From: Botryllus schlosseri
Lineage: Eukaryota
NCBI GenBank assembly: GCA_051294905.1
Contig: CM119372.1
Span: 40,054,001-40,118,000 of the forward strand
Length of the DNA: 64,000 nt
Direction: 5' to 3'
The notes below the pieces were generated by a model that was given only the letters and a program-made list of their open reading frames with translations, made no database searches and had not been told where the DNA came from. Below, in pieces: positions 1-64,000 of the stretch. The translations under genes were made by a program, and so were the position numbers. Numbering within the stretch: position 1 is the stretch's first letter; the number at the start of each line of letters is the position of its first letter.

Positions 1-51
1 CTAGTTCTAGTTGCGAGTTTTGAAAAGTGAGTAGTTCTAGCTTTAGGTTTA

Positions 52-304
52 TTTTTTGTGGTATTCATGGAGTTTGTCGACATGGTCATCTACACCAGGC
101 CAATATTCTTTATTTTTATTCCGTATCTGCCGACTTGTAGCACACAGCCCACTTCTAGGCTTTTTTTTAAGACGCCGCTTGCACGGATGAGATGGTGAGG
201 GCGAGCCTAGATAAATCTCCAATACTTAGGTATAGGAATTCAGGAATCGACCTCGGTCGCACTCGAACTCGCAACCCATTGGTGTTGCAGCAGTGGATTA
301 CACC
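52..304 (-). mobile_element. tRNA-derived SINE copy (5' end slightly truncated), inserted in a CTAGAA-rich repeat
   Basis: Reverse complement matches the copies at 3811 and 44368 along the body (B-box-like GTTCGAGT, GCCTAGAAGTGGGC, GGCCTGGTGTA). Confidence 0.8.
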
Positions 305-2301
305 TCAATTTCTAGGTTCTAGTTCTAGTTGAGCATCTTGGAAATGCAGTAGTTTGTAGAAGTCTGGCCCTCGAACCCCCGCAGGGTGTGCAACACTTCT
401 TCTGACACTGGCTACTTCATCGCTACCCTTCACACTTACGGTACACAAGCAAACACACTCTTTCCGTACAGAACGACACTCCGGATTACGCAATTCACAA
501 ACGCAAGACTGATTTATGTATTGCCATCAGCCTTCCACACATTTCATGCGTGAAATTGTGGTTAATGAATGAATTTCGTGAAATACTGGATAAGATTCGC
601 TATACTCAAATAATATTGATATCGCTCACACGTTCCAGACCGAACCGCAATAAAACTACTTTCGTTACACGTAAACTATTTCAAATTCTCATTTCTTGTA
701 CTGCTCCCAGCATTTTTGTGGGGCCAGTAGTCTCGCACCAGCAGGTCGTATTACGCGCACTATATTAAAGCATCCCAACGGCCCAGGCCTGAGACCAGGT
801 GGGTGACTGATTTCAAAGACTACTCCTAGTCGTTTCGAAAACTTCCTCTCTTTTCATTGTAACGCAGTCCCGTGGGGTTTTTTAATTAAACTAATCAAAA
901 AACAAACAGAACTCAACAGCCCAAGCGAAAGAAATGACATAAACTTTTTCCTCATAATTGCGAAGACGGATCAACTAATTCTGTTAATTATGCGTATGTT
1001 TGATATCTTTACTGTTACGATTGTTTGAGAGGGTGTAGACATACTAAATTATGAAAAAATATGTTGCTATGAAATCAGAAAATTCCCTAGTTGTGTAAAT
1101 CCGCCCAAGAAATAATGCACGTGATATGTTACTTCGAGAAGTAATTTTGGCTCTAAATTCCATATAATTCCACTATGCATCACGAACCCTGATTTGATGC
1201 ATTCATACTCCGAAGGGATCCATAGATCCAGACTATGCACCCATGTTTTATACGGAATGAAAAAATTAAAAACATATGGGGCCCTCTTACAAGGTTATAC
1301 AGCACTCCATGGATCTCCCAATTCATGGTTTAATCTTGCTGATCGCACATTATATACTTGGTATAGCGGATATGTTGAATTGAACTTTTACTTGGATTGA
1401 ATTAGCATCCGCAAAATTCCGAACTATCCGAATGGGGTCACGATTTTCGTGCTCGTGGACGTTAAAGCTGTGGTTTCTGTGACGGGGAAATGGTCGTCGA
1501 ACTTTGTGATATCAGTTGAAATGCTGCTGGGAATTTTGGTTTAAAGCGAGAAAGACCTACTGTTTCATACCAATGATCGGAAACTACTCGCATTTTTCTC
1601 TTCCAGATTTATAGACTTGTGCATAAAACCAATATCGCGTTGCATACAAACCTGGACAACTACAGAAATCCATAAAATGGAGAAATCTATTTGTCTAATT
1701 TGGCTGATTGCAGCGAAATCCCTGTAATCTAATTCTGGTGCAATCTGTGAACTGTTTCTACGCTCTAATTTTAATTGGAAACAAATTTCTGGTTTCATGA
1801 AAATGTTACACGAGAATTGTACAGCGCGACACGAGCAGTGTACATACCTTTGTTATTGTCATGCTTATGGGAATGAAGTCTGATTTGACATGGACCGAAC
1901 TTGATTTCTGTTTTATTCTTTGTAATCCGGAATTGATTTCAATCTCCAAGTTTTTGCGAATTAATGCAGAAAACTCTGAAGCTGTCATTCTAATCTAATT
2001 TGGAAAAGCTGGGACTTTTCTTGTTTTCCATGTTTAGAACGTATATAGTGAATGATATGATTTTTAGACTTACAGCTTGTCACGATATGCAGATACACTT
2101 CGCCTGATTTTAATGCATACTTTACATATTTTGTTTGGGACTATTTTCTGTCGATTTATTTACTCGGATCTGACGCCAAGTGTCGATGTCGAATCTTACT
2201 ACAGAGAAAACCACGGATATGAAACCTCTTTGTTGAGTTTTCACGTAACTAATATTTTTTTATATACCCATGATATAATGATATAGGAATGGGATATTTG
2301 G

Positions 2302-2749
2302 CAGGGTTGTATTGACTCAGATCACTATTTTCGTTGACTCAACTCGACTTGAGTCTCTTTGTGTATTGGCTCGACTTGTCATTACGAAGAATGACTCGAC
2401 CAATCCATATGACTTGATTAAAATGATATAATTTGATATGACAGCTTTTTTCGATTGTTATAGGGTCTCTTACCGGTTTTGATAAACATGCTAAATGTGA
2501 GAATAAAGAGTACATTGTACATGTGACACATTCAATATCACACAAGAGTTAGTCAGAAAGTGAGATGAGCCTAGCTTGAACTCGAGACTGAACAGTGAAC
2601 AGTACAACTTGATTCGGACTCGACCTTAGACTCGTATTTGACTCGTTGTTGAATTGAAAATGACTCGACTTGACTCGAGTCAAAACTATGAAACTGAAAT
2701 GTAGCCTACTTGTGACACGGAGCCTATTGTCACTTGGGTTACAACCCTG
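2302..2749. mobile_element. hAT-type MITE (GACTCGA-rich)
   Basis: TIR CAGGGTTGTA...TACAACCCTG; 8-bp TSD ATATTTGG/ATATTCGG. Confidence 0.75.
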
Positions 2750-3003
2750 ATATTCGGTCTGTTCAACAACTTACTAATGTATTCATCGCCATGAATCGTA
2801 GGAACTTTGTTATTCAAGCTCTGATATTACGCTGAAATACAGGCTTCGCATTCATCCGATAAGCCGTTCTATAGAATTCGATAACGACTTCGTAATAGCA
2901 GATAAGTCGCATTATTTGTAGATCCAAATGCCCTACTTATACAAAGTAACAATACTATAATCTGACGTCTAAGATATTTTGATAATCGAAATTCTTACCA
3001 ACA

Positions 3004-3810
3004 AGAGAGAGAGAGAGAGGGAGAGAGAGAGAATTCTCGTATACTTTTCATATCAACATTACACTACAAAAATGTAACAGTGAAATGCGAGATACAAGGT
3101 AAACGGGAGGCTCGATATGACAAAGTCTTCAGAGACGAGCCACCCAGGACAGGAGCAATTTTCACAGTCGATAACTAATAAATAAAAATAAAATAAAATA
3201 AACTAACGAAGGAAAAGAAAAACAAGACACAGTATCACGGACCAATTCGAAATACAATGCAAATTCAATTTAGCGGTAGTTAGAGATAAGAGAATGAAAA
3301 CATTGTTTTTTAAAAGCACAAGAGTCTAAACTACGGAGATTAGGTGACAGCTTATTCCAAACATTGACACCAATAAAACTGATTGAATTTTGTACTAGAC
3401 TGGTAGAGTGGTGTTGCACAGACAGAGACAACCTAACAGAAAATCTGGTATGATGTTGGTGGGTATCTTAAAGTATCTTGAACAGATTATCAAAATATGG
3501 TGGCAGTTCACCCTGATGATAGCTATGTATAAATTTCATTACCTCAAATTTGAAAATGTCTCCCACTTTCAATATTCCAACGCTTCGATACATGCTATTA
3601 CAATTTTCATATTCAGATTTCCGACAGAGAATTCGTATGGCTCGGTTTTGCAGGACTTGCAATTTCTGCAGATGTTTTTTCGCAGCAGGTCCCCAAACTA
3701 GGATCCCATAAATGAGATAGCACTGAATTAGGGCATAGTAGACTGATCTGAGAGTTTGATGAGGAATGAAATTTTTGAGGCGATAGAGAGCCCCAACAAA
3801 TGAGTGCGTT
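3004..3810 (-). mobile_element. 5'-truncated CR1/L2-group LINE 3' end with (CT)n tail
   Basis: ORF segment YYALIQCYLIYGILVWG...LQKLQVLQNRAIRIL is typical of the post-RT region of CR1/L2-group ORF2; 3' UTR ends in a (GA)n/(CT)n microsatellite at 3004-3032. Confidence 0.8.
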
Positions 3811-4084
3811 GTGGCGAAATAGCGTAGTGGTGTAATCCACAGCTGCAACACCATTGTATACGGGTGCTAATCCGACCGAGGTCGACTCCAGAATTCTTAT
3901 CTATGTGTTGGAAGTTTATCTGGGCTCCTCCTCGCCTCGTGATCCGCCTCAGCGGTGTCATATAAATAGCCTAGAGGTGGGCCGTGCTACAAGTCGGTAA
4001 ATACGGAATCAAAAATAAAGTAGATCGGCCTGGTGTAAAATGACCAATGCAGTCGAAACTCGAAGCACCATGAATATCAAAAAA
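3811..4084 (+). mobile_element. tRNA-derived SINE copy
   Basis: A-box TAGCGTAGTGG, CTGCAA anticodon-like loop, degenerate B-box, body shared with the 44368 copy, A-rich end. Confidence 0.8.
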
Positions 4085-5661
4085 GTGCCGACCCGCGGAG
4101 TAGTCGGATGCATTTGAACGTTGTTAATTTAAAGGAGCAGAGATTTTGAAACACTTCCTTGGTACCAAAAGACGAGTTCAAATATTACCCCAAAGAAGGG
4201 TTACAGTTACGCTGATGGAATTAATGCAAGCAAACAATACGTTCTTGAGTACTTCTTTACTGGTTAAGAGCGAGACAAATTAGTATATTATGAATGCGAC
4301 GGATTCGATTCACCCAAGCAGAGTTTTAAAAAAATGGCTTGAATGAGAAACAATATGACTTGGACTTCACTTGAGTTTCAACTCTAAGACTCGAACTCGG
4401 TGGTGAATTGAAAATGACTCAACATGACGCGCCTTAAAAGTAAGACTGTTCTTGGCGCAACGATTTGTTTATCTGAAAAATGGAAGATTTTGACCTAAAA
4501 AAACTTAATTTTGACTTTGTTTTATCTTAAAAATCTTAATTTTGACCAAATTTGACCTAACGTATGCAAATTAGGTGTTTACCCACATAATGTTAGAATT
4601 ATACTATTTATCTTCATTTCTGGTTGGAACTGTCTGTCCTTACGAAGTAGTTTGGCTTGAAAAAAGCTGGATTTTACAGATTAGCAGGACACGTCATGGG
4701 CTGCTAGATCACGATATGATAGGTATAATTGCTAGATTGCGAAACTAGTTTCAAACGGTTGGGCCGTATTTACTGTGATGAAATATTTGATATGGGCGAC
4801 AATGCGGTGTGAGCGGAACCAAGCAATCCGGTACCTAAATTATACAGTCACTGATACTTTCGTGAAAACATATTTGTCACTCCATAACTACTGTGCACGA
4901 AGCGCAAATATTAAATGTTGGTACTCCGTAAAAACAGCCCCGAAAATCCTCAGGCTATCTTTCGTATTGGAATTTGAACTACTTCTACTTGACAAACTGA
5001 AAATAGCGAAAAGTAAGTAAGTTGATCGCAAAATATTACGAAGTAGAAGTAGAGGAAATCAGATCTACTTGAGTAAGTACCAGAAGTATAGGAAAACTAC
5101 CTGAGTACTTCCAAAAAGTAGAAGTACTTCGTTACTGACCACCTCTGATTGAAAGGCCATCAGGTCTTAGAAAACTAAACTGTCCATATTTTTAAGAAAC
5201 GTCCTTGTTTTCAACTTGCGTCCTTATTTTCTCTTATTTTCAACAACTACAGAACTTCGATCGTTTTCCTCTGGTATCCGTGTTGCATAATATTCTAAAA
5301 TAATGCTTTCGTGTCGTGATTTAAATGACATCATAAATGAAAGGAACACCCGTGGTGTACTTACCACAGGATTATACTTTTAAGTGGCAAGATAGATGTC
5401 CGTGAGTGGTATAGCAGTTTCGGCTGTACCAAGCTATCGCAGCGGACGTGATTTTAGCAGTAAACGGCAGGACCAGGTTTCTGCTGTAGTCTGCAGCAGA
5501 ATAAGCTGTGGTAAAGCAACATTTATTTCGTAGTGAAAAAAGGAGCAATGCAGTCGACACTCGGGTTAAGAAGTAGGCCTACTACAGCTATAAATCATCT
5601 CATATCTAAATTATATAGTTTTAGGTTTATATCCTAAAAAGACTAAATCTGATTGGTTAAT

Positions 5662-5823
5662 ATGAGCAAACGTAAAAACGTCATTCGTGACGATTATGAG
5701 AGAGAATTCAAAGGTACCAAACGAAGCTTGACGGGCGAGTGTTTCGCACATTGCAATATCTGCAATTGTGACATTAGCCTGGAATCCCTAAGAAAGACTG
5801 CTATTTCAACTCACACAGAGTAG
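5662..5823 (+). pseudogene. N-terminal zinc-finger fragment of a hAT-like transposase
   Basis: Translates MSKRKNVIRDDYEREFKG...AHCNICNCDISLESLRKTAISTH*, a CxxC...H pattern like BED-type fingers, within transposon debris. Confidence 0.5.
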
Positions 5824-5885
5824 CCTATGTACAACAACGCTTTTTAATGCTAATGTAGTCTATATTTGACTGTCCTTATTTTTAG

Positions 5886-6449
5886 TAGAGGTCGACCGAT
5901 ATTGATTTTTAGAGGCCGATACCGATACCGATATATCGGCACACTCACAGGCCGATAACCGATATCATAGGCCGATATTATTATGGAAGGAGCAGAGAAA
6001 AATTTCACCAAAGATATTCTATATTAGGCCAGATGGCACTTGTTCATGCCACAGAAAGTTGAACAACAAACGAGAAAGCTGATATTGAAAATAATTATTG
6101 CTTATTTGTGCACATTCGTTGAAAATTGGGATAACCCAAAAAACAAAACATGATACAGAATTGCAGATCAGTACAGAAAAGGTAGATTGTAATGCAGGAA
6201 GCATAGTTTCTCTGCATGCTCACCCAGTTAAATTCGTCCTGCAAGGGTAAATCTGTCATATATCACTCTTTACGTCGTCGATTTCTTGAGATTGAGAAGA
6301 CGGAGCATTGAATTTCCAATAATTTTGAATTTTTTTTAAATATAAAATATCGGCCGCAATATCGGCCTTCATAGGCCGATATCGATGATCGGGAAAGCTC
6401 TAAATATCGGCCTCGATAATCGGCCATTTCGATAATCGGTCGACCTCTA
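5886..6449. mobile_element. hAT-type MITE (CCGATA-rich)
   Basis: TIR TAGAGGTCGACCGAT; exact 8-bp TSD ATTTTTAG. Confidence 0.85.
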
Positions 6450-6488
6450 ATTTTTAGGTCCATGTCGATGGCAATCCAGCCTATAGGT

Positions 6489-7000
6489 TAGGGTTACCAT
6501 AATTTGGAAATCTGAAGAGGACGCTTTCAAAATTTTCAGAATCGCAATACCGGATGAAAATACTGAAAAAATGGTAATTTTTTTACACTTCGTGGTCGGT
6601 TGACTAAAAAAAGGTCAACTTCCTCACTTAGCGCCCGAAATACAGTTTTTCTTTCACATTATCAGTTGGTTGACTAAAAAAAAGTCAGCATTTAACCGAA
6701 ATTCCCCCCAAAAAAGGACTCGCCTTCCGTCACTTGCCACTTTCTATTAGCTTCTTTAACTTTCATTCAGTGTGCATGCCTCCTCTTTACATCGCCTAGG
6801 CCTAGGTGGGTGTCTACTCCTAGTCGTTTCGGCATCTTCCTATCATTCATTGTATTGCAGTCTTGTGATAATTTGGAGTCATGAAATTTTATGAATAAAC
6901 TTGGAACAAAATCTCAAAAAATAGGAGATTCGGGCGTCCTCCGAGGACACTTTCAAAAAAGAAGACAACTCCTCCCAAAAGAGGACGTATGGTAACCTTT
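6489..7000. mobile_element. hAT-type MITE (TAGGGTTACCAT family) carrying a LINE 3'-end fragment
   Basis: TIR TAGGGTTACCATA...TATGGTAACC; TSD CTATAGGT/TTATAGGT; related to 45623-46058. Confidence 0.75.
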
Positions 7001-7116
7001 TTATAGGTGATCAAAGGCTTATCAAGCATGAGCTTCCCGAGTCAGTCCGAAACTGCTCCAAGTAGAAGTTGCTCTTCCAAATCTAATTTTAAAAGGCACA
7101 TGTAATTACACTCCCA

Positions 7117-7450
7117 TTGGCCACCAACTACGACGCACTCCTCCGCTATGCACTCGGCATTCACCATCCGGAGCATATATCCACGAACGCATTGCGAGAA
7201 CTCACAGGAACGGTCCCATGCCGTCTACTGGCAGCTGAACGACGCTTCCGCCTAATCGGCCATCTAGTGCGGCATCAAGACGAGCAACCAGCCGCCGCCA
7301 TCATCAATCACATTCCCACGGAGCCATGACGCAGAGGTGGCTGGAATCGGAAACATGGCGCTCGACAATGAAGACTGATCTAGCGCAACGCGGGCTGTCG
7401 CTTGAAGACGCCCACGACCGCCTACGTTGGAGACGCTTAACACGAGCCCA
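7117..7450 (+). mobile_element. RTE-like LINE 3' fragment (pseudogenised)
   Basis: LLRYALGIHHPEHISTNALRE...RRFRLIGHLVR...DRLRWRRL resembles the C-terminus of RTE-clade ORFs; frameshifted. Confidence 0.65.
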
Positions 7451-7836
7451 AAACAGATTATCTCGATGTTCTTTTGTATCCTGTTTTCTTTTGCCCTTTT
7501 TTATTTAATCTAATTGAAAAAGTCGACATATATATATATTGGCCACATCATGTGATACACATGATCGATTTGCTCTAAATACACGGCGGTACAGTGACCC
7601 CTTGGTATTGCTCTCTTACCAGAAAACATGATACTTCCACTGGACGTACTGTGAAGAAAATTTGACCAAGTAGAATAAAATGAGCTCTACTTTGGCAAGT
7701 ACTGCAAGCTGAGAAAACTTGAGTACTTCTGGTCGGGCTCTAGTTAACACCCTTCAACAACCATACTCAAGTTCAACACCGAACAAGCAATTGCAAGGTT
7801 TACAATATTCAGTTTTTATTGGCACAGCGACATCAT

Positions 7837-7947
7837 TCAACCCTTGATGTCTTTCACGCTGAGACTCGGAGGAAGGGATTGCCGGAGTTTCTCTGCCTTG
7901 TCCTTATCTTGGATCACCAAAGTGTACAGGTATTTGCTGCATCGCAC
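7837..7947 (-). CDS. RPL38: 60S ribosomal protein L38, last coding exon
   Basis: After a TTTGCAG acceptor: [42 protein letters not shown] at 7820-7815. Confidence 0.96.
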
Positions 7948-9448
7948 CTGCAAATAATAAAGTGTTTTTAAATGAGCCTACGTGGTCAAAAATTCTCTCA
8001 AAAACATTGCTCAAACACATCTGTGATGACAAATAAACACACATGTCACTTTTGTCACCAAAATCAGAGTTGGACAAATCCACAAATAGATGATTCTAGT
8101 TGTCTAATTAGAGCAAAATGCTAATCGGACTTGTGAAATGTTCATGTTTTTATTTGAATTCCGATCGAATTTCTAGTTTTCCTGAAAAATGCAACAGGAG
8201 AACTGTATGCTGTAAAACAGTGGTACTCAAACTGGTGTGTGAAAGCATCTCAAGGGAGCGCGAAGCTGCGGTCAACTGAAAAATTTGTTCGCTCTATGCG
8301 CGATTTACCTCCAATTCATAGTTATTGCTCTGCGTATAGTCTGGATTTCATATTTGACAATCCTCTCATCAATAGACATAACCTTTCATGCCATCAAACC
8401 ATGTTGGGATTGCTAGCATTCCGATTGCATTTCGTTCAACGACGATTAGGGTGCGCAAAATTTGTCATTCATATAGAGCTAAAAAAGTTTTGAGAACGAT
8501 TGGTGTGAAACGAGCCAAGCTTGCTGAACAGACAGCTGCCATTCTTGTGCTCAAGCGATTGAACTATGATTTGATGTGAACTGAGCCTATTGTTATTGCA
8601 TTTCCAATTCAATTTCTTACATTTTTGCGAATTCAGTCATGCCAAGTCATCCTAATTCTAGAGTAATTTGACAAAGCTGCAAATCTTCCTGTTTCCCAAT
8701 CAGACTAGAATTATAGCCATACATTCATAGTGTTAAGCCCGCACACCTCCAAATAAAGGTGGAGTGGGAAAAATTGAATGTGTGCTGCGTATAAGGGTGG
8801 ATATAATCAAGTATCTGAATGATTGCATTCTGACCAGAGTATTAGACGAATCAAGTATCACTCATTACAATGTCAGATCAGTAAGAGAGATGAGGTAAGT
8901 TCATATATGTATAATTTATGGACGAGGCGAAGAATGTCAACTTTACATTACAATAAAGTTAATTTGATACCGTAACAGTATTTTTCGACCATACTTATTT
9001 CATTCCACTTTGTGACAACGCTGTGGACGGATCACAATTTCACAGATATGTTATTTTCACCAATTTGGTATACATTTGTTTGACAAGTATCCAGATGTTG
9101 CGTAACCAATAGAGGTCTCGAGGCTGCCAGTATGGGGAGAAGAGTATCAAAACCATCATTTTTTAAAGAATAATAGCACAAGTTGAATAGTATAATTGAT
9201 ATGAACCAGAATATTTTCGACTGCCACTGGTGAGCGGTAATTGTCAGCACCTACTAGAGAACCAGAATGAACATGGTACCATGTATCAACAATTAGTGGA
9301 AAATGCCGTATGATTTCGGTTCTATAATAGTATCTCTCATTGCGTGACTTGAATCATATAAATCTATATTAGGGTTAGACTCGAGTACTCAAATTATGGA
9401 GCACAGTCTATGTGAATAGATTCTGATCTAATAGCAGTTTTTACAGAC

Positions 9449-9553
9449 CTTGAATTTGGTGTTTTCCTTGTTTTTCTTGATTTTGACCGACTTTGCGTCC
9501 TTCCTACGCGCGGTCAACAGAAAATCCTTGATCTCCTTGATTTCTCTCGGCAT
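9449..9553 (-). CDS. RPL38: 60S ribosomal protein L38, first coding exon (71 aa in total)
   Basis: [35 protein letters not shown] then a GT donor in phase 0; acceptor 9 nt upstream of the ATG. Confidence 0.96.
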
Positions 9554-10247
9554 TTTTCAGGTCTAGATCATACAATATTGCAATAGATAAATTCAAAAAG
9601 ATATGCACAATACAGTACATATACATTGGTAAAACAGTTAAAATAAAGTCTACATAAAGCAAGAGTTAAGTACACTAAACCCGGGCGAACTAAACAATTA
9701 GTCTGTTAAACCCACAGATCCCACTGATATGCTTGAAAAAAGTCATAGTTTGCGGCAGCTAAAATGAACAGAAAAGCAGGAAGCTATATTTCATTATAAT
9801 TTCTATGCGACCGAAATGATGAACTGGAAAATGAGAGTACTAAATTACAGTCATATACTCATATAGACGTAGAAGCAACTTCTATTTAGATGGTATTATT
9901 TCCAACAGAGTAGGCCTACTTTCTACACAGAACACCATTTCCTCAGAAAACCCCAAAAATATAACAAAAAATGATGCTACTATAACGGTGAAATCCAACC
10001 ATTAATCTGAAGTGCATGAATTTGATGACATTACGATCTTACTAATACAATAATTCATTTTGCACCGGAAAATTAACACGACGAACATGTTTAAAAATAG
10101 CAGATTTTGTGGAGAAAAAACATAGGCGTGCGATCTCTTGCTAAATCTCATTTCATGCCGCAACATTACGCAGGCTGTAAAGACTGTTTAAAGACTGTAA
10201 AGACTGTTTAAAGTGCCACTAAGCCACTAAAACCGAACACAACCCAC

Positions 10248-10342
10248 CTTAGCAGCGAATCGGCGAGCTGACATTCGCAAAAAGGAAAATCGAAGATCTC
10301 GATCGGGAGCCGTGCTCACACAGTACATGCTCTCTGACGTCA
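10248..10342 (-). promoter_or_regulatory. RPL38: RPL38 non-coding exon 1 with polypyrimidine TCT/5' TOP start and upstream CRE palindrome
   Basis: Minus strand TTTTCCTTTTTGCG...GCTAAG|GTGGGT donor at 10247; TGACGTCA at 10335-10342. Confidence 0.7.
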
Positions 10343-10644
10343 TCCAAGACATTCGTGTCGGGTAATATTGCTTTCTGTTCGGAAAATAAGCCTTTTGAAT
10401 GTTATCGATATTTTTCCAATATTTAAAATAATGGTGACAAGATATAAGCTGCTACCATTACGGAAGGAATCATCGGAGACTCAAAGACCGGATACCATTT
10501 GAATTCATATCCGAAGATACATACATCTCCGGGAAACGTAGGCACGATCGAATTATAGAGATTGTACAATCTCTATAATCGAATACAGACGGATGTTTCA
10601 TGAAAAAAATTGAAAAAATAGAAGTTCATCATCATCATCATAAT

Positions 10645-12929
10645 GGGGGAGTTCCACTTCATTTTGAACACGCGGAGGCGATAAAGATAACTCGACCCAA
10701 ATCTGTTTTGTTGCTATATGCTTTACTATGGGATTGGGCTAAACAGGGACCAAATTTCATCTCTTGAGGTACGACGAGGATGGTGAAAGTATCCAGATCT
10801 ATATAAATTATCCATATGGATATCAAATAGCTGTTAGCCGACGAAAATGATGATATTTCTTGGCGTCTTGTCCTCGTGATGGACATTGACATCCAGGCAG
10901 CTTACTATGCTGTTATTTTTCTAGAGTCATATGATATGGCTGTTGTTATATTACTCATTGCGTAAGGACGACAGTCATTTGATATCGAAAGATGCATCAA
11001 TTAGAACCAGAAAGTTTTCGGGAGGATGGTTCCGTTTACGAAGAAGAGGTATATGGAGGATGCCTAGTCCTGGAAAAGTTTGCAGAATAACAGTTCACCA
11101 ACATGATTTATCCTGCATTCCCTGCAGTAAATCGGTTCACCCATCAGTGTTGTGTGGCAGGAAAAATTATGTAATGAGGCTGTGAGGTCCTACAACATAT
11201 AAAAATCATGCGTTTGAATTGCGCTGAAGCTGATGAAACTTCAATTGAGGCAGCCTCGTCTGTTTTGAATGAAAGAGGTTGCAGAAGAGACGTCAGTGTC
11301 AAAAGCTGTTGCAAATGAATAAACTGTAGAGTCATCAGTCACGGCATCTTATTCTGACAATTCAACAATTTGGAAAAAGGAATAGCTGAATCTATAGTGT
11401 GTCACCCGTTATCGAAAGAAGCATATTGGATAGTTGGTAGTGAAAAGCTACCATTATTCCGATGATAAATCCATTGAATATTGTACCGGTACTTTTTTCA
11501 AGTACAGTCACTTCAACTTCTTCTTTGACATTCTGGTACGTTGCCTACCGTATGGATTGAATTACAGATGTTGGACATTGAACCCAGAAGAGTATCAGTG
11601 AGTAAGATGAGTAAATCCAGTGATGATTATGAGCCTGGGTGGAATTGGTGACAAGTTTACACACAACTTTGCTTCATTCGTAATTATTCTATGCAAGTAC
11701 ACCTTCTGTCATGCGCAACTTATTGGCGAAACCAAAGTTTCCGGTCTGGATTACGAGCTCTCTATTGCGTTCATGATATCCATGAACACTGTCGGATATT
11801 GAAAGGATGGCGTCATTTTTGTACTTCCAACTGAAAGACTTGGAAATTAGGTTTAGTTGTAAGACAGTGACGCAAACGATCTCATATGACTTGAACAAAA
11901 CAGGACTATTGTTGTCGGTTGCTTACTACCTGGACTCTTATTATATGTATCTGATACATATTATATTGATAGCGCAATGAACTTTGCTAAAAGGTTCAAG
12001 ATTTCCAAGTTCAAACTTGATGATCAAGAATGACTAAGGCTCACAAGCTCATTTTTGTGTTTTACAATCTACAATTTCATATTAGTATTCTCGTTGAATG
12101 TTCTTGGATATGGTGATGCTATTTGTATCAATTGGGTTTCCACCGTAGTATTTTGCTTTGTGTCTTAATGCAGACCCATACATGGGTTTCTCAAATAGCA
12201 GGTTGACATTCCCTTTTCCTAAGAATTATGTAATAGTGTAATAAATGAGCATGTGTAATAAGTTTCTTAGAATTTTATTATACAAAATTTATGTTCTTAC
12301 CATACAATTTATTTTCGGGGTCGGGCAAAAATTATTCGAGAACCTCTGCTTTATAGACTATATACGCTTTGCGACTTCATTTTATAACTGTTCCATTTTA
12401 TTGAACAAGATAACTGCAACAATACAACTGCTTCATCGTTTATTGTCAATCATCAGAGAGGATGAGATCTAGTTGGTATTATTAGTATTTTATTATTTGA
12501 ATATACCAACAGCAACGGATAGTGATGAGATTAGAGGATAGGACTCGGGTATTGAAATGACATAAATATATCTAGAAAGGGTTTGTGTTGAATCCAGTCC
12601 AACCTGATGTAGTATTGGCCGCTAAGTGGAGAAATTAATAATGATACAACCATTGCAGTCGGTGATAAGGATATAATCATAATTTCAGCACTTATCACGA
12701 GGACAAGACGCCAAGAAATAGCATCATTTTCGTCGGCTAACAGCTATTTGATATCCATATGGATGATTTATATTGATATGGATACTTTCACCATCCTCGT
12801 TGCACGTCTAGACACGAAAATAGGTCCATGTTTAGCCCAGTCCCATAGTAAAGCATATAGCAACAAAACAGATTTGGATCGAGTTATCTTCATCGCTAGC
12901 GCGTGTCCAAAATGAAGTGGAACTCCCCC
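10645..12929. mobile_element. Non-autonomous DNA transposon with ~235-bp TIRs (PIF/Harbinger-ISL2EU group-like)
   Basis: 10645-10880 is the inverted copy of 12694-12929; termini GGGGGAGTTCCAC; flanked by AT on both sides. Confidence 0.75.
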
Positions 12930-12941
12930 ATTGGTATCAAT

Positions 12942-13190
12942 TATAGATAACTAACCTACGGATAGATATACAACACCCGTCGTCACGCTTGCTTGCTCGG
13001 AGGAAAATACTGCTCAACAATCTGAACGCAACGTAATAGCCAATCCCATAGCTGACGACCCGAGCCCTCAAATTGAATAAAGTTGATGTTATCTGAAAGC
13101 TACTGTTGCGTTCCGTTCAGATTGTTGAGCAGCAAGCAAGCAAGCGCGACGACGGGTGTTGTATATCTATCCGTAGGTTAGTTATCTATA
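12942..13190. mobile_element. Palindromic MITE with TATAGATAACTAACC termini
   Basis: ~55-bp near-perfect terminal inverted repeat plus inner inverted repeats; partial 7-bp TSD TATCAAT/GTTCAAT. Confidence 0.8.
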
Positions 13191-14267
13191 GTTCAATACA
13201 CCACAAAAATGCGATACAATGAAAAGATGGCAAGGTGTCGAAGCGACCTGGAGTAGTCTATGGAATAGTTGGAATTACCATAACAGAATATAATGCCTAT
13301 GCCGATCCCATCAGATGCACCAGCACCGCGAATGCTGCAGTAGCGAACACAGCTCCGTCGTCCATCGTCATTTATATTAAAATTTTCATCAAATCAACGC
13401 TCTAGCTGTGACCTGATGTGTGAGACAATATTCCGCCGTCCACCCGACAGTAGACGAGCATGTCCGCATTCAAGTCGAAATAAAAGCAATTTTTTTCACC
13501 AAGGCTATGACAAAAGCAAGCGACGAAAATAAATGCGGCTGATACTGACTGATGCTGATGTGCGATGCGATGTGTTGAATTGTTGATGGGCGAGGTCGAT
13601 GTCAGATTGTGGTCTGGAAATCTTGAGGGCTGACAAGTATTCATACAATAGCAGGTGCTTGTATTCTGATTACTGCATAACGAGCATGATCAACACAATG
13701 CGGAGAGTTGTGATTTTGTAACTGCAATTATAGAGACTGTCTCTATACTGCAATTTTAGTCAGCCTGCCAGTGATCGAAGCATCAACAACAAAACTTTCT
13801 CTGGCCATGTGGTGACAGCCGAGAGACGCGATTCCTCAGGATTCCCCGAGTCCCGTGATCGTGATTTTCAATAGATCTCTGGTTTTTATGACTGGAGGAA
13901 ATTACAACATTGTAGATTGTATGGTTACTACAGTGGTAGGGAGGGTTTATCAAATAATTAGCATATTGATCATATCAAAGGCAGTGCAGTTTCTGAACTT
14001 TATTTACAGACTGATGATACTGGCGATTAAATAGGGAATGGCAAAATAGGACCAGTGGACCATAATTTCGTTGGACACGAAATGCTGGATATAGGCCTGC
14101 CGCCTGCGTACATACGGGTAACACGGTGGTTACTGGTTACCCGTAGCCTACCACTCGCTATCTTAGTCATATTCAGAATATTATTCATGTTTTGTGTATG
14201 CTATTCAGCCAAATGCTCACTTTTTGCTCTAGGCCTATACCGGATTGGAATCCCGGTACGTTTAGCG

Positions 14268-15060
14268 TCCTATATGGAATCTCTGTCCATTTTTTGAAAT
14301 AAATCCTGCGTGATGAGAGCTTTTCTATATAGAATAATTAAGGAATTAAACAGAAAATCCTGCGTGACGTTGCCACCAATTCCACTCCGGTTTAGCGTAA
14401 TATCTTTGGTGTGCCAAGACGGTTCTCAGCGTCACACCTGTGTGTAATCAGTAGAATCTTTGGTGTGCACGAGACACCGATTCCATATTGGGGCCTATAC
14501 TTGCAATCCCCTGTGGAATCTCGGTTCATTTTTTGAAATAAGTCCTGCATGACGAGAGCTTTACATAAAATAATTAAGTAATTGAACAGTAAATCCTGCG
14601 TGACGTTGCCACCAATTCCACGTTGCTTGTCTGCGCCACCATAAAACAGGTTGAAAATTAGGAACTTCTGTCAAAACTCAAAACCTTTGCCCAATATGTA
14701 CTGAGTTACTGACTACTCTAACTTTCCAGTACACGGTTCTGTATCCATGCAAAGCTGTGACTTGAAAAACTTAACCCTAAGATCGTAACTTCGCTGCAAT
14801 ACAGGAGTCCAGAGTGGATTTCGTGGCAACGTCAATCAGAACTTCCCGTTTAATTAACTAATTATTCTATGCAAAAAAGCTCTCATCACGCAGGATTTAA
14901 TTCAAAAAATGAACCGAGATTCCATAGGGGACAGCCGGAGTGGAATTGGTGGCAACGTCACGCAGGATTTTCTGTTTAATTCCTTAATTATTCTATATAG
15001 AAAAGCTCTCATCACGCAGGATTTATTTCAAAAAATGGACAGAGATTCTATATAGGGGGG
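14268..15060. mobile_element. Foldback-like MITE with a second copy of the same family nested inside (about 14508-14929)
   Basis: ~120-bp unit occurs twice direct (14272, 14510) and twice inverted (ending 14929, 15055). Confidence 0.7.
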
Positions 15061-15092
15061 ACAGTGGTCTATACCGTGTGATATCTAGTCAA

Positions 15093-16179
15093 GATTACCA
15101 GTGAACTGGGCACTTGGTGAATTCGGCCCTCGAGAAATTTCGTATTAAAGTGTATAAACCACTATTAATATGAATTAATAAACTACTAATAGTATTAACA
15201 AGTGATTTGTTGATGTTGTACGGGGGTCAAGGCATGCGTAGATTACGCAGTCACTGCGTGATTAGATCACAGATTGCGTAACCGCGGGAAATAACCCGAC
15301 TCTCATCACTTGGTGAACTCGGCCCTTGGAGGAATTGGTACTTTAACATTTTTGCATTAGAAATGCATTTAATATGAATGAACATTCTCAAATAGGAAAT
15401 TTAAACGTATCGTGGTAGATCTCGTAGTCTTGGGATCCTTGAACCCCATTATCGGGATACTCTAACTCACCCCAAACCTAATATCCTCAAATCCAACTTG
15501 AATAGACCCTCTCTAAACTATAATCTTTGGATACCCCAACCCCATCTTTGACCCTAACCAACCTCCAATCCTGATATCCCCCACCTCAAATCTAATATCC
15601 CCCGCACCCAACACTGATATCCCGCTCCCTCAACCCTTATACCCCCTCCCTTAATCTTGGGATACCCTAACCCCAACTTTAATCCTAACTCATCTCCATC
15701 CCTAATACCCCCTCTCCAACCCTTATATCCCCCTCCCTCAACCCTAATATACCCCCTTCCCAACCTTGATATCCGTATCTTCAAAGGCAAAAAATAAGTT
15801 ATTTTGACGTGATCATGCCATGGGACATATTTGTTGATGAGGAAGACTGGCTTGTCGCAATCGTAAAACGAAGAAGATCTTCCAAGGCTCCGATCTCGCA
15901 TGCAACGCCAGGATCCATCTTCTCAAAACTCATACGCCCGTCACTCACGCCGTCAAATTACCAATACCAGCGTTGCGTTATTTCCCGCGGCTACGCAATC
16001 CGTGATCTAATGACGCCGTGACTGCGTGATCTTTGTATGCCCCGACCTCAGTACAACATTGACAAATCACTCGATACTAATATTAGTAGTTTGATAATTC
16101 ATATTAATAGTTGTTAATACACTTTAATACAAAATTTCCCGAGGGCCAAATTCACCAAGTGGCGAGTTCACTGGCAACC
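15093..16179. mobile_element. Non-autonomous DNA transposon with ~200-bp TIRs and C-rich minisatellite core
   Basis: 15093-15295 is inverted at 15977-16179; TSD CTAGTCAA/CTGGTCAA; CCCCA/CCTAA-rich tract at about 15465-15775. Confidence 0.75.
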
Positions 16180-16980
16180 CTGGTCAATAGTCGTCAGTGT
16201 CAGATTATATTTTCGATGTACAGTTACGGTCTCTTGAACAGGCATCGACCTAGTGCCCGATGTCACATCCACATGCAGTTCTTTTATCGATGTTGGTCTC
16301 TATTCCGCAGCTCTTTCCATTCCTGTGTGTGCGCTCTTTCATCGGGTCTTTTTCTGCGCTATTTTGTCGTTGTAAGAACAACGACGCGGGGGAAGAGGAG
16401 TCCAGAATAACCTGCGACACAGGATCGCCACCGCTACGTGTTCTCCCCTGATTAGTCAATTAGTATGGCTATACAGCAATACCGCATATAGTCATATACT
16501 AGGTCAACCTCCTAAACTAAAGCTGATCAATCTTGAGCAAAACATTGAAAATTGCAATAGCGCTGATCGGTTAGCCTTCATAATAAGAAGATGGCACTGG
16601 TATACACTACAAAATATAATTTGCAATTTGGTTTTAAATTTTACACGGTAAATGGATGTGGTCCCATATTTCAGCGATTTGTTAGTCTGTCAAATGTTCT
16701 CGACTGCCACTCGTCAGGGGTAATCGTCAGCAACTAGTGAAAGATTGGATATATATAACATTTCATATCAACAAATGTATTATCTGATATGACGTCACCA
16801 CATGAAATTACGAATAATCGAGGCAAAGAGATCGCTTCAGCTCAATGTACTATTTTTACACGTTACAAATGCTTTTATCTCTATGGATTACCTTGAGTAA
16901 GCTTTCTTCGATTCAGATTAAATATCTTGGCTTTTGTTGCGTTTGTCGATATGAACAAGCGAACTGTCAATCTCAGAGAC

Positions 16981-17292
16981 ATGTCAGCTGCCAACAGCGG
17001 TCTCCCACAATACGCCAGCCAAGAAATACAAAATCGAAAGATCATATCGGATTTACAGAAAGAAAAAGCGCGTCTTCGAATGCTGCACAACAATCCTATG
17101 TCTGCGTCTGGCCCTAGCTCCCAACGCATGAACATTCCAGTCGCAAGCTCGGAAAACGCAAACAGTATCGGAGTATCGCAGCGTATGGCCATGCAGATGG
17201 CGAGTTCTACCTCGTTCGGATATTTCATTCCACAAGATTCTGGATTTGGAAATATGATTCTGCCTGTTATTCCAAGAATCGGGCCGAACTGA
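16981..17292 (+). CDS. INIP: SOSS complex subunit C (INTS3- and NABP-interacting protein), intronless CDS, 103 aa
   Basis: MSAANSG...NRKIISDLQKEK and C-terminal GYFIPQDSGFGNMILPVIPR match the SOSS-C signature as recalled (GYFITQDSAFGNLILPVLPR); alternative in-frame ATG at 16951. Confidence 0.93.
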   Translation: MSAANSGLPQYASQEIQNRKIISDLQKEKARLRMLHNNPMSASGPSSQRMNIPVASSENANSIGVSQRMAMQMASSTSFGYFIPQDSGFGNMILPVIPRIGPN

Positions 17293-17342
17293 TCCAAGAT
17301 TATCTATTCCCTGTTGTACTATGACGGTGGAATATTTGAGAC

Positions 17343-19050
17343 TAGGGCTGGGTAGTACTCAAATCTAAATGGAGTATTAAGGGAGAGGAGACTAACATGA
17401 GACATGCATCTTTTTCATGGAGCAATTTACGAACGGGGACAGGTTCTTTTAACCATGTAAATGTTCCCGATATGTCGTTATTTAGCCCTAATATACGACC
17501 AAGGCAAACGGATTTTAGGTTGACAAAAAAACGCCAAAAATGGTATTTCATAGTTTATAAATGCGAGTATGCCTATTCATGTTGACATTACTGGAACTGG
17601 TAGAGTGCGATAATAGCAGTACAATCATGCACTTTTCTTCAAAAAGTAGTAGACAGAAAAGTTTTTATTGAAGTTTATTCAATAATTGAGGTGTGGGGTA
17701 AGATGAGACAAAGCCACGGGGGTAAGTTGAGGCATGGATATCGGAAGAAATTCCCGTCGAAATTGAAACTGTTCACAGCACAGATTAAGAGTAGTTATCT
17801 AGTAGTTGGCCAGATGTGGCAGTACAAGACAAAACAATGACGCAACTCTTATTGTTGCAGGATCCCAAGGATGCTTTGCTTTCGATTTGGCATTTAAAAT
17901 CATATATGATATAAAAATTCTTTGAAAGTGAATTATTTCATTTATGAATTTCATTTATGATGTTACTAGTTGATTCAGCATTTGCGATGAATTGGTGCTG
18001 CAATAAACAAGATTGGCTTGGTGTCTCATCTTGAAGACCATGTTACCCTCACTCGCGGGTAAATTGAGACATTTGATCAAGTACTCTTGAAGCTCAAGAG
18101 ATCCTGGAGCATGCTGTTCCAAACCTAGGCTGCTAGGCATATGAATAAAACGAAAATTTATTCTTGGAAGGCATCTGTGTGTGTTGTTGACATATTCAAA
18201 AAGTGTCTCATCTTACCCTCCTCTCCCATAATTCTGATGACTCCAGTCAAGTGGTGAGAGATATTTTCGCATACTGAAATTATATACGCCTTGCCACTGA
18301 GAGTTAATTTATTGACAACAATTGTAGTTTCGATGCTATTTTCATTTGTAGAAGGCAGTAGACCAGGGTGGCCAACCTTTTTGGCCAAAGGGCCACATGG
18401 AAGTGACACATCATTGTGCGGGCCACTAGCTGCTCTGGGCGCGAACATTTTTCATAGTGTATATGTCAATGATGTTGTTACTTGAGTATTGTGGGTCTGC
18501 TGTATATCGCTTGACTCAGTTTGCAAGGGCCGGACTATTCGGCGCCTGGACATATCGATATCGAAAGCTTAGCCAACATTCGTCAACCATTTTGTGCCAA
18601 GGTTTCAACCTCTACAGTCATTCTGCGAGCGCAAACGGATGTTGGATCTAGTACATTGGGCGTCTTTTCATCTTCAGGAGGGGTAACAATAATAAAAGCA
18701 AGAAATAAATAAACAGCATATTGCGGGAAGCGGATAGAACATTCTTTCTTTGTTTGAATCTACCGCAGAATATTCTGCTTTATTGTAATGTACGACGATC
18801 TACCAAAAATGTGACCGGCCCATTGATCTGCCTATGCGTCGGAACTGATATTTTAGTCGTGACATCCCAAGTTTTGCGGTCATACTAATCAAATTTTTGG
18901 TTGACCTTGCAAGTTCACAATCTGGGCAATCCATTTTTTATATATTTTTTTATATTTTCGAAAATTACCTCACGGGCCACTCAAAAACCTCGCGGGCCAC
19001 GGGTTGGCCGCCCCTGCAGTAAACCCTACCTGATTCTGCCCAGCCCCCTA
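17343..19050. mobile_element. Composite hAT-derived insertion 50 bp after the INIP stop
   Basis: TIR TAGGGCTGGG...CCCAGCCCCCTA; TSD TTTGAGAC/TTTGAGAG; contains a pogo-like MITE (about 17690-18228) and a Charlie-like MITE. Confidence 0.7.
18364..19016. mobile_element. Charlie-like hAT MITE
   Basis: TIR CAGGGTGGCCAACC...GGTTGGCCGCCCCTG; TSD CAGTAGAC/CAGTAAAC; inverted relative of 24535-25222. Confidence 0.8.
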
Positions 19051-19460
19051 TTTGAGAGCAGTTCATTTTTGGGTGACTGTTGTGCTTCAAGTGACTTTGT
19101 TGAGTTTGCTTGAACTGAGCTGCCGTTCTTTGAGATTTTAGTATTCATTAATAGCCTTCAAAATTTTCGCATTCAAACAAAGATTTGCTAAGTGGCACGT
19201 AAATCTGCATTGGAGTGAGAGGCCATTTCATCAATCGTATTGATTTTCATGTTTCCTGAATGCAGTATCATGTGACAGAGTGACACACTCGTAATGAAAA
19301 GTCGTTTCTAGTCTTGGTTATAGTCGATATGTGATATTGATTGGATGATTGCAAACAGCCATGTTCAACTCTACTATTGTCCCATTCCAGTGCCGCCATT
19401 CCCAGGTATCTGAACCACCTATCAAATTTTCTATTTTGCAGCATTTTCTTGCAGTTAATC

Positions 19461-19524
19461 ATGGTCAAGGTTGCAATCTATAGCACTTTAATCTCAACCG
19501 CTCTGATCGCGATCAGCGCTTTTG
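19461..19524 (+). CDS. ATP6V0B: V-ATPase 21 kDa proteolipid subunit c'', coding exon 1
   Basis: ATG 6 nt after a TTTTCTTGCAG acceptor; MVKVAIYSTLISTALIAISAFG; GTGAGT donor in phase 1 that joins exon 2 in frame. Confidence 0.85.
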
Positions 19525-20823
19525 GTGAGTATTTGCAAGACTTGGTGTTCAAGATTTCTGTCCAATAAATTGGACACTAGGGCTGTTCAAAAAAAATAAT
19601 TCCCTTCAGATTTCGATGGCTACTTGAAAAAATTGTTAGGTTAGTTAAAAACGCTGCACATCAACTTTGGCTCAATTCCAACCAGTAGAAGCGAGATTCC
19701 TGCAGTAGAAAGTTTTGAAACGAAACCAAACAGGGGTGACTTTGGACTTGAGGGTAACTTTGAGCACTAATCAGTAAAACATTCAAAGGTTATTGATGGA
19801 AATGCCGCTGGATGTCCAATTCTTTTTTACAAGTGGTCTTGACAAAAGGCGGATTCATTTCACTACCAGATAAACTTGACGCAACATTGATAAATTAATG
19901 GCGTACTGGTCAATTTCATCAAAATTGATGGTTACAAAATTCTTGATAGCATATGAGCCATCGATTCAAAACTTGGCAGCAGACACCTCTTTGTAGTCTT
20001 AATTTACAACAGGAATATCAGTATGCTCCCCCTCAGATCAATAGAATAGAATGTGATGTTCAAAGCTACCCCCTCATATTTTATCAGAACAGGGTAACTT
20101 TGGACAGTTGAAAGTGTGATATTTAGAGCTCTGGAGAGTGGCTGCTTCATCTGCGTCAAAGTATATAGTCAAATCCTATTCGTTATAACCTGCCTGGTGG
20201 CTCTACCATGTATTGATAGTATGGATTGAAATAGTGGAGCAAAAGCGGTCACTAATGGCTTGTTTGAAAGATGATATCTCTGTCGCAGTGAATAGCATGT
20301 ATTTATTTACACTAGTTATCCGTTGTGGACGTGTACAAAAATGTACATTTTTACAACAAGGTTTTCTCGTCTTCTTGATTATATACACACTCAGTTGACA
20401 TGCTTTTGTCTAGCTTTAAAGCGTAGTTGGTTAGTCGTTGACATTCTGAATCCAACGATATGTTGCTTGTTGGTTTCGCATCCCATTGAGGTCGTGTTTT
20501 ACAGTTTTGAAAAGTGAAGCAAAAGTTTTCGGAAAAACCCGCACGTGCCCGCCGGTTAAGAAAGTTGCGCAAGTGGGCAAAATCTACTTGAGCACTCTGA
20601 TAAAGTGCAAGTACTTTGTTACTGTCTGCCACTGCTTACAGGAGTCCTTATGAAATCTTTTTAGTTTATGTCAAGTCCAATCATAGCAATGACTGCAAAG
20701 ATGTTCAAATAAATGTGCCTTAAAGCGAGATTCCATATCTTTTGAATGTCGGCTCAAAAATATGTTTGCCGGGTTCTCGTTATGACAACATAGCAATGAT
20801 TTCATTGAACCTTACCATTTCAG

Positions 20824-20956
20824 GCCTCTACTTTCTATTCACGGAGCAGAAATTTCGTCTCGATGTCGGTTGGTTGATATTGTCTGTGAGTCCGTACGCT
20901 TACGGGTCCGTTGGCGTCGGTCTGTCTGTCTCCTTGTCTGTCGTTGGAGCGGCTTG
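20824..20956 (+). CDS. ATP6V0B: V-ATPase subunit c'', coding exon 2
   Basis: LYFLFTEQKFRLDVGW...SPYAYGSVGVGLSVSLSVVGAAW; AG/GTAAG boundaries. Confidence 0.95.
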
Positions 20957-21259
20957 GTAAGCTTCTGCTATCTGTCGGCTTGAGTCCAAAATATTGGATT
21001 TTCAAAGTGTGCAACTAGAACTACAGCTAGTCACATTTCAAAACTGGCGACTAGAACTAGAATTACTGACTTTTCAAAATCCAAAACCGCATCTGGAACT
21101 ACTCGATTCTCAAAACTCTCAACTATAAACAGAAGCACTCGCTCTTCAAAACTAGAATTAGAACCACCGGTACTCAAAATACAGATTGAATGTCAACGAA
21201 GTAGATTAGTAGTTTTCAGAAGTCTGATTGAATGACAATTTCTCAAAACTAACTTTCAG

Positions 21260-21332
21260 GGGTATTTTCACGACGGGTTCTACGATAATGGGCGCCGGCA
21301 TCATGACGCCGAGGATTTACTCGAAAAACCTG
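21260..21332 (+). CDS. ATP6V0B: V-ATPase subunit c'', coding exon 3
   Basis: GIFTTGSTIMGAGIMTPRIYSKNL; phases consistent with neighbours. Confidence 0.95.
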
Positions 21333-21609
21333 GTAAGGAGAGTTGACAATTCTATTGTACCCAATCCTTTGGAAATGTAGAGCTGGTCACTAGGGCTGGA
21401 CAAAACCGTGTCGAGTGTTGAGTAACACTCATTATGACATCGTAACAGTATGACATGAAGTTGAAACATGTACCTTTTTTGCAACTACAAAGGATTTAAT
21501 GCTAGTTCTGCGTCACATTAAAGAAAATTTGATATTTTTCAACCATACCAATTTCATTGCATTCATTGCCCAGTCCTAGTAGAAGGCCGTCATTTCCAAC
21601 CATTGTCAG

Positions 21610-21739
21610 GTGAGCATCATCTTCTGCGAGGCGGTCGCCATTTACGGGATCATCGTCGCCATTGTCATGTCCAGCAATCTGGAAAACGTGGACTGGGACT
21701 CGCTCAACGCCAAAGAAAGGGCCGCCAATTATTATGCCG
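21610..21739 (+). CDS. ATP6V0B: V-ATPase subunit c'', coding exon 4
   Basis: VSIIFCEAVAIYGII with the conserved proton-carrying Glu; ends NYYAG|GTAAG. Confidence 0.96.
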
Positions 21740-22180
21740 GTAAGGAGAATCTGACAGAGTTGGACATCTGGAAAATTGTCATCTTTTACAAATTACATTC
21801 GGATTAGAATGAAATCTATGCGTTTCTTCCAAATCAGACGGTTTTTGCAACTTTTTTTTACAGCTTCCGACAGCTGCCTAGATACTCATAATCTACATAC
21901 TATTATGTCTTGAAATGTGCAGAGCGATTTTATAGTGCAACTTTTTGCAACTCTTCTCTATTTTTCATGCCAATTTTTACTGCAACTTTAATCAAATATT
22001 GCGTAAAAATGTTAAGGAATGATTTGAAAACATGCTAGGGCCTACAGTCATAGGCGCCAGCTTTTATTTTTTTACGAGGTGGCGAAGTCTTGTGACGTCA
22101 TAATTGTTCCATATCGATGACGTCATCGTCGCACGAAAACGCATTTCACTAAATGCCGCTGGTGTAGCATACGTGCAGAG

Positions 22181-22800
22181 TAGGGCTGTTCAAAAATAAC
22201 CTTTTATCCTGAATCTTGCAGGTTACTTGATTAAATCGTTAGGTTGCCTTAAAAAACGACGCACACCAAATTTGAATTCATTCCAACCAATATTCGCGGA
22301 TTTCGTAGAGTTTAAAAATTTTGAATTTGCCTGAAAATGCAAAAAAATTTTTTTTTCAAATTTTCCTTCCAACCCTATGAAATTGTTGCGCTGTCTTCAA
22401 AAACGATGGAAAACAAATTTGACTCAATTCCAAGCTGTAGAAGCGGAGTTATTCAAGTTTTTTTATGATAATTCTGGGATGATCCACCAATCAAGGATAA
22501 TCCCAGAATTATCAAAGAAAAACTGAAATAACTCCACTTCTACGGCTTCGAATTGAGTAAAATTTGTTTTGCATCGTTTTTGAAGACAGCGCAACAATTT
22601 CATGGGGTTGGCAGAAAAATTTGAAAAAATTTTTTTTTTTCATTTCTAGGCAAATTCAAAATTTTCAAACTCTACGAAATCCGCGAATATTGGTTGGAAT
22701 GAATTCAAATTTGGTGTGCGTCGTTTTTTTAAGGCAACCTAACGATTTAATCAAGTAACCAGCAAGATTCAGGAAAAAAGGTTATTTTTGAACAGCCCTA
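22181..22800. mobile_element. Near-perfect palindromic hAT MITE (620 bp)
   Basis: TAGGGCTGTTCAAAAATAAC termini; exact TSD GTGCAGAG; the two arms are reverse complements almost to the centre. Confidence 0.9.
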
Positions 22801-24534
22801 GTGCAGAGTTAAACCATTCGCGTGTCGTTTTAATATCGGCCCTGCACTAATTAATATCAAACCATGCAGTCGATTTATTAAATGGAATCTTAAAACATAT
22901 CATTCGAAAGTGTAACTGCGGCCGGCGCTACCAGTCCGTCCGACGGAATGCATCGAACATTTACTGCACTGGGAATCTGCAGTTCCATCAATGTTATTCA
23001 CGCACATTGCGCCGTGTGAGTAACTAACGAAATACACTGGTCTTAAAGTAACACACGACAACTCTCGAATACTTCAAGCAGACAATAATGATGATTACAA
23101 ACGCGAAATCGCGCAGCCAATCAGTAATTGTCTCTTGCGGTTTCTTGCTTCGCGTTGACCAACTCGCATCGCGGCAATTGTTTGCTGATTAAAACAGCGA
23201 TTTGGGCGGCATTGGTGCATTTCCCGATTGATGTTCGCGAAGCATTTCGGGAGTACATCGGTCAATTCGTAAATTCAATCTGCATGTCGACGGCCGCCAA
23301 CACATACTAATTGAATTACGTGTTGACGGCCGCACAAATTTACTTCTATGGCCGCAGGTTGGCCACCCCTGGGCTAGAATTAATTCCACTTCCGGGCGCA
23401 TGCCGCGATCTTATCAATAGAAATCCACTGTCTATCTAATGCCTAATAGTTTAATATTCGATAATGTTGTTCTTGATACGAGTACATCAAACAATCAAGT
23501 TTATCGGAATGTAGATGGTTCCCTGTTCAAACGAATCGAATAAAATCAGAATTTGTGCCACCCAGAATCTTGTGATGCATCAATATTTGACAATGGCATG
23601 GCATGGCCTACTACACGTTATTAATGAAAGGAACACTGCAAAATGACTTTGTGCGACAATTTCGGAGTACGAATGTATCAAGTAGATAACAAGAAATATG
23701 GATGATGGCAAATGAGAAAGCGTGTATTTTAATTAGTATCGTCACGACTGGGTTTTGAGTCTGACACCGTATTGAGTAGCTTTCGTCGCGACAATTGTTT
23801 TTCATTATATCGGCGTTTAAGCTGTATTGCTGCAGTTCCCGATTAATGTCACTGGCAAAGCCTTGTTAGAGAAACGAATCTGCGCAGAAATGAATTCCAA
23901 TTTGCAGGCACACATCAACACACCCTCCAATTCCGCGCTCCGATTACCAAGACTATCACGAAGCTAGCTCGCCCATGAATGGTTTTGCAAACGAATATGG
24001 GCGCACATAATTTAGATTTCAGAAAAGCAGAACGTCTATTTGAGCGCCTGGTCGGTAGAGGAGATCTAGGATGGTGCTTCTCGGCAAATTAGGGGGATTT
24101 GGATTTTTTTCAAATTTACCAATATAGCATCAATTCAATTCGGGTCAAGTACATGCGTAAATGGCGATCATATATTCTCTTCGTATTTATGATTTTAGGC
24201 GTATGATAAGCTTGTCAAAGAGTCCGGGAGTGCTGTCAATTAGCGAGTCCCTGGTTTCTGGTGAACAATTAAATACGTGCGCGTATTACGTAGTCTCGGC
24301 GACAGTTTTCGCAAATCAAAATGTCTTAACCTGATGACACCGATTTCAAATCTTTGACGTCTTTCAGAACTCGAGCCATGACAGTCCAGGGCTTTGGAGC
24401 AGCCGTAAATTTGAATTGCTCCAGCTCCGGACCTTTCTTCTATCATACACTAGCTCCGGCTCCAGCTCCGGAGCCGCATTATTACCACTGCTCCGGCTCC
24501 GGCTCTGAAAACTATGGAAGGTGTCTGTCTATAT

Positions 24535-25222
24535 CAGGGGTGGGCAACCCGCCGCCTGCGGGCCATATGTGGCCCGCGAGAAGGTTTTGAGTAGCCCGCG
24601 AGCTAATTTCCCATTATATATTATCGAAATTCTGTTATATTATCGAAATTGATTTGCTCAGATTGTGAACTTACAAGGCCAACCAAAAAACCGCGACACT
24701 TGGGATGTTGATGACTAGAATATCAGTTCTGACGCATTGGCAGATCCAGGGTCCAGTCACATTTTTTAGTAAATTGTCGTACATTACAATAAACTAAAAG
24801 AGTAGTATAATTTTTCTCCACGCTTCGCGTGTTTAATTGTCACACATTTTCTTGCTTTGTAGCCTACCCCCTGCTGAAAATGAAAAAAGCGACCGATTTA
24901 GCCGATTGAGTCTAACTATATTCGCAATTATGAGAGAAAGTCTTTTCGCGTTTGCGCTCGTAGAAAGATCGTCGACGCTGAAATGTAGGCACAAAATGAT
25001 TGTCTTATATCATCGGAAATCTTCGATATCAATATGTCCAGATGCCGAATAGTCCTGTCCTTGCAAACTGAGCCCAGCGGGCGGTATACAGTCGACCCGC
25101 AATATACCCAAGTAATAATAATATTAACTTTGAAAATGTTACGCGCCTGGCGCGGCTAGTGGGCACCGCACTCGTTCGTCAATTTCATGTGGCCCTTTAG
25201 CCGAAAAGGTTGGCCACCCCTG
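24535..25222. mobile_element. Charlie-like hAT MITE
   Basis: TIR CAGGGGTGG; exact TSD GTCTATAT. Confidence 0.85.
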
Positions 25223-28200
25223 GTCTATATAGATTACTAATTTACCCGTAGGTTAGTTATCTATAACAATCTAGAGTCTGTCAGCCGTCAGAAACATTGG
25301 ATGCAGCAACGAAGACATACGTGCCGCCGTGTCGGCTTGTGACTTCATTATGAATAGCCTACTTGTCAATTGTCGATAACATCATAGTTGCACTTTACGT
25401 ATTTTAGAACGCACTTTACTCCATGCCATTGCTGTGTACAACGCGGCGTTTTAACACTGGCACTGTACTCGTTAACATTAAGCTCAATTAAATCTTAAAA
25501 TAAGCGATTATTAGTCAACTGTAACTGAGCAATATGGGCGGACATCACGACCTTATCAATAGAGATTCGATTTGTACCAAATGGCCAATGGTTCGACGTT
25601 CGATATTGGTGCACTCGTTACCTGTCCATCCGGTGTCGACCAAGTTTATCCGAATAGGTAATTTTCCCGTTGAAACGAATCGAATAATCGAATTAAACAC
25701 TGTACCATGCACATTGCGCCATGCCCATAACGAATTAAACTATGCAGTATGCACATTCCGCATTTACAAGTCACAGTCCGCGATAATCCGGGAATACTAG
25801 AGTATCAAGCAGACATCAAGAATGAATTTACGAAACAGATGATTACAAATTGGAAATCGCGTATCATATCAGTTAATTTGTCTCCATCATAAAATACCAT
25901 GGGGTCCTGACATCGCATTGAGTAGCTCACACCGCGAAAATTGTTCATTGAGTGTAACGGCGTTTTGGGCTACTCTTCTGCCATCCCCTATTCATGCTCG
26001 AAAATCCTTACTGGAGTGAATGACGATCATGCGCAGTATTGAATTCCAATTCGCATGCTTAATTGCATATTCAATAACACTGTCCAATTTCGCGTCCGAT
26101 TTAAACAACTACCACGAAAGAACGAGTATTTGCTCATCCGATTCATATCGACGATGAGATGGAATTTCTTGGCTCGTGCTCGTCATATCGACTTGTGCAA
26201 CGAAATCATGTTTTTATCCTCTCTCCCATTTCGCGTAATACATAGTTATCATTATTTTCTAACCGTACAATTGGCCAACAAGGTTGTGCTGATGACGAAA
26301 TTGCGGGTATGCCGAATATTCACTATATCTACAGGGATAACTAGCATACCGAGGTTCGGAACTCATGTATGAAAATTGAACATTGAATATATGACTGCTA
26401 TGCTGTTAAATCCCCAGGAACATGGTTGGTCAGAAAAGGTAGCGCCAAAGGTAAAAAATTCTTAATTTCGCGAAGGCCTGCTGTTGCAGATATGGTTGTT
26501 GCATATAGAATAGCATCTTATGTATTACGTCGGAGCCGGAGCTACCCCTCAAATACCTAGCTCCAGCTCCGGCTCCGGCTGAATTTTAGGTAGAGCTCCG
26601 GCTCCGGCAAAAATTCACGGCTCCTGTGCTCCGGCTCCGGCTCCAAAGCCCTGCATGACACACATCTGATCGTTATACGTTCAAGTATGAGCGGGAATCA
26701 ATTACGTCTGTTTGCAGCGATTCGATGTTATTCAGTTTCGCGATGTTGCTTTTTAATCAATATGACATAAAACAATTACTAATTAGCGTAAACTCGACCG
26801 CATTGTCTCCAAACCAGCGAGAGATAGGAGCCAAAGCGTGCTAGGCCTGAGACGCGATAGTTAGGCCAGCAATGATATCTTCAACAACACGCCTATTGCA
26901 GATGCTATTGTGTACGCCAGCGATGATATCGTGCACACCAGGCTGAAGCCTCCAATGCAAATGCAGATGCCATTGCGCAGGCAAGCGGCGATATAGTGTT
27001 AACTGAGCCTATTGCAGACGCGATAAATCGGGCTCGCGACGATTGCCACCCGCACAGGAATGAATGACCTAATTTCGCGACCATCTCAGCGGGAGATTAC
27101 CACTGACTCTTCTCACTAATTGACAACGCGTTTCTCGCAAATCAGCCGCGCGTAACACTGATAACAAAATTATTGAATGGCAACTGAATACTAGAGTTAG
27201 AAATTAGAATGATCATTTCAAAATGACGGGGTTTCGCGTTTCAAATAGGGAAGTTCGACCCCCGAAACCCTGTGGCTACGCGCCTGGCACACTCGCGTAT
27301 CGAAATCGGAGACGTCTCTAACGAGGTCGCATCGATTCGCCTGATTACTGGTCACAAATCACTTCAGCGTCTGAGCATTTTGTACGAGGTGGTCGCCACC
27401 TCGTAAATATGGTCACGAGGTGGTAACCTCCTAAGTCGGCGCCTATGCCTACAGTATGAACTATTTCTAGTATGATTCTATTCTCTTTGATTTGCATAAC
27501 AAAGATCTATATGATGGGTTGGCTGCATCTCACTGTTATCTATGACACAATGGCTTGTAAGCAACAAGTTCAACTACACCTGCCAAGCACGACCGTGCCC
27601 GTACAATATGTGAATAGATCGCTTTGTTAAATTTAAAATAGTTTCCCATTTTATGAACGCCCTGGCGAGCCCGCCGGAAATTAGATTTTCATTGGGTCAC
27701 CTTTTTCAGGCTATTGATTTTGGTAAAGTCTCCAAGAGCGAGTTTTTCTGTAATGCATCGGTTATAGAACGGAACCTTTTGAGTATCTTATATCCTAATA
27801 ATACAACAAAAATTATAAATGCAACTTTCTCGCGATTTTAGTGCAACAAAAACTTGCCCTAATAATTATACATTATTACTTGAAGAGTTTTGCCAAAATA
27901 TTGTAGAATTAGGATTAAATCTTTGCACTTCTATTCAAATTAGACTAGAATCATAGCTACATTTTTTTTCAAATTTGAATATAATTAGCATTATTAAATC
28001 CACAAAAACTTTAAAATTTAATTGAGACCGGTTCATATCAAATCATTCTCAAACATGAGAATGGCCAATGTCTGTGCAGGAAGCTTGACTCGTTTCACAC
28101 GATACAGTTCACCAATATACAATTGAATAGTATATTCTATCAAAATGAACATGAATATTTTCGCCTGACACTCGTCAGGGGTCATCGTCAGCAACTAATA

Positions 28201-28309
28201 GACAATGGGAAAGAACATCGTATGTCAACATTGGGAGGGGCCGCTCACCGTTTCATCAGTGTTCCTTGGAGTCGACCTTAATCAAAATACATCTGCCCAA
28301 ATTCATGTA

Positions 28310-29607
28310 GGGGAGAGTGTGTAGGTATGGGCCACCAAATCTTGCCAAGCTATAACTTGGCCAAACTTGGTCCAATATTCCAACATTTTGGTACAGACAA
28401 TCATTAGTTATATGGCTAACTATTACTGATAGAATTGAGTTAAAATACCCATGTATTTGGAGGTGACATGAAATTTTGTAATAATACATCATTATTGTAA
28501 ATAAAAAATAGGGTGATGAGGTATGGGCCGCTGCCTGTATTAAATCAATAAATGCTATTCATTATCCTAAAAACCTCAACTCTTGTCACAGTAACCAACA
28601 ATTTGGATATACTGATATAATGCTGGTCTGGAAGTGAACAATTCATATATTTCAATTCCTGTATTGATCATAAGTCATAACGAAACCAGGTAACTGAAAA
28701 TATGAAACATGAAAATCACTATCAAATTATGCTTCCTTCGCCTTAACTACCCCATCAAATCCAAATGTCACACTCACAGCAATCTCTTGTTTAAGTGGGA
28801 GGGACAAACCATAATACATCTTTGAGCATATGATGACATACTGTGCTAACAAACTTTTCGCCTCTTCATTAAAGACAGTATTGGCAAACGATTTTGAAAT
28901 GTTTTTCGTGCGAGATTCATCCCGTTTTTTTTCCAGATACCTGTTTAATGTACCTCTATCAATTTTGTACTGACAGCATGCTTCTCTTTTTGATACCTCC
29001 CATGCTTTAACTTTTCGTATCATTTGCCAAGCTCAAATCTGATTCTGAAAACTGGCCTTTTTAGCGGGTTTCATGATCTACTTTTAAGCGATTGTATGTG
29101 GGAAGGATAAGACCAACGCTTTCTGTATTATAGTGGTAAATATATATAATAGGATCAATCAAATATTGACCTCAGGTATATGCTACGCTGTCCCATAACC
29201 CAGCCTATTGTGGTATGGGCCGGCCCATACCCCAACCTGATGAAAGGTCCGCACCTCAAACACTCCATCTTGGTGATTCTTCCCATAATTTCAAGATCCG
29301 AGTGATAGACAGCGCGTTATAACTATTCTCAGTAGATAGCATATTTCTATAGCTTTCACACCCTAACTAAGTCTTATCCAAACATGCACATGCATAGACT
29401 CAAACCCAAATTCCCTATTTTCAAAAAAATTTACTATAGGCTGCAAAAATTATATATCTCTAGCTGAGTCAAAAACTCTGCTGGCTTCATGGCTGTGAGT
29501 AACATCGGTGAGTCTGGAGCCTTTTCTTACAATCACAGAGCTTGACGAGCATATATGATGTCACAGACGCCTGATATGGCAGTGGCCCATACCTACACAC
29601 TCTCCCC
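28310..29607 (-). mobile_element. Internally deleted pogo/Tigger-like DNA transposon
   Basis: 26-bp TIR GGGGAGAGTGTGTAGGTATGGGCCAC with TA on both sides; ORF 28727-29023 (SKREACCQYKIDRGTLNRYL...VFNEEAKSLLAQYVIICSKMYYGLS) looks like a pipsqueak HTH followed by the start of a CENP-B HTH. Confidence 0.8.
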
Positions 29608-29682
29608 TACCATCTTATTTCAGATCTCATTTCATGACACGATTGTTGATATACAATGTTCTTTCCAATTTTCCACTAGTTG

Positions 29683-29730
29683 CTGACGATTACCCCTGAC
29701 GAGTGTCAGCCGAAAATATTCGGGTTCATT
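29683..29730 (+). ncRNA. Candidate minimal type I hammerhead ribozyme (Penelope pLTR-like repeat)
   Basis: ACCC-CTGACGA-GTGTCAGCC-GAAA-ATAT-TC-GGGT: intact core, palindromic stem III, UUC cleavage triplet, stem I ACCC/GGGT; stem II is weak. Confidence 0.6.
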
Positions 29731-30408
29731 TCAATATGAATAGACTATTCAATTGCATGTTGAAGTTCTGTACCTCCAAGAATCTCCTTAGATACAGTTC
29801 TCCTGTAGCATTTTCTGGGCAGCCATAAATGATATTTTATTTGAAATGAGAGCATATAACAAATGAGATTAGAATGAACTTGAGAAACCAATAAAATTAA
29901 TCAGCCCCCTGATTCTGAGTTCGAAAAGTACAAATTAGTATTTAAATTGTCTAGATGTGGATATTCGTATTGCAATTATGTCGGGATTAGATTGTAAAAT
30001 CAAAATCTGGATATGATTTTGTTTATTATTGTTTCATAATGTTCCAGACTCAGACTACTAATGCGAGCGAAATGCCGGTTTCTATATGATCTTATCTTGA
30101 TTCTGGTCCAAATTCTTGGTTTTCCTGAAAATGCTACAGGAGAACTGTGTCGTGCGAATCAGGCCAAGATCGGTGTACTGACATTTGCCATTCTCGTGCG
30201 ATTTGATATCAAGTGAACTTGAGTTTTGTCGCAGCCCCTGCTAATTCGGAATTGAAATCAGTAATTGCGGACTCAGTATTTTTAATCTGATTTGGAAAAA
30301 AACGCCAAAGCCTAGTTGTGGACGAGAAATCGCCAGTTATAAAACTGGGGAGTGCGTATGCGTAGGCACCCTCACGCGCACCATCATCAATCCTTGTCTG
30401 TTTTGCAG

Positions 30409-30635
30409 GTTTCTCGATATTCGCGGCCGGACTGATCACGGGCTTCACTAACTTGGCATGTGGCGTCTGTGTTGGTATAGTTGGCAGTGGAGCGGCGCTA
30501 GCAGATGCGGCCAATGAGTCCTTGTTTGTGAAAGTTCTCATCGTTGAGATCTTCGGGAGCGCCATTGGCTTGTTTGGGGTCATTATCGGGGTGATCGCCA
30601 GCTCCAGGGCCAAAATGGGGAAGACTTCTGCTTGA
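30409..30635 (+). CDS. ATP6V0B: V-ATPase subunit c'', coding exon 5 (protein 208 aa in total)
   Basis: [58 protein letters not shown]...*; strong TTTTGCAG acceptor. Confidence 0.97.
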
Positions 30636-31666
30636 TTTGTGTTGTGCAATGTTTATATATCTTCACTTGTTGTCCGCAAAGATGTCGTGTGCGAATTATA
30701 TATTTTATTTCTCTGTGTTCAACCCGGTTTCTGCCTGCGATTTTCCGGATCCGCGGCCAGAGAGATCTGAAACCGTAACAAGCTGATCGTATTCGAAATA
30801 TCTAGATTTCGTGTGATTTTATGCATCAAAGGCTAATTTTCTGAACTGACACTAAGCACCAAGCAGGCGTTGCAACCCACGATCACGCGTGTCGTCACAG
30901 AGGATGTCGTCGCTGGAGAATCAAAGTAGCTATGTCCATTTCACACCGTTCAAGAAAATCGACTTTATGTGAAGTTTTTATTTCCTTTCGAGCATATTGG
31001 CCATGGTTAACGTTGAAACAGCGGGACAGAAATAAGTGGCCAAGATATGGCCAGAAAATTGAAAAAAAAAGATTTTCTATGAATTTTATAAATGGGTACC
31101 TATATTTTCAGAAGTATCTAGTGATATCGAAAGACGGCCTCGGATTTATGTTTAGTTTTATTCACACGCATACAGTGACGCTTGTCGTGTATCAAGGATT
31201 TGTGCGCCACGACGGTCACAGAAAATGTCCATTGTCTTTTGCTTTTTGTATTCTTTTGGACGACTTTCACGCCCGAGGCCATTCACCAGCGTCTCTCTTT
31301 GTTTTTTCATGCGTTCGCATCTTAGTCTGTACCTCCAATTTTTTGACTCGTCTCACCTTCACTCTGGGCTTTTCATACACTGCTATTGCAGTGAGGTTAG
31401 CGATGGTGCCCAGATAAGCCCCCGACACATATAAGTTAGACAAATCAGGGTTCGAACTCACTTCCATTGGTGTCGCGACGATCATAGCGACGTAACTAGC
31501 CGCGACACTCGATTCCCCTTAGGTTTCATAATATAGGCTACCCATTTTCTCACTCCTAAAATTCATTGAAAGGCCAGTTTCTGGGTCTATTTTTCAAGTA
31601 TCCGTCGTGATACTCGAGACTTGAACCAATTCACATAAAATATCCCGAGTCATACCACTTGGTTAA

Positions 31667-32034
31667 CAGAGGTAGTCAGTAACGAAGTACTTATACTTTC
31701 ATGAAGTACTCAGGTAGTTTTCCTCTACTTCCAGTACTAACTCAAGTAGATCAAATTATTGCTACTTCTATTTCATAATATTTTGTGATCAACTTACTTC
31801 TCGCTATTTTCAGTTTGTCAAGTAGAAGTATGAATCAATTTGCAGCTTTTGACAATCAATGCGAATGAATTACGACCGTTTTCACATCTACTTGAGTAGA
31901 TTTAAAGTCAGTCAATTCTACTTCAAGTAGTTTTAGATTCCTTATGGAAAAAGTACTTCTACTCGTACTTGAGTACATTTTTTCCGTCGCTACTTCTACT
32001 TGAGTAGCTTTCTTGACTACTTTGACCACCGCTG
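31667..32034. mobile_element. hAT-type MITE (AGTAGAAGTA-rich)
   Basis: TIR CAGAGGTAGTCA/TGACCACCGCTG; TSD TTGGTTAA/TTGGTCAA; partial relative at about 4975-5147. Confidence 0.75.
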
Positions 32035-33226
32035 TTGGTCAATAAGTCGTAGCCTACACATCGACTAGAGTAGGCCAGCAAGTCGAGTCAATACACAAAG
32101 TAACTGAAGTCAAGTTCTTTTCCAATTTTAAGAACATGACTTGAGTCAAAAGAAAAACTGAAGAGTAGAATCAGTACAGCACTGTCCACGGCAGTTGTTG
32201 AGATCGGCAAAACGAGCTGATGGACGAGAATCGTCATATTTGATCTCGGATCATTGATGCAATTAATTTTATTTGATTTCATGAATTGTGACTTCATGGC
32301 TTCTCGAAAGTCCATTTGCGCTATATTTATCTGTTGAGCAATGGTACGCCATATTTGAAATCACGTAGACATTTAAGTTAGTGGTTTTTATAGCCCGGTG
32401 TTCCGACGAACCCCACGCGTTCCATGCGTCAGTCTCGGGAATCTCGTATCACATTACATTGCAGCCGACCTAGGCTTGTATTGTTAGAGATAGCAGATCC
32501 CTAAAGTACCAAAATAGGTTGTACTAATCAAATGTCCGATGTGGAATCTATTATGTATTGATCCAATTTGCGATCATTTAGTTCGGCGCAGTGTAAATTT
32601 CAGTCTTTGCGCGTCTCGGGCCTCTGACGCATCTGCTAATTGTCCTGTTTTTACGCGCTTGGCTACATGGCCATTATTGGCCAATGGCCATTATTGGCCA
32701 ATGGCCATTGGTCAGTAGGCAGTAGTAGAAACATCGGAGGCTAGGAAAATTAGGCTACTCCGTGACTCGAGGCGCGTCATAGTGCTATCAATGTTCGATG
32801 TAACGATGAGAAGTTAAGTCTTGGCTTGGACGGCAAACGCATTTGGGAATGCTTTTTGGTTGCAGCCTGAGCCTGCGCCGGGCCGCTGTTATTTACGAGA
32901 TACAATCGCATAAGCTCGAGCGTTAATTGGTCTTTACTAGCTCCACTCACTGGCGTAGCCAGAGAGGGGCGAAAGGGGCAATCGCCCCTCCCAAATTTTT
33001 TGAACATTTTCGTAAAATCAGTAGGGATTACAGTATTTTGGGGCAGATGAATGTAACCTTAAAATTTTGTTCGCGCAATTTAGTGTCCACTGTCCATATA
33101 CAGATGTATTGATTTTATTATCGGTATCCCGAAAAATAAATTCTACCGCAAATACCCATAGTTGAATTTAGCTGCATTCTCAATTATGAGAATACAACAG
33201 GACCAGTATAGATACACTATCTATAG

Positions 33227-33662
33227 CAGGGGTCGCCAACTCAAAACGGGTCGCGGGCCACTTTTAGAATTTCGTAGCGGTCGCGGGCCGCATGAATTCA
33301 ATATCGATATAAAGTAGGCATAACCACGTTTTAAAACTCTGTGTCAGTACAACAATGTGCTACCTATGACATAGGCGATGGGCATAGTGATCACAAAAGA
33401 AGTAACATTTTACTAAAGGAATAAAAATAGAACAGAATATCACCGTCATCAATTTCATTTGATTTTGAACTCTGAGCTGTGCACGATACCCTGAAACGCT
33501 TAATTTATGGGGCTAGCGAGATAGGTACGTTACTAGATGAAAGACCATTTCCACATAAAGCTTGATCTTGTGAAGAAGCCCTAAGCCAGTGGTTCTCAAA
33601 CCTTTTTAGACATGTCCTGCTTTATGATACTGAAAATTGGGGCCACGTGTTGGTGACCCCTG
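33227..33662. mobile_element. Charlie-like hAT MITE
   Basis: TIR CAGGGGTCGCCAAC/GTTGGTGACCCCTG; exact TSD ATCTATAG. Confidence 0.85.
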
Positions 33663-35565
33663 ATCTATAGAGTAGCCCGAGGACGTTGAGTTTATTGAGT
33701 CTAGGGTAGGGTTGCCATACGTCCGAAATTTCACTGTTCAAACTAGCGTCCGGTAGGAAATTCTAAAATATGCCAAATGTCCGGAATTTTGAAGATTGAC
33801 GTGGGCTCATAATTTCTTTGTAAATCAAAAAATAAAAACAATATTTTTTGGGAATATTTATGTTGATGTATGGTATTTTTCTTCGCGATGCGCGCGATTT
33901 ACCATCACATTTATTCATTTTAATATGGAGACTACCACCCCCGCAAAAACTGCGATGAAATATAAATAAAAACAACCTTCATTTACTGGAATAAGCCTAA
34001 TTGTAATCGCAATTATAGGAGAACGGCAGTGGCGGCTCGTCCTATATGGCAACTGGGGCATTGCCCCACCTAAAATTATGTTCAATAACAATTTAACCAT
34101 TTATAGACGCACAGCGCTCAATATATATCGAGATCACAGCGAAACCCGCGTTCTTCTTGTGCTTTCGCTTGCAAATGCCCATACATAGCGAAGTCTCCGC
34201 GAAAATCGAATTCTCTTCTGTGTTTTCGCTTTGTGAATGCCTAGCCGGGGCTTGCCCCGGTAGCGCTCATAACAAGCTTTCACTATCTATTCTCTCAAAG
34301 CTGCGCACAATTAAGAAACGTTGCTTTACTCTCTCCTATTCGTAAAATGGCCGAGCAACCGGGGCAAATATGCTTGCTCGCCCCTAAGGTGTGATGTAAC
34401 AATCGTATCTATATCTGAACTCGGATACCGTGATATGCGTTGAGTCGACCGTTGCTGGTACAGGTCGATTTTGATGGTGTTTCACACCATGATAATTCTT
34501 GAAACTTGGTATGTCATGTCGTGATGGTGGTATTTAACACTGTCCTAAGTTTCAGGGTTTCTACTCAAAGTTTAGGGTAGTAATTCCGTTTCCAAAGTCG
34601 AGTGTGTGCTGATCGGTCATGTATCGCAAACATATTTCACGCAAAGCCGGTATTGGTCTCCATTGATTTTAACGATGCTCCTTAGCTAGATCCGTCATGA
34701 ACTTTTACATGGTATGTCTTGATTTTAGTATCGAACGCTGTGCCAAGTCTCAAGGTTGACACTCAATGATTAGGGCAGCAATTTCGTTATTAAGTTCGAG
34801 TATGGTAGAGATGTGCGCTGATCTGACACTTAGCCTACCTAACGCATTGCGGATTTCACGCAAAAGCCGGTGTATCTGTGTTCCATACTGAGATAGGTGA
34901 TGAGATGATGATATCATGAAACAGTTTACTAACATCCTCGGTTTGCATTCAAATATTTAGTTTTATTTTATATTCTCCAATGTCAATTTCACCGTGGAAT
35001 GGTGGCCTTCGGGCCATTTGCTCACAATTACAACCCCTGTCAAGCGCGATAGCTGTTTCGTTTTCGATGGCGGCTAACAGCTGATCGCTTGATCAGCCGA
35101 TTCCTCAGTAAATATTACGCAAAATTCGGCGTTGATCTGTTCGTATTAATTTTGACAGTGTACCATACCGAAAACGGTCATGAGGCTATACTTCTCGATG
35201 ATTTCATGTAACAGTGTACCAAGTTTTCGGCTTTCATCCACGTATTTATTCGGTAATATATTTCCGAAGGCGATTTTGCAGCAGACATATAGACACTATA
35301 GACCGTAAGCCGTATGTGTCGTGTGACAGTCTCCAGCCTCAAGGCCAGAATCTCCCAAGCTGTACCGGGACCGAATTTCCGAGGCTGCTATCCGTAGTTC
35401 TTCAGAATGATGTTTTGGATTCAATATGACATTTCCTTGTCCAATCTATGAGATAACAATTGCGTATGTGTCCGAACTCGTTGACCTTTCCAGTTAGGCA
35501 TACGCAATCTCTCGATTTATAGTCATTTCCATTTCTGCAGATAAGTAGTCAGGTCAAGTGCGAAC

Positions 35566-37645
35566 ATGAATCGTGTTGAATCTTTGCTCCGTACGCCGTT
35601 TAGCCAGCTGCCTTTAGAGCAAAAATTAGAGGTAAAGCGACTAGGTCCGTATCAGCCTAGAAATTGCCCATTGATCCAATCGTACGCCGGAGGAAAGCGC
35701 ACTCGTGCCTTTTCTTCAGCGCATTTCGATAAAAATGAATGGCTTACTTATGGCGAGGATAAAAACGCCTTGTTTTGCTTTTACTGTCTTTTATTCGACA
35801 GTGCCGGTACCGGAAGCAGTGGCTCTTGTTGGAACAAAATTGGTTATCGCGATCTGAAGCATTTGTCAGAGCGTCTGAAAACGCACCAAAAATCCCAAGT
35901 GCACATGGCTAGTGCAGTTAAATATAAATTGTTTGGCAGAGTAAATGTAATGTCGCAGCTCAATGAAAGTTATCGCGTATCAGTCTGCAAGCACAATGAG
36001 CTTGCATGTTCTCTCTCGGGTGATTGATGCCATTAAATTTATTGGAGTTCATGAATTGCCCCTTCGAGGCCACGATGAGAAGGAATGCTCTCTCAATAGG
36101 GGGGTATTTTTGGATCTAATTAAATACACGGCTTCCATTGATAGCATTTTGCGCGAACATCTCGACACCGCGACAGTAGCTAAGGGTACCTCAAAGACTA
36201 TTCAAAATGATGTGCTTGATTCGATATATCACATCTATCTACAGCATTTGTTTACCGAGATTGTTGACGCTGAATTTCTATCTATTCAGTCTGACGAAAC
36301 AACTGACATTACGTGTTTGTCACAACTAGTCGTGATTTTTCGGTTCACGAAATTTGGTATGCCAGTCGAACGATTCCACAGCTTTGTGGCTGTTGACGAT
36401 CGCACTGCTGTCGGAATTTCTTACGTATTAAAAAAAAACATTACAGCCCTATTCAGTTGAGTCGAAACTTATTGCGCAAACCTACGACGGCGCAGCAGTC
36501 ATGAGCGGATCGCGACATAGCGTACAAGTTTTAATGAAAGAAGTTTACTCGCATGCGCATTTTTTGCATTGCTACGCGCATCAGCTCAATCTTGTAGTGG
36601 AAAAATGTGCTTAGGAATATCTTCTGTCAAGATATTCTTTGCAAATCTTTCAGGGTTCTCCTCCTTTTTCTCTATTTCGCCAAAGCGATCTGATCTATTG
36701 CGCGACATATGCAAGCACCGGTTACCTAGATGCGTATCAACACGGTGGAACTTCCAATCCAGAGTTGTGCAACGAGTGTCAGAGAGTAGGGTGGAGCTTC
36801 TGGAATGCTTCTCAGTGATTGAGAGCTCTCCTGTCTGGGATGATACTTCCATACGTGAAGCGGCGGGGCTTAAACGACTCCTGGAAGACGAAGAATTTTT
36901 GTTCTTTTTGAAGCTTTTTTGTGACATCTTCATGCACGTCGATACACTGTACAGCACTTTTCAGTCGCGTATGGCCGATGGTACTACTGCGCAATTGTGT
37001 ATTGCACATTTTTGTGAGGCAATTTCGCATATCCGGGCGAATGTACACTTCGCTGGTGACACAGCGCTTTTACGTCGTGGGATAAGTGTGCAAAACCTGC
37101 TTGTTGCGGCTTACGAATGTTGCGATATACTGATGTCCCAAATCCAACATCGTCTGAATAGTGACCAGTTGGTTACTTTCGCCCTGTTAAATCCGAGAAA
37201 TTTCCCTGCCTACAAAATTCATTATCCTTCTGGACTACTGCGCAGCGTGCCTCGTTATTACCCGATGATCGACATTGCTCGGTTGGAGAGCGAGTTGACT
37301 TGTTTGTATTCTAACACATCCTTTTCGGAAATTAAAACCACTAGTGAACTTTCAAAATTCCTTGTTGAAAATTCGCTTTCGATCAACTTTGCTACAGTAA
37401 CTAGCTTTCTGAATATCATTTTGACCACCCCGATTTCATCCGCGGAATCCGAGCGCAGTTTCAGCACATTGAAACGTCTCAAGACCTTTCTCAGAAACAG
37501 GATGGGCCAAGATAGGCTTAATGCGTTGGCTGTTCTCTCGATTCACAACGACGTGGTTCTGGGAATTCCAGATTTCAATAAACTCGTTATTGAACATTTT
37601 GCTAATAAGAAATCACGTCGCGCACAATACTTATACAAGACATAA
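35566..37645 (+). pseudogene. ZMYM1-like hAT transposase, three frameshifts
   Basis: TTF-type finger (WLTY...FCFYCLLF), LPLRGHDE...NRGVF, SIQSDETTDI, QTYDGAAVMSG, HCYAHQLNL, TRWN, and dimerisation motif SAESERSFSTLKRLKTFLRNRMGQDRLNALA; shifts near 36005, 36435 and 36603. Confidence 0.9.
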
Positions 37646-37675
37646 ATTAATGCTGGTGGGCGGACGACTGTACAG

Positions 37676-38293
37676 TAGGGCTGTTCAAAAATAACTTTTT
37701 CTTCCCGATTCAAGCCGTTCACCTCTTAAATCGTCAGGTTGAAGTAGAAAACCTTGCTCACCAAATTTCACTCGATTCCAATCAGTAAAGGCATCCGCAG
37801 ATCCAATTAAAATTTTTAATTTATTATGGAAAATAAAAATAAAAAATTTTCCAAATTTTTCTGCCAACCCCATGAAATTGTTGAGCTATCTTCAAAGACG
37901 TTGCAAAACAAATTTGAGTCAATTCCGACCAGTAGAAGCGGAGTTATGTGAGTTTTTCGATGATAATCCTCGGATTATCCTTGATTGGTGGATAATCCGC
38001 AATTTATCAACGAAAAACTCACATAACTCCGCTTCTACTGGTCGGAATTGACTCAAATTTGTTTTGCAACGTCTTTGAAGACGGCTCAACAATTTCATGG
38101 GGTTGGCAGAAAAATTTGGAATTTTTTTTTTTTAATTTTCCATAATAAATTAAAAATTTTAATTGGATCTGCGAATGCTTTTACTGATTGGAATCGAGTG
38201 AAATTCGGTGAGCAAGGTTTTCTACTGCAACCTGACGATTTAAGAGGTGAACGGCTTGAGTCGGGAAGAAAAAGTTATTTTTGAACAGCCCTA
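37676..38293. mobile_element. Near-perfect palindromic hAT MITE (618 bp)
   Basis: Same termini as 22181-22800; exact TSD CTGTACAG. Confidence 0.9.
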
Positions 38294-41200
38294 CTGTACA
38301 GTGTACACATCATGTTCTTTCCGAATAATTTCAATCAAGTGAGCCCAGGTAACTCAACCATGTCTATGGCTAAGCAAAAGTGAGTGGTTTTCATCCTTAT
38401 TACTCGAGGCACACTGACAGTTAATTTACCGATATATTTTGTTATGGCTATGGAAAAAAAGTGAAAAATTCATCAAGATGAAATAATTTATTCATGAAAT
38501 TGTTTAATGCGATATGTGCTCGCATTTCAATTTAACACAATGCTTTGATTCCTGCTTGAATGATGGCAGGCAGACTCGTAATTAATCTTCCATGGATAAC
38601 AGCTGGCTTTTTATAATGTTTTACGTTTATGGGTGCCACCGCTTTGATTGCCTATCCCCTGGTCGTAACGCATCAGGATCGTGTACCAAACACTTTCGGA
38701 CGAGGGCAAATCGATTTGACTCGCTTTCGGGACGAGAATCCATATACAAATCGGGTCGGAGGCGCTGCAGCACTTTACAGAATTGCTGAGCATGGAACGA
38801 TTAAAACACCACAAGGTGTCATGCGAATGCTCTTTGTAGGTAGTTGGTCTGTGTATTTTTGGTATAGTCTTACTCGGCGCTTGCGTAATCTCTACCACGA
38901 AATCATAACGCATGCTACTAAGGATAACCTGATGATTGATTCGTGGCATGGGAACGATTCTTAGTTCGCGTACATTTTGTAAAATAATCATTTGAATAAA
39001 AAACAATGAATAAAACATTTGTTACCGCACTTCAAGTCACGCCACCGGCAAACCTCTCGCGGCACCTACGTTAAAAATCATTGTTTACGGGAAATTCATG
39101 TGGCCATCATGAACGTTGAAAAACGCTACTGTGACGTCATATTGATAACAAGTCGCTTGCGGCCCTTGCCCCACCACCCGATATTGTCACGAGCCGCCAC
39201 TGGAGAACGGGATATTCATAGATATCGATAAAATTAAATGCTTTATTCAAAGATAATGGTTCCAAACGGGGAGGGGGGCGTTTGCCTTATTTATTCTTGA
39301 GTTTGCGATTATGTTGAACGTAATCATGCGGCTTCCAACATAGCCCGTGAGTATACGTCTAGGCAAGGTGCTGACTTCTTGTGGTAATCAGCTGGTCAAA
39401 TTTTGATCTGGGCCACGGAACATTTTCAAATTGGACAAGGAGTCGCGACCATAAAAGGTTGGAAACCACTGGATGTGGGGTTCTTATAAAGCTCCGTGGT
39501 GCGCACCGGCATAAGGCTGATAAAAAATCTTATCGGTAGGACATGAACATGACTTAACGATGTGCAATTGCGTTCCCTGTATTTTCGACCTCATCATCCT
39601 CCACCACCTCTACCGGTAACTCTGATCATATGTGCGGAGAGTAGTATCTATATATTAATATATGGAACAACCAATATTATTGCCAGAATTCATTCAAATA
39701 ATTTAACGACCAAATGCATATAGAAACCAGATTCATATTGGAAGCAACACCCCCCCCCATAGTTTGCATCGATAACCCTATAGTCTGGGCTCAAAATAAT
39801 TGTTTATTTGGGCGGGAAGGGGCTGAAAACATGTGCTTTCGGTCCCGGTTACGCGACACACAGCAACATACTCTTGAACCGGATCGAGACCACCTCTGGT
39901 ATATACGAGAAAAGCTAGTGTGACATCATAACTCATTTTGAAATCCACTAGTGGGCGCTAAAGAGTGTCCGGAATTCAGGTTGCGGAGATATGGTAGCCC
40001 TAGTCTAGGGATGTCAGCTCAGTATCGGGTCGGGGACTGTTAGTGCCGGCAATTTCCGTTCCGGGACATACACGAAGACATATACAGTAGGCTACACGCG
40101 ACTCCGCAAAGTGCGCTCCCAAAATTATTGATGGTCATCACACCTACGCATGTATTCCGAAGCCTTCGATATGGATTTTCGGGTGCTTAAAATGGCTGGC
40201 GCCTAATGACTCTGTCCCTGCAATCAGACACCTTCGACATAAATGCGTTTGACACAAGAAGATATCGCCACCTCCCGTTAAAAAGGGCTAATTTGAAATC
40301 GCACGAGTCTGATCAAAGGAGTTTTTTTAATTGGTTTGGTATGTATCAGCGATTCCAATCTTTGAAGTAGCGTCAATCTATACCTCATGAGGTTACTAAA
40401 TAACCGTGCTTCAACGAATTAATTATTAAAAATGGACAGCACTTGCTCATATACACGCGTGCACCAATAATATTGATCAATTCTTTCATTTATTCAAAAA
40501 TATATTATTTACGCTCGGCGGCGCGACTAGGCCCAAAATTCACACTGATTGTTCACCACTTAGTGTCAGCGATTTGGGCTCGTCCGTGAAAGGACCGCCT
40601 TATACAAGCTGTAGTTGGCAACCGGGAGCTTCCATAGGGTGTGTTTGTGTGTGTGTGTGTCTAAGAATCGTATGTATAAAAGGGTAGTGATGAATATGGG
40701 CAATGGAAGGATGTACGGTTCTCCGAGGTGTTCCCATGGGGGAGCTCCCGTAAACTCGTTAAACCCTCCTTTTAAGACAAATGTTTTTTTCTGCCTACGT
40801 GGGTACGACCCTGCGTGTGAGCGATCTACCGGTGAGCCCTACCGGTAAATATGATAATTAAAACCTATTTGCAATATGCAAGTAAAAATAAGGAACCAAT
40901 TTCATTCATTAACCATGTAAAATTTTCGCGCATGGCGCGAAAGTGTTGACGCCTAATACTTCCACAATCATTTATCACATCACTTTATGTCTGTGAGTGG
41001 AATATATGTATAACGATCGCCCCAGCTGTTGTGTTAATCATCCAATAAGGGCCCAAGACCATCGTTGTTGCCTATCTTTTATACTTATCTTTAAGGGGGG
41101 TGTTCATTTACGTCATCGATTTTTTTCGCCCCTCCCAAATATTTTTCCTGGCTACGCTCTCGGCTCCACACATCAAAATACTACACCATCTTAGACGACA

Positions 41201-42271
41201 GTAGACATCACATTGATTTAAAACAAATTTAATCCAGATCATGTGCAATAACAGGCAACAGGCTACAAAAGGCAACAGGCTAATTCATTTGTGCATCTTC
41301 GCTGTTCAGCGTTCAGTGTTCATATCTGATCGCAAAATTGAGAAAGCTCCCGCCGTGGTGTAATATGATCTGCGCGCGCGATTTCTTGATAACGATCCTC
41401 GCTTAGGTCATGATACCTCGTTGTCCCTCTTTCTGCTGTTATCTTAGCTTAGGGGCTGCGGTGTTGTATTTAAATCAGTGATTCTCAAGCGCGCCCCTGA
41501 GGGCCGCATGCGGCCCCCAGCTAGCCTTCTTGCGGCCCCCCAAAAAATATTAAGAAATCGAGTTGTGTCAAAAAATAAATTTATATTTATAAAATACACT
41601 AGCTTGGCTTGGAGTCTGGAGTCTTTAATTAAGATTGTAGGAAAGTCGTGAGTAGACTGTTATCGAACGAGCAGTATAGCTACAGATATAGGTAAAGACA
41701 GGACTGTAACTGCCGCACGCCAAACGTCCAATGTACCTTTTTCAATTTTTTTTTGCTGTAGGCGTGATTTCATGCTGCCAAATATCTTGATTCTTGGGTA
41801 CTCATCCCCAAGAAAAAATGCGCAAGATTTATAGAAATGGGCATTGGGCATATCAGCGTTATAGTCTTTACCGCGCCACGACGCACCAAGCGAGAAAACC
41901 TTGGCCGAACAGGACTGCGCTTATGCTGACCGAAAACGTCGTTGTATATACAAAATTCTGTCTTGGCAATCTTAACCTCACGAGACAAATACCATCCCGC
42001 AGGGAAAAATTATATTCCAGTGAAGAAATACCAATTTGAAATCGTGTGTGTCTCTTAGTTTAGAAGCCTGCGTTCGGGCGATTCTATATTTTTCTGATAT
42101 AGCAGACAGGAGGTCACGAAATAACATGTTACAGAATCATACTAATGGGCCCTACAGTTTCTAAGACACCTCAATCAGCTCTACAGGTAAATCTGATTAC
42201 GTGAGCAGCGAGGACAAGAAATTGATAGCAATATATATGCAATTCCCGATCATATTGACCAATTTTATCAT

Positions 42272-42430
42272 AAATCATCATTCATCATCATTTGTTTATC
42301 AGCAATTTTATCAGTTCAATACACCACAAAAAATGCGATACAATGAAAAGAAAGGAAGATGTCGAAGGGACTAGGAGTTGTCTATGGAATCGGACACCCA
42401 CCTTGGCCTAGGCGATGTAAAGAGGAGGCA
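42272..42430 (-). mobile_element. Retroposon 3' end with (ATG)n tail
   Basis: Shares ACTCCTAGTC...TTCATTGTA block with about 770-900, 6775-6875 and 13191-13265. Confidence 0.55.
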
Positions 42431-43529
42431 ATTATCGAAAATTTCCGCGCCTCGCGCTGGCTTACTTAGTAGTACAGCTAGGCGAACAAGGTGATAGGGA
42501 TAGGTTTATCACCCTATGGAAGCCCAAGACCCAAGTTTACTATTTTTTTGGGAGGGGAGGCTGACGAAGTGCTGTTACGGGTATATACGCCCGACGATAT
42601 TTAATCATTATTGAGGAGCCCTACCTTTTCAAACACACTTCCCTCGGCTCTACCTGTAAAACTGATTACGTTAGCAGTGGGAGGATAAAAATTGATGGCA
42701 ATATATATGCAATTTCCGATCATATTGACCGATTCAATCATGAATTCCAGAAAATTTTCGCGCTTAGCGCATCTAGGCGATAAAACCTGACTCAGTAAAT
42801 CTCGCCAAAAGCAGCATAATTGGTAGTCCTATAGCTCACGACCGAAGCCTCCGCATAATTTGATAGGTCCGGTCTTTATCGAAAGCTAGTTTTGCACTGA
42901 TTCCAAAAATGCAAATTGAAATCTCTCCAGGGCAGTAAAACTACTCCGAAATAGCCTCCAATGGTCGACAGTTCTGAGCAATGGGAGCGCAGCAATACAG
43001 TGACCATAACAATGGCCAATAGCGTCAAGTGATTGATCGGAACAATGCCGATTTTCATATTATGATGACATTTTGGGTCCGTTTAATTGCCCTGGTGTTC
43101 GTGCGGCTCCGACCGTGCTCTGAAATTCTAAATTTGGCCCTGACACCGAAAAAGTTTGGGAGCCACTGATTTAAATCGTACAACTGGGTTATATATATGC
43201 TAATGATGAAGTCACAAACACAAGGAAGATTATCTGACCATTGTAATGTCTGCATTTATTTATACAATTAACCCGATGAATCGTTTAGAACTTGGAACAT
43301 CATTTTTTTTAAGCATTCTCCTTTTAAAAAAAAATAAAATACCCCCTTTTTTAAATATCCCCAGTTTTTTCTCGACTGGCTACGCCCCTGGGTCCGGCAT
43401 ACTTAATGGAGCAATGCGTTTTCATGTATTCCGTCCTGATCATATGGTAGTTGTTATTCGTTGACGCGCGTGTGCTGTATAGGCCTACTGGTGCGCTTTT
43501 GACTCCGAGGTGAAGTAGTCGTTGAAATT

Positions 43530-45530
43530 TCAGGGACATTGACCTGATTGGAACTGATACGCAAACTTGGCAATTTCTAGCTTCCTCATATCTTCTGTGT
43601 TTAGAACACCAAATCTCTTGAGAAGTGATTTGTCAGTTGCACATCCTGGCCCCCGTGGTGCTTTGACAATGATACGGGTGATCCGATGTTGAAGTTTTTG
43701 CAGTGGGTCAATCGTATTCTTGCAGGCATGACCCCAACAAAGAATTCCGTATTGTAACTTTGATAGGAATAGAGTGTGGAAGAGCATCAACAGCACCCTG
43801 ACTGGCAGAGTGCAGCTAAGGCGGCGAAACATACTACATACCTTCGATAGTTATGGTTTGAGTGATTGTATGTGATCAACTCTTCCAGTACATGTCCGAA
43901 TCCAGTAAAGACTCCAAGGTATTTGGCTTTTTTAGTGTTGGAAATTGGTTGGCCTGCGATGTCAACGGTTAGGTCATCGCAGGAGTTCACGACCAATAAT
44001 TGGGATTTCGCAGCGTTAACCCGAATGCTATTATGGGACGTCCACTCATGCACTTTGGGCATTTGATCACGGGTGCCGGCATTCAAGCTTGAGGTAGTAG
44101 GTGCGTGAGATAAGAGGTGAGTATCGTCAGCGAACAGTGTGGCATTCAATGATGAGGTTTCAACGATATCATTGACATACAAAGTAAAAAAGACCGGCCC
44201 AAGAAAAAAGCCTTGCAGAATACCATAGGTAACAAGCTGAGGGCAATACAAAGTGTTGTATATCGAAACCATTTGATATCTCCCAGTCAGGTGGCTTGTC
44301 ATGAGCTCTGGCTCTATAGTTGTGGACCAACCCGGAACGCGCCAATTTTGAGACAAGAATACTGTGACCGACGAGATAGCGCAGTGGTATCATCCGCGGC
44401 TGCAAAACCAATGGGTGCGGGTTCGAGTCCGACCGAGGTGGACTTCTGAATTCCAATACCTTAGTGTAGGAGGTTTACCTAGGCTCCCCCTCGCCACCTC
44501 ATGCGCGTCAGCGGTGTCTTACAAAAGCCTAGAGGTGGGCCGTGCTATAAGTCCGCAGTTACGGAAAATAAGAAGAATATCGGCCTGGTGTAAATGACCA
44601 TAGTAGTCGACAAACACTATGAATTCCCCAAACAAACAAACTGTGATCGACGAAGTCGAACGCTTTTTTTAGATCAAGAAAAATGCTACACCCGGCCCAC
44701 ACTTCGTTTCCTCAAGATGTCGTAGTAGCCTACTATTCGGCCAGTGTTAGCAGGGCATGCGAGGTTTGATGCTTTTTGCGGAAGCGGAATTGTTGCGGAG
44801 AAATGATAGACTTCTTGGCGAGGAACGAAGATAGGCGGGAGAGGAGCAATTTTCGAACACAATTCCAATACACAGTAGGACAGATATAGGTCGGTAGTTG
44901 GTGACGTTAGTTCTATCTCCGGCTTTGTAAACCGGGACAACTCTGGCAGTTTTCAGATCATTTGAGTAGACACCATTTTCTATCATGAAATTGAAAAAAT
45001 GAGAAATGGGATGGCCGATGTGTAGGCTAATCAGTTTTAAAAACCAGGCTGGAATTAGATCATATCCAGTTGCCTTGTTAGATTTAAGCTCATGAATGGC
45101 AATTAAGTAGCCTAACACTTCCGTGGAAGTTGCAGCTCGAGCACGGCTGATTTAACCTCAAGCTTGGTCGACGCAGGTTTCGAAATAGATGAGGCTATAT
45201 TGAGGCTATATACATTGCAAAAATACTCATTGAAGTAATTTGAGATGGCCGCAGGATCTGTCAGATTGTCCCCGGTAGTCGAGCTCGTGATTTGCGTGAC
45301 AGGCCTGGGGCGTTTTTTTCTAGTGCAAGGGCAATTTAATTCTTAACCAGGTTTTGTGAGTGTCCTTCTTATGTTTGTTGAAGAATTTCGCGTTAGCCTT
45401 CGCTTTTACCTTGGGCGATGTGATTTCTGAAGGGCCAAAACATTTCTCGCTCGTCTTGTGAGCTGTTCGTGGTATAGAGTCTATGTGATGCCTTTTCGTA
45501 CGGCACTGCATAAGCAGTGAGGTCAGCGAT
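43530..45530 (-). mobile_element. Degraded CR1/L2-group LINE ORF2 (reverse transcriptase)
   Basis: KATGYDLIP, ARVVPVYKAGD...NYRPISVL, IFLDLKKAFDFVDHSIL, QGFFLGPVFF, LFADDT, KYLGV, LQYGILCWG in order, with frameshifts. Confidence 0.9.
44368..44639 (+). mobile_element. Full-length tRNA(Cys-like)-derived SINE
   Basis: A-box TAGCGCAGTGG, CTGCAAA loop, B-box GGTTCGAGTCC, (CAAA)n tail, TSD ACTGTGA. Confidence 0.88.
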
Positions 45531-45622
45531 GAGGATATTCTGTTCTACTACCCAGTGATTAAACTAACACATGCGCATCACTAAAATAGCTGACATCCAT
45601 TAGTTTGTTTATCCCTGTTATC

Positions 45623-46058
45623 TAGGCTTACCATACGTCCTCTTTTAAGAGGATTTGTCCTCTTTTTTGACTTTTTTGAAAGTGTCCTCGGAGGACGCCC
45701 TTTTGTCCTCTTTTTTGAGATTTTGTCCTCTTTTTTGAAAATTTAGGTCAGATTTAGAGGAAATTGCGAGTGATATGCCGCAAATTAGCGCAGAAGTGAA
45801 GCTCCGGCGGGTATTTCGGAGGGAAAAGCGGTGAATTTAGCTCTGAGCGAAAAGAAGACCTTTTTTTTTAGTCATCCACCTGGCAATGTGGAGAGAAAAA
45901 CGTTATTTTGAGCTCTGAGCGGAATTTTTTTTTTTATAGTCAACCGATAACGAAGTGGGAAAAATTTACCGGTTTTTGAGAATTCTTCTCCAGTTTTGCG
46001 TGTCTGAAATTTCTGAAAAAGTGTCCTCTTTTTACATTTCCAAAATATGGTAAGCCTA
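45623..46058. mobile_element. hAT-type MITE
   Basis: TIR TAGGCTTACCATA; exact TSD CTGTTATC. Confidence 0.85.
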
Positions 46059-46895
46059 CTGTTATCCCCACTGTTAGTAGCGATGATTTTCGTCTAGCAA
46101 TAACTGCAAGAACATCACACAACAGAACGGCACCGGTATCACGATTCATGCTAAACGACGACAAGTTTTTTTAGTTTTTCGGTAACTACTTTCTATTTGA
46201 AATGCGAACTAGAACTATATATTCTCTTTACAAAACTCGCAACTAGAACTACTCCAAAGCCAGCAGTTTTGACCGTCGACAAATTAGATTGATAGTTTGT
46301 ACAAGTCTGCTTATGTGGATACGATAATACCATTTCGCCCAAAATGGAGAATTCGTTTTTTCATCATAACATTCATGCCATTTCCAGAAATTCCTATTTT
46401 AATAAAGCGTCAACGTTTCCTTGTTTAGATCTAATTTTCTAGAACTGATGCTTCATCGAGCGAGCTTCCTGTTAAACGCGATTCCGGGTATTTCATAAAC
46501 GATATCAACGAGCCGCCTTCCTGAGCCCATGCATACGTATTGCACTCGACGGAAGAGTTGGTTGCTATTCATAGTAAATTGTCGGACACTGAACTAAAAA
46601 AGCATTGATGTGTGTGGCTCAGTTGAAGTTGGTCGCATTATAGGCTACCGTGCGCCAATACATTCATACCCACTGCACCACCGCATTCAGCTTAGTAGGA
46701 TACACAACTTCACGGCCGCTGGATATTGAATATGAAATCGCTTCTGAAAGTGTCGCTCCTTATCTGGACTCTTTCGATGTATGGATTCCCGCCGGCATCA
46801 GGTATGAACAACACGTAGGCTATAGCCGCCTAGATATGAGTCGCAACTTTGTCATTTTCAGCCCGATTTTGCACGAGGAGACACGTTGACGGTGA

Positions 46896-47051
46896 ATGGA
46901 TTTCAGTGGGAGATTGTGGGGTTGGTATGCAAGTAGTTTTACTTTACTACTGGAAGTTCTATTCTGTGTACGTTTCATGAAGGGTCCGGAAAGGGTGTCG
47001 GAGATAATGAAGGAAAGTCAACTCAGAGCGGAAAATGAGCAGAAATGGACT
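46896..47051 (+). CDS. Fibrinogen-related protein, putative coding exon 1
   Basis: MDFSGRLWGWYASSFTLLLEVLFCVRF...EQKWT then GTAAGT; WT joins VFQRR of the next exon. The 5' boundary is uncertain (alternative acceptor at 46982). Confidence 0.6.
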
Positions 47052-47691
47052 GTAAGTAAATAAATATCAAACAAATAGCGAATATTGGACGGTAAGTAAA
47101 TAAATATCAAACAAATAGCGAATATGCATATATTTCTTACAGTTTTCTGGCATATGGAGGTGACCTAAATAGACATATTTGGTACTCCTGTAGTAGAAGT
47201 AGCGATTTCAAAGTAAGATAAAAGTAAGAATTCTACGCCTAGTTTTGCATGAAATCTGAAAAACGAAGCAGAAGTAGAAGTGGTCTGAAATCGTATACTC
47301 GATCAATTAGTGCAGTACACAAAAACTACTTGGGCGCTTTGTAGAGTACAAGTGTTTTTCATTACCAACCAATTCTGCGCACATGTGTACAGATGAACCT
47401 TTCTACTTTAATGTAGAATCTAGATTCTAGATGCTGCACTTTTGGAATATCGTCGGAATATATCGCAGTTATCGGTGAAGGTGCTAGTGATCGGTTTTAT
47501 CGGTATCGGCTCAAAATCCAATATCGGCCGGGCTCTAACCGTGAGCAAGCTCGGTTCAAGAAGAACAAAAGTTTGAAATAAGTTCCCAGCTATACATACT
47601 TTTCAACCGTAACTTCGAAGGCCGAACTGACTCACAGAAGAGTATTCATGGGATATCTGATGGTTTGATTGTTTGTTGAATTTCTTTGTAG

Positions 47692-47788
47692 GTTTTCCAG
47701 CGACGAAAACACGGAAACGTGAGTTTCTACCGAGATTGGGATAATTACGAGAAAGGATTCGGAAATCGTGACGGCGATTTCTGGCTCG
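47692..47788 (+). CDS. Fibrinogen-related protein, exon 2
   Basis: VFQRRKHGNVSFYRDWDNYEKGFGNRDGDFWLG, a classic FReD motif. Confidence 0.92.
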
Positions 47789-48330
47789 GTACGAAGGTTT
47801 TGATTTGCATTTGATTCCAACTTGTTCACTTGGATCTCAAACTGGGAGGGTGTGCAGGCATCTGAAGGGGGCGCGAAACCGCAGTCGACTGAAAAGATTG
47901 TCGTGATCTGCGTGATTGACTATTAATTCATGGTTATTGCTCTGTCTATTGTCCGAATTTCCCATATTTGTGAACTCTCTCGTCTACAGCCATAACCTTC
48001 GATACCATCGAACTATCCGTAGGGATTGCCAGCATTCTAATTGCTCTCTTCGATATTTTGTGATATCACAGTAGGGTGGGGGGGGGGGGGGGATTTTTAA
48101 GTATCATAAAGTTGGGCGTGTCTAAAAAAGTTTGAGAACCACTGATCTAGTTGTAGAGTTTTGTCGATCTTAACTTAGTTATTAGGCCTATATAACAAAT
48201 GCAGCCCATTATGCAGGGAGTACAATTTTTTCTGTTTTGTAGAGGTTATATGGATTATAGCATTTTCGCCTGACAAGTAGTTTGATTCAAAACCAACGTC
48301 TTCTAATCATTTCACAATGTGCGTGTCCAG

Positions 48331-48430
48331 GGCTCAAGCGATTGCATGAATGGACAAAGGAAGGAGAGATGGAATTAGAAATCAACATGATCACGAACGA
48401 TACAAGAGTTCATTGGGTGGCTAAATACAG
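48331..48430 (+). CDS. Fibrinogen-related protein, exon 3
   Basis: LKRLHEWTKEGEMELEINM...AKYS; phases fit the flanking exons. Confidence 0.9.
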
Positions 48431-49243
48431 GTAAGCTGTATTTCGTTACATCAATTGATGCATACATTTGGAAATAATGGTAATATCATTAGGAGAATAA
48501 AATGCCCAACAAAACTAGACACAGTGCTCACAGGTTAAAAACAGCTGGAGCTGGTTTAGAGCGAATGAGAGCGAAATCAGTATGTAATATTTTGAATCAG
48601 CGTTGACAGCATTCACGAAACAATGTTCAGGTGAGTATGTGCTGCAATATTGTGATCTTTACGCCGGTAATGCTTTTCGCACCGAAATTTGATCTATAGA
48701 TTATCGTCGTGGGGCTTGCAAAATCAATAACTGTATAGGGTTGGCCGAAATCGAGTCGAATATATTAAGTTATATATATCATCATGAAGTCATAACTGTA
48801 TGAAATATGTGAAAAGTTCAAATCTGTACCTTTTAAGCGACCGCGAAGAATATATTGCCAATTCTACATCACATTAGAAAGATTATTTTCGACCACACCT
48901 ATTTCCTTGCACTTTGCGACAATGCTGTCGGTTGATCACGACTTTACAAATACATCATTTCCTGTAACGTACGCAGCTTTGTGCACACGTTTCGTATGCT
49001 GCGATACGACCATTCCACTGTGTGAAATAGCATCGGCACAATAATTTTCGTTATTTTCGCAAGGAGCGTATCATTTCAGTATTCGCAGAATTGATTTTTC
49101 ACTACTCGACTCGAATCATGAAAATTAATTGTCGATTCAGATTTGAGCAGTCGAATTTTTGTGTCCGGCCCTACCCCTAGCACTGGACCAATTTACTTCA
49201 AAATTGGCTTTATTCCACAACCGCAACATTTTTTATTATTTAG

Positions 49244-49544
49244 CAATTTCCGCATCGGACCCGGTACGGACAACTACACACTGACCGTATCAGGATTCTC
49301 CGGAAATGCAACATACGATGCTCTCTCTCATCACAACAACCGAAAATTCACAACATATGACACCAAGTCTTCGCATAATTGCGCTAAAAAACGAAACGGA
49401 GGCTGGTGGTATCGTAACTGTGTCTCCGCCAATCTGAATGGAATCTTCTACAGAACAGGGGACAACGGAATGTGGTGGATTAATGCAACCGCCTCCAGAC
49501 GCTACCTGCGCTACTCAGAGATGAAGTTTCGAAGAAAACTATAA
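49244..49544 (+). CDS. Fibrinogen-related protein (ficolin/MFAP4-like), last exon
   Basis: NFRIG...YTLTVSGFSG...FTTYD...NCA...GGWWYRNCVSANLNG...SEMKFRRKL*. Confidence 0.93.
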
Positions 49545-52500
49545 AAATATACTTCAAAACGGGCGATGCCTGAAAACTCAATTGGATGATCTTTTCGAAA
49601 ACATTTTTCGAACTTTACTGAATTTTCATAATGCGCAACTATGACTGAAACTAGAAATTCATACTTTTCAATACTGACCACTGGAGCTATTACATTTTTA
49701 CCGAAAAGAGTGTGTATTCACACCCAAAGGGCCGAAAAGGATGGTACACGAAAAAAGAACCTACCTCAGAATAACATCGCGGTCTGAAATCCTACGTGCT
49801 TAGGTGCAAGCACAATTTGGATTAAAATGTTGTTTTTAATTTATACCGTGGTATAAGTCTGAGTTGTTTCTGGTTTCAAGTGTCACGGGTTTATATTGAC
49901 ACCCGTACATCTGGAGTGGTACACGGGTCGAAGCACACATTCTTTTCGGCAGGAGCGTAGAACTAACGGCCTACCATAATCCGCAACTATAAATAACCAA
50001 AACACGACTATAATTAATAAACGATGACACGGTTTAGTAAATTGTTAATTACCTAAGAAATGGGGGAGACAGAATCGTCATTTCAAAGGGACGGAATTTC
50101 GAGTTTGAAATGGGACGGTTTCGAACCCCTGGCTACGCCACTGTTCGCGGTGATGACTCTGACCTAGCAATGGTTCCAAGATCAGGGACAGGACCGTCGA
50201 ACTTGGTGATAGAAGTACAAATAGGAATGAGAATTTTGGTGCACAGCCAACTCTTTCGCAATGATGGTTCGCATCTTCTCTCATTTTTTCTGTTCAAGAT
50301 TTATAGATCTCTGCATGACAGCTATAGGGCGATTTTATGTTTTATGTCAGGGGTTCTTAAAGTATGGGTCGCGAAGGGTATAAATTTGGGTCGCGACGGC
50401 ACGAGCGCGATCGTGAAATTCTTGCAACTAAAAAATTTATTCGCAATTCGCGCGACTTCCTTATCCATATCCGAAGTCACTATGTTGGTACTATAACCAA
50501 TAATCGAGACACGCAGAAAAGTCGTTACTACAGTATGAGTATGGCTTGATCATGGGAATGTGCGACCTTTGAATGAGGCTACACAATTTAGCTTTAATTC
50601 TTGATGAGATTCGTCCGACATTGGTTTCTCTGGAAAACACCGTCGAAAACCGTTGGTATGCTTCAGTATAGCGGTGTGCAAGCGAGTTCGGAAGTATCAT
50701 ATGCTGGTCCTTAGAGGCCATAGCCATCCGTGCCGGGACACATGACTACATGGCGTTTAGGCCAATATACGGTTGGGCAAAGTGCGACGTCAAAAATATC
50801 TACGACGAGGAACCCTTGGCCGAAATTGTCCGTCGCTGGTTGGCCAAAACATATTGATACGTCCGGTCGTCGAAATGGTCGGCACCGAATGGTATTCCTT
50901 ATGTCCTCGCAATCTGAGTAGACAATTAGGCCTATAGTACAAATGCAGTACAACTTTGACTCCTAGAGAAGTGTAAAGCACCCCAATTTGAAATCGCGTG
51001 CGTCAGACATGTTGCATAGAGCTACGTTGTGTACAAATGCTGTTTGTACGTTCTCTATGTTATAAATGACCGTAAAAACGTAGCATATACGAATATTAAA
51101 CCTGTATTCTTTTTGATGTGTGAGGCTTGGGTTGCGAGAGCCTTTAAAACTCAGATTTAGGTCGCGACCTACACCGTGATCTCAAACTACTCACTTCGGA
51201 TCATTAGAGTTAATACTCGATTCAGATTTGAGTATTCGAATCATTGGGCCCAGCTCTAATAGTTGCTTGTGTGACATGCCGCCTGGGCAAATTTTTTTTT
51301 ACGAAGGTTAGCCGACCAACATATATTGGGCTATCCCAATAAGACTCATGAGTGCTACAGGCTTTTATGAGGCAACTGGGGGAGTGGTAACACTGTGCCA
51401 CTATTTTACAGCAGTCTCGAGTCATATCATACAATTTGTTAACTGGTATCAGGAGATAACATAAAATAGACAAGTGATCAAAATTCCAGATCAAACCCTT
51501 GATTCTGTCGATCGAGTTTTCTGAGACTTGAGACATGCAAGGGTCAGTATGTGCGACTGTCGTCATGGAAGATTCAAACGCCGTCTCTGCTATTCGGTCC
51601 TAACCTCCAAATGAAGTGTCCGACTAAAGATAACTGTGGATAGATGCGGAACACGTGACTGCGAGGCTGGTCATCCAAACTAAGCGAACAGAGTGTGTAT
51701 TGACACCCTAAAGGTTGCACACTAAGCCTAGATTTGATCTGATAATATCTAATATATGCGAGCTCAACTTTCGGATTAATAGTAAATTGCAGGTGTATTC
51801 AATACATTATTTCTATACTCATTATTTCTTTTCATGGTTTGGTCCATCTCATAGTGGGTCACACAATTTAACTTGCATTAATGTGAGTCGCGAACAGAAA
51901 AAGGCTGCGAAGCACAGTGCTATGCCATCAATATCATTTTCTAGTTAGATCTGGTCGCCAAACCTTGGCCGTCCATTAGTTGTCTATGGCCGGCCACGAA
52001 TCGTTGAATGTAACTTGAAACGCTAGTGCGCTCATACCTAAGTGTTTGGAGTTTAGTAGCAGTACCACAGCTTCCTCAATATAGCAGCGGGCGCGTAATT
52101 ATGATCATGGAAGTAGAACATGATAACTATTCCCCATCTTACTACACAAGGCACTTGTAAACTGATGTTCGCTCATTATAAGTTACTCGGGTAATCCAAT
52201 ACACCTCTATTTACTGGACACCGTAATCTCGGATATCGAGTTGCCAGTAATTACTGAAACTTACTGCACGTGCATGCAGGACGATCGTTACGTAACCGCG
52301 CCTTTGGCGAGGCTCGCAAGGAGTACGGACGTTAATCACCGCCGGCTGTGGGACACTTGTAATATCGGATGTGTTCTTTATGATCTGGATTATGGAGCGC
52401 CACTCTGTCTATTGTTCATTATCTAGGAATTTATTCCAACTTAGAAACTTTTAAAATGATCAGCCTCGACTTTTTTCTGGAATTCGAGAGTGATTCCAAC

Positions 52501-53665
52501 TTTTCCTTCGCTTCAATTTCATATCTTTTATTCATAGCATAGCTATGATCTTTTGCACTTGTTAGGAATAAATCGTACCGTCGTTATATCTTCTAAAGGC
52601 CTCATTTGAAGGTTAGTAGAAAAAATCTAGTGAATAACTTTAGTTCAGTTGAGTTTATTCATAATTTCTCCATTTTAAAAGGCCACAAGCATGCAATATA
52701 ATGGAAAGATAGGAAGGTGTTGACCGCAGCGTTCATTCCCTCCCAATGACGATATGTTATTGTGAAACGATTCGGTGAAAACGATATTTGAGGACAGTAA
52801 AACTTATTTTATAATGATTATTCTGCAAGATGTCTTTAAAATGTAACGATTCAGGTCAGGACTTGTTGGGTTGGTTTTCTACCTGGGAACAAAACAAGAT
52901 CAGGCTGTGAAATGAAATGTGGGCTATAGAGCAGGAGTGGGCAATTATTTTTCCAAATGAGAAGCAGGAAATACGTTGGCGGGCCGAGTAATTTTTTAGC
53001 TGTATTCTCAAGCGTATTCATTTTATTATTAAATTGAAAGCAGTACATTATACTGTTAGCCAATAAATTCTGCACAGTGGGTGTTATTGATATTAGGGAA
53101 TGGGAAAGTGACGGTTAATTCCCCAAAATAATGCTTATTTGGCTTGATACTTCGAAACAATGTTAAACATGATACATTTTGAACTCTCATTAAACCCCTA
53201 ATCGCGCTTTTCTATCAAAACATTAAAACGTTTTTTCGGATACTGTAATGGTTATTGTTGTGGTCGCTGCCTTCCGAGCAGTGTTCACTGTGTGCAGCTT
53301 GGCGAAAGAGCCTGGAACGAAGCTGGTAGTTCTTCTGAAGTAGGCCTACGCACTCCTTTGGCTGAGTCCCGAGTGCTTCGTGTTTTATCATAAGACCGAC
53401 TTGAGTTATGGTCCCTAAACACTGCGATCTGCTCACTACTAACTACTAAATAAAAGGGGTTACTCCTGACTTCAGTAGACTAATATTCAGTGCGCCAAAC
53501 CATCTTTGAATCTCAGCTTTCTGCTTTCTTTTTTGACAAGCCCAACCATCCTTTACGGGTGATGATGTCACATAGGAATCACGGGCACTGATTGATATGT
53601 TTTACGAATTATGAATTTAAAAAAGTATCCCGTAATAATTTGAAGCACAGACAGACCGTGTAATG

Positions 53666-53982
53666 CAGTGGTTCTCAAACATTTTTAGACACGCCCGCCT
53701 TAATGACAGTGAAATATTTCGCGCCCGCCTTATGGTCATATCACGAAATAAACCGGAATGCTAGCAATCCCAACGGATAGTTTGATGGCGTGGAACCTAA
53801 TGACAGTTGATGAGAGAAATCTTGAATATGAAATTCGGACTATACGCAGAGTAATAACTATGAATTGGAGGTAAATCGCGCGGAGCGCGAAAACAGTTTT
53901 CAGATGACCACGGCTTCGCGCCCCCCATTCAGATTCTTTCACGCCCCCCAAGGGGGGCGCACTCCCAGGTTGAGAACCACTG
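53666..53982. mobile_element. Charlie-like hAT MITE
   Basis: TIR CAGTGGTTCTCAA; exact TSD GTGTAATG; relatives at about 8218-8500 and 47835-48144. Confidence 0.85.
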
Positions 53983-55325
53983 GTGTAATGTGACAATGTC
54001 AACAAAAAAGGTTTGGTGACTTCTTGCGACTTAAATTGTTACGGCAAAAGTTGCTACGTAGACTTTATTTTGAATCCGCATGCGAGGTTCGTAGGCTGCG
54101 TAATCGCGACATATTAATGAACAGGCTCGAAAGTAAACAGATTTTCCGTTCAGTTTATACAGCATATGGTTTTAGTCCACGCAGCAGTAATAAAAAGTAG
54201 GCTTTATGTTTTGAATTTCAAGCAACTTTTTTGGGCCGCACTTTGACCAGGTCTGCTATAGAGGTAAATAAGATACTAATTCGCGTTACAGATTCATTCA
54301 ACGACGGGAGAATATCGACTATTTTGGTCCTATATCTTCCTTTAGAGTATGAAACGGAAGTCTTAGATTCCCTGGTTTTAATATCTGTAGATTTAACCCA
54401 GATATCGAGCGACAAATAGTGGTTCAGAGACGTTCGATTTCCTTCGCAGGTGTCACCTCGACAGAGCCACAGAGGCCCGGAACTCGGACTCGGTCAAACT
54501 TACCAATATAGTTGATTGGCAGTCAACTCAACTATGGTTTTTCAGTAGTTCTAGTTCTGATTCTAGTCATAGATTGCCATTATCGAATAGCTCTAGTTCA
54601 AGTTGCTTTTATTAAAACAAATTATATTGGTCGAACAACTAGAAAACACGCGTTGTCGTTTGGCGTGAATCGCGATACCAGAGTTCTGTTGTGTGATGCT
54701 CTTGCAGCCATTGCTAACTCAGAGTCATCACTACCAGCAATGGCGTAGCCAGCGGGTAGATTATAGGGGTTGAAACACCTTTCATTTCAAACTAGGACTT
54801 ATGACTCACGCACGTTAAACCGAAGCAATTCCTGTAATATACAAGGATTGAATCTATTGTTGTGCGTTTGATTTTGAGTTACTAAGTTGCGAGTTTGAAA
54901 GGTTGTTAGTTCTAATTCTAGTCGCGCATTTTGAAAATTCATTAGTTTGTACAAGCCCGGCGGAAATTCGAATCGTTTCTGTTAAGCGAAATCTTTAAGC
55001 AACTAAATCCGCGTGGTGCCGCACCTGCGCGGTGTCACAAATCTAGATTCATCACAGTTCAGTCCGCGACATAAGCTCGGTTTTAATGCGACGCGTTGCG
55101 ACCGTTGCTTGAATCTTTAGATGTTTCTTCGCGCAACCTTTTTTCGCGATCTATCTCGTTCATCAACGGCCGCGGGTGAGATTTATAAGCATACGGAAAG
55201 TGTCGGATGCACCATTTTGCTAACGCCAGGCGTGAGGTCGATTGACAGTGTCGCTTAGCACTAGAACAGGATTGTGTTACGAATGAAATTGATAGCTGCC
55301 TTCTGAACAAAGTCTATGCCGGAGT

Positions 55326-55491
55326 ATGGCGATGCAAATTCGTTACCCGTCTTCTCCTCATCATCCTGCGTCGCACAGATCTCCTTTGCCGCAAATAACA
55401 GCCGCCGTGCCGCCAAACATGTATCCCAGCGCCGAGCATCCGTACTACACGCAATACCAACACGGGACTTACCAACCCATCGACGTCGCAG
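55326..55491 (+). CDS. Putative first coding exon of an unidentified gene (Pro/His/Tyr-rich N-terminus)
   Basis: GC-richer open frame from GAGTATGG to a strong CAG|GTGAGG donor, in unique CpG-rich sequence; no downstream exon recognised. Confidence 0.6.
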
Positions 55492-57323
55492 GTGAGGAAC
55501 AACATGATTTTTCCACGCTGTTGTTTTAATCTATTTTCATTCATGTCAGGGCAAATATTTTTTTTGTCAATTTTGATTCACTGCGTAGTTTGTGTTGCGA
55601 ATCACCCACCGTATCGTTCCTACACGGTAGAATGTTAGCAAGTGTATAGGACTAGACGCGGGCGTGATTCAGGACTTGGAAATGATTAATGCTCTGAAAC
55701 CGGTGGACATGCGGTGATTATTTAACCTGCGATGCTACAATATGTGGGTAAGCTCAATCGAGACGATTTATCGGCATAGTTGATAGTTTGAGATTAAAAA
55801 TACGATGTTATCGAAGACGATGGTTCGCAGAAACGTAGCGCACCGTACACCAGACATTTGGATTTTGCCCATCTACTGCGGGCGACTGGATTTTGTACAA
55901 TACAGTAGCGTAGACTTGTTTATCTAACGATATCAAGAAAATTTTGTCAAATCCACTGTTTCGTTTATGGTTTACATCAGCGGTTGGAGGCTTGAAAATG
56001 AATTGAAGAATTAAAACATTAAATCTAAAACTAATTTAGAACGGGTTCAGAGACGTGACGTCTTGATCGTAGTCTGCTTGCTAATTAGCTTTAGTCGCAA
56101 TGCTACAAGTTCTGTGTACTGTTTATAAACAGCGTAACACTCGCTTAGGATCAGTACTATGTGAAAGGTAAGAAGTCGTTTTGACAAATTTTGACAAAAT
56201 ACAACACCACAATTTCGCGACGTTTGACATTGTAATAGAATCTAGCGATGAGCAAAGTCGGATTTCTTTCAACAGAAATGCAACATACGAAATCAAGTTG
56301 GTGGTTTTAACAGGACTTTATTAAGCTTCAATAAAACCAATCGTAACGTGCGTGATATTAAAAATACAGCAGGAAATTCTTCATTACATTAAAATTCTAA
56401 TTCATTCTGTGCGTGATCCTGTCATAATCACAATATGATGATGGTACACCCGTTAACAGGGTTTGTAATACTGTCTGGAAATGGAATATAGCCCCACACC
56501 AACCCTCCCAACTGGGCCAGAGCGCCAAACTAACCCGAAACCCACATTTTGGCTGATTTCCATTTTTTAAATTTCACTGTAAAGTTATGTTTGAAATTTG
56601 ACCGGTTCGCAAGCTGGAAAAGGTTGATGACCATTGGTTTATACCGTTATCAGTGAATGGTTACTGTCTCCATGAAATATTTTAACACGCGTATGAGTGT
56701 GAGTGGGCGAATTATTATTATACATTAAACAGTGGGTAGAGTGGAGAACATAAAGTCTGTAGGATTTTTGCGACAGTGACATCGATTATTCGAAACATCA
56801 GGTCACTGACATCATATTTGGCGATACAATTGTTGATATAAAAAGCTCTTCTTAATTCTCTATATTAGTTGCTGACGAGCAACCCTGACAAGCATCAGCC
56901 GAAAATATGCGGGCTCATTCCGAATGAATCTATTATACAATTGACAGAGTGAAGTTAATGCTAGAGGACATTCATAATATAAAACACGAAAATAACACAC
57001 TACCGATGTGCGTACAAACAGTATGAATATAGACATAGATATTTGTCGCACCAGTGAAAATCCGGTACGGACTAGGGTGACGACGAGGGGCCGCAAGGCC
57101 TTAGTGCACAGTCGCCCCTGTAGCTTTTAACGTTCTTCCCGCCGATCTAACATATTCAACTACATGTTGTAATATTTGTGGGTCGGTCAGAGTGAGAGTC
57201 ATTTCATTGGAATTTTTATGAGGTCAATACACCGCAAGATTGAGATATAATGAAAAATAGGAAGGTGACGAAACGACTTGAAGTATATAAGTCTTTAAAT
57301 CCAGCATCCGCCTTGGCCTAGAG

Positions 57324-57831
57324 CAGGGTCGGGCAATTGATTTCTCCAGTTGGCAGCTGGATATGGGAAAACGACGTAGGCTTCTTCGTGGGTCGGATTC
57401 CTGAATCGATACAGTTTTCGCATATTTATCCATCTATACAAGGAATAAACCGTATTTAATGTAAATTATAAGTTTAAAGCACAGAGGTCAAAAACAACAT
57501 TCAATGAAGTTAGTTATTAACCAAACGTACTTCAATAGCAGTCGAAGTCAATGAAACATCTGTGGTCGATGAAAGTTGTCAACTAGTTCCTTGAACTCTG
57601 ACTGCATGTCGGCTGTAGAAACCCTTAGTAAAGACTGCACGTTAAGACCTGTTCTATAGGAACGCAGCTTTGTCTTATTCATGTTCATTGTTCATGGTCG
57701 AAAATGTTTGCTCGCAAATGTATGTAGAACCGCGGGTCACATTATCATGTAACACCGGAAAGTGTCCGCGGGCCGCTCAAAATCCGGTCGCGGGCTGGCT
57801 GCGGCCGCCGGGCCGTAGGTAGCCCGCCCTG
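57324..57831. mobile_element. Charlie-like hAT MITE
   Basis: TIR CAGGGTCGGGC/GCCCGCCCTG; TSD GCCTAGAG/GTCTAGAG. Confidence 0.75.
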
Positions 57832-59579
57832 GTCTAGAGCAAGTCAACAAAAGGCATGTATATTTCATAAAAATAAATAAACGATAGCATAGACATAACG
57901 TAGACTATATTATATCGATACTTATATGCATGGCATCGTAAGTCTGAGTGGGCCGATATAACTGGACAACATCGATTGTTCGCTCGCTATTTCTTCTGGT
58001 TTCGGATCCTATCATTTGCGTAGAAAGTGTGGGTGCCCAGGCCGGAAAATAGGCCGCATAAATATCTTTGTCTCTATTGAATGAAAATGTGCATAACATC
58101 GGAAATGCGGGCGAACGCGTCTACCTTACCGTGTTCCTTCCCTGAACCGCGTTTGCAGGAAGAGGCTGAAAAAATAATAACCGGTCCTGAGCACCCACGG
58201 TAACGTCTGGTTATATATGGCGGAAGCTGCATTCTTGTTGAGTAGTACGCAAATTCGGGTTAGAAATGTCAATCTTCTTTCCAATTCTCTACTAGATGAT
58301 GAAGATTACCCCTGACGAGTTTCAGCCGAAAATACTTGAGTTTATTTCAATATCAATAGACTAATCAATCGTATATTGAGGTTTTCTGCCTCCAACAAGA
58401 GGCTCGTTTTCTTCCATGCTTATCAAGTGAGCTTCATGTCATCAAATATAAAACAGTACATGATTCACGTAATATGGAGCAGCGTACCCCGATATCTTTC
58501 GGAGTAGGTCCGTAGCCTTTTCGATTATGTTTTAGGGGCGGAGACCTAAATAAAGATTATGAAGCATTCCGCCATCATCTGATCCGCGTGCGCTGTATCT
58601 TTCAAAAGCTTAGAACGAAAATGGGCCGTGTTGCAAGTCGACAGATCTGGTCCATAACAAAGAATATCGGCCTGGTGTAAAATAACCAATATACTCGAAG
58701 CACCTTAAATGTCAAATTCAACAATTGATTATAACTTGGAGGGTTAAAAGGTTGACATCATGATCAGACAACTATATCATCCATATGCTTATCACAAATA
58801 ATTTATTGATCCTGCTATCAAAATGGTTGATTTTTAACGCAAAAATCTTCTCACGTAAGTTCCACTGTCCTTGGTCACGAGAAATACAATCAATATTGCG
58901 TCCGTTATTTTAAATTCGGTTTAGCGAGCCCGGCCTTGCATATAGCAGCTATTCTAGTTGATGCGCTGACTGCGAGTTATTAAATGGATGGTGCTAAAGG
59001 CTAAAGCCGCTATATCGACGCACACATATCACAGTGTGCGATACATTGATGGTTGTTGTAAAATAGTTTTCTTGTCATTTTAAACATGATTCCGAATGTT
59101 TTATATAGTTCTGAAATGTAAATAAATATCGGAGCTATCGTTGGGCCGTATAAAACTTTGTGAATGATTTCATATGAAATGATGGTTTGAAATGTAACAT
59201 AATAACCACCATGTTGATTTTTCATATGCAACTCACTGATTGCGAATTTCCGGTAAAACGTATTCGACTACCCGTGCCTGACAAATGATATGGATCTGGC
59301 GTGGTTTGAAGCTCGGTGGGCGATTAAGTCATTTCAGGCGTCTTGTAATGAAGTGAATTAAGGCGCTGAGCATAACTCTTACTCAAAACCGGCGCAAGTT
59401 AAAATAACATTGCGTGTGTTTATTTTACATGTACCACATTATTGCATTATATGAAGAGTGTCGCAGCACACTTGTATAACGACACACTCATTGGTAGTGC
59501 TGTGTTTTATTACAATTTGCATGAGTTGGACAAACATTGTTTCTACGCAAAATGGCGGCCGAGTGGAAATTTGTTGTGT

Positions 59580-59865
59580 ATGTAGCTGCTAGAATCAGAT
59601 TCGTAAAATGGTTCTCAAAATGTGAAACTAGAATTACAACTGCAGCTACTCACTTTTCAAATCTCGCAACTCGATCTGGAATTAGAACTAATCACATTTC
59701 AAAATTAACAACTAGAACTGGAATTAGGACAACTTACATTTCAAAACTAGCATATAGAACTAGAATTAAAACGGCTCATTTACCAGAACTAGCCAATAGA
59801 ACTAGAACTACTCAAAAAGTCTGTAGTTAGTTGACCGTCCACTGCACTAGTATTTGTACAAGTGT
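59580..59865 (+). repeat. Dispersed CTAGAA-rich repeat family
   Basis: Degenerate ~35-40 bp units (AACTAGAACT...TTTCAAAA); also at about 1-360, 21000-21230, 46190-46310 and 54530-54960. Confidence 0.7.
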
Positions 59866-60161
59866 GACTTGGAATATTGCTGGAGGCAAATGTCGAATTG
59901 CACACGCGGAGTAGCGTGATAAATCAAACAGTATTTCTGGACCGGCATTTGCTTGCTAGATCAGCTGAATGTGTCAATTTGAACTAAAAACTAAATGGCC
60001 CGCTGTGTTATGAAAAAATCTTTGCGTCGTAAACTACCCCAATGATATCATCCCAGCCGTGTGGGCTTTGTGATTACAAATGGGTACTGTGGGATTATAG
60101 AGATTACCCCGAATACCTGCTAGTGTTGTGATTGCTAACGATGTCATCAAATCCACTACAC

Positions 60162-62142
60162 CAGTGCTTTTCAACCTGTGTGACGGTTCGCACTGGTGCG
60201 AATGAAAAAAAATGCAGTGCGAATGACGAAGGTGGTGCGAACAGTGCGAATGAAAAATCCGGATGAGTGCGAATGAAAATTGTAAATAATTGTTAATTAT
60301 TCTGACGTGGAATAATTCAAATAAACCTTATTGGAAATTCAAGGCAGTGTAACTGCTGTATAGTTGAGACGCAATTGTAAAAACTTGTTTAACTTGACGC
60401 ACCACTAATCGTAGCTCTCACAAGCCGTAGTGAATTAACATTTTCGCACTTTAATTATTACGTAATCAAAAACCAGGTTTGGAAGCTGGTGTTGTTGCAG
60501 ACATACAGTATACGAGCCCGTCTGAGCCTGCGACAGGCTGAAAAAATGACGTCAAATTGACTTTCTGCTTTCTTTCGCTAAACAATCATCATATTTTCGT
60601 AATCACTCTTCGATTAGCGCGAGGTAGTAAATACCATCATTACATTCTCACATTTGCATGTTACTGTAACACACATTTTTACTTCTTCAAGGGTTATTCC
60701 AAGTATGGACCGCATGAGTATAATTTTGGGTCGATACGGTGCGAGAGCTATCTGATAATATGTATGTAATATTTGTTGAATTTATTGCAAAAAGTCCTGC
60801 GATAGTTTTTACATATATCCAAGGTCACTGTGTTGGGTACTGTAGTCAATAAGACAGACACGCAGAAAATATGGCTTGATCATGAGAATCAGCCGACCTT
60901 TGGTTTGAATTCATAATAAGATTTGTCCGTATGTTTTTTCTGGAAAACATGGACGAAGACCGTTGGGATGAACTAGTGTAGGGGTGTGCAAGGAGCGAGT
61001 TCAGGCCTATGAGAGTCATTCATTTCGAGGCCAACCCCTAGCTGTGTCGGGGCACATGAAGACGTGAAGTTTTTGCCAACCAACCGCTGATAAAATGCGG
61101 TCCCAAAAACATAAGCGGCGACAAAACCTTGGCCAAAAAATGACCGTCATTGGATGGCCAAACCTTTCGATATAGATATACTCCGTTGTCGGCACGGAAT
61201 AGTCCCGTTCTTGCAATCTGAGTAGACAGTAGTACAAATGCGACACGCAGAGGAATTTACTTCACCCTAATTTGAAATCACGTGCGTCAGACATATTTTA
61301 TAGAGCTGTGTTGGGTAGAATTGTGGTGTGCGCGTTCTGTATGTCATAGATGTCCGTAAAATCGTAGCACACTACTGTAATACTAAAAATGAATTCCTTT
61401 TCATGGGTGAGGCTCGGGTCGCAAGATGCCACAAACATTCAGATTTTGGTGGTAGTCTGAAAAGCTGCTTTAAGGTTACTAAACTGTCATGAATTTTCAA
61501 GTTAGATTTAGCTGAAGAGCCGAACATACAGTATCGTGACTTTATTTGCTGTTCTCATATACTCGCGAGACAGAAAATAGGAAACCGATAAAAAATGGAA
61601 CACAAGTTGGAGCAACGTATCATAAGGTAGCGAGCTCTAATGTGCATACTATCCTTGATGTTACTGGACTATATTTTCCAAGATATCAGGCACAAGCCTC
61701 TACATAAGCATGTGTATTTTTCACCCTTTCGACAAACTGGACCCTCCTGGACCTTTGTGTCATCTCTCAAAAACGATTTCTGCCAGCAAGCGTTTTTCAC
61801 TCGTGGAAAATACGCTGTGTTTTGGATAGGAGTGCAGAACAGTTCTTAAGACCTGGCCATCCAAGCACCATGGTAGGCGTTATTATACAAAATCCAAAAA
61901 CTTGTTTGGCCGAGAAGCGTTTTAGTGAAATAGTTGAAATCAAAACGAGGGAAAAGAGTTGCCTTATTAATGAGACACTTCATGGCCTAAAAGCTATACT
62001 AGCCAATTTGTTGCACATCTGAACAGAATATTCTTAAATATCTTCATTTTCTTTTTGTATAACAATTTTCGGTGGCTTGTGCGAATGAAATTTATTTTCT
62101 AAAAAGAGTGCGAATGAAGCTCAAAAAGGTTGAAAAGCACTG
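60162..62142 (+). mobile_element. Non-autonomous Charlie/Buster-like hAT element with transposase remnant
   Basis: TIR CAGTGCTTTTCAACCT; exact TSD CACTACAC; subterminal GTGCGAATGA repeats; CLAEKRFSEIVEIKT near 61900 resembles the hAT dimerisation motif. Confidence 0.85.
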
Positions 62143-62384
62143 CACTACACAATTCGATAAGGTGCTGTAAGTACGGTTGGACAAAATCTAGTATCATACC
62201 GCTCGTGATTCGTTTCAGAGTATCATGGTTCGAGTCCGGTATCACTTGTTATAACTGCATTACAGTATGACGCGGATAGCTAAAATATGTACATTTTATG
62301 CGACCAAAATGAGAATAATGCATGTTATTGTTACGTCATACAGACAAAATAGTACCTTCATTTCTAATTTGATTCTCCCTGTTA

Positions 62385-62430
62385 CTGACGTTCGCTACTG
62401 ATGAGAGTCAGTCGAAAAGCTTGTAGCGAA
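62385..62430 (+). ncRNA. Candidate minimal type I hammerhead ribozyme, G at the cleavage position
   Basis: TTCGCTA-CTGATGA-GAGTCAGTC-GAAA-AGCT-TG-TAGCGAA: perfect 7-bp stem I, intact core, palindromic stem III. Confidence 0.65.
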
Positions 62431-64000
62431 TAAATTAAAGACATGAAGTATTGTTTCGCGTTACTCTGAAGTTCAGTACCCTAAATGGCTTGTTAAAATG
62501 TCTGTGTTGCACCGCAAAAAGCAGATTTGGCATTTTTCAACCATACCTATTCCGTTACACTTTCTGACAATGCTGCGAATTCATCATGATATCACAGATA
62601 TCTCATTTTCAAATACGTGTGTTCTGCGTGGCTTTGTAGAACATGTTTCGTATGCTGCGATACGACCAATCAAGATTACTAGGCTCCGTAATGGAAAATA
62701 CTTTCGAAAATATAATTCTAGTTGATAATTTAACTGGTTTTGGAGAGGGACGAATCATCTGGGACTTAACAATATCGTCTCTCACCACTCTACCCGAATC
62801 ATCGCGATTCGTACTTGATTTGGATTCGAGTACTACTCATTGTGCCCAGCCTTAAAACACAACCCATTTAAAACAAGCCATTCGGGATGTTGAACTTTAC
62901 AATCACATCAAACTCTACAATTCCACAACAAGAAGTTAACGTACGATGCAGGTATCAGCATGAGCAGGGTGCGACACAATTGGTGATTATCCAGTATCTT
63001 GTGCTACTAAAGCATTGTAAGGACAGGAAACGCCCATTTAAGCACAACTGAATTTCACTCGCGGATAAACCAGCAGACTCATCCGTGGGCGGCTTGCTAT
63101 TCGAAAGGTCGCGCTTCTCGAAGGCCGCTGCTGAATTTCTAAAATGGGCTGCCTGGGAATTCACAAATGTCTCAACTCGTTAGAGTTTGAAAGGCGGAAA
63201 GAGTAGAATCACCGCATGAATCTTGTTGCGACTCATGGCCTACCGAACCGTTTCCCACACGCCAGATTTACGACGGCCTGTCGGAAGTCAATATGTCATC
63301 GGGCGCTGAAATCCATTGTGATTTCTACGCTCGATAGCGTCCCGTTATATCGCGAGGTCTGACCGTGTTTCGATGAAGTTGCCGTTGATAACGAGGCGAA
63401 AATACGTTACCGATGCTACCGTCAATAACTTGGTTCACGGTACATAAATCGAATCCGTTTCGGGAATACATTTATGATAACTATGACTGGACACAATGAT
63501 GCGAGCACTCTGAATCTGAATCGAGTATTCATTCTGATGTTTTGAGTCGTGCAGTGAGACTCTGCAGATTCGTTCGAGCTCTGAAATGATACGAACCTTG
63601 CCAATGAGAGTTGTATTATTTACAACGATAAATCATAGTTTCGATACTATTTTACTCTATGGAAGCCTTGTAAACTGAATTGAGGGTATGGCCGTATACG
63701 TAACGCGTAGTACGAAGGTTCGCACGTTAGAGGAAATGACATATCTTTGATAATCGTGATCACAGCATGGTCACGAACAGCAATGAAATAGGTATGGTCG
63801 AGAAAGTGACAAATTATCTTTCATGTGATGTAAAACTGGCATTGTGATCATTGTTGTCACAAAAAAGTACACATTTGAACTTTTCACATCATTTAGATTG
63901 TTGTCATAATGAGCGATACTCGACTCAGAATCGAATCACTCAAGTGATCACTCAGATTTTGCCCCAACGATAACTCGATGACTTTACGGGTGCATTTTAT

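Follow-up and report, generated by a model that had tools for sequence, protein, structure and literature searches.

The locus and its motif copies

The window, that is, the whole stretch of 64,000 nucleotides analysed here, contains the gene encoding the V-ATPase c'' subunit (ATP6V0B). Its five coding exons yield an open reading frame (ORF) of 208 amino acids with 170 identities to a named Styela clava protein, which makes a styelid ascidian the most probable host.

19461..19524, 20824..20956, 21260..21332, 21610..21739 and 30409..30635, plus strand: coding exons of ATP6V0B
21740..30408, plus strand: host intron 4 of ATP6V0B

The intron number is a coding count that any untranslated first exon would alter. 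In one RNA run, 115 reads join the letters of exon 4 to the acceptor of exon 5, and intron 4 is spliced normally. The hammerhead motif at 29683..29730 lies in this intron in sense orientation, as the earlier note had claimed. Near its 3' end the intron harbors another abundant, transcribed repeat (30034-30227) with sharp ends at 30117-30118 and 30158 that are common to reads and contigs.

Other features of the window include two related near-perfect foldback elements of about 635 bp (22174-22809 and 37667-38302, 91-94% self-complementary) and a shorter relative at about 19570-19720; the foldback elements account for spurious Rfam matches to miRNA families. A hAT transposase remnant (35545-37645, three overlapping frames; Dimer_Tnp_hAT, E 7e-12) has a foldback element directly after it. 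Fragments of non-LTR (LINE-type) reverse transcriptase on the minus strand (43787-45151 and 3468-3866, with RVT_1 at 43790-44389) are unrelated to Penelope-like elements (PLEs). Two further exons, both on the plus strand, encode a fibrinogen C-terminal domain (49122-49544, E 6e-18) and SOSS complex subunit C (16897-17292, PF15925, E 1e-16).

The 29683 copy of the motif comprises the following parts.

29682..29687, plus strand: 5' strand of the proposed 6-bp pseudoknot (GCUGAC), pairing with 29705-29710
29692..29695, plus strand: 5' strand of stem I, ACCC, with four contiguous pairs to 29722-29725
29696..29702, plus strand: hammerhead core CUGACGA, identified from its sequence
29703..29711, plus strand: stem II module with the single pair G10.1-C11.1 and a 7-nt loop, of which 29705-29710 form the 3' pseudoknot strand
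29712..29721, plus strand: GAA, palindromic stem III AAUAUU (29715-29720, able to pair in a dimer only), with C17 at 29721
29722..29725, plus strand: 3' strand of stem I, GGGU (integrity table)

Positions 10.2 and 11.2 are U and C in this copy, so that a second stem-II pair is absent. Cleavage is predicted at C29721.

The exact layout CTGAC-N7..10-CTGANGA-GN-GTCAG-NC-GAAA matches three times in the 64-kb window, and seven matches are obtained with up to three mismatches; 100 dinucleotide shuffles gave none in either search. The six motifs that the earlier note had described as sharing one layout were all confirmed in position and strand. A seventh (9200-9247, minus strand), which that note had missed, was found by the mismatch search. 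The copies other than 29683 are as follows.

9183..9278, minus strand: seventh decayed family-A copy (the 9247 copy; mismatch pattern search, integrity table)
16690..16821, minus strand: decayed family-A copy ending at the ribozyme (the 16730 copy; sequence comparison, integrity table)
28103..28230, minus strand: inverted pLTR/hammerhead copy with broken stem I, antisense in the intron (the 28191 copy; 84.5% over 129 nt to the 29683 copy)
56811..56956, plus strand: decayed family-A copy with broken core (the 56872 copy; sequence comparison, integrity table)
58270..58398, plus strand: decayed family-A copy, with an inner pseudoknot pair changed from C-G to A-U and another pair broken (the 58299 copy)
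62384..62495, plus strand: family-B copy with pseudoknot strand, long stem I, AAGCUU palindrome, G17 (an inactive triplet) and a frameshifted ORF-start tail (the 62385 copy)

Six copies, which have 80-150 nt of flank in common at 68-85% identity, constitute family A; the 62385 copy represents family B and aligns poorly to family A outside motif and tail. That some copies are degenerate, as had been noted before, was borne out: only one of the seven, the 29683 copy, has core, GAAA, palindrome, U16.1-C17 and four contiguous stem-I pairs together. The set CUGANGA, G10.1-C11.1, GAAA and U16.1-H17 is present in the 29683 copy and fails in five of the six others, the exception being the 28191 copy, which retains this set and has lost stem I (0 pairs). 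GAAA is lost in the 16730 copy, the cores of the 56872 and 9247 copies are broken, and the 58299 copy has a broken palindrome and one stem-I pair. In the 62385 copy stem I is long (8 contiguous pairs by script, 7 of them Watson-Crick) and position 17 is G. The 16730 copy is antisense and lies about 170 nt upstream of the exon for SOSS complex subunit C.

Since six copies form one dispersed family and 62385 a second, the covariation of stems I and III proposed earlier amounts within the window to a comparison of two families. The stem-I variant of the 56872 copy, likewise put forward as covariation, occurs in one decayed copy only, proves little, and was not accepted. The Rfam hammerhead models, proposed in the earlier note as a check, gave no match in the window even at E<=10, nor any in five related loci.

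Origin in a Penelope-like element

The motif had been taken for a minimal type I hammerhead that derives from a PLE and has a palindromic stem III, a view that is supported and now backed by protein evidence. A 17-column profile built from 25 PLE protein N-termini was run over all six-frame 17-mers of the window. The tail of the 29683 copy ranks first of 127,894 (29.8 bits) and the tail of the 62385 copy second (14.6 bits), the next match scoring 11.5. A 23-column profile of the endonuclease end places 28230 (plus strand) first of 127,858 23-mers with 24.8 bits, the next match scoring -4.4 and the maximum in the reversed window being 0.4; tblastn alone gives this endonuclease piece E values of 0.11-0.3 only. 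A six-frame motif search of the window for words typical of the PLE reverse transcriptase (RT) and endonuclease returned nothing convincing, whereas the profile search did succeed.

28230..28298, plus strand: decayed C-terminal piece of a PLE GIY-YIG endonuclease, adjoining the inverted copy (profile)
28307..29610, no strand assigned: MITE-like element that later inserted into the PLE remnant and split it, with terminal inverted repeats of 29 bp and a probable CAT target duplication
29635..29681, plus strand: pseudo-LTR (pLTR) sequence upstream of the ribozyme, with words that we take to be TATA-like and initiator-like (the family pile-up begins at 29635)
29736..29786, plus strand: PLE tail, the start of the RT/GIY-YIG ORF (MNRLFNCMLKFCTSKNL; top PSSM match, 29.8 bits)

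The terminal inverted repeats of the MITE-like insertion are identical, and internal GGTATGGGCC words recur. Of the adjacent RT and GIY-YIG ORFs that the earlier note had suggested looking for, the window holds 17 codons from the ORF start and an endonuclease piece of 23 residues; a full RT/GIY-YIG ORF is absent from it. Protein searches from family M (see below) lead to full-length RT/GIY-YIG proteins with starts such as MNPLLLAIFKFCSTNRLF. Homologous full proteins score above the cut-off for RVT_1 and reach 18-22.5 bits for GIY-YIG against a cut-off of 22.6. The CX2-5CxxC linker, whose absence would separate Penelope/Poseidon from Neptune or Nematis, was not seen in P0088 on inspection by eye.

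The stretch 28103-29786 is probably one inverted-type insertion, consisting of an inverted pLTR, the endonuclease end, the later MITE, the pLTR, the hammerhead and the tail. Inverted-type PLE insertions are described by Craig et al. (PMC8557442). The roughly 25 nt between endonuclease piece and pLTR do not encode the expected protein end, and the single-insertion reading therefore requires a deletion. The TATA-like and initiator-like words just upstream suggest that the ribozyme lies at the 5' end of the pLTR transcript, with 29635..29681 as its putative promoter. On sequence grounds, the matches establish the origin of the motif in a PLE. As part of the overall explanation that we consider likely, the element would be an endonuclease-bearing PLE of a lineage with the ORF start M-x8-KFCT and the end LCKQKEF.

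Related families in other sequence collections

Metagenomes were scanned with a pattern in which core, 9-nt stem II module and palindrome were fixed and loop II and the 5' flank were free. The scan gave at least 121 loci. Among the matches listed, the same layout occurs in three more families (M, L125 and L055), and 87 of 121 loci belong to one of them, family M. From the 34 non-M loci among the matches listed, L125 and L055 were kept and 32 of the 121, which come without any PLE evidence, were set aside; three of the latter, non-PLE matches with 4-6 stem-I pairs, have no knot at this spacing. Within family M (87 loci, among the matches listed), the upstream CTGAC is the same and the GTCAG loop is the same in 85 of 87; a tblastn match to PLE proteins is found in 18 of the 87. 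What these loci match is the endonuclease end on the upstream side, the ORF start on the downstream side, or RT in inverted pieces. L125 also has a PLE protein match by tblastn, with ORF start and PLE context as in family M. L055 has no tblastn match at 1e-3, and its assignment to PLEs was made by eye only. Across families, three of four stem-I pairs show change on both sides. Stem III is palindromic and cannot pair within a single copy (AAUAUU and AAGCUU), L055 having a 7-nt near-palindrome.

Several loci of family M (L060, L026, L072) carry an inverted second pLTR or an endonuclease piece directly upstream, and L060 has head-to-head hammerheads within 200 nt. A match to the histone 3' stem-loop in L125 (249-295, minus strand, below the gathering score) was rejected as a hairpin of the PLE ORF start; the same stretch is duplicated within the L125 locus.

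A scan of prokaryote genome contigs gave 19 PLE-bearing loci, and those with hammerheads have a classical long stem II. The layout pattern, searched in five of these prokaryote genomes, matched at control level. In several prokaryote genome bins (L170-L186), PLE contigs of animal type occur that carry classical minimal hammerheads, which suggests host contamination of these bins. Viral contigs, scanned with a pattern four times, yielded 151 distinct matches, one of them with four stem-I pairs; these were treated as chance and used as a control. A protein-alignment scan of viral contigs confirmed 0 of 42 candidates. One viral-contig match (L241), with a 3-bp stem II, an AAGCTT palindrome and a 4-bp stem I, may be a real hammerhead.

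The proposed loop-II pseudoknot

The earlier note had postulated a loop-II pseudoknot of 5 bp on a 2-bp stem II. A single sequence was compared from each family (A, B, M, L125 and L055), and the structure was drawn from these five. They support a knot in all five families, with few independent changes, and one that is better described by 6 bp on a stem II of 1 bp. The upstream strand ends 8-10 nt before the core and pairs with six bases of loop II in each family:

Family A: GCUGAC/GUCAGC
Family B: ACUGAC/GUCAGU
Family M: UCUGAC/GUCAGA
L125: UGACGC/GCGUCA
L055: UCUGAC/GUUGGA

All cells are paired (30/30), and five of the six pairs show two-sided change among the five sequences; none of 500 shuffles scored as high, and slid alignments are 20-40% paired. 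Exact upstream/loop-II pairing is found in none of 17 viral chance matches with the 9-nt module. Position 11.2 pairs with the upstream strand in 5/5 families and with 10.2 in 4/5, which favours a one-pair stem II. The four changes in L125 probably reflect one 2-nt register slide, leaving about three independent compensatory events in total. The 58299 copy, itself decayed, adds a change from C-G to A-U and has another pair broken. Measured by the standard of Perreault et al. (four or more Watson-Crick pairs between loop II and the stem-I side, with covariation), the motif has six pairs with few independent events. The replacement of the second stem by an RNA knot appears to be the only unusual part of the motif, and the pseudoknot in a PLE hammerhead is a probable structural variant.

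The same PLE hammerhead could also show complementarity between upstream strand and loop II as a DNA motif of the pLTR promoter (TGACG half-sites, inverted repeat) or through neutral similarity, the ribozyme working with a stem II of 1-2 bp and with help from protein. Such a reading draws on TGACG in the upstream strand of 5/5 families, on the full TGACGTCA further upstream in family A, on the same five inner pairs being common to three families by descent, and on the anole PLE hammerhead, which cleaves only with its protein (PMC11167929). It accommodates less readily that the outer pair has three forms (G-C, A-U, U-A), that both strands change together in L125, and that L055 keeps its pairing via two G-U wobbles. 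The spacing from TGAC to GTCA is 17 nt in family M versus 22 nt in L125, which RNA pairing fits better than a fixed protein site does. We regard this explanation as unlikely.

A hairpin between core and loop competes with the knot. It is 76% paired across the five families and shows no two-sided change. In nested folding, a model that cannot show a knot, the upstream helix has p 0.86-0.93 in M and L125 and the core-loop hairpin has p 0.81-0.88 in A and B, the two being near equal in L055. Dominance of this hairpin in the fold had been named in the earlier note as evidence against its proposal, and for the 29683 copy the hairpin is indeed predicted with p 0.81-0.84. The upstream strand might be read as a mimic of the core, with loop II toggling between pairing with the core (off, monomer) and pairing upstream (on, dimer or protein-bound), i.e., as a switch. 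The hairpin has five possible pairs in A, B and L055 and four in family M, and N7 is C in all family-A copies with an intact core, perfecting it; L125, by contrast, has 0 such pairs, and a hairpin without two-sided change may be a by-product of the invariant core. A switch is, in our estimate, very unlikely.

We return to the loop-II knot as the preferred reading. That it provides a PLE ribozyme with a real tertiary contact, located at the extreme 5' end of the pLTR transcript and possibly fast without help from protein, is a tentative proposal that we hold to be somewhat improbable as it stands. If true, such a ribozyme would be invisible to Rfam models and to descriptors based on helix II.

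Abundance, tails and insertion

About 28,000 contigs per DNA run align to a 2.9-kb stretch at 85% likeness, a figure that is not a copy number, with a peak of depth at the motif. The 3' ends of the family cluster at 29742, 29755 and 29781-29786; in family M, most tails stop near 26 or 56-60 nt beyond the cleavage site. The hallmarks of PLEs, namely 5' truncation, an inverted 5' copy and an optional tail of 30-40 nt, are seen in the inverted copy (28103-28230), the clustered 3' ends and the two tail peaks of family M. Two clusters of 3' ends inside the ORF start fit the internal starts of reverse transcription shown for the anole element. Since the tails run beyond the cleavage site, the insertion template must either have escaped cleavage at this point or have been joined again afterwards; in the anole PLE study (PMC11167929), cleavage is dispensable for insertion in vitro.

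In the living element, the hammerhead would sit between the pLTR promoter and the start codon. By analogy with known PLE hammerheads, two copies in a tandem transcript would pair via the 6-nt palindrome to form stem III, and cleavage would follow position 17 in that dimer. Stem II would be cut down to G10.1-C11.1 (at most 2 bp), and loop II would pair with the 6-nt strand 8-10 nt upstream of the core, a pairing supported by the comparison. In place of loop-loop contacts, as known systems suggest, the knot would keep stem I parallel to stem II, the arrangement of pseudoknotted hammerheads from bacteria and metagenomes, with a presumed effect on rate. Target-primed reverse transcription would begin inside the ORF, some tens of nucleotides from its start, and would soon end in 5' truncation or inversion; such insertions would have scattered very many short stubs of pLTR and tail across the ascidian genome.

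Position in the ATP6V0B intron

The earlier note had further proposed that the 29683 copy could cut intron 4 of ATP6V0B after C29721; as a domesticated intronic ribozyme, it would thereby affect the host transcript. Domesticated intronic hammerheads, such as the conserved amniote intronic motifs, each occupy a single locus and keep their intron position from species to species. The 29683 copy is in sense, it is the only copy in the window (1/7) with all features intact, and its 3' junction occurs in contigs of two samples from two studies. It is also one of very many copies, and the pre-mRNA offers no second sense copy with which to build stem III. The antisense copy 1.4 kb upstream would precede it in transcription and, in the minimum-energy fold of 28050-29850, pairs with the motif over its entire length; the duplex of 28103-28230 with the 29683 copy is predicted at -149.7 kcal/mol versus about -23 for each alone. 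The core hairpin (p 0.81-0.84) counts likewise against cutting, as do the spliced mRNA and the unique intron bins (29840-30033), which have zero RNA depth. No site with a pile-up of read ends is listed for two RNA runs, a weak indication given fragmented libraries and a site swamped by paralogous reads. We therefore did not retain the claim, and consider cleavage with an effect on the host transcript very unlikely.

The 29683 copy is most likely a chance arrival in the intron, a well-preserved relic that would cut the pre-mRNA to no useful extent; its intron position looks accidental. Taken as a whole, the explanation that we consider likely is a type I hammerhead of a PLE pLTR with a loop-II knot, left in the intron as a chance relic.

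Comparison with known hammerheads

Minimal hammerheads in the pLTRs of metazoan PLEs were reportedly also treated by Lunse et al. in 2017. Cervera and De la Pena (2014; PMC4209133) describe minimal PLE hammerheads whose stem III is palindromic and whose activity as dimers is weak. The motif resembles these in its type I core, G10.1-C11.1, location in the pLTR, palindromic stem III that needs a dimer, and occurrence as mostly solo, 5'-truncated copies with nearby pairs on opposite strands. Inspected by eye, the text of Fig. S3 of that paper gives 56 motifs; stem II has at least 3 bp in all 56, and in most of them an additional base separates 9 from 10.1. Unlike these, the 29683 motif has a stem II of 1-2 bp, no extra base between 9 and 10.1, a loop II that pairs upstream, and a 6-nt palindrome as stem III. 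According to a review (PMC6155905), PLE hammerheads usually come without tertiary interactions. Other PLE lineages examined here have the classical long-stem form.

Pseudoknots are described in all three hammerhead types by Perreault et al. (2011; PMC3088659), who tested a one-pair stem II with a 6-bp knot. Within the portion of that paper available, the tested pseudoknot examples are of type II, and the text draws no connection with PLEs or with a palindromic stem III formed in a dimer. Its analysis of stem lengths omitted repetitive type I motifs, and its sequence dataset could hold motifs of the present kind.

The anole Poseidon element PAc (Frangieh et al. 2024, PMC11167929) is alike in having a hammerhead at the boundary of pLTR and ORF, two starts of reverse transcription inside the ORF that give an optional tail, and no RNA-seq read ends at the cleavage site. 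PAc differs in that its ORF start lies inside stem II and reverse transcription starts 111-118 nt into the ORF, whereas in the 29683 element the start codon lies 15 nt past the cleavage site and tails end about 21-65 nt past it.

Non-LTR retrozymes (Cervera and De la Pena 2020, PMC7229834; bioRxiv 10.64898/2026.07.22.740005) are likewise non-coding, PLE-related repeats with type I hammerheads. They form head-to-tail arrays with canonical motifs, whereas the seven copies in the window are never in tandem: none of 14 tandem-repeat rows overlaps any of them. A retrozyme reading was rejected on this ground (0 of 14).

Pseudoknotted hammerheads and palindromic PLE dimers are each already known. Within the literature compared, which lies mostly outside subscription journals and does not extend to Lunse et al. 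2017, we found no published description of the combination, nor any in ascidians.

Significance

The intron location of the motif adds little. The metazoan PLE hammerheads tested so far are slow or protein-dependent and are said to lack tertiary contacts. The lineage with the knot is also a very abundant repeat that is missed by current Rfam models, and it offers a small, clean construct for testing fast cleavage. Divergence of the pLTR and of stem I around a retained knot suggests that fast cleavage has been selected for.
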